DNA of 64,000 bases from Candidatus Woesearchaeota archaeon (lineage in GTDB: Archaea; Nanobdellota; Nanobdellia; Woesearchaeales; WAPY01). A program made the translations under genes and the position numbers. The DNA lies in contig JBNAUL010000002.1 of the NCBI GenBank assembly GCA_049700835.1, forward strand, positions 1 through 64,000, given 5' to 3'. A model generated the notes under the pieces. That model saw nothing but the letters and a program-made list of their open reading frames with translations. It searched no databases and was not told the origin of the DNA. Positions within the stretch are counted from its first letter, which is position 1, and each line of letters starts with the position of its first letter. Positions 1 through 64,000 of this stretch are shown here, one piece after another.

Positions 1-2
1 TT

Positions 3-3000
3 GATAGTGTTGGTCCTGGTTGTAGTTTGTCTTCTATTGCTGAGAGTTCTAGTTTTGCTTTTGTTTCTGGTGCAACAATTTATTATAATAATGCGAGTTC
101 TGGTAGTTTTAATGTTAGCGTTTCTGCTAGTGATTCTGGTAGTGGTGTTAATTATACTTTGTTTCCTGATACTGTTAGTGTTGGTGGGAGTGTGTTTAAT
201 CCTGGTCCTTACAATTGGACTTATGATTGGGATTCTAATGATGGAAATGATTATTCTGATTCTATTATTTATTGTTATGACAAGCATGGTAATTTTAATA
301 CTACAAACTTTTCTGTGGTTTTGGATGTTACTCCTCCTGGTGGTGGTTTTGTTGGTTATGAGAATGGTTTTATTAGTAAAAGTTGGGTTTTGGTTAATGT
401 TAGTTCTGGTTTTGATAGTCAGAGTGGTATTAGTGACGGTTCTGCTTCTTTGCAGTTGTTTGTTAGTAATGCTAGTTTGAGTTTTGGTTCTTGTGGTAGT
501 TTTGGTTCTTGGTATGCTTTTGGTTCTCAAACCACTTCAACAACCCAAATAAATGTTACTAACTTGCAAAATGCTTATTGTTACAAGTTTGTTTATAATG
601 TCAGCGATAATGTTCATAATTTTGTTAGTTACAGCAATGAAAGCATTGTTAAAGTTGATGTTTTTCCGCCAATAACTTATGACAATGTTCCAGAACCTAT
701 TTATTGGTTTGTTAATGAAAATGCAAACATAACTTTAACATGCACTGATGATAATGAATGCAACAGAACTTATCATTGCATCTTTGACATAGGAACAGAA
801 GAGTGCACAGATTTTAATGTTAGTTATTCAAATGTTACAAATGTCTTAGTTGATTGCCCTAATAATTCTGCTTGCCAAAAGAAAATAAAATATTATAGTG
901 TTGATTCTGCAGGTAACATTGAAGATTTCAAGTACAGCAATCCTATCTACATTGTTCATAATTCAAGCGTTAATGGAACAGAAGCAGAACTTTGTAATAT
1001 AACATCATCATCTTATGTTTTGAACGGTTATTGCGGTAATTGTTATATCGAAAACTCAACTGTTATCAATTCTTCAGTTGTTGGTTTGACTGGAGTTTAT
1101 GGATATCATTGCAGGATTGTAAATTCAACTGTTATAAATGTTAATCTAACAAATGCAGAACTCTACAATGCATTTGTTGATACAAGCATTTTAATTGATT
1201 CTCTAATAGAAAATTCAACAATAATTAATTCAACAGTAAGGAGTTCTGTAGTGATAAATTCCTCATTCTCAGATTGCGGATATTTTGAAGTCATAACTTC
1301 TGGAATTTACAACAACATTATGACCGCAGGACTGATAATTTATAATGACACTTATTACTATTCTCCAAGAAACCTTAGTGATATTTGTTTAGCAGTCAGC
1401 CCTGTTAAAAAAGGATACTTGGAATCAATTCCAAACATAGCAAAAAATGGAAGCGTTATCTTATTTAAGTATTATGGATCAAATACTGGTTATGATGTTA
1501 TTCTCTTAAAAGAATCATTTGATGCTGAAGGAGGTTATATTAATTTATTGGACAACGGAATTGTTCCTGATGAAATAGCAGATGATGGAATTTACACTGG
1601 AGAAGCAGTTGTTAATTCTTTAGAGAGTGGTTATAAAACAGCAACTGCTCTAGTAAATGATAGGGTTGGAAACAACTTTAATGTAACTACTACTATAATT
1701 TTGGACAACATAGCTCCAAATGCAAGTTTAAGCATCAACGACGGAGATGAAGTAACAATAACAAGGCATGTTGTTCTAAAACTCAATTATTCTGACAACA
1801 TAAATGTTTCAAGATGCAGGTTTTCTAATGAGGACTTAAACTTCAGCGATTGGTATCAATGCCAGCCAAGCATTCCTTGGATTTTGAGTTATGGAAACCT
1901 CACAAAAACAGTTTATTTTGAAGTTCAAGATGTTGCTGGAAACTCATTCATAACTAACGACAGCATAAACTTACAGGAAGGAGTTTATGATTTAACTCCT
2001 CCTGAAAACCTTAGCGTTCATGATGCTGGAAATTGGAGCAATGACAATGCTTCAATGTACTGCTCTTGGAGTGCATTTGATAGAGAATCAAAGGTATTCT
2101 ATTATTACAGGATTGTTGGAATAACTGATTGGGCTTATGCTGGTGAGCAAAAAAGTGTTACAGTTTACAACCTTAGTTTAAGTGAAGGAAATACTTATTA
2201 TTGTGAAGTTTATGCTCAAAACTCATACTTTATAAACTCAACTTCACAGACGAGCGATGGAATAACAATTGATTTAACGATGCCAATAATAAATTTTATT
2301 AACGCTTCTGTTCCTAATAATACTTGGACTAATCAAAATATGATAACATTTAATTGGAGCGCTTATGATCCTGTGAGCAATGGAGTTAGCAGCGGAATAA
2401 ACGCTTACAGTTTTGCTTTGGATAACGATGAATTTGGAATCCCGGACAATATTCCAGAAGGTGAACTCAACAATCTAAGCAATAAAACATCTCACACTTA
2501 TAATTATATTAGAGATGGAATTTATTATTTCCATGTAAAAGCCCAAGACAAAGCAGGAAATTGGGGCAATGCGTCAACTTATGCTATAATGATAGACACG
2601 ATTCCACCGACAGCCCCGTACATGCAAAACCCAACACAAACAGCATCATCATCAACAATAACATTCACTTGGAACAGCAGCGGAGATCCAAACCCATACG
2701 GAAATTCAAGCGGCGTTTATAGGTATTTAATCAATATAACTTATGAGAACGGAACAGAGGTCTTAACAGATTGGGTTTATGATACAGCATACAACTTTAC
2801 ATCCGCAGAAAACAGCAGAACATATCATGCTTCTGTAAGCGCTCAAGATTATGCAGGAAACATTGGAGAGAGTTCTGACTCTGCAATAACATTCGACTCA
2901 GAGCCACCTCAAATAACATTCAAGAAACCAACATCTTCAGGTATAGTTATATCTAATGCTCCAATAATTGTATTGGAAACTGATGAGAACGCAACATGCT

Positions 3001-3872
3001 ACTTAAATAACACTTTGTTCTTATTCACAAATTCAACTCATCATGAGACAAGGATTTATGCAAGTAATGGCAACCAAGAGTTTGACATAAAATGCTACGA
3101 TTCTGTTGGAAATTTAAGAACAGATACTGTAAGCTTTTATGTTGATACAAGCGCAAATGTTGACAGTTTAGAAATTCAAACCCAAAGCGCTTACTTTATA
3201 AGCAGTCCTGTAAGGTTTAATGTTATTGCAAAGTCCTCAGGAAGCGGAGTTGGAGAAATACAAAAAACAGCTGTTGAACTCTTCCTAAATGAAACGAAAA
3301 TCAACGATTTTGTAATGGTCGATTTAGGAGGAGGAAATTACAGTTTTGCATTCACAGCTCCTAACATCCCTTCTGCTTATGAGCTCAAAGTTTTGGTTTA
3401 TGGAATAGAAGCACTTGATGATTTAATCGTTGAAAACGCCGGTTTAAACATAGAAATCTCCTCTCAATTTGAAGAAACCAAAGAAACAAACAGGATAATT
3501 TATGGCGTTTTGGATAATTCGTCTGTAGGATTGGCTTCTGACAGTTCAAACTTGGAAAAAACAATAGAAAGCTCTCTGCTGAAATTAAAATCAGACATCT
3601 CTGGAAATCTTTACATTTTTGTTACAAAACAAAACTTTAACCCTAAATCAAGGGAAAATTATCTGAAAAAACAGTTGTTCCTTGAACTTACAAACCCGTC
3701 CTTTGGGTATGCAATCCAAAAAAAGAATTATTTGGTTAATACAGAATTAAATTATCCAGGAGTTATAATAATAAGCAACTCCACAATAAGGGAAGGTTTT
3801 AACAACATCATAATAAGAAACTTAGGTTATGATGAAAACGGAAACATGATTATTGTAGTAAACACAATTTAA
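3..3872 (+). CDS. Large secreted/surface protein with tandem Ig/Fn3-like domains (5'-truncated by window edge)
   Basis: Frame is open from the window start. Repeated D-x-(T/A)-P-P ... (V/A)xDxAGN beta-sandwich motifs, many NxS/T sequons, an NSTVINS-type repeat stretch and an LLDNGIVPDEIADDGIYTG (choice-of-anchor X-like) motif. Lies upstream of the pilins. Confidence 0.8.
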   Translation, partial: DSVGPGCSLSSIAESSSFAFVSGATIYYNNASSGSFNVSVSASDSGSGVNYTLFPDTVSVGGSVFNPGPYNWTYDWDSNDGNDYSDSIIYCYDKHGNFNTTNFSVVLDVTPPGGGFVGYENGFISKSWVLVNVSSGFDSQSGISDGSASLQLFVSNASLSFGSCGSFGSWYAFGSQTTSTTQINVTNLQNAYCYKFVYNVSDNVHNFVSYSNESIVKVDVFPPITYDNVPEPIYWFVNENANITLTCTDDNECNRTYHCIFDIGTEECTDFNVSYSNVTNVLVDCPNNSACQKKIKYYSVDSAGNIEDFKYSNPIYIVHNSSVNGTEAELCNITSSSYVLNGYCGNCYIENSTVINSSVVGLTGVYGYHCRIVNSTVINVNLTNAELYNAFVDTSILIDSLIENSTIINSTVRSSVVINSSFSDCGYFEVITSGIYNNIMTAGLIIYNDTYYYSPRNLSDICLAVSPVKKGYLESIPNIAKNGSVILFKYYGSNTGYDVILLKESFDAEGGYINLLDNGIVPDEIADDGIYTGEAVVNSLESGYKTATALVNDRVGNNFNVTTTIILDNIAPNASLSINDGDEVTITRHVVLKLNYSDNINVSRCRFSNEDLNFSDWYQCQPSIPWILSYGNLTKTVYFEVQDVAGNSFITNDSINLQEGVYDLTPPENLSVHDAGNWSNDNASMYCSWSAFDRESKVFYYYRIVGITDWAYAGEQKSVTVYNLSLSEGNTYYCEVYAQNSYFINSTSQTSDGITIDLTMPIINFINASVPNNTWTNQNMITFNWSAYDPVSNGVSSGINAYSFALDNDEFGIPDNIPEGELNNLSNKTSHTYNYIRDGIYYFHVKAQDKAGNWGNASTYAIMIDTIPPTAPYMQNPTQTASSSTITFTWNSSGDPNPYGNSSGVYRYLINITYENGTEVLTDWVYDTAYNFTSAENSRTYHASVSAQDYAGNIGESSDSAITFDSEPPQITFKKPTSSGIVISNAPIIVLETDENATCYLNNTLFLFTNSTHHETRIYASNGNQEFDIKCYDSVGNLRTDTVSFYVDTSANVDSLEIQTQSAYFISSPVRFNVIAKSSGSGVGEIQKTAVELFLNETKINDFVMVDLGGGNYSFAFTAPNIPSAYELKVLVYGIEALDDLIVENAGLNIEISSQFEETKETNRIIYGVLDNSSVGLASDSSNLEKTIESSLLKLKSDISGNLYIFVTKQNFNPKSRENYLKKQLFLELTNPSFGYAIQKKNYLVNTELNYPGVIIISNSTIREGFNNIIIRNLGYDENGNMIIVVNTI

Positions 3873-3947
3873 TAATCAATTTAATAATGATCATTTAATA
3901 ATCAAGAATTCAAAGAGATTGAAAGCATAAAAAACCAAAAATATAGA

Positions 3948-4520
3948 GTGCTTAAAATGCCAAAAACTCAAATAAAATTTGAAAAAATTAGATGTAGCAA
4001 AAAAGCGCAGTTCTTTATTTTCACAGCAGTAATCCTCTGCCTCTTGATATATGCGCTCTTTGCCATGAGAGCAGAATCATACTATGTTGAAGGTTCTGAC
4101 TTTGAGCTTCTGCATAAAAATTTTGTTTTGGAAGCAGAAGAAGTCATAAACAAAGCAGTTTATGAAGAAGAAAACTTGACATTTGAGTTTGATGATTTTG
4201 TTCAGAGCTACTTGGGTTTTGCAGCAAAGGAAGCAAACATAAGTATATTCTATGCTTTAATAAAAGATGATATATACTTAAAGAACAATTTTCCATGGAA
4301 TTTAACAATAACAACATACTTTTACAACAAAACGCAGGGAAATTTTATTTTGCACACCAATATAATAATTCCAAAGAACATAACATCATTTGCAATAGAC
4401 ATAGATAATGACGGAAAAAATGATTATTTGTTTACAATAAAAAACAAACCTATAGAACTAAAGCTTTTGTTTTACTCTGCTGAAAATAACAGGATACAAA
4501 TTTATGCTTATGACAGATAA
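3948..4520 (+). CDS. Pilin-like protein with class III signal peptide
   Basis: KKA/QFFIFTAVILCLLIYALF: basic residues, A/Q cleavage site, then a hydrophobic helix; pilus locus context. Confidence 0.7.
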   Translation: MLKMPKTQIKFEKIRCSKKAQFFIFTAVILCLLIYALFAMRAESYYVEGSDFELLHKNFVLEAEEVINKAVYEEENLTFEFDDFVQSYLGFAAKEANISIFYALIKDDIYLKNNFPWNLTITTYFYNKTQGNFILHTNIIIPKNITSFAIDIDNDGKNDYLFTIKNKPIELKLLFYSAENNRIQIYAYDR

Positions 4521-4584
4521 AAATTAAATATCAAAAAAAACAAATCAAAATAAAAAATCGAAAAAATTTTGACAAAGAGCCAAA

Positions 4585-5052
4585 ATGAAACTTGATTTTT
4601 TAAAAAACAAAAAAGGAATCGATGTAATGATATCTTGGATTCTTCTGATAGCAATTTCGCTGAGTTTAGGAATTTTGGTTTACACATGGGTGAGAAATTA
4701 TTCAGAATCAACAGCGTCTGATTTGGAAAACAGGAGCATAGAGTCAAGATGCGAACTTGTTTATGCAGCTCTTGGTAACGCCTGCCAGACAGCAAACGAA
4801 CTTTATTTTGATATCACAAATAAGAAAGATTTAAAAATAAAAGGTTTTTTATTTGGAATTGTAGACATATTTGGAAATGCTGAGAACAGGGAAATAAATG
4901 AAACTTTGCTTGTAGGAGAAACAAAGAGGATAACAATAATGAAGCAGGGAACTATTGCGAGAATTGAAGCGGTTCCAATAATAAGAAACAACGAGCATGA
5001 CATTTATTGTGTTGGTGTAAAGAGTTATCTTGAAAACATAAGGTATTGCTGA
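4585..5052 (+). CDS. Archaeal type IV pilin
   Basis: NKKG/IDVMISWILLIAISLSLGILV class III signal; paired Cys in the globular domain. Confidence 0.85.
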   Translation: MKLDFLKNKKGIDVMISWILLIAISLSLGILVYTWVRNYSESTASDLENRSIESRCELVYAALGNACQTANELYFDITNKKDLKIKGFLFGIVDIFGNAENREINETLLVGETKRITIMKQGTIARIEAVPIIRNNEHDIYCVGVKSYLENIRYC

Positions 5053-5103
5053 TTCAATTGCAAGAACATACAAAAAATAAGCAAGCAAAAAAAGAAAAAA
5101 GAG

Positions 5104-5415
5104 GTGATCTGCTTGAAAGAAAAAGAAAGCATTGATTCAAGACTTCTTGAACTTAAAATAGAGTCTTTGAGGATTAAGAGGGAACATACCCTGACTGTTT
5201 TTTATCAGTCGTTGTTCATCTACTCTTCATTCATGTTTGTGGCAGTAATTGGTTTTATAAACAGATACTTGAATTCAAGCGCGCTGAGCATTTTGTTGTT
5301 AATAGCAATTCTCTCTTTAATAATTGGAGTTATACCATACACTATAATGATATTGAAAGAGGAAAAGGAAATTGTAAAACTTTACAACGAATTGGCAAAA
5401 AAATATCAAAAGTGA
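5104..5415 (+). CDS. Small two-TM membrane protein (paralog of 37069-37380)
   Basis: Two hydrophobic helices flanked by charged helices; aligns by eye with the 103-aa protein next to the KaiC-like gene. Confidence 0.7.
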   Translation: MICLKEKESIDSRLLELKIESLRIKREHTLTVFYQSLFIYSSFMFVAVIGFINRYLNSSALSILLLIAILSLIIGVIPYTIMILKEEKEIVKLYNELAKKYQK

Positions 5416-5427
5416 GGAGGTATCATT

Positions 5428-5949
5428 ATGAACAGAAGAATAAAAATTAGCATGAGTTTTTTAAAGAAAAAGAAAGGAGTTTCTCCGCTGATAGCAACGG
5501 TTTTGCTAATTGCTTTTGCAGTGGCATTGGGAGCAGTTGTGATGAATTGGGGAAGAACATATGTTGAGGAAACAGCTCTGTATGCCAAGTCAAAATCAGA
5601 GACAGAAGTAAAGTGTAGCATGGATGTCAGAATAGAAGAAGTAAAGGTTGGGCAAACGATAAAGGTGTGTTATAATGATGCAGGAGGTTTTGTTGATTTT
5701 GTGATAAGGAACTCTGGGATGAAGGCAATAGAAAGATTGTTGGTTCATGTGCTTACAACAGATAATGAAATTTATACCCAAGAAATAAATAATACGATAA
5801 GCGTAGGAGGAATTTACCACGCAACATCTAACTATACAGGGAGCTTCCAACAACTTGAGATAATACCAAACATTTATGTCACTGGAGAATATATTCCTTG
5901 CACAGACGCGCATCTGCTTTTTGATTCAACAGAGATAAATGAGTGTTAA
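5428..5949 (+). CDS. Archaeal type IV pilin (major pilin-like)
   Basis: KKKG/VSPLIATVLLIAFAVALGAVV is a canonical archaeal pilin N-terminus; GAGGAGG SD upstream. Confidence 0.9.
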   Translation: MNRRIKISMSFLKKKKGVSPLIATVLLIAFAVALGAVVMNWGRTYVEETALYAKSKSETEVKCSMDVRIEEVKVGQTIKVCYNDAGGFVDFVIRNSGMKAIERLLVHVLTTDNEIYTQEINNTISVGGIYHATSNYTGSFQQLEIIPNIYVTGEYIPCTDAHLLFDSTEINEC

Positions 5950-5964
5950 ATTCATAACGCTGAA

Positions 5965-6273
5965 ATGAAAAAATGTTTTGATTTTAGGAATTACAATTCT
6001 TATCCTTTTGCTAATTCCTCCCTTGCTTTATTATGCAGAATTATGCCTGAATATTTATATGCTGAAATATTTATTGTTTTAAATACCAAACCAAAAGACC
6101 ACAGCAGAAGCAGAAATTGCGTGCTATGTGCATAACTGCATAGAAAAAATTAAAATGAACAATGAAAAAATTCAGTTGCAACAATAGTGAAGATTGCGAG
6201 AATTCATGATAAAAAATGTTGGAAGAAAGATAATAAACTAGTGGTTTGTAATGAAAAATACTCTTGTTTTTAA
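5965..6273 (+). pseudogene. Possible decayed small secreted Cys-rich protein
   Basis: Fragments in different frames: MKK/VLILGITILILLLIPPLLYY, AEIACYVHNCIEK, FSCNNSEDCE, KKCWKKDNKLVVCNEKYSCF*. Confidence 0.3.
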
Positions 6274-6401
6274 TTCAGAAAACATAAAAGACATAAAGAG
6301 TTGAAAATTGCAAGTTAGTTTTTGTATTGAACCTGTTTAAGATCTGTTTTTGTTTTTCCACAAGCTTATAAAGCAAAAAACTTTAATTTTAAAATCAAAA
6401 A

Positions 6402-6839
6402 ATGGCAAAAGAAAGAGTGTTTTTTTTGATAACCTTTGGAATATTCGTAGTATTGGCATTTTACATAGCAGGAAGCGTCATACAGATTTACAAGAGTTCA
6501 AAGAATCAAACATCAGGCACAATGCCTTTTGTTAAGTGCTCTACTCTCCTCTTCGAAGTTGACAAGACAACGATAAAGCTTGAAAGCGGAAACCTAAGCT
6601 TTGAAGTTTTAAACACGTATGGAGATAAAATAGATGCCCTGACAATAGGATACTACGACGAAAAAAACAATGAAATAAATTACGAGTTCAAGTTTTTGGA
6701 TTTTTATAACGGCAAAAAGAAGAAGGTAATAATCTACAACTTTAACCATGAAGGAGAGTTTTATGTTTATCCTTCAGGATGCCCTCAAAACAAAAAGGTT
6801 TACTCAGCATTTTCGCAGCAAAAACAAGCAGGTAAATAA
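6402..6839 (+). CDS. Membrane-anchored pilin-associated protein
   Basis: N-terminal TM helix and a pilin-like beta domain with a Cys pair (…FYVYPSGC). Confidence 0.65.
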   Translation: MAKERVFFLITFGIFVVLAFYIAGSVIQIYKSSKNQTSGTMPFVKCSTLLFEVDKTTIKLESGNLSFEVLNTYGDKIDALTIGYYDEKNNEINYEFKFLDFYNGKKKKVIIYNFNHEGEFYVYPSGCPQNKKVYSAFSQQKQAGK

Positions 6840-6846
6840 TGAAAAA

Positions 6847-7623
6847 ATGAAAAGAATGAGAAAGAAAGAAAAAAATAAAATTCTTGGAATAAAATCCCAG
6901 GTTTGGGTTTCAGCTGTTTTGTACATAATCATAATCTTGACAGCGATGGTTATAATATTAGAAGTAGCGGTTCCTGTAATCAACAGCTTCAGGGACAGAA
7001 TAGCTTTAGAGAATGCTAGAAATTCAATGAGCGCATTAGAAGCCTATATAAGCGAGGTGAGTTCAGAAGGGCCTGGTTCTCAGAGAGTTGTGCCTCTCAA
7101 TGTGAAAAAGGGAAAGATATTTGCACAGGATAACAAACTAATATGGCAGTTGGAAACAGAGTCAAGGATTATGGAGCCAAGATCAAGAATAGATTTTGGA
7201 AACCTGATTTTTATAACAGTCCCTTCTAACTCAACAGTTACAGCATACGAATCAGAGGATTACTGCTACTATATTCTTGAGAATGGAATAATAAGGGCAA
7301 ACATAACTGTTTTTGGAGATAAGGAAAAAAATTATGAGAATTGCTCTTCTGGAATAGACACATCCAAGATTATAAAGTCAATAACATCTCTGGTTGAGGG
7401 AACTTCACTTTCAGATAGCATAAAAATATCATTGTTGAATGATGAGGCAACAACAACAGGCATTGGCTACACAGAGCTTGCGTCAGAAGGAACATATCTT
7501 AGTTATTCAAGCGTTACAGTTTACATAAACACAACAAACTATTATTATTCATTTGACATAAAACTTGAAAGCGGGGCTGATTTCTTAACTCTGAAACTCA
7601 AGGAGATTAGAAAAAACAGTTAG
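6847..7623 (+). CDS. Minor pilin-like protein with class III signal peptide
   Basis: IKS/QVWVSAVLYIIIIL motif; start moved to ATG 6847 to avoid overlapping the upstream gene. Confidence 0.75.
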   Translation: MKRMRKKEKNKILGIKSQVWVSAVLYIIIILTAMVIILEVAVPVINSFRDRIALENARNSMSALEAYISEVSSEGPGSQRVVPLNVKKGKIFAQDNKLIWQLETESRIMEPRSRIDFGNLIFITVPSNSTVTAYESEDYCYYILENGIIRANITVFGDKEKNYENCSSGIDTSKIIKSITSLVEGTSLSDSIKISLLNDEATTTGIGYTELASEGTYLSYSSVTVYINTTNYYYSFDIKLESGADFLTLKLKEIRKNS

Positions 7624-7944
7624 AATAAAAAATTTGAAAAGATTAATAAAAACAAGATTCTTGCAAAATAAAAAGAACAAAAAATCCAAAACTTGCCTGT
7701 TAAAAAACTGCATCATAAAACCAAAATTATTATAAATCACTATAAATAATAATCATTACAAATAATCATCACAGATGATTTATAAATAGCAATAAAATAT
7801 TGAATAAGATAATGTTAAAAAGAACAAAAATATAAAATATGAAACAAATATAAAATTTGAAGTTCAAATCAAGATTAAATTAAAAATTTAAATTAAAAAT
7901 ATAACTTAGGTAAAGACAAAAAGCAAAGGCATAAAAAGGGGTGA

Positions 7945-9513
7945 TTGATGCCAGCAGAAGTAAGCGATGCTAATGCAGGGAAAAGCAAGGAAAAAAAACT
8001 TTTCAGCATAGATTTAAAACCAAGAATATTTCCGATACCTACTTTAATAGAAAAGAGCAATGTCAACATAAGATACCCTCTAATTTCTCCATATGCTATC
8101 GCGCACATTGCCAGCGATGAGAAAACAGATGAAATCTGCTATTTTGTGGAGGAGCCAAAACTTGACAGCGTTGAACAAGAACTTTTGAAGCTAATAAAAA
8201 TAGGGCTTGAAGAGACAATAAACATAAGCTTTACAGGGGTTACAAATGTTGAAAGGGTTTTGGACTATCTTGAAAAGAGCGTTCAGTCAATACTCTCTGA
8301 ATTAGGGGCAAGGGTCTCAAAACAAACATACCAAAAAATAATGTATTACATCTACAGGGATTCTGTGGGTTTGAATAAGATAGAACCTCTGCTGAATGAT
8401 TATTATATTGAAGATATAGAATGCAACGGCGTAGGGGTTCCTGTTTATATTGTTCACAGAATATTTGAAAACATGAGGACAAACATTGTTTTTGACAGCG
8501 AAGAAGAACTTTTGGAGTTCGTTGAAAAATTGGCTCAAAAATGCGGCAAGTACATATCATACGCGCAGCCATTGTTGGATACAGCTCTTCCTGACGGTTC
8601 AAGGGTAAATGCAACCTACTCAAGCGACATTACAACAAGGGGGCCAACCTTTACTATAAGGAAATTTACTGAGAAACCGCTTACTCCAACAAGTTTGATA
8701 ATAAACAAGACAGCCCCTGCTGAAATCTTTGCGTACCTTTGGCTTGCAATTGACAACAAGATGAACATGATGTTCATCGGAGAAACAGCATCTGGAAAGA
8801 CCACTTTACTTAATGCTGTTCTGCACTTCATTCCTTCCCAAGCAAGAATAACTTCAATAGAAGACACCAGAGAATTAAACTTGGCTCACCAAAATTGGAT
8901 TCCTGCTGTTTCAAGAATTGCATTCGGCACCCCTTTGGGAGAGATAGGGCTCTTCGATTTGTTAAGGGAAACATTCAGGCAAAATCCTGACTATGTTGTT
9001 GTAGGAGAGGTAAGGGGAAAAGAAACATTTGTTTTGTTTCAGGGAATGGCTTCAGGACACGCTTGTTACAGCACATTCCACGCAGGCTCTTTTTCAAATC
9101 TTGTTAGGAGACTTGAAACCCCTCCAATAAAACTGCCAGGAGAACTAATAGATTCCTTGGATATAGTTTGTATAATGGAACACATAAAGGACCAAGAGAG
9201 AAATATTAGGAGAGTAAGGGAAGTTGACGAGGTTTTGCCCTACACCAAAGAACACAAAACCAATCCTGTGTTTGTTTGGGACCCTGCAACAGACACATTT
9301 GTTTTCAACAAGAGATCAATTGTTTTGGAAAAGATATCAAAGAAATCAGGAAAGAGCGTGGATGAAATAATGAGAGAATGGAATTTGAGAACAATGTTTT
9401 TGAAAGCATTGGTTGAGAAAAAAGTTTTTGATTTCGAGGATTTCGCCTCAAAAATAAATCTTTACAGAATGGACAAGAAAAAGGCGTTGGAAGAATTAAA
9501 CATAAAAACATGA
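7945..9513 (+). CDS. Type IV pilus assembly ATPase (FlaI/TadA/VirB11 family)
   Basis: Walker A GETASGKTT, SIEDTRE Asp box, RQNPDYVVVGEVRG Walker B, GHACYSTFHA His box. Confidence 0.95.
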   Translation: MMPAEVSDANAGKSKEKKLFSIDLKPRIFPIPTLIEKSNVNIRYPLISPYAIAHIASDEKTDEICYFVEEPKLDSVEQELLKLIKIGLEETINISFTGVTNVERVLDYLEKSVQSILSELGARVSKQTYQKIMYYIYRDSVGLNKIEPLLNDYYIEDIECNGVGVPVYIVHRIFENMRTNIVFDSEEELLEFVEKLAQKCGKYISYAQPLLDTALPDGSRVNATYSSDITTRGPTFTIRKFTEKPLTPTSLIINKTAPAEIFAYLWLAIDNKMNMMFIGETASGKTTLLNAVLHFIPSQARITSIEDTRELNLAHQNWIPAVSRIAFGTPLGEIGLFDLLRETFRQNPDYVVVGEVRGKETFVLFQGMASGHACYSTFHAGSFSNLVRRLETPPIKLPGELIDSLDIVCIMEHIKDQERNIRRVREVDEVLPYTKEHKTNPVFVWDPATDTFVFNKRSIVLEKISKKSGKSVDEIMREWNLRTMFLKALVEKKVFDFEDFASKINLYRMDKKKALEELNIKT

Positions 9514-9577
9514 GAAAATATAAAAAAATGTAAAATTAGAATGTAATGCCAAATGCTGTTAAAACATTATTAAAACA

Positions 9578-9769
9578 ATGATGAAAAAGAGAGACCTTTC
9601 AGATATAAAAAAAGGAATTCAGGAATTGGTTGCTCTTCTTAAAATATACGAGGATTTAAAGTCGGATTTTGAAAGACAAGGCATGCTAAAACTAAGCATC
9701 GCAAGAGAAGAGATACTTAAAAAAGCCCTTGCGCTCAAGGACAATCTTTCTGAAATAGAAGAGGAATAA
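9578..9769 (+). CDS. Small hypothetical helical protein
   Basis: 63-aa ORF filling the space between the ATPase and TadC genes on the same strand. Confidence 0.5.
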   Translation: MMKKRDLSDIKKGIQELVALLKIYEDLKSDFERQGMLKLSIAREEILKKALALKDNLSEIEEE

Positions 9770-9775
9770 GCAAGA

Positions 9776-11704
9776 ATGATGCAATCAATAAATCTTGAAA
9801 ATCTTTTGAGAATAACTGAAGAATTGGAAAATCTTGAAAAAAGGGAGAGGACTTTTAAGGAAAAGATAAAGAGGATTTATGCTAATTACGAAAACAAAAA
9901 ATATGACTATAAAGAATTTAAGAGAGAACTCAACAGAACATTAGAAGGCAAGACAGAGAAGAAATTTTTTGAGGAAATAGAAAAATACAGAAAATTACTG
10001 CTGAGAACTCTAAAACACGAAAATGAAAAAATAATATTTCATTTTTACCACGAAGAACCAGAAATTTTAAGAGAGATGCAGAGCAAGATAGTAATGCAAA
10101 GAGTTCAACAAAAAGTTCAACCGGTTCAAGCAGTTTCAACCATTGCTAAAATAGAGCATGTCTCGGAAGAGCAAGAAGAGAAAGCTGAAAAGAAACAAAC
10201 AAAAAAATCCGCAAAACAAGAAGCAAGAAGAGGAGTAATGCATGAAGCAGAGCATGAAGCAGAAGAGATTAAAATATTCCCAGGAAAAAAAGAAGGAAAA
10301 ATCAAGAAAGAGCCAAACAAGGGCGGAATTCTAAATTATCTCAAAAAAATGCTTTCATCTCTTTTCAAACCTGCAATAAGATTTAAGATTTCTTTGCCTT
10401 ATCTGCCAAGTGCAGAACAGGCAGAACCAAGAGCAGAGAAAGCAGGCAAAGAAAAAAAGGAAAAAAAGGCGCCTATGCCAAAACCTGTTAAACTAAAGAG
10501 AGTAGTTCTCAAAGTAAAACCACTAGCAGTTAAATTGTTTGAAAAAGAAAAACCTCAGGAAAAGAAGACCTCTGAAATAATAAAAAATAAAGCTGTAAAA
10601 AAGATCCAATTCTCTTCAATAAATCCATTCTTAATATTCAAGAAGAGAATGGAAAAATCAAGAAATGTAATCTCTGAAAAAACAGAAATTCCAATAACCA
10701 TAGAGACAGTAGGTTACAAAACAAGTGGTTCAGAATCTTTTGAAAAAACATACTTGAAAAAAGAAGCAGAGAGGATTCAAAAGATACTTGAAACAGAGAG
10801 AGCTTATAAAGGTTATTCTACAACGATAATAACTTCAATTGGAAATATAATGGTGAAAAAAATATCCTTAAAACTCCTGAACTTGTTTCCTGATTTCTTT
10901 AAAAAGTTTTACAAGAGATTAAGAGAAGCGAACATAGGGCTGCTTTCAAACACTTATGTTAACTTAATGGTTTTCTTTACATTATTTTCTTTCACAATCT
11001 CGCTGATAGCATCTTCAATCTTGTTTTTTATACTCTACGATCCGCTTTATCTTATAATGCTAAAATCTGCAATAACAGCAACCATAACCTCTGCAATAAT
11101 CGCTCTAATATTTTACACCAATCCAAACTTCATAATAAGCAAAAAGAGGAAGAGCATAGAGATGAACATGCCTTTTGCAATAAACCACATGTCGGCAATA
11201 GCAACAGCAGGAGTTCCTCCTCTTACCATATTTAAACTAGTGGTTGAAAAAAAGGAATATGGAGAATTTTCAGAACAACTGCAGAGGATTGTTGATTATG
11301 TTGAACTCTTTGGAGTAAATCTTTTGTTGGCAATAAAAACCGTTTCTTCAACATCCCCTTCGCCTTATTTCAAGGAATTTTTGGAAGGGCTTTCGTCTTC
11401 AATAGAATCAGGAGTTGGAGTTGAAAAGTACCTAAAACAAAAGGCAAAGGAGAGCTTAACTCGCTACAATCTCGAAAGAAAGAAATACAATGAAACAATA
11501 GCAACATTCTCGGACATCTACACAGCAGTCCTTGTAGCAGCTCCGCTTTTGTTCATAGCAACGCTTGCAATGGTAAATCTTTTAGGAGGAAAAATTGCAG
11601 GGCTTGGAATATCAACCTTGATGATGATAGGGGTCTATGTTATAATACCCCTGCTTAACATTATATTTATAATTTTCATAAAATCAACTCAACCAGGAGT
11701 TTAA
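9776..11704 (+). CDS. Type II secretion system F / TadC-like platform protein with long charged N-terminal extension
   Basis: C-terminal half has TM helices and MPFAINHMSAIATAGVPP…EYGEFSEQL…SPSPYFKEFLEGL T2SSF motifs. Confidence 0.9.
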   Translation: MMQSINLENLLRITEELENLEKRERTFKEKIKRIYANYENKKYDYKEFKRELNRTLEGKTEKKFFEEIEKYRKLLLRTLKHENEKIIFHFYHEEPEILREMQSKIVMQRVQQKVQPVQAVSTIAKIEHVSEEQEEKAEKKQTKKSAKQEARRGVMHEAEHEAEEIKIFPGKKEGKIKKEPNKGGILNYLKKMLSSLFKPAIRFKISLPYLPSAEQAEPRAEKAGKEKKEKKAPMPKPVKLKRVVLKVKPLAVKLFEKEKPQEKKTSEIIKNKAVKKIQFSSINPFLIFKKRMEKSRNVISEKTEIPITIETVGYKTSGSESFEKTYLKKEAERIQKILETERAYKGYSTTIITSIGNIMVKKISLKLLNLFPDFFKKFYKRLREANIGLLSNTYVNLMVFFTLFSFTISLIASSILFFILYDPLYLIMLKSAITATITSAIIALIFYTNPNFIISKKRKSIEMNMPFAINHMSAIATAGVPPLTIFKLVVEKKEYGEFSEQLQRIVDYVELFGVNLLLAIKTVSSTSPSPYFKEFLEGLSSSIESGVGVEKYLKQKAKESLTRYNLERKKYNETIATFSDIYTAVLVAAPLLFIATLAMVNLLGGKIAGLGISTLMMIGVYVIIPLLNIIFIIFIKSTQPGV

Positions 11705-11725
11705 GGAAAGCATAAGGAGAGCAGA

Positions 11726-12616
11726 ATGAGAATAGAACAAAGACATATATTTGCCATAATATCAGGAATCGTCTTATTGGTTTTAAGCATAATTTTGTTC
11801 AGAAAAACAATCTTTCTATCATTATTCATAACCCTCTCAATAATAATTTCGCTTTCTCAATTTTGGATTGATTTCCTAAACTACAACAAGACGCAAAAAG
11901 AGATAGAAGAGAATTTTCCAGAATTTGTTAGAAACTTTGTGAGCGGGGTAAAATCAGGCATGCCTGCTACAAAAGCAATAATCTTGGCTGCAAAAGAGGA
12001 TTATGAAGGACTAACTCCGTATGTAAAAAAATTGAAAAATCAATTGGAGTGGAACATTCCGTTTCACAAGGCATTGAAGAATTTTGCTGACTCAACAAAC
12101 AATGCGATAATAAGAAGGGCAATCTCAACAGTCATTGAAGCAGAGAAATCAGGGGGAAACCTTGTTTCTGTGCTGACAGCAGTAACTGATTCTTTGTTAA
12201 AAATAAAAAAGATAAAACAGGAGAGAAGGGCAGCAATGCATGCGCAGGTGCTCCAGAACTATGTAATCTTTTTTGTTTTTCTTGGAATAATAATAATCAT
12301 TCAAGTTTTTCTAATACCCTATTTGGAAAGGGTAGGTCAGAGTTCTTTTGGCACATTTGGAACAACAAGCCCTTTTAACATTCCAAAGGTGGTAAAAATA
12401 AATTTCAATTCAGTTCCTGATTTTGTAAATTCAATTTCTTTGTGGGCCATAAGCCTCAACGGAATATTTATGAGTTTGGTTTTGATACAAGGGCTTTTTG
12501 CAGGAATAGTGACTGGAATAATGACAGAAGGCGATTTCAGATATGGAATAAAACACTCAGTTATACTGATGATAATTTCCTTCGTGGTAATGAGCTTAGC
12601 TCAATCAATCATTTAA
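11726..12616 (+). CDS. Type II secretion system F / TadC-like platform protein
   Basis: IEENFPEFVRNFVSGVKSGMP…EAEKSGGNL…QGLFAGIVTG motifs; multiple TM helices. Confidence 0.9.
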   Translation: MRIEQRHIFAIISGIVLLVLSIILFRKTIFLSLFITLSIIISLSQFWIDFLNYNKTQKEIEENFPEFVRNFVSGVKSGMPATKAIILAAKEDYEGLTPYVKKLKNQLEWNIPFHKALKNFADSTNNAIIRRAISTVIEAEKSGGNLVSVLTAVTDSLLKIKKIKQERRAAMHAQVLQNYVIFFVFLGIIIIIQVFLIPYLERVGQSSFGTFGTTSPFNIPKVVKINFNSVPDFVNSISLWAISLNGIFMSLVLIQGLFAGIVTGIMTEGDFRYGIKHSVILMIISFVVMSLAQSII

Positions 12617-12689
12617 ATTAGAAATCAAAACAGAAATCAAAATAACCAAAAATTAAAAATAATGATAATGAAAAACAAACAATTGCAAA

Positions 12690-13517
12690 ATGAGGGTAAA
12701 ACTCTATTTTGAGAAATCAGTGAACGAGAATGCAGCGATCTATTTTGAAAGGGCAAAGAAACTAAAGCATAAGAAAGAAGGAGCTGAAAGGGCTATAAAA
12801 AAATTGGAAGAAAAACTAAGAGAAATAAGAGCAAAAAGGCAAGATAAAGAGGCATTGGAACAAAAAAAGATTGAGGAAGAGATTAAAAAAAGGGAAATCA
12901 GGGAAGAAGGGCTGCGCAAGGAAATCAAGAAATGGTTTGAAAACTACAGGTGGTTTTATACAACAAACGGCTTCTTGGCAGTAGGAGGAAAAGACGCTTC
13001 TACAAATGAAACACTTATAAAAAAATATTCTGAAAAGGATGACATAGTTTTTCATACAGAAATAGCAGGCTCTCCATTCTTTGTTCTGAAAACAAATGGA
13101 AAAAAACCAGAAAATATTGACATAGAAGAAGTAGCGCAAGCAACCGCTTCATTTTCAAGGGCTTGGCAGTTGAAAATTGGATTTGTTGAGGTTTATTATG
13201 TCAACAGAGAGCAGGTTTCAAAAAACCCTCCTGCAGGAGAATACATAAAGAAAGGGGCTTTTATGATTTATGGAAAGAGAAACTATCTTAAAGTAAAACT
13301 ACAGCTTTGCGTTGGTATAATTGATGATTCAATAATCATCGCTCCGCTGACTGCTGTTAAAAAATATTCCAGCAAATGCACAGCAATAATTCCTGGAAAC
13401 TTGAACAAGCAGGAGACAGCAGAACTCATAATAAAGAAGCTTGGTTTGAACAGCAAGTACAAGCAGGAAATAATAGAAAAACTTCCTAAAGGTGAGTTCT
13501 CGCTATCCGAAGATTAA
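12690..13517 (+). CDS. NFACT RNA-binding domain (DUF814) protein, short Rqc2/RqcH-like
   Basis: SVNENAAIYFERAKKLK coiled coil, KWFENYRWF…GGKDASTNE…FHTEIAGSPF…GAFMIYGKRNY. Confidence 0.9.
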   Translation: MRVKLYFEKSVNENAAIYFERAKKLKHKKEGAERAIKKLEEKLREIRAKRQDKEALEQKKIEEEIKKREIREEGLRKEIKKWFENYRWFYTTNGFLAVGGKDASTNETLIKKYSEKDDIVFHTEIAGSPFFVLKTNGKKPENIDIEEVAQATASFSRAWQLKIGFVEVYYVNREQVSKNPPAGEYIKKGAFMIYGKRNYLKVKLQLCVGIIDDSIIIAPLTAVKKYSSKCTAIIPGNLNKQETAELIIKKLGLNSKYKQEIIEKLPKGEFSLSED

Positions 13518-13588
13518 GACAAATTGTTTTGACAAATTGTTTTTTAACTTTTTGAACAATTAAAAAATGAGCAGAAAAATGAGCAAAA

Positions 13589-13894
13589 ATGAGCAGCAAC
13601 AAAGACAGCAAGAAGAATAAAAATAATAAGAAAAATGCATGGAAAAAGCAGAGCCAAAAATCAAAGATACAAATAGGAAAGAAGGGCATAACGCAATCTC
13701 TAATAGAGGAAATAATCCGGCAGGTTAAAACGCACAAAATCGTTGAAATCAAACTTTTAAGGTCATTCAGGCAGGAAATAGGAAGAAAAGAGCTGATAAA
13801 AATGATAGAGGAGCTTGCAATGAAAACCAATTCAAAAATAATAAGCTTCAAAGGATTTACGCTTCTAATTGCTGCAAAAAACAAAAAACAATAA
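13589..13894 (+). CDS. YhbY/CRM-domain RNA-binding protein
   Basis: IQIGKKGIT…IEEI…HKIVEIKLL…GFTLLI pattern. Confidence 0.85.
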   Translation: MSSNKDSKKNKNNKKNAWKKQSQKSKIQIGKKGITQSLIEEIIRQVKTHKIVEIKLLRSFRQEIGRKELIKMIEELAMKTNSKIISFKGFTLLIAAKNKKQ

Positions 13895-14043
13895 AAACAA
13901 AAGAGGAAACAATTGAAGTTTTAAGAACTCAACAACAATATTTATAAACACAAAAAGATTTAATAAATAAGCAATCATTGTACCAAAATAAAAAAGACAA
14001 AAAAATAAAAACAAAAAATAAAAACAAGAATCAAGCAAGCAAA

Positions 14044-15450
14044 ATGGGTTCTGAATGCAAAAATTGTAAGTTAAAGGATTACGGGTTCAAAGAAGAGGAA
14101 TACCAAGAAGTAGAAAGAGGAGTTTTTGATTACACGCATTTTCCAAAGCCGATAGCAACTCATAGGTTAGTCAGAATAACCTCAAAAATCTCAATAGAAG
14201 AGCCGTATTATTGGATAATGGATCAGTTGAAACAAACATGGGGCTATCACAGATTTGACAAGATAATAGATTTATTTGCTTCTTCAGAACAATCATCTTT
14301 GTTTGGGGCTGCTCAGCAGAGATTAGGATTGCAGCAAGACAAGGTATCTCAATTCTTGGCAACAATTGGAAAGATGATAAAGGAATTGTTCCAACTCGTT
14401 AGAGAACTTAGAATATTGGATGAAAGAATAAGCTACTATGAAAAGAGCAAGAAAGGAGAACAATCAGCAGACATAACCTTAAAGGGAATATGGATTGATT
14501 TGGTTGAAGGCGGCTCTAAAAACCCTGCATCTGTTTATGGAATGGCGTCTCAACTTGGGTTCCTTACATTACCTGATTTGTTCTTCTCAACAATGGTCCA
14601 AAAACAAGAGGATGTTGACAAAAGAGTGGAAGCATTGGACATAAACAGAAAGGTAAAGGAGGTTTTAAAGAGAAAGCTTTATACATACATAACATGGAGG
14701 GAATCAACATACAAAGAATTGACAGTTAGGAGAACATTCACCTTGAAGTATCTTAGGCAGCACTACAATGCAATAAAGATGTACATTGAGTGGGTGAAGC
14801 CATACTTGAGAAACATAAAGAGAATGCAGTTGAATGAGAGATTGATGGACAGTGCTTCGATAGTAAGCGCTTTTGAAACAGCAGCGATTGAAGTGGAATA
14901 CCTTGCAATGAAAACAGGATCTGGAAAAAAGGGCGAATACTACCCATGCGTTCTTGTTACATTTGAGTACAGGACAAAACCAAGTTTGTCTTTCCAGCAG
15001 GAAGGTTATCAAAGAGGGCCGATACATGTCGGAGAAGTTCATATAACTTTCAGAGGATATGCGTGGACAGAAAAGGATATTGAAAACTACAAAAAATACA
15101 GAAATTCAGAATCATTCGAAATACTATATTCAATAGATGACTCTTTAAAAGCAGCGATGGATGCTTTGGGAGACGAGCTTAGAAAGTATCTTGAGGAAGC
15201 AGGGGAAAAATTAGAGATTAAATCAGAGGAGCCAAAGAAAGAACAGAAAAAACAGCCAATAACATTTGATTTATTCTCATCTGCATTCAAGGGGTTTTCT
15301 GAAATATTTAAATCATTAAGTTCTGCAGAAAAACAAAAGGAGTTTGAAAAGAAAAACAAGAAAGAAGCAGCTGAAAGGGATGTTAGATCGGCTGTTTGGC
15401 AGGCATATAAAAACTATAAGAAAGCCCACAAGCCGTTCATGGCATGGTGA
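14044..15450 (+). CDS. Hypothetical protein (helical/coiled-coil core)
   Basis: Long ORF with normal codon usage; TTTATAAA at about 13941; first ATG at 14044; no family recognised. Confidence 0.75.
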   Translation: MGSECKNCKLKDYGFKEEEYQEVERGVFDYTHFPKPIATHRLVRITSKISIEEPYYWIMDQLKQTWGYHRFDKIIDLFASSEQSSLFGAAQQRLGLQQDKVSQFLATIGKMIKELFQLVRELRILDERISYYEKSKKGEQSADITLKGIWIDLVEGGSKNPASVYGMASQLGFLTLPDLFFSTMVQKQEDVDKRVEALDINRKVKEVLKRKLYTYITWRESTYKELTVRRTFTLKYLRQHYNAIKMYIEWVKPYLRNIKRMQLNERLMDSASIVSAFETAAIEVEYLAMKTGSGKKGEYYPCVLVTFEYRTKPSLSFQQEGYQRGPIHVGEVHITFRGYAWTEKDIENYKKYRNSESFEILYSIDDSLKAAMDALGDELRKYLEEAGEKLEIKSEEPKKEQKKQPITFDLFSSAFKGFSEIFKSLSSAEKQKEFEKKNKKEAAERDVRSAVWQAYKNYKKAHKPFMAW

Positions 15451-15483
15451 AATCATTAAAAATCAGTTGCATCAAACTCAAGC

Positions 15484-15954
15484 ATGGAAGATAAAGACAT
15501 AATAAAGGAATTGGAATCCTTAGGCGCAGAGGAAAGGGCAAAAAAATTAAAGGAAATAGAGGAAAAACTGAAAAAGGAACTTGAGGAATTGAAAACACTG
15601 AGCCAAAAAACAGAGGAAGAAATAAAAGAAAATGAAAACAAAAAACTCCTTGAAATAATTCCTGAAGAGAAACCATTCAACATAGAAGAACTCTTTTTTA
15701 CTGACAGAACGCTTGAAGAGCAGGTTAAGGTTTCAGAAGAGGAAAAAACCCAAGATTCAGCAGGAGTAAAATATTTAATAAACGATTTGGAGAGCAGAAG
15801 AACAGTCAGGGAGATTATGGAAGAAGTTTATGAAACAAAAAAGATCGTTGAAAACAGGGTTGTAAAATACAATCCATCTCTTGGAAAGCAGCTTAAAGAA
15901 AAGGTGGACAAGCTTGCAGAAACAATAAAGAGCATTTACACAAGAAAAATATGA
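15484..15954 (+). CDS. Hypothetical Glu/Lys-rich coiled-coil protein
   Basis: 156-aa co-oriented ORF with an ATG start. Confidence 0.65.
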   Translation: MEDKDIIKELESLGAEERAKKLKEIEEKLKKELEELKTLSQKTEEEIKENENKKLLEIIPEEKPFNIEELFFTDRTLEEQVKVSEEEKTQDSAGVKYLINDLESRRTVREIMEEVYETKKIVENRVVKYNPSLGKQLKEKVDKLAETIKSIYTRKI

Positions 15955-16431
15955 TTTAACAGAAGAAAGGGAAATAAAAAAATTTCAAGTCAAACAAAAA
16001 TAAAAATAAAAATTAATGATAAAAAACAATTAATAAAAATCTGATTGCAGCAATCTAAAAAATAAGACCTAAATGAAAATTGAAATATTGAATGGAAATA
16101 TTGAATGGAAAAGAAAATATTGAATGTATAGTATGGAAGAATTAGTGAAAATTGATTTCAAGATTAGAAAAAAAGCAAGAAGCACAAAATATGCTAAATA
16201 TAAGAATTTAAAATAAGATCTAATAAAATTCAAAACTTCATAGAGAAACATAAAAAAAGCATAAGATTGAAGCAGAAAATTAAAACATTTTTAAAACATT
16301 TTTATTTTTTTGGAAATGCAAGTTTTTAAAAGAATAAATTTATAAAAAATAAAAACAACTATTTATAATGTTTGCAATAAATTTGCAATAAAAAAATTCA
16401 AAGGAGCAAATACAAAGGAGCGGTTAACAAG

Positions 16432-18537
16432 ATGTTTTTTCAAACAGAATACTATAGCCCAATGGACAGGGAATATTTCTCATCAGAAGAGAAGATAGAA
16501 CAGCCATTTGACATTCCTTCAATAAACCAAAATCAGAGTTCTCAGCCATTGATAAGAATGAGTGACATCGGGCAGACAGTTTCAGAAGGACCTCAACTTG
16601 GAACCTTAAAAGACCAGCTTGTTTTGGCAATAAGAAAAGGGGTTGGAAAAGTAGAATTGCAAACAACAATGGAAGGCGCTGGTTATCAGCCAGGAGGCGG
16701 CGGTGCAGAATCATACGGAGTTGAAGACAGGGATGAGATAAGAAAAATAGCAGAGATAAACCAGGTTGAATTGACAGGGGTTCATGCTCCTCCTCAAATC
16801 GCAAACCTTTCAGGTTTGGCAGAGAACAGGTTCAGCGATGAGTTGAGAGAAACACAAATCTCTGAGATAAAAAAGGCAATTGACTTTGCGGCAAGCGTTG
16901 GAGCCAAAGCAGTAACAATCCACACAGGAGAATTTCCAAGACCGATATGGGAAGCTGAGTGGAACAAAGAAGGAAAGTGGAAGAACGCATTCATGACTTA
17001 TGAAGAAGAACCAGAAAAGGCAGCGCATTACTTGGTTGATTCAAAAACAGGAAACATAATCACAGAGGTTGCAAGGAACATCGTTGTTTATGAACCAGTT
17101 TACAAGAGAGCAGAAAAAGACGGGATAAGCCCAAGTGGTAAGCAGATACACAGAGGGGATTACCTTGACATAAACGGAGAACCAACCCAAAATCCTGAGG
17201 ACAGAGTTCCAATAATGATAACAGATAACGATGTTGGAAAGGAAATTGAAGGTCAAAAAATAAATTCAGACATGGTTGGAAAATTCTTAGTGGTTCCAAG
17301 GGGATGGGACTATTTCAAAAGAGAAGCAGAGGAATTCAACAAAAGAAATCCTGGAAGAAAAATCACGCCAGAAGAGATGTTCTACAAAACAAGGTTGGAA
17401 TCAGAAATAAGCCAAATGAAGGGAATGACCTTATACTATCAGGCAGGTTATGAAGAAGCTTTAAAAACAAGAGCAAAGATACTTGATGCTATAAAATTTT
17501 ATGAGGACCTTGAGAAAAAAATACCAAAAGAAGATCTGTGGAAGATACAAGTAAGGAAGAACTACGGGGATTTGCTGCCAGCAGATGTTCAAAACCCAAC
17601 GCAATACTTAAAAGAAAAATTAACTGAAATTGACAGGCATTTGAAATGGACTCATGAAGCTTCTTCATCTTATGAAGCAAGAGCAAAGGAACTTGAGGAT
17701 GCTGCTAAAAGAATAAAACCTATTTCAGAATATGCCAAGGAAAAGAGCACTTACTCATTGGCAGAGTTGGGAATATATGCAATGCAGCAGAGCAAAAGGC
17801 CTGATGTTAAAAAAGACATCTTTATTTCAGCAGAACACATCTTTCCGCAGATGGGTTATGGAAGCCATCCTGAGGAATTGATACAGCTGGTCAAGGAATC
17901 AAGAAACAAAATGGCTGAACTGCTAACAAAAGAAAGAATACCAGACCCTTCTGGAAAAACAGATATTAATGGAAATCCTGTTTATATAAAAAACCCGTTT
18001 TACAAACCAGGTTTGAGCAAAGAAGAAGCAGAGAGAGAAGCTGAGAAACACATAAAAGCAACACTTGATACTCAGCACATTGGAATGTGGTACCGCTACT
18101 TTGTTCCAAAACCAGGAGAAACAGAAGAACAAAGGCAGAAGAGATTCAATGAATGGTATATGGACATGATTAAAAAGATGGAAGATGAAAAAATAATTGG
18201 CAACATACATTTAGTTGACGGTTTTGGAAGAGGGCACACGCATTTGCCTGCAGGGCAAGGGCTTATGCCTGTTAAAGATGCGATAGAATACTTAAAGAGC
18301 AAGGGTTACAAGGAAGCAATTGTCTCAGAAGGTTATGGCATGGGAGCTGATAATATAATAACAGAACCTTGGAGATTGTTTGGAGCAAGCATTTATGCTG
18401 TGAGCCCTGAGAGAGCTCGTTCTTGGACAGATGTTCACCAAAGCTATTTTAACAAGATGCAATCCCCATATTTTATTTTCGGCGCTTATGCTCCTTCTAA
18501 TGAATGGGTTTTGTGGAGTGAGGTTCCTTTTGAGTGA
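16432..18537 (+). CDS. Sugar-phosphate isomerase/epimerase (AP endonuclease 2) family TIM barrel with large insertion
   Basis: Metal-ligand motifs GVHAP, NLSG, IHTG, SAEH, TLDTQH, IHLVD, HLPAGQG and VSEG; roughly 290 aa are inserted between IHTG and SAEH. Confidence 0.8.
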   Translation: MFFQTEYYSPMDREYFSSEEKIEQPFDIPSINQNQSSQPLIRMSDIGQTVSEGPQLGTLKDQLVLAIRKGVGKVELQTTMEGAGYQPGGGGAESYGVEDRDEIRKIAEINQVELTGVHAPPQIANLSGLAENRFSDELRETQISEIKKAIDFAASVGAKAVTIHTGEFPRPIWEAEWNKEGKWKNAFMTYEEEPEKAAHYLVDSKTGNIITEVARNIVVYEPVYKRAEKDGISPSGKQIHRGDYLDINGEPTQNPEDRVPIMITDNDVGKEIEGQKINSDMVGKFLVVPRGWDYFKREAEEFNKRNPGRKITPEEMFYKTRLESEISQMKGMTLYYQAGYEEALKTRAKILDAIKFYEDLEKKIPKEDLWKIQVRKNYGDLLPADVQNPTQYLKEKLTEIDRHLKWTHEASSSYEARAKELEDAAKRIKPISEYAKEKSTYSLAELGIYAMQQSKRPDVKKDIFISAEHIFPQMGYGSHPEELIQLVKESRNKMAELLTKERIPDPSGKTDINGNPVYIKNPFYKPGLSKEEAEREAEKHIKATLDTQHIGMWYRYFVPKPGETEEQRQKRFNEWYMDMIKKMEDEKIIGNIHLVDGFGRGHTHLPAGQGLMPVKDAIEYLKSKGYKEAIVSEGYGMGADNIITEPWRLFGASIYAVSPERARSWTDVHQSYFNKMQSPYFIFGAYAPSNEWVLWSEVPFE

Positions 18538-18722
18538 TTTGGATTTTTTTAGAGCATCTTAGAGCATGATTAATGTTAGTTAAAGAAACTTTACATTGTA
18601 AAGCATCTTAAACCATTGCAATCTTTTTTATTCTTATAGTTCTAACTTAATAGTTCTAACGCATCATTCTCGTATCTTTATTTATTTTTTCTTAGGTGTT
18701 GTACTTTAGCAGACAGCACAGG

Positions 18723-18797
18723 TTTATATAAAAAAATCACTAAATAAGCATTAGCATTCGCGGAAAAATAAGAATTTTTTCAGATGCAAACGAATGC
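18723..18797 (+). promoter_or_regulatory. TATA box and inverted repeat upstream of the Lrp-led cluster
   Basis: TTTATATA at 18723-18730; GCATTCG (18754-18760) and CGAATGC (18791-18797) enclose GGAAAAAT…ATTTTTTC. Confidence 0.5.
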
Positions 18798-18823
18798 TTT
18801 CAGAAAAGAAAGAAGGTATTCAA

Positions 18824-19294
18824 ATGAAAAAAGAGGACTTGTTTATAATCTCAAATCTGAGAAGAGATGCAAGACAGCCATTAACAGCAATCTCAAAACA
18901 ACTTAGAATTCCTGTTTCAACATTGTATGAAAAGATAAGGGAGCTTGAGGGAAGCGTGATAAAAAAGTACACGGCAATACCAAACTACGAGAAATTGGGT
19001 TTCAATCTCAGGATAATTTACTTTTTGAGTTTTAAGGAGAAGCACGAAGAGAATGAGAAGTTAAGGGTTTTTCTTATCAATCATCACAATGTAAACTCTG
19101 TATTCAGGATAAGTGGTGATTATAATTTTGTTGTTGACTGCATTTTTAGGTCAGTTCAGGAGATGCACGATTTTGCAATGGAGATTGAACGGTTTGAGAT
19201 TGAAAAAAAGAAAATTTGCTATGTTATGAACGAATTGAAGGTGGAGAATTTTTTAATTGAACAAAACTATGTTGAAAAAATTTTGCAAAAATAA
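18824..19294 (+). CDS. Lrp/AsnC family transcriptional regulator
   Basis: IISNLRRDARQPLTAISKQLRIPVSTLYEKIREL HTH; RAM domain with VFRISGDYNFVV. Confidence 0.92.
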   Translation: MKKEDLFIISNLRRDARQPLTAISKQLRIPVSTLYEKIRELEGSVIKKYTAIPNYEKLGFNLRIIYFLSFKEKHEENEKLRVFLINHHNVNSVFRISGDYNFVVDCIFRSVQEMHDFAMEIERFEIEKKKICYVMNELKVENFLIEQNYVEKILQK

Positions 19295-19313
19295 AAACAA
19301 GGAGGCAAGAAAA

Positions 19314-19661
19314 ATGGATTCAAAAAACACCCTTGGAAAAAAAATCATGACCACTGCGTTGATAGTGACGATAGGTGGTTTTGGAGGGGCTATCTTTGAG
19401 GCAAAGACGCACTTGATTTCAAACAAAATTTTTGGAGGATACGAAAGAATAACGCAAAACCTTGAAGAGATTTGTCAAGGAACAAAGAACGCACTGGCCT
19501 ATAAGTTCTTTCAATACGCAGACGAAGACACAAAGAAAATAATAGTGGGAGAATACATAAAGGACAAAATTGAGGAAAAATACACAAGAGTAAAGGACTA
19601 CATAGGCGACAAGTGGAAGGATATAACTGATTACATAAAGGACTTTTTTGACAAGCAGTAA
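19314..19661 (+). CDS. Small single-TM hypothetical protein
   Basis: GGAGG SD; TTALIVTIGGFGGAIF hydrophobic segment; amphipathic C-terminus. Confidence 0.7.
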   Translation: MDSKNTLGKKIMTTALIVTIGGFGGAIFEAKTHLISNKIFGGYERITQNLEEICQGTKNALAYKFFQYADEDTKKIIVGEYIKDKIEEKYTRVKDYIGDKWKDITDYIKDFFDKQ

Positions 19662-19706
19662 ATCGCAATAAAAAAACAATCAAATAAAGAACAATCAGAG
19701 TATAAT

Positions 19707-20255
19707 ATGAAAACTCAAAAAAACATAAACGGATACAAGTTGGAGAAATTCGTTGAGGAGCTTTACAAGGAGTTAGGTTATTTGGATGTAAAGAGGAACA
19801 ACATCATAAAAAAGGGCAGTGAGTGGTATCAGATAGATCTTTCATACTTGAAGTTGGAAAACAATCTTATGAAAAGGATGCTCGTGGAAATTAAGTATAA
19901 AGACGATGAAAGAAAGGTTGAATTAGAAGAGGTCTCAAAATTTTGCAGCGTTTTGGAACTTATAGGGCATGATGCAAGAAATTCAGAGTTCGTAACAAAC
20001 TCATATTTTTCAGAAAGGGCAAAATTGTATGCAGAGAGAAAGGGCATAAGGATGATTGATGGAGCTTGTCTAAACGAACTTGCAATGAAAGCAGGAGAAA
20101 ATAATTGGGTGGAGAAGGCAATAGCGGGTTATTACAGGATTAAATCATTTTTAAGCAATCTCAAGCAAGGAAAGATTTTCAATGCCCTAAATTCTCTTTC
20201 GAGCCCACAGTACAAGGGTAATCTTGACGAGCAGATAAAAAAGGTTGTTTTTTGA
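19707..20255 (+). CDS. Mrr-like restriction endonuclease (PD-(D/E)XK)
   Basis: GYKLEKFVEELYKELGY…QIDL…LVEIKY…FVTNSYFS…GIRMIDG, the Mrr_cat pattern. Confidence 0.85.
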   Translation: MKTQKNINGYKLEKFVEELYKELGYLDVKRNNIIKKGSEWYQIDLSYLKLENNLMKRMLVEIKYKDDERKVELEEVSKFCSVLELIGHDARNSEFVTNSYFSERAKLYAERKGIRMIDGACLNELAMKAGENNWVEKAIAGYYRIKSFLSNLKQGKIFNALNSLSSPQYKGNLDEQIKKVVF

Positions 20256-20305
20256 TTGATTGTTTGATTGAAATTTAAAAAATGAAAATTTCAAAGGGGG
20301 TAAAA

Positions 20306-21343
20306 ATGGAGGAAAAACAAAAAATAGAATTTGGATTGGAATCAAAAGTAGAGGAAATTCCTGACATCGGGCAACTTAGGGAATGGCAGGAAACTCAGTT
20401 TTTTATAGAGGGAGCATACGACCCGAAGTCGCTCAAGGGAAAACTTAGAGAGATAAACAGGGCAATACTGACTGAATACTACGGCAAAATAAGCAATGAT
20501 TTTATAAGAAACATTGCAGTGAAATTCGCGCAGTTCAGAGGATGGGACTACTCTAAAGTATACGAGGCTGTAAACAAGGAAGTGGAAACATTGGTAGAAA
20601 GCGAAAACAGGAAATTGAAGCAAATGCAGTTGTACTATTATTCATTGAAGGACCAAATACATTACCAAAGGAAAGAGATAACGAAAAAGGGCCAGGATTT
20701 AAGAGTTTATAAGCAGAACACCCACTTGACAGAAGAGGAAATAAATGACATAGACAGAATATTGATGTACAAAAAGGGGGGAATTCAGGAGGAAAAGCTA
20801 GAACTGAAATTTCTTAGTCCTGATTTCCTGAATTACAGCGTTTCGCAGTTGATTGATGAGAAAGAAAAGAGATGCAGAATCGTTGATAACGCAGACATGA
20901 AAATAAGCCAAATAGAATATGAAATCAACAAGATTGGACAGAAAATCAGCGAACTTGAAGATTCTGCTAGGATGTGGGAGATAGCAATAAACAAGAAAAA
21001 AGAATTTTTGGTCAATGCGTATGCAATAAAATCAATTTATGCATCAAGAGAATTTGCAAAAGCGCTTGAAGGCATCATAAACATGGGAATAGACCATGAA
21101 AAGGTAGCTGAAAAAATAGAACAGCAATCAAAGATTATAAGCGGGCAATTGAGCGTCAGCGATTTGGCAAAAGAGGCAATACACCTGACTAATCCTAATT
21201 TAACCAGCGCAGAGGTGGTTGAATCCCATCAAGCATTAAGCAAAGAACTTGAAGCAGAAAGGAATAAGCAGAACAAGAACTCAGCAAAGTTATCCACAAG
21301 GGCAGAGGGTTATTTGGAAAAATACGCTTATTCAACATTTTAA
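20306..21343 (+). CDS. Coiled-coil protein, C-terminal half weakly PspA/IM30-like
   Basis: GGGGGT SD; long heptad helices; KISELED…KKKEFL…A…GID…AEKIEQQ resembles the PspA alpha2-alpha4 pattern. Confidence 0.6.
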   Translation: MEEKQKIEFGLESKVEEIPDIGQLREWQETQFFIEGAYDPKSLKGKLREINRAILTEYYGKISNDFIRNIAVKFAQFRGWDYSKVYEAVNKEVETLVESENRKLKQMQLYYYSLKDQIHYQRKEITKKGQDLRVYKQNTHLTEEEINDIDRILMYKKGGIQEEKLELKFLSPDFLNYSVSQLIDEKEKRCRIVDNADMKISQIEYEINKIGQKISELEDSARMWEIAINKKKEFLVNAYAIKSIYASREFAKALEGIINMGIDHEKVAEKIEQQSKIISGQLSVSDLAKEAIHLTNPNLTSAEVVESHQALSKELEAERNKQNKNSAKLSTRAEGYLEKYAYSTF

Positions 21344-21414
21344 ATCTGTTTTATTATTTTTATTTCTCTTTTTGATCTATTTAGATTTTCCTGAATTTAA
21401 AAAGAGGCAGCAGT

Positions 21415-22842
21415 ATGTCTGAGCTAAAAATAACAAACACGGAATTGAGAATAGCTGAGAAAGAACTTGAGACCAGGTTAGAGTTCAGTTATAACATAAA
21501 GGAAAAGATAAAGGGCGTGGCAAAGTATCAAGGAAAAGACGATTCAACATTGGACAAAATAACTTCATCAATCTATGGTTTTTTCTCGCTTATGCAAGCG
21601 TTGAGAACCAATTTGATTGATAGATCTTATCCAAAACTTAATTCTCTTGTTTATTCAATGTTTATAAGCGCTCAGTACGGCGAGAAAATATTGAACTATG
21701 GACAAAAGAATTTTTACGAACTAACCAACATATTTAGCCCTAACATAATAAACTTTGAGCAGGAATACCCTTATTTAAGAAACAATCTCATGGAATTATA
21801 CGCATGCAACATTGAATCAAGGAAGAATTATGACATAGAAATACTAACTCAGCAATTCTATGAATGGATAAAAAACAAGAGCATTTCAAAGAAGGAAACA
21901 TTGAATTCTGATTTTTCAATTTTAGAATCCCTTGTAATAAAAATAGAAGGAGTCAAAAAAACATTCAGTTTCAACGGAGGAACATCAGCAACAATAGTTT
22001 CTGAACATGAAAAATCTGCTTCATGGGAAGATTTTGGGGGCTATGAGGAGCAGGTTGAGTATTTTAAGCAGTTATGTTATCTGGCAGAGAATTATGAACA
22101 TGCTGCAAACCACATTCCAATTGAAAAACTCTTTCCAAGCGGAATACTTTTGGCAGGGCCTCCTGGAACAGGAAAAACAATGCTCGCAAAACTCTTCTGC
22201 CAAAAATCAAAAGCTCCATACACAATGCTTGGAGTGAGCGAGATAGGTTCAACCTATGTTTTTGGAGCAGCCATAAAATTGCAAAAAAAATTTGATGAGG
22301 CAGCCCAAAAAATAATAAAGGAAGGGCATAAAATCTCGATACTTTACATCGATGAATTGGACACGATTGCTCCTAAAAGAGGGCTTACTAACAACGAGGA
22401 AAAGGACAATTTAGTGGCAACTTTCAACTATAATATGGATGGGCACCTTAAAGTTCCTGGAGTTATTGTTATTGCATCCACAAACAGAATCGACATGATA
22501 GACCCAGCACTCTTGAGACCTGGAAGGTTTGAGAAGATAATTCATCTTTGGTATCCTGACAAGGAAACAGTCAAAAAAATATTCGCAGCCCAGATAAACT
22601 CAAGGAAAAAAATGGTAAAGGAACATCCTTACACGAATGGAATTGAAATTTCTGATTTTGTGGACAAATACTTCAATGAGGAGGTTAAAATGAGCGGCGC
22701 ATTCATAAATCAGCTCCTGAACGACACTGAAAAGAGGAAGTTGATGCAGCACTTGAAGGAAGGGAAGGATTTTATAATAACAATAAAAGATATTGAAGAA
22801 ACCTATAAAAATTATTTAAGCAATAAAAACATTGCAAGTTAA
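21415..22842 (+). CDS. Classical AAA+ ATPase (single module) with unrecognised N-terminal domain
   Basis: GILLAGPPGTGKT, LYIDELD, ASTNRIDMIDPALLRPGRF (second region of homology); pore loop STYV. Confidence 0.92.
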   Translation: MSELKITNTELRIAEKELETRLEFSYNIKEKIKGVAKYQGKDDSTLDKITSSIYGFFSLMQALRTNLIDRSYPKLNSLVYSMFISAQYGEKILNYGQKNFYELTNIFSPNIINFEQEYPYLRNNLMELYACNIESRKNYDIEILTQQFYEWIKNKSISKKETLNSDFSILESLVIKIEGVKKTFSFNGGTSATIVSEHEKSASWEDFGGYEEQVEYFKQLCYLAENYEHAANHIPIEKLFPSGILLAGPPGTGKTMLAKLFCQKSKAPYTMLGVSEIGSTYVFGAAIKLQKKFDEAAQKIIKEGHKISILYIDELDTIAPKRGLTNNEEKDNLVATFNYNMDGHLKVPGVIVIASTNRIDMIDPALLRPGRFEKIIHLWYPDKETVKKIFAAQINSRKKMVKEHPYTNGIEISDFVDKYFNEEVKMSGAFINQLLNDTEKRKLMQHLKEGKDFIITIKDIEETYKNYLSNKNIAS

Positions 22843-22855
22843 AACCAGGTTTAAA

Positions 22856-24763
22856 ATGGAAGATTTAGAATTGAGAATCATGGAAATTTGGAACAGAAAT
22901 ATGGAGAAAGTTGCAGGCATTGCAAAGAACAAGAACAATCTGCTTGCTGAATTTGAAAAATCTAAGAGGAGTGCTCTCACAGCAGGAGAAATAAACAGAT
23001 ACATAAAAATCAGGAACGAAATTAAAGAAACCATTAATGCAATTGAAGAACTTGCAGAAATAAAAGAGAGTACGCGCATAATTCCTTCATTTGAAACTGA
23101 CTACAACCTTTTAAAGGACCTAAAAGAAAAAGCAGAGGAAGCAAGAAGGCATATGCTGAATAAAATTAAAGAAAATTTTTATCGTTGCAATGAAGAGCTA
23201 AATAAGAATCTTAAAACCCAAAAATTTAAAGAAGCAAAAGAGCTCAGGAAGAAGATGAACTTGAATGCAGGTTTCTACAGGGCTCTGCTTAAACTTAATG
23301 ATGCTGAAGCAAAGGAAAAAAGAAAATCTATTTTTAAAAGGGAATCAAGAGCAGAAACAAAAGCAGAAAATTTTTTGATGAACTACTGCAATAACTTGAA
23401 AGAATACTATGCCATTCCAAGAAAAATAAGGGAAATCTCAAAGGATTATTTGAGCGTAAATTGGGATGAGAACAGCATAAATGTTTTAAGAGAGATTTAC
23501 GATGGCAATTTCGTCAGCAGATGGGGAATTGAGGACTTGCTTTCAAAAATCATAAGGTTGAATTTCATGGAATTTTTTCCAGAAGCAGAACGCCTGAAAA
23601 AGGAAATTTGGTTTTTTCTTCAAAAGCATTCGGACATAGTTCGACTAAAGACAGAACTTTTATCAAAACAGGAGCAGATGAAAAAGTCAATTCAAGAGAT
23701 CAGTGAGTTTTCAGAACCGAATGAACAGAAAATCATAAATTTGATTGAAGGCAAAAAAACAATTGTATGGGAAGCACAGAAGGAATTCTATTTTTTGGAT
23801 TACTTAAAGGATGAAGTTCAAAAATACGGAGAATTGAGGGTTTTGCTGGATTCAAAAATAAATGCAAAGATTAATGAATTCAAACTAAGAATTGAGGACG
23901 AACTGGCAAAAATAAAATCATACAAACTTAGTTTTCAAAGCATAGAAGCAGATGACAAAGAACTATCTGAAAAAATATCTCAATTCAGGAACCTTGAAAG
24001 AATTGCTTATATTATTAAGAGTAATTTTGGAACTGATATAAAAGGATTGAAAGAAGCAAATAAGGAGTTGAACGATTACCTGAACAAAATAATGACTGCT
24101 AAACAGAGGATTATGGAAATTTCAAAGGAGATGGAAAAAATAAAAATCTGTTTTGAAGAGCTCTTAAAATCAAAGGAAAAAACAGAAATAATAAAGTTCG
24201 AAAACGAGCTTGACATAAAGGAACAAGAGTATAAAAGATTGCGTAATGAACCTTATTTCATCTCAGCATCAGGCCAAGCATTGGAGCATATCTCTAGCAT
24301 AAGGCATTCTGTTCAAAAACTTAAATCCTTTATAGAAAATGAGGATAAAAACAAGAGCAACAAGAGCGAACTTGAAGCTCTCATAAAAGAATTTAGAAGG
24401 AATTCTTCAGTAAATAAGAATGAAAATGTTTCAAGGGTTTTAATAAATCCTTATCTCTACTTCAGCAGTTTGGGTCCTACACCAAATCCAGACCTATTTT
24501 CTATTAGAGAAGAGCTTTTAAATTTTAGCATAAAAAACATAGATGAAACAGTTGAAAAGGTCTATAATCTAATTAAGAACATGAAAGAACTTAGATTACA
24601 TTCAGATTGCAATTATTTCAATAGAATGGTTGAGGGCTACAAAACATTATTAAATTCTTATGCTTCGCGGATAGTGCTTGACGAGAACACAAAAGAAAAG
24701 TTCAGCAAAACTTTAAGCTTAATGAATCAAATTCTTGAAAGGGCAAGGAATGCAATAGAATAA
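22856..24763 (+). CDS. Large all-helical coiled-coil hypothetical protein
   Basis: About 635 aa, E/K/L/I-rich; starts 13 bp after the AAA stop codon. Confidence 0.75.
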   Translation: MEDLELRIMEIWNRNMEKVAGIAKNKNNLLAEFEKSKRSALTAGEINRYIKIRNEIKETINAIEELAEIKESTRIIPSFETDYNLLKDLKEKAEEARRHMLNKIKENFYRCNEELNKNLKTQKFKEAKELRKKMNLNAGFYRALLKLNDAEAKEKRKSIFKRESRAETKAENFLMNYCNNLKEYYAIPRKIREISKDYLSVNWDENSINVLREIYDGNFVSRWGIEDLLSKIIRLNFMEFFPEAERLKKEIWFFLQKHSDIVRLKTELLSKQEQMKKSIQEISEFSEPNEQKIINLIEGKKTIVWEAQKEFYFLDYLKDEVQKYGELRVLLDSKINAKINEFKLRIEDELAKIKSYKLSFQSIEADDKELSEKISQFRNLERIAYIIKSNFGTDIKGLKEANKELNDYLNKIMTAKQRIMEISKEMEKIKICFEELLKSKEKTEIIKFENELDIKEQEYKRLRNEPYFISASGQALEHISSIRHSVQKLKSFIENEDKNKSNKSELEALIKEFRRNSSVNKNENVSRVLINPYLYFSSLGPTPNPDLFSIREELLNFSIKNIDETVEKVYNLIKNMKELRLHSDCNYFNRMVEGYKTLLNSYASRIVLDENTKEKFSKTLSLMNQILERARNAIE

Positions 24764-24858
24764 AACCAAATAGAATCAAACCAAAAAAACAATTTTATTC
24801 TCTATTTAGTGATAAAAAAACAAAAAAATTTATAAATCTCGTGTTTTTATTCATTCTT

Positions 24859-27207
24859 ATGGACATAGGACAAAGAGAAGAATACGATAAGAAAATACTG
24901 ATGGAATGCATCAGCGATTTACTTAAAACAAGCAGAATGAAAGAAGAAGGAAAGCATCTGCCGTTAAAAAACATAAAGCAAAAAAATGGGATAGATATTG
25001 GAATTATAGGTTACGGAAAACTTGCAGAAAAAACCATCTCTTACTTGTCGCAACTAAATCACCTACAAATAGGAGAGCCAATAAATGAGATAATTGTTCT
25101 GACAACAGACGAAAAGTATTCTGACCTTGAAAAAAAGGAGAAAGAAATTTCAGCAGAGAACAAAATAAAGATAAGGCCTGTTCTTTACAAGAATGATTCA
25201 ATGTCAGAGTACAGAGATTTTTCAAAAATAAAAGAACTTCTAAAAGCAGACATGATTTTAGTTACTGCAGGGAATGACCCAAAAAATGCTATTTCAAGAG
25301 AGGAATGCATTAATGCAAATCTTCCATTGATAAAAGAAATTGGAAAAAATTTAATGGGTTACAATGGCTTGGTTTTAGTAGCAACGAACCCAGTTGATAT
25401 AATGACTTATGCATTGGCTTCTTCTTCAAAACTTCCATATGATCAAGTTGTTGGGCTGACACAGACAGACACGAACAGATTCAAGTACTACCTTTCAAAA
25501 TATTTTAACATTCCAATGGAAAACATTACTGCTTTTGTGATAGGAGCCCACAACGATACAATGGTTCCATTGCTTTCATATGTAAAAACAAATGGAATAA
25601 GCCTTTTGGATATAATCAGCAATGAAAAATCATTGAAGGATGTAAGAGACATGACAATGGATGTAAGAGACATGACAAGGGACTACGGGCTTTTTTTCAA
25701 AAAAGAAGGAAAAACTCCTATTGACAGCCCTGCAAAGTCGCTTGTTGATACAATAATTGCTGCAGTAAAAGGACTTGGATTGGAAGAAAACGAGATAGTT
25801 ACAACCTCACGATATCACAAAGAGGACGGGATTTTTATAGGAGATGTCACGCTTTTTAAGAATAAACTCCCTGGTTATGACTTATTTGGATTTATAAGAG
25901 TTCTTTTTGAAAAAGAGTATGACTTAAAATTGAGCAAAGAAGAACTCTTAAAATTCAAAAATTCAAAAGAATATGTTAAGAGAACAATCGAGGATTTAAT
26001 AAAACAGCATCATATAGAACCAAACATAACAGAGGTTACAGATCAGACAATAAAGGAAGGTTATGAAAAGTTAATCAGAGAATTGATTTCTGAAAATCAG
26101 GGAAAACAAAACTTAGAAATCATCGAATTGATTGGAGAAAGAAAAGAAAATGAATTTCCTTACAATTTGGATATCATACTCTCTTTTGTAAATGAGGCCT
26201 TGAGGATAAATACAAAAACAAGATCTTTAATACCATTTAAAGAAATCAAAGGAGCGCGCTCAATGAACATCACCCCAGACAAAAAAAAATTGGTTTTCGG
26301 ATGCAAGAATACGATAAGAATATACGATGCTGACACTTTCAAAGAGATTTTGGAAGTTTCTGTAATGCCTAAAATAGAAGAATCTTGCGAAAACAAAAAG
26401 GAAAAACTAGGATTAAACTCAGTTGAATTGATAAGTTTAGACCAAACCCACTATGTTATTTACGCAGCCCGTTCCAACTCAGGAATATTCCAATTTTCCA
26501 TAAAAGATAAAAATATTTTTGATGGAAAAGAGAAGAGGATTGCGCCAAATCAAGAAAAGATTTTGCAAAAAATTACTGAGAATGCAGATCATATTGGGCC
26601 TTTAAAATTCATTCAATGCAATAACAAGGAAAAATCAGAGAACCTTGGTATGCTCTATGCAGCAGTTGATTACATGATTTTGGAATGCGCTCTGAAAAAA
26701 AATCTTGAAACAATTTTGAATTATAAATATGCTACTAACTCATCAAGGGTAAGAAATTTCAAAATTAAAAACAATTATTTAGTCTCCCAAGATAGGGCAG
26801 ACAGAATTGTAGTTTACAACCTTGAATCGAAGAGAATGACAGGAAATTACTATTCAGACAACATTCAAAACATTGAAGCACTTAGTTACGGTTCAGGACT
26901 ATTGCTCGCTTTGAAAAGCACTGAAGGGATTGAACTCTTAAGCTTTGAAGAGCAAAATTATTTCAAAAAGCTTGGAAGTTTTGAACATCCTGAATGCAAT
27001 CTGCTCTTAAAGCTTGCCAAGAAAGGTAATAGTGCAATAATGCTTTTTGCTCTGTCAAACTCAATACTTGCAGCATATCTAATTTCAAAAGATTATTTTA
27101 GAAATCCAATATCTGAAAATAGAGTAAGTGCAAGCTACTTTAACCTGCCGATAGAGATAAACAATAAACTCTTTACAGATGCTGCAATCATTTTAAGAGA
27201 ATTCTAA
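24859..27207 (+). CDS. Lactate/malate dehydrogenase-family domain fused to a probable WD40-like beta-propeller
   Basis: IGIIGYG, ILVTAG…SREECINAN, VATNPVDIMTY, TDTNRF and VIGAHND; C-terminal beta repeats such as SMNITPDKKKLVFGCKNTIRIYDADT and LVSQDRADRIVVYNLES; own TTTATAAA at 24829. Confidence 0.8.
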   Translation: MDIGQREEYDKKILMECISDLLKTSRMKEEGKHLPLKNIKQKNGIDIGIIGYGKLAEKTISYLSQLNHLQIGEPINEIIVLTTDEKYSDLEKKEKEISAENKIKIRPVLYKNDSMSEYRDFSKIKELLKADMILVTAGNDPKNAISREECINANLPLIKEIGKNLMGYNGLVLVATNPVDIMTYALASSSKLPYDQVVGLTQTDTNRFKYYLSKYFNIPMENITAFVIGAHNDTMVPLLSYVKTNGISLLDIISNEKSLKDVRDMTMDVRDMTRDYGLFFKKEGKTPIDSPAKSLVDTIIAAVKGLGLEENEIVTTSRYHKEDGIFIGDVTLFKNKLPGYDLFGFIRVLFEKEYDLKLSKEELLKFKNSKEYVKRTIEDLIKQHHIEPNITEVTDQTIKEGYEKLIRELISENQGKQNLEIIELIGERKENEFPYNLDIILSFVNEALRINTKTRSLIPFKEIKGARSMNITPDKKKLVFGCKNTIRIYDADTFKEILEVSVMPKIEESCENKKEKLGLNSVELISLDQTHYVIYAARSNSGIFQFSIKDKNIFDGKEKRIAPNQEKILQKITENADHIGPLKFIQCNNKEKSENLGMLYAAVDYMILECALKKNLETILNYKYATNSSRVRNFKIKNNYLVSQDRADRIVVYNLESKRMTGNYYSDNIQNIEALSYGSGLLLALKSTEGIELLSFEEQNYFKKLGSFEHPECNLLLKLAKKGNSAIMLFALSNSILAAYLISKDYFRNPISENRVSASYFNLPIEINNKLFTDAAIILREF
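25638..25678 (+). repeat. In-frame 21-bp tandem duplication (DVRDMTM-DVRDMTR)
   Basis: GGATGTAAGAGACATGACAA occurs twice, 21 bp apart. Confidence 0.9.
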
Positions 27208-27305
27208 GGTATTTTAGAAAGAAATGATAATACATCTTTAATTTTTGTATTATTTTTGGTTTTATGCATTTTTATCATTTTGCTAATCTATAAATCTTTG
27301 AAGAT

Positions 27306-28295
27306 TTACTCTTTGATAATCTTAAGTTCATATTCCTTTTTGCCCATGCCGAATTTTTCAGCAGCACTTACCTGCTGCAGACCTGTTTTCTTGTTAAATT
27401 TTAAAAAAACATCCCCTTCATTGTTTTTTACAAGGTCATAGGATGCCTTATCTACTGCAACTCCATCTTTAGAGCACAAATAACCACAATCCCTTGCTAT
27501 TATTCCTTTAGGATCTTGCTCGCAATCACACTCTTTGGTAATTCTTTTTAAAATATTAATATAATAATATCTCTTGAATCTTGACTGCGCTGCAGAAGCT
27601 CCTTCTGCAAGAAGCACATCAAAATAATTAATCTTTGGTTTTATTGCTCCTGCAGGACAATTGTAAGCGCAATTTGAACACCCGTAGCACTCTTCAAATA
27701 TTGGCCTGCCATCAAATTTTATTCCGTTTATCGAACAACTTAGATAACAATTCTTTCATTTAGTGCAAAGTTCTTCTTTAAAAACAGGACTACCACCATC
27801 GTGGATCATTGATTTTGTTTTCTTTGTTAGAGCTCCCATCCCCAAGTTCTTAATGGCTCCTCCAAATCCAGAACAAGCATGACCCTTAAAATGGCTTATG
27901 ACCAAAACCCCTTCTGCGTCTGCAAGTTCTCTGCAAACCTCGTAAACCCTGTTTTCTCCTCTTACAGCAACAAATTCGCTGCTGCTTCTTACTTTTCCAA
28001 TCTTATCCCATCCTTTTCCTTCGTAACCATTATCTGTCCTTTAGGAGTTTTTCTTATGCTGTTGTAAGCAACAGAACTGTCAAAGAAAAAGAAATCAATA
28101 TTTAACTCTCTTAAAACATTAGTAAATGGTTTAATGTCTTCCGGTTTAAGAGCATATTCATTGTTTGGTTCTCCAAAATGAATTTTGACAGCAATTCTTT
28201 TGCAGTTTTTAAACTCTGATTTTATTTTTTTCTTCAGCAAATCAAGAAAGCTGCTTGAAAGTTCTCTTGAATAAATTACTTGAATAAATTACCTG
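27306..28295 (-). pseudogene. DUF362 / 4Fe-4S ferredoxin-domain protein pseudogene
   Basis: IAVKIHFGEP, ISHFKGH…GFGGAIKNLGMG, CxxCxxCxxxCP and ECDC…AVDKAS motifs. Broken by a frameshift near 28015, an in-frame TGA at 27756-27758 and a 13-bp duplication at the 5' end. Confidence 0.85.
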
Positions 28296-28309
28296 ATTAA
28301 TTATATGCT

Positions 28310-29134
28310 TCATGCCTTTTCATTTCTTTTCTCTTTTTTACCTAATTTTGTTAAACTCCACAAAAGCCAAAAGTATTTTCTGTAAGCGTCAGCCATCTTC
28401 TTGCTTTCTATCAGAATAACCAAAGGAACTTCATCCCAAATCCAAAATGAAACCTTGTTGTCATAAATTGTTGTTGTTGCAGGACTGTTGTACTCTTTTG
28501 GCAGATAATCTGCCTTTGTGTAAGGAAGCTTGTTAAGGTATGCTATTCTTTCTTTTGCGTTTTCATTGTATATGTGGATTTGGGTTATCCTTTTTGAAAT
28601 CCTTCTCTTATGATAATAATCTATGAAGTTTTTCATTCTCTTGCTTATGTCCTTTGGGCAACCAAATGTCAAAACAAAACCATTGTTCTCAACGCACCTT
28701 AGAATGTCCTCAGTCACTGCCTTTACTCCCTGAATTCCTTCCATTAGATGGGCAACATCCCTCTTCTCTGAAAATTTTTTCTTAAGAGAAAGCTCAGGGA
28801 TTATTTGATTAAGTTTTTCCTCTCTTTCTTTCATAACCTGCATTAAAGAAATTGGATCATTTGCTTCAAAATATTTTATCTTATTTTTTATTATGTAGCT
28901 TACAACTCCCTTTTCTATAAGCCTGTTCAATGCTTCATAAACATTTGTCCTGTGAACCTTGCTCTTATCTGCAATCTTTCCTGCTGTGGCAGAGCCGGTT
29001 TCCAGCAAACTGATATAAACTTTTATCTCATTCTTGCTAAAACCCAACTCCTCTAATACGCTTTCATACCTTTCCTTGTTTTCATCGTTGCATGAACTAT
29101 CAACTTCACATTCTTTGCTCATAACAGCATTCAT
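28310..29134 (-). CDS. TrmB family transcriptional regulator
   Basis: LEELGFSKNEIKVYISLL…VHRTNVYEALNRLIEKGVV HTH; C-terminal TIYDNKV effector domain. Confidence 0.9.
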   Translation of the reverse strand: MNAVMSKECEVDSSCNDENKERYESVLEELGFSKNEIKVYISLLETGSATAGKIADKSKVHRTNVYEALNRLIEKGVVSYIIKNKIKYFEANDPISLMQVMKEREEKLNQIIPELSLKKKFSEKRDVAHLMEGIQGVKAVTEDILRCVENNGFVLTFGCPKDISKRMKNFIDYYHKRRISKRITQIHIYNENAKERIAYLNKLPYTKADYLPKEYNSPATTTIYDNKVSFWIWDEVPLVILIESKKMADAYRKYFWLLWSLTKLGKKEKRNEKA

Positions 29135-29254
29135 AATGTTTGTTATTTATAAAATTTTTTATAAAAAACAAAATTTAAAAGCAAATAAAAAATTATGTTA
29201 TCACTTAACAGTAAGTTTTATATAGTAGTTGTTTCTCTGTTAATATAGGGCTAT

Positions 29255-32200
29255 ATGAGCGATATGAGCGAGGATTTATCTCTTCAAATAAAGAGAAAGA
29301 GGAGAATTGATTCTCTTAAATATAGGTACATTTACAATGAGGAAGTTTTTTTAGAAAGCGAAATTCTTGGAGAGGGAGTCTTGGGAATTGTTTTTAGAGG
29401 AAAATATGTGAGCAGGTTGCCAGATACTGTTCTAGAGCGGGATGTCGCTGTTAAGATTCTTGAGCCAAACTTGTGGGAAGACCCCAACGCCCTAAAAATG
29501 TTTTCTGAGGAGGCAAAAAAAAATTGGGATATAATGCAAAAGGTTAAGAGTAAAAATGTTGTTGAACCCTTGCTGGTAAACAATTTCTTCATTAAGGAGG
29601 ATTCAAAACTCATAAGCGTGCCTTTCATGGTTCTTCCATTGTACAAGGGCAGCGTTCTAAAAATAAAGGATTCCTTGACAAGCATGGAAAAATTAAAGTT
29701 TTTAGAAGATGTGGTAAATGGTTTGGCAGAGGTTTTAGAAAAAAGCAATTATTCTCATGGGGACTTGCATCCAGGAAACATATTCTTTGATGGAATTGAT
29801 TTTGCAATAGGAGATTTTGGATTTGCAAACATATCCAAATTGGCAGGAAGCCCTTACATAAAAAAGTCAGGAGAAAAGAGCGCGTATGTCACGACATCAA
29901 AAATGCAGCTGATAGAATTCTTTTTTCCAGACAAGAAGTTGAATTTTGACTACGAGAAAATTGATGTTTACAGTTTAGGAGCAAACTTCATCTACTTGTT
30001 TTTGGATGATGTATTTTCAAGAGAAAAAAGAGATACTTATTCAATAAATCAATTTATAAGAGAAGAAAAACCGGATGTCGGCTACAAAAAAATCAGAAAA
30101 GAATTCATGTCAAGGATGCCTTTCGAGCTTTCCTTCCTTGAGGAGATTATCGAAAAGAGTTTCAATCCTGACGAGAAAATGGTATTCAAAGATGCAATAG
30201 TGATGCGTTCACGCATTCAAAATCTGCTCAGAACATATGACATTGATTATAAAAAAAATTACTTTATAGAAAGATCGATTGAACAAACAGCAAAACAAAT
30301 AGATGAAAAAAGGAAATCTCTAAAAGAATCGTTCAAAAAAATCCTGTTAGGAATTTCAGTTGTAGCCCTTGTTTACGCTCCAATTACGCTTGGAATTTTA
30401 TATTATAAAAATAAACTAGAGAAAGAGCAAAATAACAAGACGCCAACGATTGAGAACTTGTTGGAAAATGATGACACGATATACTCAAATTATTGGGATT
30501 TCAACAAAAAGGTCAAGTTCGCTTTTTCAAGCTCAAGGTGGAATGAAATACTGCAAAAATACAATAAAAACTATGGAGAACTCTTCACCAAAAACCAGAG
30601 TTCAATTTTTGATATAATAACCAATTCTGTTTTGGATGATTGGGAAATAGGCCCTGATTACAATGAAAAAGACAATTCAACATTTCCTAATCCTGTCATG
30701 CTTTTAGAAGATTCAGACAATTATGTGGTATTCAAAATAGTCAAAAACAATGAGACAAAGTTTTTGGCATTAAATATCTCCAAAGAAAAGAAAATCTCAC
30801 TCGCAAAGATTGTAAATGAAATTTACGGCATAGAAGAAAAAACATCATATAATCAAACAAAACCAAACACTAATACCACGACAATGCCTCCAACAGAGAT
30901 AACTACTAATCCAAAAGAAACAAAACCAACAACCCCAACAAACACTACAACTCCTCAAACAACATTGGAGGACCAACTAAAGGAGTTTAACATTGTTGCA
31001 GAAAAGGAAATAAGGTGGTATTCAAAGTATTCAACTATACTTTACTCAGGATTCCTTGAACTATTGAACGAAAAGGAATTCACACGCATTTTATTGCAGG
31101 ACGACTTGAACAAAATCAGGAAATTGATTGACAATTCTTTAGTCAATGGAGAAATAGAAAAGGATTATTTAAACGGAGATTTTGGAAACAAGGAGGTTAT
31201 AAAAAACATAGGCGTTGATTATGAAAAGGGCTTTTTGGTAGTTCAGATAGGCACTGATAAATTATCACAAAAATTGTGCAGTTTTACAATAGGAACAAAA
31301 AACATAGCAGAGATGAATAATCTGCTCGTTTCAAAGAGTTATTATTTCAGGCCAATACTTGATTTGGCGAGCGGTTGGGAAAAGGGTTTTTTTTTAGGAA
31401 ATTATGATGCTGAATATTACATAACAAGAGACGATTTGTCTGCTATTTTGAGAAACAGTAATATTAATCTTGATGAACTATTTAATTCAAACAAACGATT
31501 AGTTTTAGAAAAGATTATGAATGGTTATGATTTTGACGGAGAAGCAAATAGCTTTATTTTGATGGGAAACAATCTCATTACAAATATAACAGGGCCTGAT
31601 TACAAAAAATACAACCTAACCCTTGCAATGTTGCCTGAAAATTCATTTTTACTGAAAAAAGCGATTGACGATTACAAAAATCCTGTTGTTGTTTCTCCGC
31701 AAAAATCAGAAATTCAAAAAACAATTGAAATGTTTGAGAGCTGCCAAGAATCAGTGCAGAATTATCCTAACTATGAGAGCGCGTTGGAGGTAATTCTCAA
31801 AGCAGACTTGGCTCCTTTAAAAAGCGTTCTTACAAATTATTATACGGATATAATAAGTAACAGCAAACTTGAAAGCATTTTGGACATTTTGATGGATTCA
31901 AATCAAGAAAATGGCGAATTAGAGTACTTAGTTGTAACTCAAGGTTCAAATAAGAACCTCCTGGTTTTTTTCAAGAACTCTGATAACAAACTCTATAAAG
32001 GATTTTTAAGTTTGGACAGCTCAACCTCAAACAATCTATACAATTATGCTATTGCCATCAATTATGTTGATTCAATAAAAAACTCGTGGGAGGATTATGA
32101 TTGGCTTTTAAATCCTCAGACAAGGGTTCAGGGAACAAAATGCTTGTCTTTCAAACCAAACAATAAAACAGTTTATATCAATGGTTATTTGTACAGGATG

Positions 32201-32530
32201 CAAGAAGCTCCATTCCTCTACAATGGAGAAGTATATATTTCATTGAGAACAGTAGCAGAGGCATTATTAGCAGCAATAAGCGAAAGGAGTTATGCAGAAG
32301 GATATCCTTATTTTTACAGACTTAAATACAATAATCACACCCATGATTTTTATTTAGGCACAAACTCCTTAATCAAAGACGGTTATAAAATAACGCTGAG
32401 TTCAGGGCTTACTCTTGCTGGAAAAACAGATTCAGGATTTTACATACCTGCAACATGGTTTTGCGATTTGTTCAATCTAAATCTGGTATGGGATTCTGAA
32501 AGGCAAATGTACAATCTTTTTGTTCCTTAA
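29255..32530 (+). CDS. Receptor-type Ser/Thr protein kinase: kinase - TM - large extracellular region - copper amine oxidase N-terminal (stalk)-like domain
   Basis: LGEGVLGIV, VAVKIL, HGDLHPGNI, GDFG, DVYSLG; TM ILLGISVVALVYAPITLGILYY; Thr/Pro linker; C-terminal VYING…APFLYNGEVYISLRTVAEAL…YIP…LVWD; TTTATATA at 29217. Confidence 0.85.
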   Translation: MSDMSEDLSLQIKRKRRIDSLKYRYIYNEEVFLESEILGEGVLGIVFRGKYVSRLPDTVLERDVAVKILEPNLWEDPNALKMFSEEAKKNWDIMQKVKSKNVVEPLLVNNFFIKEDSKLISVPFMVLPLYKGSVLKIKDSLTSMEKLKFLEDVVNGLAEVLEKSNYSHGDLHPGNIFFDGIDFAIGDFGFANISKLAGSPYIKKSGEKSAYVTTSKMQLIEFFFPDKKLNFDYEKIDVYSLGANFIYLFLDDVFSREKRDTYSINQFIREEKPDVGYKKIRKEFMSRMPFELSFLEEIIEKSFNPDEKMVFKDAIVMRSRIQNLLRTYDIDYKKNYFIERSIEQTAKQIDEKRKSLKESFKKILLGISVVALVYAPITLGILYYKNKLEKEQNNKTPTIENLLENDDTIYSNYWDFNKKVKFAFSSSRWNEILQKYNKNYGELFTKNQSSIFDIITNSVLDDWEIGPDYNEKDNSTFPNPVMLLEDSDNYVVFKIVKNNETKFLALNISKEKKISLAKIVNEIYGIEEKTSYNQTKPNTNTTTMPPTEITTNPKETKPTTPTNTTTPQTTLEDQLKEFNIVAEKEIRWYSKYSTILYSGFLELLNEKEFTRILLQDDLNKIRKLIDNSLVNGEIEKDYLNGDFGNKEVIKNIGVDYEKGFLVVQIGTDKLSQKLCSFTIGTKNIAEMNNLLVSKSYYFRPILDLASGWEKGFFLGNYDAEYYITRDDLSAILRNSNINLDELFNSNKRLVLEKIMNGYDFDGEANSFILMGNNLITNITGPDYKKYNLTLAMLPENSFLLKKAIDDYKNPVVVSPQKSEIQKTIEMFESCQESVQNYPNYESALEVILKADLAPLKSVLTNYYTDIISNSKLESILDILMDSNQENGELEYLVVTQGSNKNLLVFFKNSDNKLYKGFLSLDSSTSNNLYNYAIAINYVDSIKNSWEDYDWLLNPQTRVQGTKCLSFKPNNKTVYINGYLYRMQEAPFLYNGEVYISLRTVAEALLAAISERSYAEGYPYFYRLKYNNHTHDFYLGTNSLIKDGYKITLSSGLTLAGKTDSGFYIPATWFCDLFNLNLVWDSERQMYNLFVP

Positions 32531-32544
32531 TCTTTTTTAATCTT

Positions 32545-32808
32545 TTACCTTATCAGAACCCTTGTTCCGATACTCTGCCCAGGCATTCCCTTTTCAAAGA
32601 TAACCCTTAAAGCACCCTTATTTCCATGAACAGACGCTATTTTTCCTTTAATCTCTCTCTGTTTTTTAGAAGGAGTTTTCCAAATTACTTCTTTTCCTAT
32701 CAATTTCATTGCTTTTTCTTTGTTATCAATACCTTCCACTATTATGATTACATGGTTTCCCTTTGTATGGTGCCTTGCCATTCTAAAATTTGAGATTGTT
32801 GCTTCCAT
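32545..32808 (-). CDS. rpl35ae: 50S ribosomal protein L35Ae
   Basis: LIGKEVIWKTP…GKIASVHGNKGALRVIFEKGMPGQSIG; GGTGA SD before ATG 32808. Confidence 0.93.
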   Translation of the reverse strand: MEATISNFRMARHHTKGNHVIIIVEGIDNKEKAMKLIGKEVIWKTPSKKQREIKGKIASVHGNKGALRVIFEKGMPGQSIGTRVLIR

Positions 32809-33189
32809 GATTTCACCGCGCTGCTTTTGCACTGCTTTTGCAATTCTTTTTAAATTCTTTTAAGATTTAAATACTATTTTGGGATAATAGGAATATTTAA
32901 AAAACTTTTGTTTATTACCATAGTTGGCAAAGTTGATAAAGCTTTGTTTTCAAAGGCTTAAAAATTAGATTGGTATTTTATATTTTTATGAAAGATTGGT
33001 TAAATTTAAATTAAAAGTAGATAAAAATAATTACACTTAGATTATCAGACAGAAAAATAAACTCTTTAGCTTAAGCAGAATTTGACCTATAAGACTACAC
33101 TCTAAAGGCAGTCAAACTGTAGATGGTCAGACTGTAATTTGGGCGCAAATCATACTTATAACGAATTAAAAGGTTGCGAGAATTAAATT

Positions 33190-34007
33190 TTGAGTACTGG
33201 ATTGCAGAGGAACATAGAGGAGATTATAGAGGACATAAAAAAAGAGGAGAGAACTGCTCTCCATAAAGGCTGTGGACCTCACCAAATATGAAATAGGGCT
33301 AAGTGGAAATCAGGAGATAAGTTACAGGGTCATAAATCCCATAGGGGGAGCGACGAGCAGAGCTATTTCATAACCGACTATAACAGCAGAAGAACCATTG
33401 ACCTCTTCTAAGAACAAATTATACCTCAAACGACGGCACCAAAGTGCCCTACAAGGGACTCTACCTCGTAGTGTTGAAGGTGCCGCTCTTGGGAAAACAG
33501 GCAGCGCTAAAATTTTGGGATGTGGAGAAAAAATGACAGCAGCTGATTGCGTCTCTCTGGAAACGAACGAGCTGGCTGAGGAGCTCCTCTTTCTTGACTT
33601 CTTCAAACACTTTGCATTAGTAATTTACAGGGAAGAATCTTCGCGCTGAGCAAGCCAGCAGGAGATTCCTACCAGTCACCGAAGGCTTTGAATGCTTTGA
33701 ATGTTTTGAAATATTCTCTGCAAGGTGGACTCTGGACTTAGGAGAAGAGCTCAAGCGGCTTGAGAGCATATACATCCTCAACAATGTTGACAAGATTAAA
33801 AAGTTCTCAAACAAATATTTCAGCAGAGAAGTCAGGAGGAGAAATATGGAGAGGGCGGAACTTGAAAGGATAGTTGTGGAGAATCCCGAGTTCACATTTG
33901 CAGTTTACAGAGAACTGACTCCTCTTCAGAGACCCGTTAGAAGGCAGCCTTATAGGAAAGCTCCACACGAGCTCAGGCAGAGAAAAAAAACGCTGCAGAA
34001 GTCTTAA
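33190..34007 (+). pseudogene. Heavily decayed coding sequence of unknown origin
   Basis: Visibly GC-richer than its flanks; protein-like fragments in shifting + frames (ELLSIKAVDLTKYEIG, GTKVPYKGLYLVVLKVP, ELAEELLFLDFFKHF, LERIVVENPEF) separated by stops and frameshifts. Confidence 0.45.
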
Positions 34008-34274
34008 GCTTTATTGCCTTGCTCCACTCTCATTTTGTTTAGATGCAATTCCAGATACAATAATAAAGTTATGCTTGATTTCCTAACACGCTTTTAAAAA
34101 TATTTATCAAGTTTGTAAATAAGCTTCTTATAAAGATATAAGAACATAACAACAAAACATTTAGTAATTGTTATAGTTTTCAGATATTTGGCCTAGGAAA
34201 AACAATTTTATGGTATTTTTATCACTACTTAATAACAAAAATGAAAAGTTTTATATATCAGTTATGCAAGCCAT

Positions 34275-35564
34275 ATGAGCATGAAGATAACTGTCTTGTC
34301 TGATGGACACGGAAAGAATGGTTCTTCCTTGTTCATTCAATTCTCTGAAAAATCAGGGCTTGATAACAACATAAATGAAAAAACCCCTTTTCTAATTGAT
34401 TTAGGCCCAGGTTATGAGTTAGGAGTTACAGAATACTTGGAGAGAATTGGAAAAACCAGCAACAAGAAAATAAATGTTCTGATAACGCACACCCACGCAG
34501 ACCATTTTTGCCCTGAAAACCTTTTCTATAAAGCTTACGCATCAGGAATAAAGGAGATAAATCTTTTCGGCCCTGCGCAGGGAGAATACAAAAACGGAAA
34601 TTTGGAAAGTAAACTTCTTACGAGAAACACATCTGAATATGTTTTAAACGCAATAAATTCAAATCCAATAACAGGAGCAATTGAGCTTGAAATAAACTGT
34701 TATGACATTTTCCCATCTGGAAATTATGAAAAATCAGTTATAAAGCAAAAACAAAGGGATTCCTTGGAAATGGAAAAATTTTTTTTGGAAAAAAATAAAT
34801 TTATGGTTGAAATGGTTGAAGTGAACAATCTCTGTTTCTCAATGCTCAGCAGCAAGACATACAGCGTAAAAGGAGTTTATGGGGAGCATGTAATACCAAC
34901 GATATCAGGCTATTCAATAGAAGAATTGTTTCTGAAATTTGAAATTGACAATAAAGCAGCAAAAAATCTTGCAATTGACGAGTCAGAATTAGGAAGAAAA
35001 ATAAAAAATTTGAAAGATAAGGTCTTGGAATTCTACAAAAAATCAGAATTAATAAACATATTTTCCAAGAGCAGTGAGTTGGTTAAAGAAGCCAACAAGG
35101 ACTATGAAAAGGAAATAATAAAGATGGATTTAAAAAATGTAAAGGCAACATACATAACAGACACAGGCCTATACTTTGGTGAAAAGAGCATAATTGAAAG
35201 GTTTCAAAATTTAGCGATGGACTCTGACATCTTAATAGTAGGCGCTAACAAACTATTTCAAGAACAAGAAGGCACAGGTGGAAGATACCACCTAAGCTTA
35301 AAAGACGCTCTACTGCTGAAGGACTCAAGCAATTCAAAAAGGCTTTCTCTAATGCACTTTCCATGGACCATGGAGCGTTTTACAGATGACATTAAAAATT
35401 TTTATTTAGGCCTAAAAAACATGTCAAAACACCAGAAGGAAGCGTTTCTTAAATTCAACGAAATCCTATTAGAAAGAAATGATGTTTATATAGCTTACAG
35501 TGGAATTCAATACGAAATAACTTCTGATTTTTTCAAGGTAAAATCAAAGAAGTGGATGAAATAA
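34275..35564 (+). CDS. MBL-fold metallo-hydrolase, RNase Z-like
   Basis: LIDLG, THTHADH, GEHV…GY, YITDT, YHLS and LMHF motifs in RNase Z order. Confidence 0.8.
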   Translation: MSMKITVLSDGHGKNGSSLFIQFSEKSGLDNNINEKTPFLIDLGPGYELGVTEYLERIGKTSNKKINVLITHTHADHFCPENLFYKAYASGIKEINLFGPAQGEYKNGNLESKLLTRNTSEYVLNAINSNPITGAIELEINCYDIFPSGNYEKSVIKQKQRDSLEMEKFFLEKNKFMVEMVEVNNLCFSMLSSKTYSVKGVYGEHVIPTISGYSIEELFLKFEIDNKAAKNLAIDESELGRKIKNLKDKVLEFYKKSELINIFSKSSELVKEANKDYEKEIIKMDLKNVKATYITDTGLYFGEKSIIERFQNLAMDSDILIVGANKLFQEQEGTGGRYHLSLKDALLLKDSSNSKRLSLMHFPWTMERFTDDIKNFYLGLKNMSKHQKEAFLKFNEILLERNDVYIAYSGIQYEITSDFFKVKSKKWMK

Positions 35565-35663
35565 ATAGATTAAATAAGTTTTTGATTCTTTGCTTTTTTT
35601 AGCTTCTTTTCTTGCTTTTAGAATTTTTAGCAGTTGCATTTTAATTTTTTCTGTTTGAAATCA

Positions 35664-36866
35664 TTATATTAAATAATTCAAAAATACAGGAAAGATTAAG
35701 CAACTCATTAGAACAATTCTCTTTATGTTTAACGACTGAGAAAAAAACCCGATTGAGCTTGAAACTGCCAAAATCAACAATCCGAAAATGCCAGAACACA
35801 GCACTGTTACAAAGCTTAGGAAGAATATCATTGCGATGGAAACCTTTGCATAATCAATCCTTGAAATTATTGCACAAAAAATCTTTGACAATCTTAAGCT
35901 TATCAAACTTGCAATGCCTGAAGAAATTAAAACTGTTCCTATGATAAGCATGGTTGTTGCAAGGTTCAAATCTGTTATCTGAGAAATAACAACCAAAGCT
36001 CCGTTTCTTGCTCTTTCAGTTATGAGCAAAAAGATTGTTGCTAAAATGATATTTGAAGCATTAACAGCTCCTAAAATGCTTAAGAAATCCGCCTCATTTA
36101 TCTTCTTCAAAAAGGACCTGGCAAACAGAGCAGCCATTGAACTTGTAATCGCAGGAAACACAGCAGTTAAAGAACCAGAGAGGAATCCCAATGCAGAATT
36201 AACAGGAGAGATTTTGAATTCAACATCATCATCTTGCTCTGGAATGTAGGGCTTTGAAAACGAGCTTTCAAGCAAAACGCTGAGGCCAAAAAGCCCTGAG
36301 AGCAATGGCAACAACGGTTGTTTCAAAAACGGCATTCTCAAAGCGAAAAAACCAAGAATGCCTGAAACTAAAAAAACAAAAAACGCCCAAAACCTTGAAT
36401 TTTTTTCTTTGTGGCTTAGCATTAAGCAAATAGAAACAAAAATTAGGATTAAAGGAGTTAAAGGTTTTGAATAATAAAAAAGGATTTTCAATGCAAAAAC
36501 CATTACTGGAAGCATAATTACTCCTAAAATCATTGAAGCCAAAGAGCCAAAGATTATGCTCTCCATTCCAACCAATGCTTTCCCTTTGAGCAACATCCTG
36601 TGCCCTGGAAGAACGCTCAGCATAGTGTTCTCATCAGGGGCTCCTAAAAATATTGAAGGAATGTTGTCAATAAAAATGTGGGTTGACATCATTGCTGAGA
36701 TTACAACAACCATAAACAGAGCCTTGTTTTCAAAATTCAAAAAACCAGTCATCAGCATTTCAAAGAACATAATAGATGCAAGATTGACATGTATTCCAGG
36801 AATGAGCCCTGTAATCACTCCTGAAATTATGCCTATTAGCACTGCTGTAAAAAATTGTGCAAGCAT
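35664..36866 (-). CDS. Tripartite tricarboxylate transporter permease (TctA/DUF112 family)
   Basis: GVITGLIPGIHVN…IPSIFLGAPDE…SVLPGHRMLLKG; polytopic membrane protein. Confidence 0.9.
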   Translation of the reverse strand: MLAQFFTAVLIGIISGVITGLIPGIHVNLASIMFFEMLMTGFLNFENKALFMVVVISAMMSTHIFIDNIPSIFLGAPDENTMLSVLPGHRMLLKGKALVGMESIIFGSLASMILGVIMLPVMVFALKILFYYSKPLTPLILIFVSICLMLSHKEKNSRFWAFFVFLVSGILGFFALRMPFLKQPLLPLLSGLFGLSVLLESSFSKPYIPEQDDDVEFKISPVNSALGFLSGSLTAVFPAITSSMAALFARSFLKKINEADFLSILGAVNASNIILATIFLLITERARNGALVVISQITDLNLATTMLIIGTVLISSGIASLISLRLSKIFCAIISRIDYAKVSIAMIFFLSFVTVLCSGIFGLLILAVSSSIGFFSQSLNIKRIVLMSCLIFPVFLNYLI

Positions 36867-37068
36867 TAAAAGAAGGTTTTGATTTTTCTGTTTTTATAAA
36901 GTTCTTCTAAAAAAATTGAGAATTTTCCGATTTATGCGTGATTTTAAAATTCAAATCAAAACTTGCTGATAGAAAATTATTGAAGAAGATTAAAAAATAG
37001 CAATACTTTGATAAAAAATTATAATAAAAACCATAAACAAAAATAAAAAACAAATAAAAATAATTTGC

Positions 37069-37380
37069 TTAAACATAGAGTTCTTCTATTAACTCCTCAA
37101 GCTCTCTCTCCTCTTTTGTTGTGGTTGTTATATAAGGCCACATTGTTATTATGAGTACTGCAAGAGCCAAAACCACCAAAATGTTAAGTTGTTTTAGTGT
37201 TATGTAGTGGTTTAAAAGTCCGATTATTGCAACAATCAAAAAACTAAAATACAGCAGAATCCCCTTGTTTAGAATCATATCAGCCCTTTCCCTTCTAAGT
37301 TTTGAGAGTTCTGCTCTTAAGAATATCGCTTCCTTTTCAATGTCCGAAATCCTTCTTTTAGGTAATCTTTCAAGTTTCAT
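37069..37380 (-). CDS. Small two-TM membrane protein (paralog of 5104-5415)
   Basis: GGGTGA SD; two TM helices; downstream of the KaiC-like ATPase. Confidence 0.75.
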   Translation of the reverse strand: MKLERLPKRRISDIEKEAIFLRAELSKLRRERADMILNKGILLYFSFLIVAIIGLLNHYITLKQLNILVVLALAVLIITMWPYITTTTKEERELEELIEELYV

Positions 37381-37565
37381 TTTTTCTCACCCTTATTTTG
37401 CTGATTTTTTGCACAATTTTAAATTACTATTTTTAAAATTAAAAATGCGTAAGCAGGTGCGCCAAAAAGCGAATTGTTTCAGTTATAATTCTTTGTTCTT
37501 AGCATTTAATTTAACATCCAAAATTTTCTTTTTTTGTGAGATTTTAATTTTTTATTTTTATATGT

Positions 37566-38315
37566 TCATTTTTTTAACACAACCAAACCTTGAGGCGTTA
37601 TTTTTATTGGTATCAAATTATGAGGGATTTGAGTTCTTCTCATCTTAACGATGTGCATTGCTCTTTGGGATTCCTTTATTTTGAAATCGCTCAAAAGGTG
37701 CAGTGTTATTACAGAATCAGCAACGAACTCCTCAACTCCAAATCTTGAGAACCTGTTGTTTTTAAGATCAACAATTTCAGAAGTTAGAATTGATGTGCAA
37801 CCAACCCTTTTTAGCTGGGATGCAAAAGCATACAACTGTTTTCTAACTTCAAACTCGTTGTCAAGAGCCATTCCAAGAACACTTGTGGAATCAATAACAA
37901 CCCTCTTGGCTCCTACTTGGGCTATCTCGTTTATCAAGAGCGTCTGAAAATTTGTAATTTCGTATGGATAGATGTAAACGAATTTCACCTTTCCCTCTGC
38001 TTCCAACTTATCAAAATCCCAACCAAAAGTTTTTGCGTCATCCTTCAAGTCCTGAAGTTCTTCTTCCATTGATATAAACAAACCCTTTTCCCCTCTCAAA
38101 GCACCTGTATACAAAAATTGCAGAGCAAAAACAGTTTTTCCTGCTCCAGCTCCTCCTGAAACAAGGTTTACAGAGCTTGGAATAAAACCCCCACCTATTA
38201 TTTCGTCAAGCCCTTTGATCCCTGTAGGAACTCTTTCAGAGTCATGATGCATTCTTGGCTCGCTCTTGGTTCGAATTATCAAATCTTTTCTTGGAGAAAT
38301 CTTCTTCATCCGCAC
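37566..38315 (-). CDS. KaiC/RAD55-like RecA-superfamily ATPase (single domain)
   Basis: RVPTGIKGLD, GGAGAGKT, SMEE, RVVIDS, VEEFVAD, VKMR. Confidence 0.93.
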   Translation of the reverse strand: MRMKKISPRKDLIIRTKSEPRMHHDSERVPTGIKGLDEIIGGGFIPSSVNLVSGGAGAGKTVFALQFLYTGALRGEKGLFISMEEELQDLKDDAKTFGWDFDKLEAEGKVKFVYIYPYEITNFQTLLINEIAQVGAKRVVIDSTSVLGMALDNEFEVRKQLYAFASQLKRVGCTSILTSEIVDLKNNRFSRFGVEEFVADSVITLHLLSDFKIKESQRAMHIVKMRRTQIPHNLIPIKITPQGLVVLKK

Positions 38316-38392
38316 ACCTCTTTTTTATTTGTGATTAAATCTGATTTTTTGATTTATTGTAAATTCTAAATTTATTCTAAATAAAAATCTTT

Positions 38393-39109
38393 CTATTTAA
38401 AAAAGTTTTCTAATGTTCTTTCATAAAATTCTTTCTTCAACTGGCTTTTCTTCATTAAGGCATTAAGGAACTTTGTTCTCTTTTCCTTAGGCATCTTTTT
38501 GATGAGCATTACAATATAGTCAGGGTTCTTTCTCAAGAACCTTCTTACTATCTTCTCGCTTACCTTTTGCTTTTCGCTTATAAACCTTATTGCTTCCTTT
38601 GTCTTCAAGAAATCATCAAACAAGGAAATTAGCTGGGCTTTTTTCATTCCCCTAAAAAATCCTTCTCTCTTCAACGAGATGAACTTTACAAGCTGCAAAG
38701 TTCTTGTTACAGAGTCCTGATAGTTCTGCCTATCTATGTTGTTGAGGACCTCTTTCAGAACATCGCTGAAACTTATAATTTTCACATCGTAGTTTTCAAT
38801 TTTTGGAAATTTCAAATTCGTAACTAAAATCTTTTTGTATTCAAAATTTCCACCTAAAAAATCGTTCATTATTTTCTTTATTTTTTTCTTTACATCAGAA
38901 CTTTCAAATTTTTTAAGCAGATAATCCTCTTTTGTTGTTTCAGAACCAAGAGAACAACTAACTTCAACATGAAAAATTGATTCAAGATTTGAACTCCTAA
39001 ATTTCAAGGCAAGGATGTCAATTACGCTCTTTCCTGCATTGATGTCGTTTATTGTAAAAAAACCATTCATGCGAAGCCAAAGATTGACTATTCTCTTTTC
39101 TGCTTCCAC
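38393..39109 (-). CDS. Hypothetical protein with PD-(D/E)XK-like N-terminal fold
   Basis: EKRIVNLWLRMNGF…IDILA…HVEVSC; the catalytic Lys position is Ser. Confidence 0.6.
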   Translation of the reverse strand: MEAEKRIVNLWLRMNGFFTINDINAGKSVIDILALKFRSSNLESIFHVEVSCSLGSETTKEDYLLKKFESSDVKKKIKKIMNDFLGGNFEYKKILVTNLKFPKIENYDVKIISFSDVLKEVLNNIDRQNYQDSVTRTLQLVKFISLKREGFFRGMKKAQLISLFDDFLKTKEAIRFISEKQKVSEKIVRRFLRKNPDYIVMLIKKMPKEKRTKFLNALMKKSQLKKEFYERTLENFFK

Positions 39110-39292
39110 TCAAACCACCCCTTATTCTTTTTTTTTTCATTTCTTATTTATAAATGTTTTCTTTAATTTTTTATGAAACTTGATTTGTATTCAAATAAAA
39201 ATACAAAGTAAAATACAAAGTTTTAAATACCAACTATTTTTTATGGACTTTAAGTCCTTTAAAAGGACTGAATAAGTAGAAGGTGTAAAGAA

Positions 39293-39673
39293 ATGGGATT
39301 TAATAAATTCGGAAGAAATGAAAAAGGTTTTAGAGGGAGAAGATTTAGGGACGACAGAGAACCTCCTGTAAAAGAAGGAGAGGAAATGGATGTAACAATA
39401 GAAGCGATTGCAGAGAAAGGGGACGGTTTAACAAGGAAGGACGGCTTTGTAATCTTTGTGCCTGGAACAAAGCAGGGAGAAAGAGCGCATATAAAGATTA
39501 CAAAGGTTCTGAGAAGGGTAGGTTTTGCTGAGAAGGTAGGAGAGGCAAAAACCAAAGAAGCTCCAAAACAAGAGCAAAAACAGGAACAAGAAGAAGCAGA
39601 GGAAGAAAGCGAAGAAGATTCAGGAGAATATCAAGACACAGAAGATTTTGGAGAGGATTCTGAAGAATACTAA
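39293..39673 (+). CDS. TRAM domain protein with acidic tail
   Basis: PPVKEGEEMDVTIE…KGDG…GFVIFVPG…KITKV…GFAE. Confidence 0.92.
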   Translation: MGFNKFGRNEKGFRGRRFRDDREPPVKEGEEMDVTIEAIAEKGDGLTRKDGFVIFVPGTKQGERAHIKITKVLRRVGFAEKVGEAKTKEAPKQEQKQEQEEAEEESEEDSGEYQDTEDFGEDSEEY

Positions 39674-39805
39674 AAAGGATTTAAGAAAAATTCTTTTTGT
39701 TTTTTATTGTTTTTATTTATTTTTTTGTTTTTAAACAAATTCAACTTTGAAACAACTATAAAACAATATAAAAATTTATATACTGGTATTGTTTATATAA
39801 TACTC

Positions 39806-40576
39806 ATGGAATCTAAACTTTTATCTTTGTTGATGGAAAAAGAGGAAATAACATGGCAGTCGTTGCTCTACAACATAATAAAAACAGAGAACATGGACCC
39901 ATGGGACATCGATGTTAGTAAACTTACAAAACTCTACATTGAAGCAATAAAGAAAATGAAGGAGCTTGACCTTAGAATTTCTGGAAAGGTAATTCTTGCA
40001 GCAGCGATACTCCTAAAAATAAAATCAACAAAATTAGTTGGAGATAACATTTCTGAGTTAGACAGGTTGTTCTCAACCTTGGAAGAAACAACAGTCGAAG
40101 AAATAGATGATTTCTATCAGGGGCTGTCTTTGAATTTCAACGAATACAACAAAAACAATCTCAACATACCAGCTCTTGTTCCAAAAACTCCTCAGCCAAG
40201 GAAGAGAAAGGTTTCTCTTAAAGATTTGATGAAAGCCCTTGACAAGGCATTGGAAGTCAGAGAAAGAAGAATTCAAAGAAGGATAATAAATGTTGAGATA
40301 AAACTTCCTGAAAAAAAGATAGACATGACAAAAATCATAAGCAATGTTTATAAAAAAATAATCAATCTTTTCAGATTGAACAGCAGAGTAACATTCACTT
40401 CGCTCTTGGAATCAAACGAAAAGTCAGAAAAGGTTTTCACATTCATACCATTGTTGCATTTGTCTCATGTTGATGAGAGAAAAATTGATTTAGTTCAGGA
40501 AAAGCCGTTCGGGGAGATAGAGATAGTCCTTTGCAAAGCTCAAACAAACCAGGAAATAAAAAATGAACTTTCATGA
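39806..40576 (+). CDS. scpA: Segregation/condensation protein A (kleisin)
   Basis: MDPWDIDV…LRISGKVILAAAILLKIKS; C-terminal FIPLLHL…QEKPFGEI. Confidence 0.92.
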   Translation: MESKLLSLLMEKEEITWQSLLYNIIKTENMDPWDIDVSKLTKLYIEAIKKMKELDLRISGKVILAAAILLKIKSTKLVGDNISELDRLFSTLEETTVEEIDDFYQGLSLNFNEYNKNNLNIPALVPKTPQPRKRKVSLKDLMKALDKALEVRERRIQRRIINVEIKLPEKKIDMTKIISNVYKKIINLFRLNSRVTFTSLLESNEKSEKVFTFIPLLHLSHVDERKIDLVQEKPFGEIEIVLCKAQTNQEIKNELS

Positions 40577-40653
40577 TTGTTTCTTAAAATTCTTTTTCTC
40601 TGCAACATGCAAAAACAAAACTTTTTAAAGACGGTCCTAAATTACTTAAAAAT

Positions 40654-41328
40654 ATGGGAATAGAATTGATGGATTTTAACGGAAACCCAAACATTGGACT
40701 ATATTGTTACGCTAACGATGATTACTGTTTAGTCCCGCAAAGTTTTCCTGAAAAATTGGTTAGAAAGATAGAAAAAACCTTAAAAGTAGATGTATACAGA
40801 ACAAACATTGCAGGAACATCTTTTTTAGGAGCATTTCTCTCAGGAAATGAGAACATTCTATTGGTTCCAAAGATAGTGTTTAAGTTGGAAATAGAAAACT
40901 TAAAGAAACTCAAAATAAAACACCAAATTATTGACTCAGATTTGACAGCATTGGGCAACAACATCTTTGTTTCAGAAAAAATAATAATTATAAATCCTGA
41001 TTACAGTTTAAGAGCAGAAAAGAAACTCAAAGAAATTTTCAATTTAGAAGTCAGAAGATTTTATGTTAGAGGTATAAGGACAATAGCGTCTCTTATAAGA
41101 GCGAATAGCCAAGGCGCTGTAATCTCAGATTTAGTGCCCTTAAAAAAACAGGAAGATTTAAAAATTTTGTTGGGAGTTAAGAATATTGAGACTACAACAG
41201 TGAATTTTGGAAACCAAATTATAAGTTCAGGAATTGTGTTAAACAATAAGGGATTAATAATCGGCAGTAAGACAACAGGGCCTGAAATAATGAACATAGA
41301 ATCAGCATTAGGATTTGCAGATTATTAA
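40654..41328 (+). CDS. eif6: Translation initiation factor 6 (aIF6)
   Basis: GNPNIGLY…TALGN…TVNFG…G…TTGPE…IESALG. Confidence 0.92.
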   Translation: MGIELMDFNGNPNIGLYCYANDDYCLVPQSFPEKLVRKIEKTLKVDVYRTNIAGTSFLGAFLSGNENILLVPKIVFKLEIENLKKLKIKHQIIDSDLTALGNNIFVSEKIIIINPDYSLRAEKKLKEIFNLEVRRFYVRGIRTIASLIRANSQGAVISDLVPLKKQEDLKILLGVKNIETTTVNFGNQIISSGIVLNNKGLIIGSKTTGPEIMNIESALGFADY

Positions 41329-41407
41329 ATGCAGCAGATTATTAATTGCAATTTATCGCAGATTATGACTTTTGGCTTATTGCATTTAAGTAAAACAAGG
41401 TGATACT

Positions 41408-41836
41408 ATGAAAGAAGATAAAAACAAAAGAAAGGAAGACAAGGATTTTGAGCAGGAGTATCTAGAGTTTCAAATCATACAGCAGCAGATGCTTCAGATA
41501 CAAGAGCAGATAAAGATGTTTGAAAACCAAGAAAAGGAGCTTATAATGGCTCTCAATGCAATAAAACAATTGCAGAAAATAGAAGGAACGAGCAAGGCGT
41601 TGATACCTGTGGTAAATGGAATTTTCATAGAAGGAGAAATCAAAAAACCAGAGAACTTCATTGTCAATGTCGGCGGAAATATTGCTGTGAAAAAAAACAG
41701 GCAAGAAGCAGAGAATATAATAAACCAAAACATAGTGGAAATGCAAAACTATAAAGAAAAACTGGTTTTGGAATTCAACAAGCTTAACTCAGAGCTTGAA
41801 TCAATAGCAGAAAGAATAAAGAATTTTGAAGAATAA
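41408..41836 (+). CDS. pfdA: Prefoldin subunit alpha
   Basis: Coiled coil - LIPVVNGIF…IVNVGGNIAVKK hairpins - coiled coil; between aIF6 and ftsY. Confidence 0.92.
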   Translation: MKEDKNKRKEDKDFEQEYLEFQIIQQQMLQIQEQIKMFENQEKELIMALNAIKQLQKIEGTSKALIPVVNGIFIEGEIKKPENFIVNVGGNIAVKKNRQEAENIINQNIVEMQNYKEKLVLEFNKLNSELESIAERIKNFEE

Positions 41837-41878
41837 TCATTAAAATATAATTAGGATTAATTAGGATTAGTGGTTAAG

Positions 41879-43447
41879 ATGTTCAAGTTTTTAAGGGAAA
41901 AATTAAAGGAAGCAGTATCAAAATTCTCCAAAAAGGTTGAAGAGGAAATAGACGAGCTAGAAGAAAGTGCAAAAACTTTAAAGGAAATTACTGAAAGCGG
42001 AGAAACAAGGGAAAGGGAAGAGAAGGCAGAAAAAAGAGGGCATGAAAAAGAGCATAAGAAGGAAAAATTCAAAAAATCAGAGGAAAAATCAGAAACAGAA
42101 AAAACAGAAAAGAAAGAGGAAGTTTCTGAGGAAAAAAAGACATTCTTTGACAGAATAAAAGAAAGATTCAGCATAAGAAAGTTTCCTAAAGAAGAAATAG
42201 AAAAAGACCTTGAAAAGGCAAAAGAACTTGAAGAGGAAATAACTGAAGAGAAAAAAATAGAAGAAGATATTATAAATGAAATAGAAGCTGAAAGAGCAGC
42301 AAAGGATGAAACTCCAAAGGTTGCTCAGCATGAAAAAAGAGAAAGAGAAGAAAAGAATTTGGCTGAGGGAAAAAAGAGCCAGAAGAAAAAAAGCGAGGAA
42401 GAAATAGAAAAAATAAAAGAGAGTTGTAAACAAAAAAGTTTCCAAGAAGAAAAACCTGAATTCAAAGAAAAGGAAAAAAGACTTGAAAAAGAAGAAAAAA
42501 AAGAAGAAGTAAGAGAAAAAGAACCAAAAGAAGAAAAGGAAACTTTGGAGCAGGTTGAATATAAGGAAAAGAGTTTTGGCCAAAGAATAAAAGACATATT
42601 CACAAAGAAGGAACTTACAGAACAGCAGTTTGATAAACTATTTTGGGATTTGGAATTAGCACTCTTAGAGAATAATGTAGCGCTTGAAGTTGTTGAGAAA
42701 ATAAAAAAGGATTTGAAAAAGGAACTCGTTGGAAGGAAGCTGTTGAGAGGAAAAATATCACAAGAAGTTGTGAATGCTCTTGACAGGAGCATAGAAGAAA
42801 CCCTTTCAATTGAAAACATTGACATTATAAAACTCATAAAATCGAGTAAGGAAAAACCATTTGTAATCTTGTTTTTAGGAATAAATGGCTCTGGAAAGAC
42901 AACAACAATCGCGAAAATAGCTTATACTTTAAAACAGCACAGAATAACTTCTGTAATAGCTGCTTCTGACACTTTCAGAGCAGCAGCAATTCAGCAGCTT
43001 GAACACCACGCAGCAAATTTAGATGTGAAGCTGATAAAGCATGATTACGGGGCTGATGCAGCAGCAGTTGCTTACGATGCAATAGAATACGCAAAAGCCC
43101 GTAAAATAGATGTTGTACTCATAGACACCGCAGGTAGATTACACTCTAACAAAAACTTGATGGAAGAATTGAAAAAGATAGTAAGGGTTGCAAAACCAAA
43201 CCTAAAAATATTTGTTGGAGAATCAATAACAGGAAACGATTGCGTTGAGCAAGCAAAGACATTCAATGAAGAGATAGGCATTGATGGGATAGTGCTTACA
43301 AAAGCAGATGTTGATGAAAAGGGAGGAGCTGCTCTTTCAATGTCTTACATTACAAAAAAACCAATAATCTATTTGGGCACAGGACAAAACTACGAGGATT
43401 TGGAAGTATTCAATCCAAAAAAAACAGCACAGTCCATTTTGTCATAA
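41879..43447 (+). CDS. ftsY: Signal recognition particle receptor FtsY with long Glu/Lys-rich N-terminal region
   Basis: [36 protein letters not shown]. Confidence 0.96.
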
Positions 43448-43498
43448 AAAGATTAATAAATTATGCATGAAAACTCATGAGAATTAAAACGAATCTTT

Positions 43499-43571
43499 GG
43501 GCCCGTGGTTTAGTGGCTATAACGTGGCCTTTACGAGGCTAAGGTCGCCGGTTCGAATCCGGCCGGGCCCA
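43499..43571 (+). tRNA. tRNA-Val(TAC)
   Basis: GGGCCCG/CGGGCCC acceptor stem, anticodon arm TGGCC-TTTACGA-GGCTA, GGTTCGAATCC T-arm; CCA not encoded. Confidence 0.95.
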
Positions 43572-43690
43572 TAAAAAGATTGAGCAAGATTGAACAAGCA
43601 CATAAAAAATCCAAAAATAATAAAACAATAAACCAATAAAAAAATAAAATATAAAATTTATATTAATCTTATATTAAATCTCATTAATTA

Positions 43691-43761
43691 GCGCCGGTAG
43701 TCTAATGGTAGGACACTACCCTGCCACGGTGGCAGTCCGGGTTCGAATCCCGGCCGGCGCA
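43691..43761 (+). tRNA. tRNA-Gly(GCC)
   Basis: GCGCCGG/CCGGCGC acceptor stem, CTACC-CTGCCAC-GGTGG anticodon arm, GGTTCGAATCC. Confidence 0.95.
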
Positions 43762-43907
43762 TTTAATTCAGCTCTGTTGCATTTTATTCAAAAATCTGCA
43801 TTCGTAGAAAACAATTTTAATCTTAATCTCTTTTCAGCAAAACATTTATTTCAGTTAAATTTAAAAATCACGCAACTTAACCTATTTAAAAAGGGATTTT
43901 TTTCAAA

Positions 43908-44017
43908 GGGCCCGTAGCTCAGACTGGTTAGAGTGCTGGTCTTATATGACAGCATTCCAAACAATCAAATCAATCTAAGAGAACCAGTGGTCCGGGGTTC
44001 AAATCCCCGCGGGCCCA
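43908..44017 (+). tRNA. tRNA-Ile(TAT) with 35-nt intron at 37/38 (43947-43981)
   Basis: GGGCCCG acceptor stem; CTGGT-CT-TAT-A[intron]A-ACCAG; bulge-helix-bulge with central helix CUUA/UAAG. Confidence 0.9.
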
Positions 44018-44137
44018 TTCTACCATTCTACTAATATTACATTCTACTACTATAATACTATATTTTATCACATTTTTATTATTTCTTATATTTTTATGCC
44101 TTTAAAACAAAACTTTATAAATCAATATAACTTCTTG

Positions 44138-44560
44138 ATGCGCATGAAAAATTTAATGTCAAGCAATCTAAGCGAGTTTAAGGGCAGAATAATAATCTGC
44201 GGTTCCTGTATTCCAGGAATTAGTAGGAAAACATTTGAAAAAATAAGAAGAATGTCAAAAAATATTTTCTTCGTATGTCTTGAAGAAATCCATATGAATA
44301 TGGCTGCTCATAAAATAGTTTCAATCTTGAGAAAAGGCAATGTCAAAGAAATAATCTTTGTTACAGTTGACAAATCGCCTCATTGCGTTCAGCTTCATTA
44401 CATAAGAAATGAAATTGAAAAGATAATAAAAACAAGGGAATTTGAGATGAAGAATTTTGTTATATCAGATAATAATTTGGAAGAGATAAGCCCTGAGATG
44501 ATATCGATTTCAAAAAATCTCTGCAAGATAAAAAGTTTGATTAAAAAGCAAAAAAGATAA
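44138..44560 (+). CDS. Cys/His-containing hypothetical protein (possible metal/Fe-S binding)
   Basis: CGSC…CLEEIH…VDKSPHCVQLH; TTTATAAA at 44114 supports a start near 44138/44144. Confidence 0.65.
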   Translation: MRMKNLMSSNLSEFKGRIIICGSCIPGISRKTFEKIRRMSKNIFFVCLEEIHMNMAAHKIVSILRKGNVKEIIFVTVDKSPHCVQLHYIRNEIEKIIKTREFEMKNFVISDNNLEEISPEMISISKNLCKIKSLIKKQKR

Positions 44561-44579
44561 AAATTACTTGCCCAACTTA

Positions 44580-44690
44580 TTACTTGCCCAACTTTTGTTT
44601 TCTCCTTCTCTTTTCCCTTCTCATTCTTTTTCTCTGCCACTTCCATCTCATCTGCCTGCGTTTCTTCCACCTTCTTGAGCTTCTCTTCAT
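44580..44690 (-). CDS. rpl41e: Ribosomal protein L41e (not in ORF track)
   Basis: MKRSSRRWKKRRQMRWKWQRKRMRREKRRRKQKLGK with the MRWKW…KR.RR signature; GGTGA SD upstream. Confidence 0.88.
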   Translation of the reverse strand: MKRSSRRWKKRRQMRWKWQRKRMRREKRRRKQKLGK

Positions 44691-44759
44691 AAAAAATCAC
44701 CTTCAACAAATTTTAACTAAGTTTTTAATTAACTTTTCTTTATTTTTTCTGAAATCAAA

Positions 44760-44876
44760 TGCCTCGGCCGGGACTTTCAGTAACAATTAACTCGGAAATT
44801 GTTATTAATTGTTATTTTGAACCCGGGTCTCAGCCTCGAAAGGGCTGAATGATTGGCCGGACTACACTACCGAGGC
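44760..44876 (-). tRNA. tRNA-Glu(TTC) with non-canonical 42-nt T-loop intron (about position 59/60; 44774-44815)
   Basis: GCCTCGG/CCGAGGC acceptor stem, CAGCC-CTTTCGA-GGCTG anticodon arm, CCGGG-TTCAAA[intron]T-CCCGG; BHB-like UUCA/UGAA helix plus a 10-bp intron stem. Confidence 0.9.
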
Positions 44877-45003
44877 ATAACTGAGGCATAGCTCTATGAT
44901 GTCTATTAATCCTCAGGATTTTATTAGAAGCACTCTTGCTATTTTTAAATTTTTCTTTTATTGCATTCTAACTTTTAAGCAAAGAAAATTCTCAGCCCAA
45001 AAC

Positions 45004-45501
45004 TCAATTCAAAATTGTAATGTAGCAATTCAACAAGCTTGCAAAACTAACCCACAAAAGGTACGGAACAAGCAAATAAGCAGAGATCTTTGATACTTTA
45101 TAAAAAACAAAGATGTTTGCAATTATTAAAAACCAAAGAAATATGATTTCTGCAAAAGCAAACAACGGATTTTTCAAACCAAAAAATAGCAAAGACCACA
45201 AAAAATTAAAGAACAACTGCAGAGAATAAACTGTTAAACACACAGCCTTTCTTATTTTCTTGTTACCACCAAAATTTTTATCCCAAGCAAAATAAAAAGA
45301 AATTCCAATCAATACAAAAAGAATTATCCATACAGGAGCAAAGAGCCAGTTTGGAGGATTAAAAAATGGCTTATTCAAAGCAAGATACCAAGAATTTACT
45401 GATTTGGATGTAAAAATGCTTCCTAAAAAACCAATGATTAATGGAATAAGAATTGATATTATAAATCTTGCTATTCTTGCTACTCTTGGTTTTTTCTTCA
45501 T
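45004..45501 (-). CDS. tspO: TspO/MBR family tryptophan-rich sensory protein
   Basis: WYLALNKPFFNPPNWLFAPVW…NFLWSLLFF…LVPYLLWVSFA. Confidence 0.95.
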   Translation of the reverse strand: MKKKPRVARIARFIISILIPLIIGFLGSIFTSKSVNSWYLALNKPFFNPPNWLFAPVWIILFVLIGISFYFAWDKNFGGNKKIRKAVCLTVYSLQLFFNFLWSLLFFGLKNPLFAFAEIIFLWFLIIANIFVFYKVSKISAYLLVPYLLWVSFASLLNCYITILN

Positions 45502-45515
45502 TTTACAACAAATTC

Positions 45516-45656
45516 TTACGGGAATATTTTTTGATAGGTTAAAACTCCTATGACTCCTATTATTATCCCCAAGATAATACCTGTGAACAAGCCCTTATAG
45601 AATGCGCCTGTTGTTGCATTTATAATCATCTTGTTGAAAAAAGCCCTGCTTGCCAT
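45516..45656 (-). CDS. Small single-TM protein (46 aa, not in ORF track)
   Basis: MASRAFFNKMIINATTGAFYKGLFTGIILGIIIGVIGVLTYQKIFP; GGTGG SD upstream. Confidence 0.6.
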   Translation of the reverse strand: MASRAFFNKMIINATTGAFYKGLFTGIILGIIIGVIGVLTYQKIFP

Positions 45657-45709
45657 AAAACCACCTTTTTTATTTTTTCTTTTATTTTTCTTCTTGCCTT
45701 TTTATCTTT

Positions 45710-46096
45710 TTATATTGTTATAAACTTAGATACAATTTCCCAAATATAAGGAGATGCTGCAACCAAAGCACCCAATATGAATGCATGCCATATCTTAAAA
45801 CCAACACCGAGTTTTCCTGCTAATGAAGCAGCGCCTGCTATTTTTATTGTGGCTATTATTCCAAGAATAACCCTTACAATTAAGTCAAGAGTTAATGTTT
45901 CTTTTAAATTAATTCCTACAATGGAAGCAGCCCAATGGATGTTCATTCCTATGAAAACAAAGATGAACATTGTAGGTAGAGCATGAAATGCATGTTTAAA
46001 CCAAACACCCGGCTCATCCTGATGCACAAAGTATATTTCCAAAAAACCGAGAATTGCACCCATTATAAGTGAGGGTATTATTAAGAGTTCTGCCAT
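45710..46096 (-). CDS. Hypothetical four-TM membrane protein
   Basis: GAGGTG SD before ATG 46096; hydrophobic helices with an HQDE…HAFHA motif. Confidence 0.75.
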   Translation of the reverse strand: MAELLIIPSLIMGAILGFLEIYFVHQDEPGVWFKHAFHALPTMFIFVFIGMNIHWAASIVGINLKETLTLDLIVRVILGIIATIKIAGAASLAGKLGVGFKIWHAFILGALVAASPYIWEIVSKFITI

Positions 46097-46173
46097 GGAA
46101 ACACCTCTTTTATTGTCCTTTACAAACAATTGCTAAAAATTCTCAATATTTAAACTTTTTTGTTTTATTGCGT

Positions 46174-46653
46174 TCAGTTATAGATTTTCACGACTTTTAT
46201 TGTGCAAACAAGTTTTTTCCCAGCCAATGGATGGTTAAAATCAACAATCACCTCTTTTTTAAAAACTCCTTTAATTATCCCAAGCATGGTTTTATTATCA
46301 TGCAAGAGCACAATAGTCTGCCCAACAACAGGCTCATGATTTATTTTCAATAAGTCCTTTGGAACTTTCTTAACTTTGTTTTTATCTCTTTCTCCAAAAC
46401 CGTCTTTTGGGTTTATTACAAATGTTTTTGATTCGTTGTTTTTCATTCCTATCAAAGAGTCCTCCAAGCCCTTTATCGTTTCATAACTTCCAACCTTTAT
46501 CTCAATTGGCTTGTATTCTCTCTCTGAATCAAGAATTCCTGAATTGTCTGCTTCAAAACCTATTGAGGTATCAACCACAATTCCGTCTTCTGTGCTTAGA
46601 GTGTAATCAGCCTTTACCAAAGACCCGTTCTTTACAATCCTTTCCGAAGGCAT
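46174..46653 (-). CDS. FKBP-type peptidyl-prolyl isomerase (SlyD-like)
   Basis: VKADYT…DTS…IKGLEDSLIGM…GFGERD…VDFNHPLAGK. Confidence 0.93.
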   Translation of the reverse strand: MPSERIVKNGSLVKADYTLSTEDGIVVDTSIGFEADNSGILDSEREYKPIEIKVGSYETIKGLEDSLIGMKNNESKTFVINPKDGFGERDKNKVKKVPKDLLKINHEPVVGQTIVLLHDNKTMLGIIKGVFKKEVIVDFNHPLAGKKLVCTIKVVKIYN

Positions 46654-46745
46654 AAGAATTGAATTTTATCTTGCAATATTAAAAACTTTCTAAAAATTTT
46701 TGATTTTCATAAAAATTTAAAAAGAAAAAGAGATAACTGCATTTT

Positions 46746-48026
46746 ATGAAGGTTTATCTTGAAAACTACGGCTGTTCTGCGAACCAAAGCAATGCAGAGA
46801 TTATAAAAGCGTTGCTATCAAAAGAAAAACATTCCATTGTTAAAAATTTTAAAGATGCAGATGCGGTAATAATAAACACATGTATTGTAAAATTGCCTAC
46901 AGAATCAAAGATGTGGAACAGATTGTCTTTTTTTCATTCAATCAAAAAGAAGGTTATAGTGACAGGATGTATGCCCAATGTTTATGCAGCAGAAATTATT
47001 AAAAAATATCCGGACTTTGTCCTTGTTGGAACAAGGAGCATTTTCAAGATAAATGAGGCATTAAAGCTGAGCAGAGGAGCGTTTTTAGAAAATGATTCTC
47101 TTGAAAAGGTAAACGCTGACAAAATCAGAAACAACAGAATTATAAATGTAGTTCAGATATGTGAGGGTTGTTTGGGAAACTGTGCTTACTGCATTGTGAA
47201 ACTTGCAAAGGGCGCTCTGCATTCTTACAAAATGGAGAATATTATTGAAGACATAAAGAAGGGAATAAAACAGGGTTGCAAAGAAGTATGGATAACATCT
47301 CAAGATAATGGTGCTTATGGAATTGATCTTAATGAAAACAAAGAAAAAAAATCAAAGCTTCCAGAACTTCTAAAGGAAATAACTCGCATAAAAGGAGATT
47401 TTTTTATCAGGGTTGGAATGATGAATCCTGACAACATTTTGCCTGTTATTGACAAACTCATAGATGTTTATCATTCTAAAAAAATCTTCAAATTCATTCA
47501 TGTTCCTGTCCAGTCAGGGAATGATAGGGTATTGAGATTAATGCAGAGAAATTATAGGGTAAAGGATTTTGAGTTTGTAATAAACAGATTTAGGAGAGAC
47601 TTTCATAAAATAAGCATAAGCACAGATGTCATATGCGGTTTTCCAACAGAAACAAGAGAGGAGTTTAACGACACGATAAAACTTGTCAAAAAAATAAAAC
47701 CTGATGTTTTGAACATTTCAAAATTTGGGATAAGGCCATACACAAAGGCAGCAGAACTAAAACAGCTTCCAACTCAGGAAGTAAAGGAACGCTCAAGAAT
47801 TCTTACAAGTATTTTCAACAAAATATCCTTAGAAAAGAACAGGGAATGGTTTGGTTGGAAAGGAAAAGCAATAGTGGATGAATTTTCAAATGAAAACAAA
47901 AATTTTGTTGTAAGAAATTATTGTTACAAACCAATTGTTATAACAAAAAAACTTAGCGAAAATTCTTTAGGCAAAATCGTAAATGTCAAAATAAGAGCAT
48001 TCACAAACTCATATTTAATATCCTAA
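46746..48026 (+). CDS. MiaB-like tRNA methylthiotransferase (t6A37, e-MtaB type)
   Basis: YGCSAN, NTCIV, TGC (UPF0004); GCLGNCAYC radical SAM motif; RVGMMNP; C-terminal TRAM. Confidence 0.92.
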   Translation: MKVYLENYGCSANQSNAEIIKALLSKEKHSIVKNFKDADAVIINTCIVKLPTESKMWNRLSFFHSIKKKVIVTGCMPNVYAAEIIKKYPDFVLVGTRSIFKINEALKLSRGAFLENDSLEKVNADKIRNNRIINVVQICEGCLGNCAYCIVKLAKGALHSYKMENIIEDIKKGIKQGCKEVWITSQDNGAYGIDLNENKEKKSKLPELLKEITRIKGDFFIRVGMMNPDNILPVIDKLIDVYHSKKIFKFIHVPVQSGNDRVLRLMQRNYRVKDFEFVINRFRRDFHKISISTDVICGFPTETREEFNDTIKLVKKIKPDVLNISKFGIRPYTKAAELKQLPTQEVKERSRILTSIFNKISLEKNREWFGWKGKAIVDEFSNENKNFVVRNYCYKPIVITKKLSENSLGKIVNVKIRAFTNSYLIS

Positions 48027-48113
48027 ATTGTTTGTAATTTGATTTATAATAAAGAGGTAATGACACCAAAATCTTTATAAGAAAGAACAATTTAGAGAAT
48101 GTGGTGGTTCGTG

Positions 48114-48926
48114 ATGAAATCTGATTTAGAAAAAAGCATCTTGCTGATGAAAAATTACAAAGCAAAGTTCATAATGATTGACGGAATGGATGGGGCTGGA
48201 AAGGGTTATGCTGCGGATTGCATTGCGAACTATTTTGAAAAAAGAGGATTTAAGGTTTACGATTTGAGAAAACTTGAAAATGCAATGGACTACATTCCTG
48301 AATTTGAGCAGATAAAAACATATGATGTTCTTGTTTTTAAAGAGCCTACAACTTGGGGCGTTGGCAAGGATTTAAGAGAAGAAATTTTCAAACAGCATAG
48401 AGACAGGAACTATAATGTAAGCACTCAGGCGATGGCATTTTCAATTCAGAGAGAAATTCTTTATAAGAGGCTGATTATAAAAGCACTTTCCAAAATGGAC
48501 TATGTAATCGCTGAGAGGGGCTTTATAACATCCCTTGTTTTTCAACCATTTTACTCAAAATTCAAGAAAGAAAAACCAGAATTTACTATTGACAAAGTCC
48601 TTGATTTGGAAGGCAATAAACTTGCTATTACTTATATGCCTAACTATTTTTTGATAACTGACTGTAGTGTTAAGGACGCAATGTTAAGGTTAAAATCAAG
48701 AGATAAAAAAGACAACGCTATTTACGAAACCACTGAATTTCAGACGATTTTGAGAGATGTTTATCTTGGAAAAGAGAAGCTGTTCGTTGAGGGCAAGCAT
48801 CTAACATTGAAAAAGTTTCTTGAGAGCAAAGGAAAAATTCAAGAAACAAAGTATTGCATGATTAGCACAGATGGAACTCAGAAAGACACAAAAGAGAGAA
48901 TAGTTAAATTCTTGAAAAGCATATGA
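48114..48926 (+). CDS. tmk: Thymidylate kinase family protein
   Basis: FIMIDGMDGAGKG P-loop, KEPT, IAERGFITSLVFQ. Confidence 0.8.
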   Translation: MKSDLEKSILLMKNYKAKFIMIDGMDGAGKGYAADCIANYFEKRGFKVYDLRKLENAMDYIPEFEQIKTYDVLVFKEPTTWGVGKDLREEIFKQHRDRNYNVSTQAMAFSIQREILYKRLIIKALSKMDYVIAERGFITSLVFQPFYSKFKKEKPEFTIDKVLDLEGNKLAITYMPNYFLITDCSVKDAMLRLKSRDKKDNAIYETTEFQTILRDVYLGKEKLFVEGKHLTLKKFLESKGKIQETKYCMISTDGTQKDTKERIVKFLKSI

Positions 48927-49087
48927 AGTTCTAATAGAACAAAAAAAACCCCTCTTTCCCCAATTGATTAAAATTTCTAAAAAGTATATTTAACTACTTT
49001 TGAGTTTATATTAAAATTTTTATACTTTATCATATAAAGTAATACAAAGTAATACAAAATAAGAGCATTAAAAAAAACAATTCGGAG

Positions 49088-49384
49088 GTGGATAAATTGG
49101 CTTGTCTTATGGAGAAAATATTTGAAGAAAAAGCAGACAAGAAGATAAGAGAACTTGATGACTATCTTAATTGTTGTCCTGAAAACATTGATCCTAAAGA
49201 AGCAAAGATAATTGCATTTAAATTTTTGGGTTATGATTCTGAGAGAAGCACAAGAAAATATGAACCTTATTATAATAAAATTATTAATGAATCAAACAAT
49301 GGAGGAAAAATTAACAAAGAGGAATTCAAGGGAAATCTTGCTAAAGAAATAAGGAATACTTACTCTCCATATTTTGACCTTTAA
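49088..49384 (+). CDS. Hypothetical protein
   Basis: 98-aa ORF with a GGAGGTG SD-like sequence near the start, immediately upstream of gap. Confidence 0.55.
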   Translation: MDKLACLMEKIFEEKADKKIRELDDYLNCCPENIDPKEAKIIAFKFLGYDSERSTRKYEPYYNKIINESNNGGKINKEEFKGNLAKEIRNTYSPYFDL

Positions 49385-49404
49385 ATTTTTTTTAACTTTT
49401 AATC

Positions 49405-50475
49405 ATGGAAAGAAAAATAAGGATTGGAGTGAACGGCTTTGGAACAATAGGAAAGCGTGTTGCTTTAGCAATTAAGAAGCAAGACGACATGGAATTGATT
49501 GGTATAGTTAAAACAAAAGCAGACTACAATGCTCTATTTGCACAAGAAATTGGAATAAAAATCTTTATTCCTTCACAAGATTATTCTAAAAATTTTGAGA
49601 ATTCTCAGATAAAATTCTGTGGAACTCTGGAGGATTTAATAGAAGAGTGCGATTTAATAATTGATGCAACTCCTTCTGGAACAGGAGCAAAAAACAAAGA
49701 TGTCTACGAGCAAAAAGGAGTTAAGGCAATATTCCAAGGAGGAGAAAAACCTAATGTTTCAGAGGTTTCATTCAATTCACAAGTCAATTATGAAAATGCA
49801 ATAAATAAAAAATATGTAAGAGTTGTATCGTGTAATACAACAGCGCTTTCAAGAACATTAAATGCTATTAAATATTTTATAGAAAGCGTTTATGTTACAA
49901 TAATAAGGAGAGCAGCAGATCCTGAGGAGAGCGATAAAGGACCGATAAATTCAATAATACCAACATTTAATTCCCACCACGCTTCTGACTTAAAAACTGT
50001 TCTATCAATAGAAAAAATCACAACAAATGCCTATGTTGTTCCAACAACCCTGATGCACATGCACGATGTTTATGTTGCTCTCAACAAAAAAATCTCGCTT
50101 GAAGAAACAGCATGGTTGTTTAAAAATGCAGAAAGGGTTTTGTTGTTTGACATTAACGATAGCGCAAAGATAATGGATTATTCAAAAAATTTAAACAGGG
50201 GTTTAGGCGGGGACTTGTATGAAGTTGCAGTTTTAGAAAAGAGCATCTATATTAAGGAAGATATTTTGCACTACACCCAGGCAGTTCATCAAGAGAGCAT
50301 AACTGTTCCTGAAAACATTGATGCTGTAAGAGCAATGTTTAATCTTATGAATAAAGAGGAAAGCACCAGAAAAACTGATAAAAGTTTAGGAATTATTAAA
50401 AACAAAAATCAAGACAATTTTAACTATGCTTCTGATTTTTGCTTTTCTAATTTCTCTAATATTAGAAAAAGCTAA
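49405..50475 (+). CDS. gap: Archaeal type II glyceraldehyde-3-phosphate dehydrogenase
   Basis: VNGFGTIGKRVA, FQGGEK, RVVSCNTT, RRAADP, PTTLMH, HQESITVPENIDA. Confidence 0.95.
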   Translation: MERKIRIGVNGFGTIGKRVALAIKKQDDMELIGIVKTKADYNALFAQEIGIKIFIPSQDYSKNFENSQIKFCGTLEDLIEECDLIIDATPSGTGAKNKDVYEQKGVKAIFQGGEKPNVSEVSFNSQVNYENAINKKYVRVVSCNTTALSRTLNAIKYFIESVYVTIIRRAADPEESDKGPINSIIPTFNSHHASDLKTVLSIEKITTNAYVVPTTLMHMHDVYVALNKKISLEETAWLFKNAERVLLFDINDSAKIMDYSKNLNRGLGGDLYEVAVLEKSIYIKEDILHYTQAVHQESITVPENIDAVRAMFNLMNKEESTRKTDKSLGIIKNKNQDNFNYASDFCFSNFSNIRKS

Positions 50476-50860
50476 TTAAAAAAATAATTATTAAATTATA
50501 AAATGTCTATTCAGAAGAAGCATAAATCTTTGGAGAAAAAGGCAGGAAAATCAAGCAGAAAAATTGATAAATAAAAACCATGGAGCTTTTACAAGAAAAA
50601 ATAAAAGTCAAAATAAAATTTTTAGATTTTTTATCATCTATCTTGTTATTTCTTTTTTAGCGTATTATTTAAACAATATAAATCTCATTAAATCTCATCG
50701 CAAAAACGCTCAAAAATAGTAAGTTTTTTAAATACTTCATAATCCACTATAAAAGGGTTTTGAGGTTTAGCGGTTCTAAGCCCAAAAGAATAAGAATAAA
50801 CAATAAGTAACTGGTAATGCTTATTAAAATTAGCAGATTTCAGTTTTCGGAGGAGCAAAA

Positions 50861-51280
50861 ATGTTAGGAGAAGTTCCTGTTCAAGAATTAATAGAAGAGG
50901 TTGCAAAGGAATTAAAGAAGATTGAAGAGATAAAACCTCCTGTTTGGGCAAAGTTTGTAAAGACAGGAGTTCATAAGGAAAGGCCTCCTATGAGAGAGGA
51001 CTGGTGGTATGTGAGAACAGCATCAGTATTAAGAAAGATTTATTTCTTAAGCCCGATAGGGGTTTCAAAACTAAGGACAAAGTATGGCGGTTTGAGAAAC
51101 AAAGGATTTGCTTCTGAAAGGTTTGCAAAGGGTTCAGGCAATATAATAAGAAAGATTTTGCAGCAACTTGAAAAAGCAGGACTTGTAAAACAGGAAGCAA
51201 AAGGGGTTCATAAGGGAAGGGTCCTTACAAAAAAAGGAGTTGAGCTTTTATACGAGTGTGCTAAAAGAATAAAAAAATAA
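50861..51280 (+). CDS. rps19e: 30S ribosomal protein S19e
   Basis: PVWAKFVKTGVHKERPP…WWYVRTASVLRK…GSGNIIRKILQQLE. Confidence 0.97.
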   Translation: MLGEVPVQELIEEVAKELKKIEEIKPPVWAKFVKTGVHKERPPMREDWWYVRTASVLRKIYFLSPIGVSKLRTKYGGLRNKGFASERFAKGSGNIIRKILQQLEKAGLVKQEAKGVHKGRVLTKKGVELLYECAKRIKK

Positions 51281-51289
51281 AAATAAAAA

Positions 51290-51580
51290 ATGATGAACCC
51301 ATACATTAACAACGGAGGAATAAGCGAAGAAGAAATAAGATTGCAGCAGCAGATAAATGCACTCGAAGAGCTTGTAAAGAAAAAACTTACAAAGGAAGCG
51401 ATTTCAAGGTATTCAAACATTAAGATTGCTCATCCAGAGCTTGCTTTGAATTTGATTGTTTTGCTTGGAAGTTTGATACAGCAGGGAAAGATAAGGGGAA
51501 CAATAGATGATAATCAATTGAAGGAACTGCTGAAACAAATGGCTAATAAAAAAACAGATTTCAAAATAACAAAAAAATAA
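51290..51580 (+). CDS. PDCD5-like dsDNA-binding protein
   Basis: LTKEAISRYSNIKIAHPELA…IDDNQLKELL; usual position after rps19e. Confidence 0.88.
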   Translation: MMNPYINNGGISEEEIRLQQQINALEELVKKKLTKEAISRYSNIKIAHPELALNLIVLLGSLIQQGKIRGTIDDNQLKELLKQMANKKTDFKITKK

Positions 51581-51594
51581 GAATGGTTGTTAAA

Positions 51595-51768
51595 ATGAGC
51601 AGCAATAAAACTCTTAGCGAAAAAAAGGTGCTTTCAAAACACCATAGGAGAACGAGATGGGCTCCTTTCTGGGTTGTGCTCAAAAAATTTACCCGAGGAA
51701 GAAGGGTGCATCCTGCAAGATTCACAAAAACAAAGAGGCATTGGAGAAGAACAAAGATAAAGGATTAA
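51595..51768 (+). CDS. rpl39e: 50S ribosomal protein L39e
   Basis: MSSNK…KKVL…PFWVVLK…KRHWRRTKIK. Confidence 0.88.
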   Translation: MSSNKTLSEKKVLSKHHRRTRWAPFWVVLKKFTRGRRVHPARFTKTKRHWRRTKIKD

Positions 51769-51779
51769 AGGTGGGTTAA

Positions 51780-52343
51780 ATGATAGAAAGAACTTATAAT
51801 ATTCCCTTAAGAAAAGAATTCATGAAAGTTCCTAAATACAAGAAAGCCAAAAAGGCAGTAAAAGCTGTTAAGGAATTCTTGAGCAGGCACTTGAAACAGG
51901 ATGATCTTGATAAAATAAAAATTGGTGAGAAACTTAACCTTAAGATTTGGGAACACGGAATTAAAAACCCTCCTCACCATATAAAGGTAAATGCAATAAA
52001 AACAGACGAAGGAATTGTTTATGCAGAATTGTTTGGATACGAAATAAAACTCCCTGAGAAAAAAGAAAGCAAAAAAGAAAAGAAAGAAAAGGCAGAAGCG
52101 AAAGTCGAAAAGGAAGAAGGCAAGGCTGTGGAAGAAAAAAAGCAAGGGAGTAAAGAAAAAAATGATATTAAAGAGCCAAAGAGCGAAGAACAGAAAGAAG
52201 AGAGAGAAGCAGAAGCAGTTAAAGCAGCTGGGGCAATTGAGGCAGTTGAAGCAGTTGAAGAAAAGAACAAAGAGGAAAAAAATAAAAAGCAAGGTAAGAG
52301 AAAGGCAAAAAACCAAGTTTCAAGAGAGAAAGAAGAGCAATAA
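51780..52343 (+). CDS. rpl31e: 50S ribosomal protein L31e with long charged C-terminal tail
   Basis: ERTYNIPLR…KAVKAVKEFLSRH…LNLKIWEHGIKNPP. Confidence 0.93.
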   Translation: MIERTYNIPLRKEFMKVPKYKKAKKAVKAVKEFLSRHLKQDDLDKIKIGEKLNLKIWEHGIKNPPHHIKVNAIKTDEGIVYAELFGYEIKLPEKKESKKEKKEKAEAKVEKEEGKAVEEKKQGSKEKNDIKEPKSEEQKEEREAEAVKAAGAIEAVEAVEEKNKEEKNKKQGKRKAKNQVSREKEEQ

Positions 52344-52350
52344 AGCAAAC

Positions 52351-52450
52351 NNNNNNNNNNNNNNNNNNNNNNNNNNNNNNNNNNNNNNNNNNNNNNNNNN
52401 NNNNNNNNNNNNNNNNNNNNNNNNNNNNNNNNNNNNNNNNNNNNNNNNNN
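52351..52450. other. Assembly gap (100 N)
   Basis: Run of N, with AGCAATAAAGCAAAC on both sides. Confidence 0.99.
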
Positions 52451-52693
52451 AGCAATAAAGCAAACGAAGAGCAAATTTCAGCTTAACCCTCAAACAAAAA
52501 AGAACAAAAGTGCTGAAAACTGCTAACAAGAAAAATCAAAATCTTAATCAAGCATTTCAAATAAGAGATGTTATTGCTGTTCTTAAATAAGATATAAATT
52601 AATCTTTTAATTTTTCTATAAAAAATTTAAAACATGGAATTGTTTTCTTGAATTTCAAAAAATTTTTAACTATGAAAAAATATTCTTAATAAA

Positions 52694-53734
52694 ATGATCA
52701 ATGAGATTGGAAATGGAGAAACCGGAGAAACCCTGTTGCCTTTTGAAAGGCAGAAGAGGGAAATAGTAATAAAAAGAGAAGAAGATACAGATGACGAGTA
52801 TGGCTGTTATCCTGAATTCAGAAAAACAGAAACAATCATAAATTATGGAATTGTAAATACTGACAAGCCCTCAGGGCCAAGTTCTCATCAGGTAAGCGCA
52901 TATGTCAAAGAAATTCTTGGAATAGAAAAAGCAGGGCATTGCGGAACATTGGATCCAAAGGTAACAGGAGTACTTCCAATAGCTTTGGGAGAAGCAACAA
53001 AAGCCAACAGGATAATGCTTAGCGCTGGCAAGGAATACATTGCAATAATGCATCTTCATAAGCAAATAGACCCTAATATAGTTAAAGACAGATTGTCAAA
53101 ATATGTTGGGAAGATAAAACAGATACCTCCGCTGAGGTCTGCTGTCAAGCGAGCAGAAAGGGAAAGGGAAATCTACTACATCAAAGTTTTAGAGATAGAA
53201 GATAAAGATGTGTTGTTCAAAATAGGAGTTGAAGCAGGAACCTACATAAGAAAGTTTATATTTGATTTTGGCAGGGAATTGGGAATAGGGGCTCACATGT
53301 CTCAGTTGAGAAGGACAAAAGCAGGCCTGTTTAACGAGCAAACAATGTTTACTCTTCAAGATTTAAAAGACGCTTTTTATTATTACAAACACGAGAACAA
53401 TGACAAGTTTTTGAGAAAGATAATACAGCCTGTTGAAAACGCATTCCTGCACTTACCAAAGATATGGGTTTTTGATTCTGCTGTTGATTCAATATGCCAT
53501 GGAGCAAACCTAAATGTTCCTGGAATATCAAAACTGAACTCAGGAATAATCAAGGGAGAAATTGTAGCAATATTTACTCTTAAAAATGAGATAGTTGCAT
53601 ATGGAATTTCTCAATTGACAACAGAGGAAATTTTGAGCAGCGAAAAGGGTTTTGCAGTAAAAACAGAAAGGGTTTTTATGAAACCAGGCACTTATCTAAA
53701 ATATAAAAGAGAAGAAAAAAAGGGGGATGCATGA
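52694..53734 (+). CDS. cbf5: H/ACA RNA-guided pseudouridine synthase Cbf5
   Basis: DKPSGPSSHQV, GHCGTLDPKVTGVLP, AGTYIRK, GAHMSQLRRT; C-terminal PUA domain. Confidence 0.96.
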   Translation: MINEIGNGETGETLLPFERQKREIVIKREEDTDDEYGCYPEFRKTETIINYGIVNTDKPSGPSSHQVSAYVKEILGIEKAGHCGTLDPKVTGVLPIALGEATKANRIMLSAGKEYIAIMHLHKQIDPNIVKDRLSKYVGKIKQIPPLRSAVKRAEREREIYYIKVLEIEDKDVLFKIGVEAGTYIRKFIFDFGRELGIGAHMSQLRRTKAGLFNEQTMFTLQDLKDAFYYYKHENNDKFLRKIIQPVENAFLHLPKIWVFDSAVDSICHGANLNVPGISKLNSGIIKGEIVAIFTLKNEIVAYGISQLTTEEILSSEKGFAVKTERVFMKPGTYLKYKREEKKGDA

Positions 53735-53856
53735 TAATAAATCCTTTGTGCTTTGCATTGAGCATTCCAATACTTTGGGCTTTAATAACATTGATTGATA
53801 AATACACCATAAGTTTTAGGGTTAAGAACACATTCAGTTATATAACAAACATTTAA
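53731..53856 (+). pseudogene. Possible truncated EamA/DMT transporter remnant
   Basis: MIINPLCFALSIPILWALITLIDKYTISFRVKN resembles an EamA first helix; overlaps the cbf5 stop (ATGA) and ends after 41 aa. Confidence 0.4.
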
Positions 53857-54042
53857 GAAATGGTATAAAAGGCAAATCTTAAATTGATTAGGAATAAATT
53901 AATAACAAACTTAATAACGAACTTTTAATTTTAAAACGCAAAGTATAAATAATTCATATCAGCATAAATAAAATATAGAAGTATAAAAGGGCAAGACAGC
54001 AAATATTAAGTTATTTAGGTCTAAAAAAGGAGGTGTTTCAAG

Positions 54043-54522
54043 ATGCGCGATGAAAACTGCACATTCTGCAAGATAGCAAACAAGGAAATAAAGAGTTATA
54101 AAATCTATCAAGGAAAGGAATTCATTGCCTTTATGGACATATATCCCCCAACATTTGATGATAAGATAACAATGCCAACAGTAATAATTGCAACAAGAGA
54201 GCATTATGGAAGCAACATTTTTGAGGATGCTTCTGAAAAGATTTTATTGAAAGCGATTAAACTTGCAAGGAAAATAGCAAGAGCAATGCAGATTGCGCTT
54301 AAACCAGAAAGGGTTTGTTTAGTGACAGAGGGCCTTGAGATCAACCACTTCCACATAAAATTGTATGCTGTTTACAAAGAATACTATCCAGGTTATTTGA
54401 GCTCAATGAAAGGTCCTGAGAACAAAGAAACACAAGCTGATAAAAAATGGCTGAAACAAACAGCAAAGAAAGTAAGGATTGCGCTGAAAGAAATAAAGAA
54501 ATCAAATAAGAGCAAAGATTAA
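54043..54522 (+). CDS. HIT family protein
   Basis: CTFCKI…AFMDIYP…GLEINHFHIKL (third His replaced by Lys). Confidence 0.88.
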   Translation: MRDENCTFCKIANKEIKSYKIYQGKEFIAFMDIYPPTFDDKITMPTVIIATREHYGSNIFEDASEKILLKAIKLARKIARAMQIALKPERVCLVTEGLEINHFHIKLYAVYKEYYPGYLSSMKGPENKETQADKKWLKQTAKKVRIALKEIKKSNKSKD

Positions 54523-54661
54523 GGCAAAAAAATAAAGAATGCCGAAAGTTTTATGCTCTTTATGCTCTAATTTTTTTTACATAAAAATAGAAACATTTAA
54601 ATAATTCGCTTTTTTAGCATATTGCAACAAAAACAGCACAATAAATTAGAGGTGCAAGCAA

Positions 54662-55873
54662 ATGAGATTTAGAAAAGGAATTCTTTGTTCACTGCTTATA
54701 ATCTCATTTACAATAATTTTGTTTTTAAGCGCAATCGCATGGGCTTATCCTTATTCAAGAAGCAGCGGACTATTTGGAGGTTTGGAAACAGATATTTTAA
54801 AAACTCTAAGCGACATACTATCTTATGAGATAAGGTTGCCTGGTTGGGGAAATATTGTGCCAGCCCAAGAAATTCCTATTTGGGTTTTAGTAACAATGTT
54901 TGCTGTTTTGTTTTCAATACTTTATCCTTTGACAATAACTACAATACCAATATTCAGGCACGAGAACGCAAGAAACTCTGCAAAGGCGTTTGCAATAGCT
55001 GTTTCATTTCTTATAATATTTGGAACTCAGTTTCCGACATTCTTTTACAAATACATTGTTGGCTCAACAGGGCTCCTAATTATTGCAGCAATAATTTGGT
55101 TAGTATACTTGTTTTGGGAGTACGCGCTAAGAAATCCAATAAGAAAGTTTAAACCCCTGAGAACAGCTGATGAACTCAGAGCATTGCATGATGAGAAGTT
55201 AGCAAGCGATTCTGAGCTAAAAATGTACCATCAGGATAAAAATCTTTTAAACAATGCAGAAAATAACATTAAAAAAATATTAGAAGAGGAAGGGGATTTG
55301 TTGAAGAAGATTCAAAAAATAAAAGAGTATATAATTGACCTGAACGAGCTACACAAGAGAAGAGGACCGCAAGCAGTCAAGGATTATATAAACAAATTGA
55401 AAACAGAGATAAGCAAGGTAGTAAATGAACTTAAAACAATCTCAAAATTCTCTTACACCTTAGAGAAAAATTGGCAAAATCTTATTAATGACCAAATTGG
55501 AGAACTCGAACTGTTTAGAAGAGATTATTATAAATTAAACCAAGTTAATCCGTCATTAAAAAAAGAAATAGAAGATGCTATAAATTTAAAGACTAAGATT
55601 CTTGATTTAATAAAAAATTTAGATAATAAGCTAAAAGAGTTTGAAAACCAAAAGAACATTATAATTGAAAAAATAGAAGAACTTAATAAAGAACTCGGGG
55701 TTGGAGATTTAGAGAAGGCATATAATAAAGTTTTAGAGGTTGAGAATTATTTAAAAAGTACTACAGAATTCTTAGAGCAAGTAAGAGAAAAAGAGAATGA
55801 AATAAAAAATTATTCTCATAATTTTGAATTGCTCATAACGAAAGTCAAAAGCGAAGTTCAGAGAAATAAATAA
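54662..55873 (+). CDS. Multi-TM protein with long C-terminal coiled coil
   Basis: About four hydrophobic segments in the first 155 aa, then about 240 aa of heptad repeats; GAGGTG SD. Confidence 0.75.
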   Translation: MRFRKGILCSLLIISFTIILFLSAIAWAYPYSRSSGLFGGLETDILKTLSDILSYEIRLPGWGNIVPAQEIPIWVLVTMFAVLFSILYPLTITTIPIFRHENARNSAKAFAIAVSFLIIFGTQFPTFFYKYIVGSTGLLIIAAIIWLVYLFWEYALRNPIRKFKPLRTADELRALHDEKLASDSELKMYHQDKNLLNNAENNIKKILEEEGDLLKKIQKIKEYIIDLNELHKRRGPQAVKDYINKLKTEISKVVNELKTISKFSYTLEKNWQNLINDQIGELELFRRDYYKLNQVNPSLKKEIEDAINLKTKILDLIKNLDNKLKEFENQKNIIIEKIEELNKELGVGDLEKAYNKVLEVENYLKSTTEFLEQVREKENEIKNYSHNFELLITKVKSEVQRNK

Positions 55874-56185
55874 AAATATAACTCAAATTTACAAATTTAG
55901 GCCAGAGTTGAAAATAAAAAAATTAAAAGAAAAAATTTAATAAAGAAAATTTTGTTGGAATGCCAGAATAAGAAATGTAAAAAAATAAGAATACGATTAT
56001 AATTTTCTAAACATTTGTTAATTTTATTTGCTGATTTTAACATTTAGTAAATACATTGTTTTAAATGCAAGAAATAATAGTGCTTAAAAATGCTTAAAAA
56101 TAATTGCTTAAAATGCTAAGTTTGTTTATTTTGATTTAGTTATAAAGATTTATAATTTTTTTAAGAAGAATTAAAAATGGCTTTT

Positions 56186-57919
56186 TTAAGTTGTTTCACA
56201 CAAATTTGTTAATATTAAAAATACAGGCTCGTATGTTTTCCTTTCTTTTTCTTCACTGATTATTCCGCAGGACTTTTTATGTTCCAAAAAATAATTAAAG
56301 CTTTCAATTTCTGGTTCAAACAATTGGTATGCAGAATTTAACTCTTCATCATGCTTAATCTTGTTCTTAATCGATTTGTACAATAAATCGCCTTCTTCCA
56401 AAAATGCTGAACAGGGATTAAACTTTTTTGAATTAATGATTTTGATATTGGATAAACAGTATGATTGTACAAATTTCAAAAACAAAACAGCGCTGCAAAA
56501 ATCATTCCCACTAAATTCTTTATTGAAACTATACTCAATATTTGAATCTCCAAGCAGTCTAATCATTCTTTTTAAAATTTCATGAGTGGAAACAAATCCG
56601 ATATGCGCTTCTGACAAGTTTAGATAGTAATTGAAATCATTGTTCTCTCTAAAAGAATCCAATTTAAGGCGTAGTTCTTCGTGCTGTTTATCGCAGTTTG
56701 CTTCTATCAATTCTATTAATTCCTCAATTTTGGGAAATTCAACAATGCTTGCTATTTTAAAGCATTTTGCCTTCTCTTCGCTAAAATCAAGATTTATCAA
56801 TTGTTCATACTCAGGTTTTAAAAGATTGAATTTTGGCTCAAATGAATTTTTGCTTAACAATCCTTTAAAGTCCTTAGCATCTAATGCTTTGTATAGTTCT
56901 CCCAATTTAGGGATTATTTTTTTGCTCTTTTCCAAGTATTCTGCCAAAACATCGCTTTTATTTCTTGTTTTAAGATTTTCATAAACATTATAGCCTGCAA
57001 GGAAAATATCGCTCAAAGGTTCTTCAATATTTTCTATTTTGTATGGATTTGATTTTCCTGAACTATACTTCTTGTATGTTGAACCGCTTTTCTGTTCTTT
57101 CTCTTTTTTCTTTTCTTTTATGTATACTCTATGAATTTTTTCTTCTAACTCGATTATGTTATCAAGGATTCTTGCAGCAATCTCTTCGTCATAGTCCTTA
57201 TTATCGCAATCCCAACAAATTTTTAGAATTTGGTCAAATTCCTTTGGCGCAGAAGGATTAATCTCGTAGAATTCCTTAATCAATCTTTGCTTTGGCTTCT
57301 TGTTTGTAAGAATTTCATAAATCAGGTCTCCAAGCTTGAAAAGATCATGGGTTTTTGAGACCTCTTCTTCTTCCTCATATTCGTAATCTCTGCTTGGAGA
57401 TTTTTTTATTTCTGGCTCTAAACTTGACAGGTTGAAGTCAATCAACCTTATGCTTAAATCTTCAGCTTTTTCATAATCTAAAACTAAAATATTGCTTGGT
57501 TTCAAATCTCCGTGATAAAAACCCTTTGAATGAACATATTTTAAGCAGTCAGTTATTTCCCTAATAATCTTCAAGGATTTTTCAGTTTCGATGAATGTTT
57601 TATCATTCTCGCATTCTTTTATTATATTCTTCAGCGGTTTTGAATTTTTTGGATACTCAAGAATTAGCGCTGGCAAATCGTTGATTTCGCAAACCCCATA
57701 AAATTTTAGCAGTTTTTCATAACTTCCTAATCTTTCATATGTTTGCGCTTCGCTCCAAATCAAGTTTTTGTTTTCTTTTTTTAATATCGTTTTTACAGCG
57801 ACTTCTACGCTGCCGAGATTGTAGCTGTAAACCCGAGAGTAAAAACCTTCTCCAATTATCTTTTTGTTGGAAGTTAAGTAATCTTCTAATTTCTTTTTGT
57901 TTATTATAAAGGCAGCCAT
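56186..57919 (-). CDS. Ser/Thr protein kinase with C-terminal helical domain
   Basis: IGEGFYSRVY, VAVKTI, HGDLKPSNIL, LIDFN, DLFKLG. Confidence 0.87.
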   Translation of the reverse strand: MAAFIINKKKLEDYLTSNKKIIGEGFYSRVYSYNLGSVEVAVKTILKKENKNLIWSEAQTYERLGSYEKLLKFYGVCEINDLPALILEYPKNSKPLKNIIKECENDKTFIETEKSLKIIREITDCLKYVHSKGFYHGDLKPSNILVLDYEKAEDLSIRLIDFNLSSLEPEIKKSPSRDYEYEEEEEVSKTHDLFKLGDLIYEILTNKKPKQRLIKEFYEINPSAPKEFDQILKICWDCDNKDYDEEIAARILDNIIELEEKIHRVYIKEKKKEKEQKSGSTYKKYSSGKSNPYKIENIEEPLSDIFLAGYNVYENLKTRNKSDVLAEYLEKSKKIIPKLGELYKALDAKDFKGLLSKNSFEPKFNLLKPEYEQLINLDFSEEKAKCFKIASIVEFPKIEELIELIEANCDKQHEELRLKLDSFRENNDFNYYLNLSEAHIGFVSTHEILKRMIRLLGDSNIEYSFNKEFSGNDFCSAVLFLKFVQSYCLSNIKIINSKKFNPCSAFLEEGDLLYKSIKNKIKHDEELNSAYQLFEPEIESFNYFLEHKKSCGIISEEKERKTYEPVFLILTNLCETT

Positions 57920-58035
57920 GTCTATTCCTCTTTTTTATTTGTTATTTTCTAAAATTTTGTTTTTAAAAAGAGTTTTTAAGAGATTTTAGGAAAATTTCCG
58001 AAAAGATTTTATAATTCTAAAAATTTTTACAGAAC

Positions 58036-58800
58036 ATGACCCTATACTTAATCGGATTAGGATTAGAAGATGAAAAATCAATAACCTTAAATGGATTGGA
58101 GGCAATAAGGAACGCAGATTTTGTTTTTTTGGAGAACTACACATCAAAGCTTGTCGAACTTGACATAAACAAAATGGAGCTTTTATTTGGAAAGAAGATT
58201 GATTTAGCAGAAAGAAGTTTTTTGGAAAATAATGAAAAAATTTTAGAACTTTCAAAGAAAAGAAATGTAGTTATCCTGACTCCAGGAGATCCGATGGTTG
58301 CAACAACTCACATTCAATTGAAGATTGATGCAGAAGAAAAGAAAATACCTGTTGTAATTATAAACAATACTTCTGTAATAAACGCTCTTGGAAATCTTGG
58401 TTTGGAAATTTATAAACTTGGAAAGATTACGAGCATACCGTTTGCTGCAAAGAGTTTTTTCCCTGAAACTCCATACGATGTTATAAAAGAGAACAATTCA
58501 ATCAACGCTCATACGCTCTGCTTGCTCGATTTGAAACCAGAAGAACAAAAATTCATGAGTTTCAACGAAGCTTTAGAATACCTGCTGAATATTGAGAATA
58601 AGAGGAAGGAGAATGTTCTGAACAAAGAGACACTTGTTTTGGGATGCGCTGCTCTTGGCAGTAAAAAACAAATGGTTGTTTTTGGAAAAATAGACAATGT
58701 AATTAAAAAGAGATTTTTAGAAACTCCGCAATGCTTGGTTGTGCTTTCAAAACTCCACTTTATAGAGGAAAGTAGCTTGAAAAGATATCTAATAAAATAA
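58036..58800 (+). CDS. dph5: Diphthine synthase
   Basis: LYLIGLGL…LENYTS…GDPMVATTH…HTLCLLD…LHFIE. Confidence 0.95.
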   Translation: MTLYLIGLGLEDEKSITLNGLEAIRNADFVFLENYTSKLVELDINKMELLFGKKIDLAERSFLENNEKILELSKKRNVVILTPGDPMVATTHIQLKIDAEEKKIPVVIINNTSVINALGNLGLEIYKLGKITSIPFAAKSFFPETPYDVIKENNSINAHTLCLLDLKPEEQKFMSFNEALEYLLNIENKRKENVLNKETLVLGCAALGSKKQMVVFGKIDNVIKKRFLETPQCLVVLSKLHFIEESSLKRYLIK

Positions 58801-58939
58801 TTGAATTATTTAAGTAAAATTTAAGTAATTAATGTAATTAGATAATATAATTAAGTTAATATAATGAAATAAGCAACATAGTAAAGTTAGCAAAGTTAGC
58901 AAAGCATCAAAGCATAATCCAATTGTTTTATCAATTCCT

Positions 58940-59617
58940 CTAATTTGTTTCTGAAAGCAATGCAATGTAAAACAAAAAATTTTTGGTTTTTTCTTTTGAT
59001 TCTTTTAATTCAAGCAGAATGTTGTTTGCAGCGCAAAGCTCTTCAATCCTTCTAATTCTGTTCTTGAATATTTCCATTTCATATGTTAAGAAAATCCTGT
59101 CAGGAAGTTCGAGATTTATTTCTTTATTTATCCCATGTCTTTCTTGTTTTCTTATCTTTTTAAGCACTTTATTTACCAATGTTTCATAATTAAGCAATGT
59201 TTTTTTGTTTTTTTTCTCAGCATAGCCAACGCTATTGACATCACTATTACCAACACTACTGTATCGAAAATATTCAGATGGGTTTTTATTATGCTTCTCC
59301 AGCGATTTTGTTTCTTTTTTATTTTGATTTCTTGTTAATTTAATGTAACCTAGAGAATAAGAATCCATCATTTTAAAATCATAGTTTTTGTTAAGAAAAT
59401 CTATTAGGTTGCTCAAATATTTTTTGTTCCCATCATAAAAATTTATTCTCGCAAAATAGAGTTGTTCTTCTTTTAGATAAGAAATTTCAACCTTTATTTT
59501 TTCTTTTTTGTTAAAAATGTAATTTTCTATAGGATAAAAATTGTAGGGTTTGTTTTCTATGTCGTTCAATATTTTTTCAAGATTGGAAGTCATTTTTTCA
59601 GATTTTTTTGGAATCAT
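58940..59617 (-). CDS. Hypothetical protein
   Basis: 225-aa ORF with an ATG start and TTTATTAA upstream on the minus strand. Confidence 0.65.
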   Translation of the reverse strand: MIPKKSEKMTSNLEKILNDIENKPYNFYPIENYIFNKKEKIKVEISYLKEEQLYFARINFYDGNKKYLSNLIDFLNKNYDFKMMDSYSLGYIKLTRNQNKKETKSLEKHNKNPSEYFRYSSVGNSDVNSVGYAEKKNKKTLLNYETLVNKVLKKIRKQERHGINKEINLELPDRIFLTYEMEIFKNRIRRIEELCAANNILLELKESKEKTKNFLFYIALLSETN

Positions 59618-59783
59618 AGTATTTTGTTGTTAACAACTGCTTAATAAACCTTTTCCTACTTTTGTAACTTTAAAGAGGATACTACATAAAATGTTATTTT
59701 AGTATACTAGTATATTGATATAGGTATTTTAACACCCGTATATAATATAGTTTTTACAAAATATATTTTGAAAATCAGAAATA

Positions 59784-60070
59784 TTTAAATATTAAATCTC
59801 TTTTAAAATAAAATTAGAATTCAACAAGTTTTGGCGGACTTGTTGATTTGGCGTTTAAAATTTGGCGTTTAACTTGGCGTTTTCTGAATTTGAAATTTGG
59901 CACTTGAAGCTCTAAAGTTTTCCACAAGTTGGCGGCTAGTGAAAAACTTATTCTAGTAGATAGGAAAACTATACTGAAATATAAATTTTTTGGTTTTCCT
60001 AAATCTATGTTAGCAAAAATATTTTAGAAAATATAAAAAGAAAAAATATAAAAAGAAAAAGAGGGGGTAA
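59784..60070 (+). promoter_or_regulatory. Putative ftsZ promoter and structured leader with TTGGCG repeats
   Basis: TTTAAATA at about 59784; five TTGGCG plus one TTGGCA; three hairpins; GAGGGGGT SD. Confidence 0.55.
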
Positions 60071-60074
60071 AAAA

Positions 60075-61145
60075 ATGGATTATATAATACAAAACGCATT
60101 AAAAAATCTGGACAACAGAAAAGTTGAAGGCCTTGAAGGACAAGCCAACATAAAGGTAATAGGCGTAGGCGGGGCAGGAAACAATATGGTCTCGTGGCTC
60201 TATCAAAAAGGAGTCCGAGGAGCTGAAATTCTTGCAGTCAATACTGACAAACAACATTTGGACATCACTGAAGCTGATCAAAAATTCATAATTGGAAAAG
60301 ATGTAACAAGAGGCTTAGGTTGTGGAGGATTTCCTGAAAAAGGGGCAGAAGCAGCAAAAGAGAGCTTGCAGGAAGTAAAGGATGCTTTGAAAGGAGCAGA
60401 CATGGTTTTTGTATGCGCAGGAATGGGTGGAGGAACAGGAACAGGAGCAGCTCCGGTAATAGCAAAGGTTGCTAAGGATAACAATGCAATTGTCATAGGA
60501 ACAGTTACAATGCCTTTCAAGATTGAAAGAGCAAGGGTTGACAAAGCAGAATTTGGCCTGCAACAGTTAAGAAAGGTTTGCGATACAGTGGTTGTTATTG
60601 ATAACAATCGCTTAGTAAGCATTGCAGGAAACCTTCCAATGCAACAGGCATTTGCAGTTGCCAATGAATTAATATCAACAATGATTAAGGGAATAGTTGA
60701 AACAATAGCAATACCAAGCTTGGTAAATCTTGACTTTGCTGATGTAAAGGCAATAATGCAGAACGGAGGAGTGGCTGCAATTGGAGTAGGAACAAGCGAT
60801 ACGAACAACAGGGTTGAAGAAGCAGTAAATGGGGCATTAAGCAATCCATTATTAGAGATTGATTACAAGGGAGCAACAGGCGCCTTGATTCATGTAACAG
60901 GAGGACCTGACCTAACCCTTGAAGAGGTTAACAGGGTTGGAGAACTTGTAACAGAGAGCATGGATGATGATGCAAATGTTATTTGGGGAGCGCGCATAAG
61001 CGAGAACATGAAAGGAAAGCTTACTGTTATGACAATAATGACAGGAGTAAATTCTCCATGGATACTTGGAAGGTTGCAGCCAAAACCAAAGAGCCCTGTA
61101 AAAGCAAAGGTAAGTGAGGATTTAGGGATTGAAATCCTTAGTTAA
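60075..61145 (+). CDS. ftsZ: Cell division protein FtsZ (FtsZ2-like)
   Basis: GVGGAGNN, GMGGGTGTG, NLDFADV; ERAR, DNNRL and PSLVNLD are features of the FtsZ2 type. Confidence 0.97.
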   Translation: MDYIIQNALKNLDNRKVEGLEGQANIKVIGVGGAGNNMVSWLYQKGVRGAEILAVNTDKQHLDITEADQKFIIGKDVTRGLGCGGFPEKGAEAAKESLQEVKDALKGADMVFVCAGMGGGTGTGAAPVIAKVAKDNNAIVIGTVTMPFKIERARVDKAEFGLQQLRKVCDTVVVIDNNRLVSIAGNLPMQQAFAVANELISTMIKGIVETIAIPSLVNLDFADVKAIMQNGGVAAIGVGTSDTNNRVEEAVNGALSNPLLEIDYKGATGALIHVTGGPDLTLEEVNRVGELVTESMDDDANVIWGARISENMKGKLTVMTIMTGVNSPWILGRLQPKPKSPVKAKVSEDLGIEILS

Positions 61146-61175
61146 AATGGCTTTTTAGCCATTTTTTATTTTTTT
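61144..61175 (+). terminator. Hairpin plus T-tract after ftsZ
   Basis: AAAATGGC-TTTTTA-GCCATTTT followed by TTATTTTTTT. Confidence 0.6.
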
Positions 61176-61480
61176 ATAATCACAGAATGAATTCTGGGCC
61201 TTCATTAAAACCACCCCCAAGCAAGAAAAAAATTGAAGGCCATTTCCGAGGAGCAATCCTCGGTTTTATTTTTTTTGTTTTCTGTTTTTTGAGATTTCTG
61301 ATAAAAATGCAATTTCAATGCATTGCAACATTGCAATCTTCATGCTCTTCCATGTTTTTTGCTCTTTCTTCTTTTTATTTTCATAAATAAATTACAAGCA
61401 AATTACAAGCAGAAACTATAATCAAGCATTGATCAAGATCAATCAAAAAATTTATATATACATAAACAATACCCATTATA

Positions 61481-61560
61481 AGCCCGTCATGAGAGTACCA
61501 AAGGGAGCTTACGATAAATTCAAGTGATGAACTTTGGGGTTAGTGAAGCGGGCTACAAAA
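61481..61560 (+). ncRNA. Box H/ACA pseudouridylation guide sRNA (single hairpin)
   Basis: TTTATATA at 61451; P1 stem AGCCCG/CGGGCT; internal-loop pocket; CCAAAG/CTTTGG stem; kink-turn GGA / GAU-GA-A closed by GCUU/AAGU; ACA box at 61555-61557, 14 nt from the pocket. Confidence 0.8.
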
Positions 61561-61874
61561 CTTTATATTGCTGTCTTAAAACTCGGCAAAAGCAGGATAG
61601 AACAAGTTTATGTTCATCAATGTTCTATCTTAAAATTCAAGAAAAAGCAGTGCAGAAAAGACAGAATTTCAAAGGAAGGATTGCTAATTTCAATATTAAG
61701 TTTATTTTGCTCAAAATGAAATTTGCGCTCAAGAAATCACGATTAAGAGAATCATGCCTTATTGTAACAGATAAGGTTAGATAGGTTTTTGATAAGCTTT
61801 TTCTTGAACCAATGCTGAATTCTGCCGAGTTTTAGGATTGTAAAAAATTCAAAAATAATTTAGAAGGTGATTTT

Positions 61875-63086
61875 ATGGGAAAGATAAGTTTGGTGTCTGC
61901 AAAATACATTATCCACGCAGATATACAGATAGATGGGGTTGTTGACAAGCCAGATGTTATAGGAGCAGTTTTTGGGCAGACAGAAGGGCTTTTAGGCGCA
62001 GAGCTTGAACTTAGAGAACTTCAAAAATCAGGCAGAATAGGAAGGATTGAGGTTTTGACAGAGATAAAGAACGGAAAAACAATAGGAACAATAATAATCC
62101 CAAGTTCTCTTGACAAGGCAGAAACAGCAATAATTGCAGCTTCTCTTGAAATCATACAGAGAATAGGGCCTTGCAATGCAAAGGTTACCGTACAGAACAT
62201 AGAAGATGTTAGGATAAGCAAGAGAAAGTTCGTGATTGAGAGGGCAAAACAGTTGCTTAAACAATTGATGGAAACAGTTATGCCTGATTCTCAAGAACTC
62301 AGCGATGAGGTGGCATATTCTGTCAGAATGATGGAAATACAGGAATATGGCAGGGAAAGACTGCCTGCAGGACCTGCTGTTGACGAATCAGATGAGGTCA
62401 TAGTAGTGGAAGGAAGAGCAGATGTCCTTAACTTGTTAAAGCACGGAATAAAGAATGTCATTGCAATGAACGGCACAAATGTTCCTCAAACAATAATTGA
62501 TTTGAGTAAGGAAAAAACAATAATTGCATTTGTAGATGGCGATAGAGGAGGAGATTTAATACTTAAAGAACTCTTTAATGTTGCAGAAATTGATTTTGTT
62601 GCAAAAGCACCTGATGGAAAAGAAGTTGAAGAGATAACAAAGAAGGAAATTCACAAGGCATTGAGGGCAAAAATAACAGGGGAGCAGTATATTCTTGAAT
62701 TAAAAGGCGAGATTTCAAGACAGGAAAACGGAAGAGCTGAGAGAAACGAAGCAAGGTTTCAAAACATTAGAAAACCTTCTGTTGATTTGAGCGAACAAGA
62801 AAAGAAAGTGTTCTCAGAACTGCTTGAAAACTTAATAGGCACAAGAGCGGCATGCATACTTGACAATAACCTAAAAATCCTTGGCAAGGTTCCAATATCG
62901 GAATTAGAGGCAACCCTGAAAAACATACAAGGAGGAGTGTATGCTGTTGTAATTGATGGCACAGTTGACAGGAACATAGCAAAAGTAGCAGACAATTCAA
63001 GGATAAACTTCTTGGTTGGGACAGAAGCAAAGATAAAACCAACAGAGACAAGGGTAAATGTGATAACCCTGTCGCAATTGTCATGA
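61875..63086 (+). CDS. dnaG: Archaeal DnaG-type primase / exosome-associated protein
   Basis: DVIGAVFGQTEGLLG…LQKSGRIGRI; TOPRIM VVEGRADV…FVDGDRGG. Confidence 0.96.
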   Translation: MGKISLVSAKYIIHADIQIDGVVDKPDVIGAVFGQTEGLLGAELELRELQKSGRIGRIEVLTEIKNGKTIGTIIIPSSLDKAETAIIAASLEIIQRIGPCNAKVTVQNIEDVRISKRKFVIERAKQLLKQLMETVMPDSQELSDEVAYSVRMMEIQEYGRERLPAGPAVDESDEVIVVEGRADVLNLLKHGIKNVIAMNGTNVPQTIIDLSKEKTIIAFVDGDRGGDLILKELFNVAEIDFVAKAPDGKEVEEITKKEIHKALRAKITGEQYILELKGEISRQENGRAERNEARFQNIRKPSVDLSEQEKKVFSELLENLIGTRAACILDNNLKILGKVPISELEATLKNIQGGVYAVVIDGTVDRNIAKVADNSRINFLVGTEAKIKPTETRVNVITLSQLS

Positions 63087-63173
63087 ACATTCATAAGCAT
63101 TCATAAGCAAGAAAAGAGCAGAAAATGATTCAACAATTTTTATTTGATTTTTTCTTTTGATATTTTTTTTAAA

Positions 63174-63473
63174 ATGAAACTTTCAGAAGAACAGGAAAGG
63201 GAACTATTCTTTTATCTGAAAAGGGAACTTAGGAGATTATCTGTGGTAATGCTTAATGTCAAAGTGTTTAAGAATTCTGATGAAAGCAGTTTTGAACTCT
63301 TTAATTTAGCAAACAGCTATTTTAATGATGCAAAATACTTTTATGAAAAAAATGAGTTTGTTAAGAGTTTTGAATTAGCAAATTATTGTTGGGGATTGTT
63401 GGATGCGCTTGCAATTTCAAAAGCATTGAATGTACCAAAGAGGTTAAGACATTGGTTCAAGGCAGAATTCTAA
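63174..63473 (+). CDS. DUF357 domain protein
   Basis: LANSYFNDAKYFYEKNEFVKSF…YCWGLLDA. Confidence 0.85.
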   Translation: MKLSEEQERELFFYLKRELRRLSVVMLNVKVFKNSDESSFELFNLANSYFNDAKYFYEKNEFVKSFELANYCWGLLDALAISKALNVPKRLRHWFKAEF

Positions 63474-63598
63474 TGCTTCAATCTTATTTTTTAAACGGAT
63501 TTCCTTTTTCAGATGATGCTGTAACTTAAATAATAATATTGCTTACATTATGCTTTCAACATTGGCTTTCAGATATTCTTTTAGGATATTGAGAGATA

Positions 63599-64000
63599 TT
63601 ATGATATCCTGTCATAAAAAATTTCTATCTTTGCCTTGTTCTTCAAACTATTAAGATACTTTTGGTATTCTTCATACCGTTTCTCAACCAAAATCTGATC
63701 CCTTATCTGTGCTTTTATTTCATCAAAGTTTGCTGTCATGTTGTTGTCATCGTAGAACTTCCTTATTTCCTCATCGCTAACATTAACCTTTGGATTTACT
63801 GTTTCGTTTAGGAGCTTGTTAACCAAGAGCACCTTCCAATAAAAATTTTTCAGGTCGTCCAATGAAAAATTGTTCTGTTTGAAATTATATGAAATTTCTT
63901 CAATAGACATTCCGCTTAGATTAACAGCTCTTTCCATTACTTCATTCATTTCCTGCTCGCTGACAGAATATCCCTTGTTCTTTGCCTCTTCTATCAGCAC
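63599..64000 (-). CDS. SurA N-terminal domain / PrsA-like foldase (5'-truncated by window edge)
   Basis: LIEEAKNKGYSVSEQE…VSDEEIRKFYDDN…FDEIKAQI…YLNSLKNKAKIE. Confidence 0.85.
   Translation of the reverse strand: MLIEEAKNKGYSVSEQEMNEVMERAVNLSGMSIEEISYNFKQNNFSLDDLKNFYWKVLLVNKLLNETVNPKVNVSDEEIRKFYDDNNMTANFDEIKAQIRDQILVEKRYEEYQKYLNSLKNKAKIEIFYDRIS

Follow-up and report, generated by a model that had tools for sequence, protein, structure and literature searches.

A fast-evolving AAA ATPase and helical-hairpin gene module of a DPANN order, tentatively read as a conflict or host-interface system

IetAS is a toxin-antitoxin system with anti-phage activity, made up of the AAA ATPase IetA and the subtilisin-like protease IetS. 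ESCRT-III/Vps4 and PspA/Vipp1 are membrane-remodeling helical-hairpin polymers, which in the ESCRT case are disassembled by a AAA ATPase. Mrr-effector defense systems include the C-terminal domain of ZorD, mREase_IV, and Lamassu with an Mrr effector. Here we compare with these systems a gene cluster found in the window, by which we mean the whole stretch of 64,000 nucleotides that was analyzed. The host of the cluster is a small hot-spring archaeon. The features discussed are as follows.

18723-18730, plus strand: TATA-box-like TTTATATA, upstream of the Lrp gene
18753-18760 and 18791-18798, plus strand: inverted repeat AGCATTCG / CGAATGCT, perfect, 8 nt, 30-nt spacer
18824-19294, plus strand: Lrp/AsnC-family transcription regulator (alternative start ATG at 18794, frame open)
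19314-19661, plus strand: small bitopic membrane protein, 115 aa
19707-20255, plus strand: stand-alone Mrr_cat (PD-(D/E)xK) protein, 182 aa (PF04471)
20306-21343, plus strand: coiled-coil protein, 345 aa (alternative start at 20282, giving 353 aa)
21415-22842, plus strand: AAA ATPase, 475 aa (PF00004)
22856-24763, plus strand: long helical protein, 635 aa (alternative TTG start at 22832)
24829-24836, plus strand: TATA-like TTTATAAA, located by eye in the printed sequence, 22 nt upstream of the start codon (ATG) for the LDH/MDH-like fusion protein
24859-27207, plus strand: LDH/MDH-like fusion protein (PF00056, PF02866)
28310-29134, minus strand: TrmB-family regulator (PF01978), convergent with the cluster
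29255-32530, plus strand: 1091-aa protein with an N-terminal Ser/Thr kinase domain (PF00069 at 29357-30082)

A first-pass annotation had described six co-oriented genes, separated by gaps of 13 to 71 nt, behind a TATA box and an inverted repeat, with SD-like motifs and no methyltransferase, and this layout holds. Six plus-strand ORFs are present; with gene starts refined by SD-like motifs, the gaps are 19, 45, 50, 71, and 13 nt. Among these motifs, AAGGAGG precedes the membrane-protein gene, GGGGGT the coiled-coil gene, and AGAGG the AAA gene; no methyltransferase family was matched in the cluster or its neighbors. The TATA-like TTTATATA occurs 11 times in the window against 5.15 expected, with further copies 25 to 38 nt upstream of the ORF starts at 29255 and 34275. 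The AGCATTCG / CGAATGCT repeat follows the TATA box, precedes the Lrp start, and is a candidate operator; the Lrp genes of loci L015, L014, and L027 are also preceded by palindromes, of different sequence. The regulator itself matches PF01037 at 27 bits (cut-off 25), with helix-turn-helix and NCBIfam Lrp-type matches under their cut-offs, and homologues head the cluster in L014, L015, L027, L044, and L076. As the 71-nt spacer ahead of the AAA gene is T-rich, a single transcript for all six genes is only putative.

Twenty-six loci in other genomes, from several families, share the gene order, and this synteny shows that the grouping is not a chance one. The window cluster is the local copy of a fast-evolving multi-gene module of, as far as searched, one DPANN order; close homologues carry the source name "Candidatus Woesearchaeota." The module was found in 32 of the 401 genomes of the order. 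Within one genus it occurs in two of four genomes, and the two without it have completeness values of 97% and 90%. The cluster is present in each of the six genomes of the family, and in four (the window's genome, G003, G004, and G005) the same genes flank it, which points to vertical inheritance. A constant chromosomal site within the family is unusual for a mobile defense island and more typical of a cellular system. Outside the family, the flanking genes differ but the order still recurs across families, and module parts remain together after rearrangement in L016, L082, and L083.

The invariant core consists of one to three small signal-anchored membrane proteins, the hairpin protein, the AAA ATPase, and the large helical protein. 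In 19 of the 26 loci, a small protein with a hydrophobic segment at its N-terminus is encoded upstream, and in 25 the gene immediately before the AAA gene is on the same strand and encodes 324 to 426 aa. Where a same-strand gene follows the AAA gene (22 loci), it overlaps the AAA stop in 15 and starts no more than 9 nt from it in 19, these starts being first-start-codon calls that may be too early; in the window, the gene for the long helical protein starts a few bases past that stop. One locus lies amid 10 tandem paralogues with a common N-terminal motif, which is short and loose.

The cluster had been drawn to end at 24763, but the LDH/MDH-like fusion gene at 24859-27207 belongs to the conserved unit and is tied to the cluster in 12 of the 26 loci. 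TrmB homologues adjoin it in 11 of 26, Ser/Thr kinases in six other loci, and a PP2C phosphatase is often linked, so the unit is larger than first drawn and probably also takes in the TrmB gene (28310-29134) and the 1091-aa kinase gene (29255-32530). The LDH/MDH-like protein, the only Ldh_1_C match in the genome, has TNPVD, Arg, and Gly-x-His invariant among six homologues, and its C-terminal domain of about 400 aa reads like beta-propeller repeats. Accessory parts differ by lineage: an HNH fusion, an S8 subtilase, and a MoxR/VWA pair each occur once among the 26 loci. A P-loop/winged-helix-like ATPase is present in eight of them, once fused to HNH, and is absent from the window. Envelope genes, namely a type IV pilus-like cluster and a large surface protein, lie near the cluster; no further genes of defense systems, viruses, or mobile elements turned up next to it.

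The classification of the ATPase as a classical AAA is upheld, with PF00004 matched at 106 bits and VAT and p97 as the closest solved relatives. Among seven homologues, Walker A and the residues Tyr281 (pore loop), Asn357 (sensor 1), and Arg371 do not vary, and the protein looks like a working unfoldase. CDC48/VAT/p97 and PAN are the closest sequence relatives of its ATPase module (VAT E 1.2e-58) and share its Walker, pore-loop, and sensor motifs; a CDC48 and a PAN are encoded in the genome as well. Unlike CDC48/VAT/p97, however, the cluster AAA has one AAA module and not two, and it falls far under the CDC48 and PAN family cut-offs (126.7 versus 802 and 126.6 versus 500). Its private helical N-domain (residues 1-200; model pLDDT 84.3, pTM 0.82) sets it apart from both families, structure comparison having returned no clear match. 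An unrooted tree places 21 cluster AAAs and the CDC48 D1/D2 and PAN domains of the genome on opposite sides of a branch supported at 95/99; the cluster side has long branches (median 0.99 versus 0.34 to 0.66 for CDC48 and PAN), and the tree tracks genus structure. Phage and plasmid records gave no match to the N-domain, and a scan of viral contigs gave a generic AAA match only.

The cluster had been taken not to be a named system, and PADLOC, Pfam, and NCBIfam models indeed name none, the PADLOC matches being domain-generic. IetA is the best defense-library match of the ATPase core (71.9 bits for the window, 68.8 to 69.7 bits for the L084 and L014 copies), and in L084 the genes run hairpin protein, AAA, S8 subtilase. 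The window AAA, however, scores 59.5 bits against the NCBIfam IteA model (cut-off 510), which general CDC48, PAN, and FtsH models outscore, and the window has no protease. To our knowledge, IetAS has no counterpart of the hairpin protein, the anchors, the long helical protein, or the private N-domain.

Like ESCRT-III/Vps4 and PspA/Vipp1, the cluster encodes a helical-hairpin protein beside a single-module AAA and membrane anchors. In its 353-aa form, the coiled-coil protein is predicted to fold as an antiparallel hairpin (residues 90-166 and 187-254; pLDDT 79 to 94 across residues 100-230) whose tip carries a conserved ELKxLS loop. Its family is tiny, with eight matches among 1.84 billion representatives, and the protein shares 30% identity across genera within a single family, against 64% for a neighboring TIM-barrel gene; the long helical protein family, in turn, is marked by a conserved C-terminal domain of about 130 aa. 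The first-pass label "PspA-like" finds no specific support: the cluster hairpin protein, of about 340 aa, has no PspA_IM30 or Snf7 profile match, nor does any other cluster protein or the genome at large. The structural matches are not specific either, as Snf7 (Z 10.1), Vps24 (10.0), and PspA (9.6) match the hairpin no better than unrelated coiled coils, including the dynein stalk (Z 11.6) and SMC coiled coils, which match comparably or better. The AAA, moreover, groups with CDC48 and PAN and not with CdvC (63 bits, cut-off 650), and its N-domain has no clear MIT likeness, MITD1 (Z 4.5) being tied with many others. The 115-aa membrane protein has a basic N-terminus, a hydrophobic helix at residues 11-29, and then a charged helical tail. 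The small membrane proteins are probably signal-anchored or lipoprotein-like with the soluble part outside the cell, so a cytoplasmic version of the membrane-associated polymer first proposed is not indicated.

The nuclease called Mrr-like does have the domain (PF04471, 55.3 bits), and E13, D44, and E61-x-K63 are kept and invariant in five homologues. Like Mrr and type IV restriction endonucleases, it combines an Mrr_cat domain with an intact D...ExK motif; AF1548 (1y88) is its closest solved structure (E 7e-4), and PDC-S02, ZorD, and mREase_IV give weak PADLOC matches. It differs in consisting of the catalytic domain and a short C-terminal tail of about 55 aa, without an N-terminal DNA-binding domain, and in having no helicase or SMC partner; PADLOC protein models of Lamassu, Zorya, and McrBC found no match. 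It is also optional within its own module, present in 10 of the 26 loci and outside the core, and in the other 16 no effector was recognizable besides the single HNH, subtilase, and MoxR/VWA cases. The proposal that the module gates a nuclease therefore fails as a general description and fits a sub-variant at most.

What the core does can be read in several ways. One possible though doubtful reading, which we rate nearly as likely as a conflict module, is a cellular machine specific to the lineage that remodels the envelope or membranes or forms a cytoskeletal scaffold. The hairpin protein would assemble at the membrane through the small anchors and the AAA would take the assembly apart, much as in ESCRT-III/Vps4, PspA, or SNARE/NSF but without homology, with kinases and PP2C setting the timing and the nuclease as a late add-on. 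Consistent with such a machine are the fixed, syntenic presence of the cluster in all six family genomes, a AAA tree that follows genus structure, the invariable grouping of anchors, hairpin, and AAA, the linkage to kinase and PP2C, the adjoining pilus-like and surface-protein genes, and a genome without a Snf7 or PspA match. The fold of the hairpin can be reconciled with Snf7, Vps24, and PspA (Z 9.6 to 10.1), but unrelated coiled coils match it equally or better, sequence similarity to ESCRT-III or PspA is absent, and the MIT likeness of the N-domain is not clear. The confinement of the module to 32 of 401 genomes and to half of one genus also speaks against it, two FtsZ-type genes in the genome serve division, and the nuclease, HNH, subtilase, and P-loop/winged-helix parts are unaccounted for.

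DNA-related parts are likewise unaccounted for by a specialized protein quality-control or extraction system, which we consider unlikely. Here the AAA and coiled-coil adaptors would unfold or extract membrane or secreted proteins for turnover or export, the substrates being the small anchored proteins, encoded just upstream in 19 of 26 loci, or neighboring paralogue families. The classical unfoldase features and the pairing with a subtilase in one locus agree with this, and the motif of the 10 tandem paralogues could be a recognition tag, but its pattern is loose, most loci lack a protease, and the genome is already equipped with CDC48 and PAN. Less likely still is a system that takes up or degrades DNA, foreign or from the host, or that acts in segregation, in which SMC/Rad50-like hairpins, the P-loop/winged-helix ATPase, and nucleases would act on membrane-located DNA. 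The hairpin resembles SMC and Rad50 coiled coils, Mrr is found in 10 loci, and the P-loop ATPase is found in eight, with one HNH fusion; against this, no DNA-binding domain could be detected in the anchors, hairpin, AAA, or long helical protein, the P-loop protein is missing from the window, and a pore loop of the classical AAA type suggests that the substrate is a protein. That the genes are mere neighbors without a common function, their operon look a by-product of a small, densely packed genome, is highly improbable. The T-rich spacer and the TATA-like box of the MDH-like gene would suit it, but synteny already disfavors it, as the order recurs across families where flanking genes differ and the parts stay together despite rearrangement.

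We tentatively favor, with well short of even confidence, a regulated conflict (anti-virus) or host-interface module in which the AAA remodels coiled-coil partners. Several observations argue against it: no PADLOC model names the system, 16 of 26 loci have no Mrr, the cluster is held by all six family genomes with flanking genes shared in four, no other defense, virus, or mobile-element genes were noted nearby, phage and plasmid records did not yield the N-domain, and the soluble part of the membrane proteins is probably outside the cell. In its favor are the swapping of effector-like parts (Mrr in 10 of 26 loci; an HNH fusion, an S8 subtilase, and a MoxR plus VWA pair in one each), the intact catalytic residues of Mrr, the patchy presence within one genus (two of four genomes), and the linkage to kinase and PP2C. 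The very long AAA branches and the low identity of the coiled-coil protein (30% versus 64% for the TIM-barrel) point the same way, as does IetA, at about 70 bits, as the nearest defense-library family of the ATPase core. In such a conflict or host-interface module, the N-domain of the AAA hexamer would engage the hairpin protein, the downstream helical protein, or both and thread them through the pore, and this threading would flip an envelope-linked complex from a stored to an active state or back. The conserved pairing of the core genes, the unfoldase look of the AAA, and the predicted hairpin of the coiled-coil protein speak for this picture. Phosphorylation and small-molecule-responsive regulators may fix the threshold, and the window copy would have an active nuclease among its switched outputs. 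The module would serve these archaea in conflict or at the host interface and not in housekeeping.

The gene cluster proves to be a genuine unit that is conserved and matches no catalogued system; its lasting element is a pairing of a helical-hairpin protein with an AAA ATPase that has a private N-domain, tightly followed by a long helical protein. ORF calling places six + strand ORFs at window 18794-24763, and with starts refined by SD-like motifs in the sequence the genes read as follows.

Genes of the six-gene cluster (window coordinates, refined starts)
18824-19294, + strand, Lrp/AsnC regulator gene
19314-19661, + strand, gene for a 115-aa membrane protein
19707-20255, + strand, gene for a 182-aa Mrr_cat protein
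20306-21343, + strand, gene for a 345-aa coiled-coil (hairpin) protein
21415-22842, + strand, gene for a 475-aa AAA ATPase
22856-24763, + strand, gene for a 635-aa long helical protein

The first-pass annotation had described six co-oriented genes with gaps of 13-71 bp behind a TATA box and an inverted repeat, and this layout holds: the gaps are 19, 45, 50, 71 and 13 nt, a perfect archaeal-type TATA octamer lies upstream of the Lrp gene at 18723-18730, and a perfect 8-nt inverted repeat stands between the octamer and the Lrp start. The remark that a methyltransferase is absent also stands, as the family profile search matched no such family in the cluster or its surroundings. Lrp genes in three related loci are likewise preceded by palindromes, of different sequence, and the 71 nt that separate the hairpin gene from the AAA gene (21344-21414) are rich in T. 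The six genes were correctly grouped, but the unit does not end at the long helical gene. It reaches the MDH-like fusion, an LDH/MDH-like domain protein at 24859-27207 whose gene has its own TATA-like box (24829-24836). Measured from the Lrp gene through this fusion, the module covers ~8.5 kb; TrmB and a kinase are probably also part of the unit. Between the fusion gene and TrmB are two short minus-strand ORFs (27306-27617 and 27989-28240; 103 and 83 aa) with no family match, which may be pieces of a single decayed gene. The 1091-aa protein encoded at 29255-32530 combines a Ser/Thr kinase domain at its N-terminus with a copper amine oxidase N-terminal-like domain at its C-terminal end, and a TTTATATA box is found by its gene at 29217-29224.

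Evidence of conservation comes from comparison across the order. Single-sequence searches recovered relatives in 3 of 61, 7 of 301 and 5 of 401 genomes, with every match inside the same order, and neither the AAA N-domain (residues 1-200) nor the hairpin protein had relatives outside the order in the searches run. These narrow searches undercounted the family, missing two of its genomes, G004 and G005, until a flanking gene led there: tracing the TIM-barrel gene beside the cluster into two family genomes scored as having no match uncovered the whole cluster at the same site, without Mrr. The cluster is present in all six genomes of the family, and the same flanking genes surround it in four (the window's genome, G003, G004 and G005). 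A broader N-domain profile, built from 13 sequences, raised the count to 32 of 401 genomes from the order, which fall into 26 of 258 genera; this tally includes two genomes flagged as unpublished, G667 and G638, which are used only there, and is 30 of 399 without them. Presence varies inside one genus (two of four genomes). Word-based homologue searches returned near relatives only, with three matches each, a scan of genome contigs gave one locus, identical to that of genome G001, and the wider family alignments were too divergent for pattern scans.

Annotating 26 related loci together with the window, using purpose-built profiles, shows that the gene order recurs in other genomes. An AAA_N ORF is present in 26 of the 27 loci, window included, the exception being L075 under the ORF caller used. 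Directly upstream of the AAA gene is a same-strand gene of 324-426 aa in 25 of 26 loci (all but L080), and 19 of 26 encode, upstream, a small protein whose N-terminus bears a hydrophobic segment. A same-strand downstream gene, found in 22 loci, overlaps the AAA stop in 15 of these and starts within 9 nt in 19, with the overlaps possibly overestimated since the caller takes the first start codon. Gene order is rearranged in three loci (L016, L082 and L083), where the parts remain together.

Other components come and go, with counts that, like those above, are lower bounds because several contigs are incomplete. The first-pass annotation had the remodeled polymer gate a nuclease; with Mrr in 10 of 26 loci, the nuclease is an accessory. 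The LDH/MDH-like fusion is present in 12 of 26 loci, TrmB in 11, Lrp in 6 and PP2C in 3, and Ser/Thr kinases occur in 6 loci in addition to the window's 1091-aa kinase. A P-loop plus winged-helix-like ATPase is found in 8 of 26, one copy being a fragment and another, in L082 (7673-9490), fused to an HNH nuclease. One locus, L084 (7879-11524), carries the hairpin protein, the AAA and then an S8 subtilase directly after the AAA gene, and another, L085 (11816-15333), has a MoxR-type AAA_5 ATPase and a VWA protein inside the cluster. At a further locus, L079 (G270:C20; 1106-7394 and 16802-20000), the cluster is flanked by 10 tandem paralogues of 114-415 aa that have in common a DSVRxRIDxLL-type motif at the N-terminus. 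Looser versions appear at the N-termini of some cluster-adjacent proteins at other loci, and the motif could be a targeting tag or could be chance.

The ATPase was initially read as a classical AAA protein, and we agree. It has one AAA module (PF00004, 106 bits, residues 244-378), and its nearest solved structures are VAT (E 1.2e-58) and p97. It falls far below the level of each named family: TIGR01243, for the two-module CDC48/VAT architecture, reaches 126.7 bits with a cut-off of 802.65, NF003069 for PAN 126.6 against 500, the NCBIfam FtsH equivalog 119.9 against 600, CdvC (Vps4/CdvC) 63.1 against 650 and IteA (IetA) 59.5 against 510. The PADLOC IetA match (71.9 bits) is limited to the ATPase core, and a TRIP13 reading was dropped, the matches being generic to AAA proteins and taken as chance. 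PAN itself is encoded separately in the genome. When ATPase modules are placed in a tree, 21 cluster AAAs are divided by a 95/99-supported branch from the genome's own CDC48 D1, D2 and PAN; the tree omits 4 of 25 cluster AAAs, which lack a canonical Walker A pattern, and the branches of the cluster AAAs are much longer (median 0.99). Seven homologues show no variation in Walker A, a pore-loop Tyr, the sensor-1 Asn or an Arg in the Arg-finger region, which makes a protein-threading unfoldase the natural reading of the sequence.

The N-terminal 200 residues of this ATPase are confidently modeled by AlphaFold (pLDDT 84.3, pTM 0.82) as a helical bundle with three short strands. No clear structural relative of the model was found (best Foldseek E 0.63, best VIA Z 5.8), with the MIT domain of MITD1, aligned over 73 residues, at Z 4.5 and level with many other matches. 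Sequence searches found no relative of the domain in the PDB and no match in phage records, plasmid records or IMG/VR, and the sole match from a scan of viral contigs was to a generic AAA core at 26% identity. A search of the Protein Atlas, which contains no model of the domain, likewise found no match.

The hairpin protein has no family in Pfam, NCBIfam or PADLOC, and its own family is tiny, with an exhaustive profile search returning 8 proteins among 1.84 billion representatives. Its model is confident only at residues ~100-240, within a predicted long antiparallel hairpin of helices 90-166 and 187-254 whose tip bears a conserved ELKxLS motif. The description of this protein as PspA-like found no specific support. 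PspA_IM30 (PF04012) and Snf7 (PF03357) do not match it at E <= 0.1, and genome-wide searches with these models found nothing in the cluster, no Snf7 match in the genome and no PspA over cut-off. Fold matches are generic (dynein stalk Z 11.6, SMC ~10, Snf7 10.1, Vps24 10.0, PspA 9.6; Vipp1 Foldseek E 0.1-0.19), those to Snf7, Vps24, PspA and Vipp1 being tied with dynein stalk, SMC and chemoreceptors. With profile matches absent and fold matches generic, we do not adopt a PspA/ESCRT-III identity; weak HORMA matches (E 0.02-0.08) were treated as chance, and a Protein Atlas search returned nothing beyond coiled-coil look-alikes, all under 0.8. The hairpin protein is 30% identical between genera of one family, versus 64% for the TIM-barrel gene beside the cluster. 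What the loci have in common in the long helical protein is confined to a C-terminal domain of about 130 aa.

The remaining members are more readily recognized. The 182-aa protein has an Mrr_cat domain above the Pfam cut-off (PF04471, 55.3 bits versus 21), its E13, D44, E61 and K63 (D...ExK) are invariant in five homologues, and its nearest solved relative is AF1548. The Lrp protein has an AsnC-type ligand-binding domain (PF01037, 27 bits against a cut-off of 25) and an N-terminal HTH whose AsnC-type match, 17.1 bits, is under the cut-off of 27; NCBIfam Lrp-type models cover its whole length with scores under their equivalog cut-offs. The small membrane protein consists of a basic N-terminus and a single hydrophobic helix. 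In several counterparts, as read from their sequences, the hydrophobic stretch ends in a Cys in a lipobox-like context, which suggests that the soluble part lies outside the cell. The MDH-like fusion retains the catalytic Arg and His of LDH/MDH together with a TNPVD motif, and it is the genome's only Ldh_1_C match and only LDH/MDH homologue. It may therefore serve both as the only lactate/malate dehydrogenase of the cell and as a partner of the cluster.

The surroundings are those of an ordinary chromosome. The window's genome comprises 1.07 Mb in 4 contigs and is 98.7% complete, the closest homologues are recorded under the name "Candidatus Woesearchaeota archaeon," and the two DNA sequencing runs that contain the stretch are hot-spring metagenomes, with no RNA run among those listed. 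Neighbors of the cluster are ordinary chromosomal genes, including a type IV pilus-like ATPase and membrane-protein set, NFACT, a 701-aa TIM-barrel protein and TrmB, and also ScpA, eIF6, prefoldin, FtsY/SRP54-type genes and FtsZ. No virus, integrase or defense-island markers were seen around the cluster in the window, and comparison with PHROGs gave no specific match. A 1281-aa protein carrying a bacterial Ig-like domain and a set of type IV pilus/secretion type (a T2SSE ATPase plus two T2SSF membrane proteins) are encoded at 27-3872 and 7945-12616, and several small unannotated ORFs lie in between. The 701-aa protein (16432-18537) has a xylose-isomerase-like TIM barrel at its C-terminal end and is highly conserved (57-64% identity); its gene adjoins the cluster in four family genomes and not in loci of other families. 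Two tubulin/FtsZ-family genes are found in the genome, at window 60075-61145 and G000:C2:323341-323823.

What would be shared with known systems is a general logic. An AAA unfoldase working with partner proteins and swappable effectors is familiar from IetAS and ESCRT/PspA systems. IetA is the defense family nearest to the cluster AAA, and one relative, L084, has an S8 subtilase; the window's cluster, in contrast, contains no protease family and hence no adjacent IetS-type serine protease. The absence of a catalogued system had been left to a PADLOC check, and in PADLOC-DB 2.0.0 no system-specific model matched two or more components: the matches are domain generic, namely, IetA/TRIP13 for the AAA and ZorD, mREase_IV and PDC-S02 for Mrr, while the coiled-coil proteins, the membrane protein and the MDH-like fusion drew no match. 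Judged by these sequence comparisons, no family or system model names the module. Full-text literature searches, IetAS among their subjects, yielded no account of the cluster, and the passages of PMC6393860 matched by text search do not mention it.

How might such a unit work? Membrane anchors lie upstream of the core pairing, with regulators and signaling proteins around it. We infer that the AAA would take hold of one of its coiled-coil neighbors and thread it, and in doing so would switch the state of an envelope-linked complex; the output in this window would include an active nuclease. A function in conflict, as a defense or host-interface module, is the reading that we tentatively favor, at less than even odds. 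Arguing for it are the swapping of effector-like parts between loci, the varying presence within a genus, the very fast divergence of the coiled-coil protein relative to the TIM-barrel protein, the proximity to IetA, and the kinase and PP2C linked to the module. Arguing against it are the lack of a system-level PADLOC match, the many loci (most of them) without a recognizable effector, the vertical, syntenic conservation across the family, and the absence of a mobile or viral context.

That conservation could also be read as the mark of a lineage-specific envelope-remodeling machine, ESCRT-III/Vps4-like in its working but not a member of that family; we consider this only slightly less likely than the conflict reading. 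The remaining probability is shared among a specialized protein-extraction system, a DNA-handling system and unrelated neighbors, the last of which has to face the recurring gene order. A more specific picture, to which we give a low probability, is of a previously unrecognized machine private to one DPANN order, in which a dedicated AAA unfoldase, its N-domain of a new fold, would drive the cycle of an envelope-anchored helical-hairpin assembly under the control of Ser/Thr phosphorylation and a dehydrogenase-like sensor. Such a machine would remodel the surface or host contact by ESCRT-III/Vps4- or SNARE/NSF-like logic of independent origin, with nucleases or proteases added by some lineages for the processing of host or viral material.

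DPANN archaea are dependent on other cells and their genomes are tiny, and to our knowledge most of their lineage-specific genes are without an assigned function. Retention at the same site across the family and recurrence in many genera make it likely that the module matters for the biology of the archaea carrying it. Its core of four genes is a defined starting point, the N-domain, confidently modeled and without a clear structural relative, is an object for study, and the naturally occurring variants, some with nuclease, protease or kinase parts and some lacking them, allow comparison. Should the module prove to be a defense system, it would add an archaeal, unfoldase-centered type whose effectors can be exchanged; should it prove to be an envelope machine, it would inform how DPANN symbionts build or regulate the interface with their hosts.

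Follow-up and report, generated by a model that had tools for sequence, protein, structure and literature searches.

How does an archaeon with a small genome come to encode a single protein that begins with a Hanks-type kinase and ends in a bacterial-type surface domain, and what might such a protein sense? DPANN archaea are generally regarded as living on other cells to which they attach, and we know of no described mechanism by which they sense such contact. The gene studied here lies in a 64,000-nucleotide stretch of DNA (the window) from a hot-spring Candidatus Woesearchaeota archaeon, a member of the DPANN with a genome of 1.07 Mb. All parts listed in the original prediction, namely, a kinase domain, one transmembrane (TM) helix, an ectodomain of about 700 amino acids (aa), a Thr/Pro linker, and a terminal domain, were recovered where it had placed them (Table 1). 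Taken as a whole, the gene product is probably a lineage-restricted, single-pass, receptor-type Ser/Thr kinase. A conserved kinase of this type with a bacterial-type tip offers a concrete protein to test for partners and would represent a foreign surface domain re-used in an archaeal signaling receptor; on its own, it is a domain-combination variant whose value is that of a lead.

Table 1 Features of the kinase locus (positions in the window)
Feature	Position	Strand	Evidence
TrmB-family HTH regulator (274 aa)	28310..29134	-	PF01978, E 2.8e-18, 66 bits vs 25.6
Conserved intergenic block, TATA-like box ~30 nt before kinase ATG	29196..29225	+	G000/G001 comparison
Whole receptor-like kinase gene, 1091 aa + stop	29255..32530	+	ORF; full-length homolog P0002, 60% identical
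Hanks-type (ePK) kinase domain, aa 35-277, putatively cytoplasmic	29357..30085	+	PF00069
Single transmembrane helix, aa 363-384	30341..30406	+	Kyte-Doolittle maximum 2.33
Membrane-proximal ectodomain module M1, alpha/beta, aa 396-540	30440..30874	+	AF2 model
Thr/Pro-rich linker, aa 541-575	30875..30979	+	21/35 residues T or P
Distal orphan ectodomain modules M2-M4, aa 576-944	30980..32086	+	Sequence and fold searches
C-terminal two-repeat Cu_amine_oxidN1 (stalk)-fold domain, aa 945-1091	32087..32527	+	PF07833, BLASTP, fold match
Ribosomal protein L35Ae, convergent downstream neighbor, synteny anchor	32545..32832	-	PF01247, E 2.6e-16

Integrity and genomic setting of the gene

The window is of archaeal lineage, carrying genes for eIF6, prefoldin, S19e, L31e, L35Ae, and Cbf5, and the closest FtsZ genes are those of Candidatus Woesearchaeota MAGs. 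The host genome, which is 98.7% complete, was itself derived from a metagenome, and a misassembly could in principle have fused the kinase part of the gene to the part that bears the stalk. The unitigs listed for run X1 leave two short intervals unbridged (30178-30201 and 32232-32378). However, a unitig of 2,030 nt from the same run covers positions 30202-32231, corresponding to aa 316-992 from the TM helix into the stalk, with all 30 depth bins covered and no joints reported. Unitig pieces were also retrieved at ≥99% in runs of two studies, and the GC content is even along the gene. The runs listed as containing the stretch include none of RNA. In addition, the homolog P0002 (1,100 aa) displays the same full architecture on a separate, independent contig of 84 kb. 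Synteny is conserved at both ends of the gene in a genome of the same genus (G001; the present genome is G000), where an N-terminal piece of the homolog adjoins the TrmB gene and a C-terminal piece adjoins the genes for L35Ae, which follows it as in the window, and MBL. Together, P0002, the G001 synteny, and the bridging unitig largely refute a chimeric assembly, which we consider extremely improbable.

Kinase domain and membrane topology

When the domain was scanned in isolation, it matched the Pkinase profile PF00069 above the cutoff (E value of 1.7e-11; 44.4 bits versus 31.7) over aa 35-277 and profile positions 4 to 221 of 263, and a six-frame search of the genome yielded 44.6 bits. The typical motifs are found in GEGVLG (aa 39-44), VAVK (64-67), HGDLHPGN (168-175), GDFG (186-189), and DVYSLG (237-242), upholding the predicted Hanks-type kinase. 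The best solved relative by sequence is RAF1 (3omv; E value of 3.4e-5).

Ser/Thr kinases share the consensus catalytic loop HRDLKxxN and an APE motif. Neither occurs here in canonical form, as the Lys of the loop is replaced by His (HGDLHPGN) and FPD (aa 224-226) stands at the position of APE. These replacements, together with an hmmscan of the full-length protein that listed no Pkinase match and only weak matches to ABC1 and APH, would fit a structural, adhesin-like surface protein in which the kinase-like domain serves as an inactive scaffold (pseudokinase). Such a role is very unlikely, given that the G-loop, the beta3 Lys of VAVK, the HxD Asp and catalytic Asn of HGD..N, and DFG are kept in all five homologs (34 to 65% identity). 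Moreover, active APH- and ABC1-type kinases have a loop of the form HGDLHPGN. Judged from its sequence, HGDLHPGN is a variant loop in which the catalytic residues are kept, and the kinase domain appears catalytically intact; the loop His and FPD could nevertheless make its activity or substrate class atypical.

Hydropathy analysis revealed above-threshold 19-residue windows spanning aa 359-384, within which the helix was set, and no other 19-residue window above 1.6 in the whole protein. C-terminal to the helix follow 707 aa. From the hydropathy profile, and because a kinase requires ATP, we infer that the kinase domain faces the cytoplasm, with the rest of the protein outside the cell. The charge bias flanking the helix is modest, and the predicted outside part holds 12 of the 14 N-x-S/T sequons and all four Cys residues. 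The topology as first proposed thus stands for its single hydrophobic peak and the long stretch beyond it, whereas its orientation is inferred.

This layout, in which a cytoplasmic Hanks-type kinase at the N terminus is followed by one TM helix and then by a series of small extracellular modules, resembles that of the bacterial receptor Ser/Thr kinases of the PknB/PrkC type (Stk1 family, PASTA ectodomain), and the PknB/Stk1 equivalog NF033483 aligns with aa 39-193 at an E value of 7e-11. However, its 41.8 bits lie well below the cutoff of 450 and the Pfam scan gave no PASTA domain, and a PASTA-kinase identity was rejected. The present protein also differs in its orphan ectodomain with a stalk-fold tip, in its HGDLHPGN loop, and in its host, which is an archaeon; we know of no murein wall in this organism.

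FHA and PP2C_2 domains are common partners of such kinases. Neither was found in the host genome, which sets the protein apart from archaeal Hanks-type kinases such as those of the Sulfolobus Arn network, to which it is otherwise similar in being an archaeal ePK-type kinase, some of these being membrane bound according to a review (PMC5007285). The original view that a PknB-like topology is uncommon in archaea is weakened by that prior description of membrane-bound archaeal Hanks kinases and by Pkinase matches in 150 of the 151 genomes of the order, many of them in long frames. In the literature searched, no archaeal kinase with a Cu_amine_oxidN1 domain is described.

Ectodomain modules and the stalk-like tip

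The C-terminal part is built from an alpha/beta module, a Thr/Pro spacer, three orphan modules, and a diverged two-repeat Cu_amine_oxidN1 fold, an arrangement that is conserved across relatives. The spacer extends over about aa 535-575 and is found at the equivalent position in P0002 and in the homolog from genome G003. The latter protein follows the order kinase, TM helix, M1, and Thr/Pro linker, after which come at least two units that each comprise a module and a stalk-like domain.

Apart from the tip, the ectodomain is an orphan in both sequence and fold. An exhaustive phmmer search with aa 389-940 retrieved P0002 and P0004 as its only relatives, apart from four weak matches (E values of 3e-6 to 7e-5) to EF-hand/DUF7507 repeat proteins, which arose through many repeats and were judged spurious. 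A search of the ESM Atlas with aa 389-944 gave no usable match. For M1, an AF2 model was obtained with a mean pLDDT of 75.4 and a pTM of 0.70; its best Foldseek match against the PDB had an E value of 0.2 or worse, and a wide search returned PCNA-like rows with a VIA Z score of at most 3.9, leaving M1 with no assigned fold. Confidence is low for the M4 model (block-mean pLDDT of 39 to 67), and no PDB match at an E value of ≤0.001 was found by Foldseek for M4 modeled with the stalk. While BLAST of the ectodomain against itself detected no internal repeat, hhalign comparisons among M1, M3, and M4 (E value of ~1e-3; probability of 15 to 27%) are suggestive of a weak homology among modules M1 to M4.

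The tip, in contrast, can be assigned. A profile search of the C terminus with PF07833 scored above the cutoff (E value of 1.1e-8; 35.4 bits versus 24.2) over aa 960-1008 and profile positions 49 to 97 of 108, and the homologs P0002 and P0004 reach 36.3 and 32.8 bits, respectively. Two tandem repeats of Cu_amine_oxidN1 are present, in agreement with alignment A3. The AF2 model of the tip has block-mean pLDDT values mostly between 85 and 93, with dips to 69 to 75 in three 10-residue blocks. Its residues 180-260 (aa 994-1074) match domain D1 of E. coli amine oxidase (1d6u_A residues 7-80) with a Z score of 10.6 and an rmsd of 1.8 Å over 74 aligned residues, the next row having a Z score of 5.0. 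Likewise, the tip profile retrieved only amine oxidase from the PDB (E value of 6.6e-4). The terminal PF07833 fold that had been proposed is therefore borne out by both the profile score and the model.

In its fold, Pfam score, and two-repeat layout, the tip resembles the PF07833 stalk domains of E. coli amine oxidase (D1) and of Firmicutes surface proteins and wall hydrolases. It differs from these in being strongly diverged, with only half of the Pfam profile matched and some canonical motif residues (P-x-R, G, W-D) lost, and in its position at the C terminus of a kinase receptor rather than at the N terminus of an enzyme or within a hydrolase. The host, an archaeon, is a further difference.

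Distribution, origin of the tip, and possible signaling role

Homologs of the kinase were detected in 3 of 41 relatives, each a member of the family of the present genome (f1). Word-based searches with the full-length protein, the C-terminal 151 aa, or the kinase region returned only P0001, P0002, P0003, or P0004, and the only sequence relatives among proteins of 600 to 1,910 aa are P0002 and P0003. A P0001 pattern scan of the genome contigs gave 27 matches, from which no relative was confirmed. PF07833 itself occurs in 3 of the 151 genomes of the order and in 10 of the 401 genomes of the phylum, the latter including the present genome and all four other f1 genomes. Each of the five sampled f1 genomes encodes a canonical stalk-domain surface protein, which in the present genome comprises 1,067 aa (G000:C2, L091 1078..4281; PF07833 E value of 7e-53) and has orthologs in G001, G003, G004, G005, G089, and G405. 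Like the kinase, it is a single-pass surface protein with the same narrow taxonomic range and a two-repeat stalk domain (pairwise E values of 3e-8 to 4e-6). However, its stalk domain comes directly after a TM segment at the N terminus, a kinase domain is absent, and outside the stalk domain the two sequences are unrelated. Both repeats of the kinase tip align with this same-genome copy over 109 aa with 24% identity (BLASTP pairwise E value of 3e-8), and identities to the G003 stalk-like units and the canonical archaeal copies range from 19 to 26%.

A bacterial-type domain gained by horizontal transfer had been put forward to explain the tip. Since PF07833 is rare in the lineage of the host, at both the order and phylum levels, a foreign and ultimately bacterial origin is plausible. 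In contrast, a recent graft is not supported by the sequence comparisons, because the tip shares only 24% identity with the canonical copy of the host genome and neither word-based nor exhaustive searches yielded a close bacterial relative. The source of the kinase tip could be either the canonical protein or a bacterium. As all five f1 genomes carry the canonical stalk protein, the immediate donor was possibly the lineage itself. Most likely, a bacterial-type domain had entered the lineage at an earlier stage and was later taken up there as the tip of the kinase.

The shared domain raises the possibility of an interaction between the tip and the stalk domain of the canonical 1,067-aa protein, or between the tip and the cell's own envelope. 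The kinase would then report on the surface apparatus of its own cell and not on a foreign ligand. The two proteins have no segment in common other than the stalk domain, the kinase was found only in a family in which all sampled genomes encode the canonical protein, and PF07833-type domains can self-associate, as an annotated domain of this type mediates homodimerization in a Paenibacillus SOD (PMC10432803). However, co-occurrence in one family is expected from shared descent alone, and G004 and G005 carry the canonical protein, with no kinase homolog found with this query. A homodimer prediction for two copies of the stalk-like domain (alignment A3) scored 0.00 against a mark of 0.42, which speaks neither for nor against binding. 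Altogether, stalk-to-stalk pairing is unlikely.

Alternatively, the tip could dock on a bacterial-type cell wall, either peptidoglycan or a wall polymer, with the kinase reporting contact with a bacterial host or prey. PF07833 is rare in the phylum and, in the domain architectures displayed in one study (PMC3901451), appears beside SLH, LysM, and PG-binding domains. In addition, some small-genome Woesearchaeota and Pacearchaeota have been hypothesized to be episymbionts of bacteria (PMC8204110). A search of the 98.7%-complete host genome for SLT and LysM, the markers behind that hypothesis, yielded neither. Furthermore, the tip lacks the motif residues mentioned above, the searches gave no close bacterial relative of it, and we found no literature that shows the domain itself binding wall material. 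Wall docking is hence quite unlikely, and the sensing of a bacterial envelope, as originally suggested, finds no support in terms of binding and is speculation.

Returning to the receptor-type kinase favored here, the kinase domain would reside inside the cell and the remainder outside, with the distal modules and the tip kept at a distance from the membrane by the spacer. A surface component of the own cell or of a partner cell, on contact with the tip or a module, may change oligomerization and lead to trans-autophosphorylation, after which the signal would pass to cytoplasmic targets. An obvious candidate is the divergently encoded TrmB-like regulator. More specifically, the tip and the giant canonical stalk-domain surface protein might form a matched contact-sensing pair of one woesearchaeal family, in which attachment, possibly to a bacterial wall, is converted via Ser/Thr phosphorylation to the TrmB-like regulator. 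This scenario is a long shot; if true, a ligand-anchored receptor-kinase pathway would have been proposed for the first time in a DPANN archaeon, and there would be a molecular handle on its partner.

The divergent TrmB-family gene predicted next to the kinase is indeed present, 120 nt upstream, and its product has a TrmB-type winged-helix N-terminal domain (PF01978 above the cutoff; Table 1). Its scores for the NCBIfam TrmB equivalogs are far below the cutoffs (37.8 versus 600), so sugar sensing is not implied for this neighbor. The divergent pairing of the two genes is absent in G003 and recurs in the same-genus genome G001. Between the paired genes, a short intergenic block is nearly identical in the present genome and G001, whereas its flanks are divergent. 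The block occurs once in the window and may constitute a promoter or an operator.

Architecture of the receptor-like kinase

The ORF encodes a protein for which the original prediction had described a kinase domain, one transmembrane (TM) helix, about 700 aa outside the cell, a Thr/Pro linker, and a terminal stalk domain (Cu_amine_oxidN1, PF07833), a layout that Pfam, hydropathy, and a fold match all confirm. The outer-part pieces, including four modules (M1 to M4), were delimited by eye and by homologue alignment.

The receptor-like kinase ORF (window coordinates) and the pieces of its predicted outer part
Feature	Position	Strand	Length
Receptor-like kinase ORF	29255..32530	+	1091 aa
M1	aa 396-540		
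Thr/Pro linker	aa 541-575		
M2	aa 576-692		
M3	aa 693-814		
M4	aa 815-944		
Stalk-like domain	aa 945-1091		

Pkinase was absent from the full-length Pfam scan, in which only weak ABC1 and APH matches stood in its place. This miss is a filter effect, because PF00069 scores 44.4 bits (cut-off, 31.7; aa 35 to 277; E = 1.7e-11) when the N-terminal 362 aa are scanned alone and 44.6 bits at the same position in a six-frame genome search. The NCBIfam PknB/PASTA kinase model matches aa 39 to 193 (E = 7e-11), although its 41.8 bits fall far short of the cut-off of 450. By sequence, the closest relatives of solved structure are eukaryotic kinases (RAF1, 3omv; E = 3.4e-5). The motifs GEGVLG, VAVK, HGDLHPGN, and GDFG are kept in all five homologues (database proteins P0001, P0002, and P0003 and those of a same-genus genome, G001, and a same-family genome, G003), and DVYSLG is also present in the kinase. 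HGDLHPGN forms the catalytic loop, in which His stands at the Lys position of Ser/Thr kinases, and FPD occupies the APE position.

The hydrophobic segment at residues 363 to 384 (Kyte-Doolittle maximum, 2.33) is the sole stretch above 1.6. If the ATP-dependent domain lies inside, 707 aa lie outside. This predicted outside part, divided by the linker with its 21 Thr and Pro residues, holds 12 of the 14 N-x-S/T sequons and all four Cys. Apart from the stalk-like tip, the ectodomain is orphan. M1, M3, and M4 show weak mutual kinship (hhalign E values of 0.0007 to 0.0017; probability, 15 to 27%), and BLAST found no internal repeat in the ectodomain. When aa 389 to 940 were queried with phmmer against 1.84 billion representatives, just six proteins were returned at an E value of ≤0.001, of which P0002 and P0004 are real matches; the other four (EF-hand or DUF7507) were rejected as weak, repeat-driven matches. 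The M1 model (pLDDT, 75.4; pTM, 0.70) has no convincing structural neighbor (best Z score, 3.9; Foldseek E value, 0.2 or worse), and the ESM Atlas gave no match for the ectodomain.

At the C terminus, Pfam places PF07833 at aa 960 to 1008 (E = 1.1e-8; 35.4 bits; cut-off, 24.2). An AF2 model of aa 815 to 1091, built from a six-row alignment, has a mean pLDDT of 70.4, with block means mostly between 85 and 93 in the stalk part (dips, 69 to 75) and between 39 and 67 in M4. Foldseek returned no match for this whole model at an E value of ≤0.001. A Foldseek-independent structure search aligned 74 residues (model residues 180 to 260) with residues 7 to 80 of the Escherichia coli amine oxidase 1d6u_A (Z score, 10.6; root mean square deviation, 1.8 Å; next row, Z score of 5.0), and the profile of A3, an alignment of the domain, retrieved nothing but amine oxidases from the PDB (E = 6.6e-4; residues 7 to 82). 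These matches demonstrate that a PF07833-like fold is present.

Integrity and distribution of the gene

The join between kinase and stalk is not a product of chimeric assembly, a reading contradicted by P0002, by synteny at both ends in G001, and by a metagenomic unitig. P0002 (1,100 aa; 60% identity over 99% of the query), whose gene sits on an 84-kb contig, shares the layout of kinase, TM, modules, linker, and stalk. In G001, where contig ends interrupt the gene, the N-terminal 492 aa of the homologue adjoin a divergent TrmB gene and the final 56 aa adjoin the L35Ae and MBL genes, as in the window. The stretch also occurs in Logan contigs of two runs from two studies, labelled hot springs metagenome; in run X1, possibly the source sample, a 2,030-nt unitig spans 30202 to 32231 (aa 316 to 992), each of the 30 depth bins has coverage, and no joints are reported, with 30178 to 30201 and 32232 to 32378 unbridged by the listed pieces.

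The protein is a genuine receptor-type Hanks kinase that bears a stalk-fold tip and is both conserved and lineage restricted: of 41 relatives, 3 were found to have it (the host genome, G001, and G003), all of one family. The G003 homologue (G003:C50, L007:1354-2970; 34% identity), whose gene crosses a 100-N scaffold gap, contains at least two tandem units of an orphan module plus a stalk-like domain, which indicates that the ectodomain is modular and variable in length. Pkinase matches occur in 150 of the 151 genomes of the order (124 above the cut-off), many in frames of 500 to 1,200 aa; this tally includes the unpublished-flagged G116, G125, and G136, and leaving them out gives 147 of 148. 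In a review, archaeal Hanks kinases are drawn as membrane bound or cytoplasmic (PMC5007285).

Origin of the stalk-fold tip

The host genome (1.07 Mb in four contigs; 98.66% complete) carries archaeal markers within the window (eIF6, prefoldin, S19e, L31e, L35Ae, and Cbf5). PF07833 is found in 3 of 151 genomes of its order and in 10 of 401 of its phylum, 9 of them above the cut-off: the host, all four other genomes of its family, all three f85 genomes, and two others. Within the host's family, PF07833 picks out a canonical two-repeat domain directly after the TM of a large surface protein, which in the host (1,067 aa; PF07833 E = 7e-53) is encoded outside the window, at L091 1078..4281 (G000:C2, about 318 kb). 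Beyond the stalk domain, this single-pass protein has a weak TSP3-like motif and then a long stretch without annotation. Every sampled genome of the family has an orthologue, and orthologues are also present in a second Woesearchaeal family. The protein has the stalk domain alone in common with the kinase. In BLASTP, the two stalk domains align over both repeats (109 aa; 24% identity; pairwise E = 3e-8), and A3 agrees.

The stalk-fold domain of the kinase is old and diverged, and a paralogue within the same lineage may have been its immediate source. The PF07833 domain terminates an S-layer-like protein of Syntrophomonas (PMC3582634) and mediates homodimerization of a Paenibacillus superoxide dismutase (PMC10432803), and one account of architectures lists it with SLH, LysM, and peptidoglycan-binding domains (PMC3901451). 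A literature search for "copper amine oxidase N-terminal" and "archaea" found no paper on an archaeal protein, and "copper amine oxidase" was absent from the 12 of 505 matching papers that were listed when the domain was combined with DPANN terms. Castelle et al. suggest, from murein transglycosylase-like proteins, that some small-genome Woesearchaeota may be bacterial episymbionts (PMC8204110). Searches of the host genome did not find FHA, PP2C_2, SLT, or LysM. The original prediction of a chimeric sensor of a bacterial-type envelope stands in part: the tip is probably of bacterial ultimate origin, and its recognition of a bacterial envelope is speculative.

Genomic surroundings

As predicted, the kinase has a divergently transcribed TrmB-family neighbor, 120 nt upstream of it. 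The intergenic region contains a 30-nt block (29196 to 29225), nearly identical in G001, with a TATA-like box preceded by the word TATCAC, which may resemble a half-site of the Thermococcales TrmB operator. Downstream, about 0.9 kb (33100 to 34020) has a GC content of 0.42 to 0.47, against about 0.33 for the genome, and sits in a 1,442-nt ORF-poor gap between the L35Ae and MBL genes, whose spacing in G001 is only about 205 nt. This segment is single copy and gave no Rfam match at an E value of ≤1, and its short ORFs match no Pfam family. A second, canonical Hanks-type kinase (56186..57919, minus strand; 577 aa; Pkinase E = 1.4e-24) has no TM segment and no Pfam family in its C-terminal region of ~330 aa. 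Upstream, a 788-aa frame (24841 to 27207, plus strand) encloses a malate/lactate dehydrogenase-like domain (aa ~124 to 387) between extensions of no known family (~120 aa N-terminal and ~400 aa C-terminal), and a 701-aa ORF (16432 to 18537, plus strand) matches a xylose-isomerase-like TIM barrel at aa 537 to 635.
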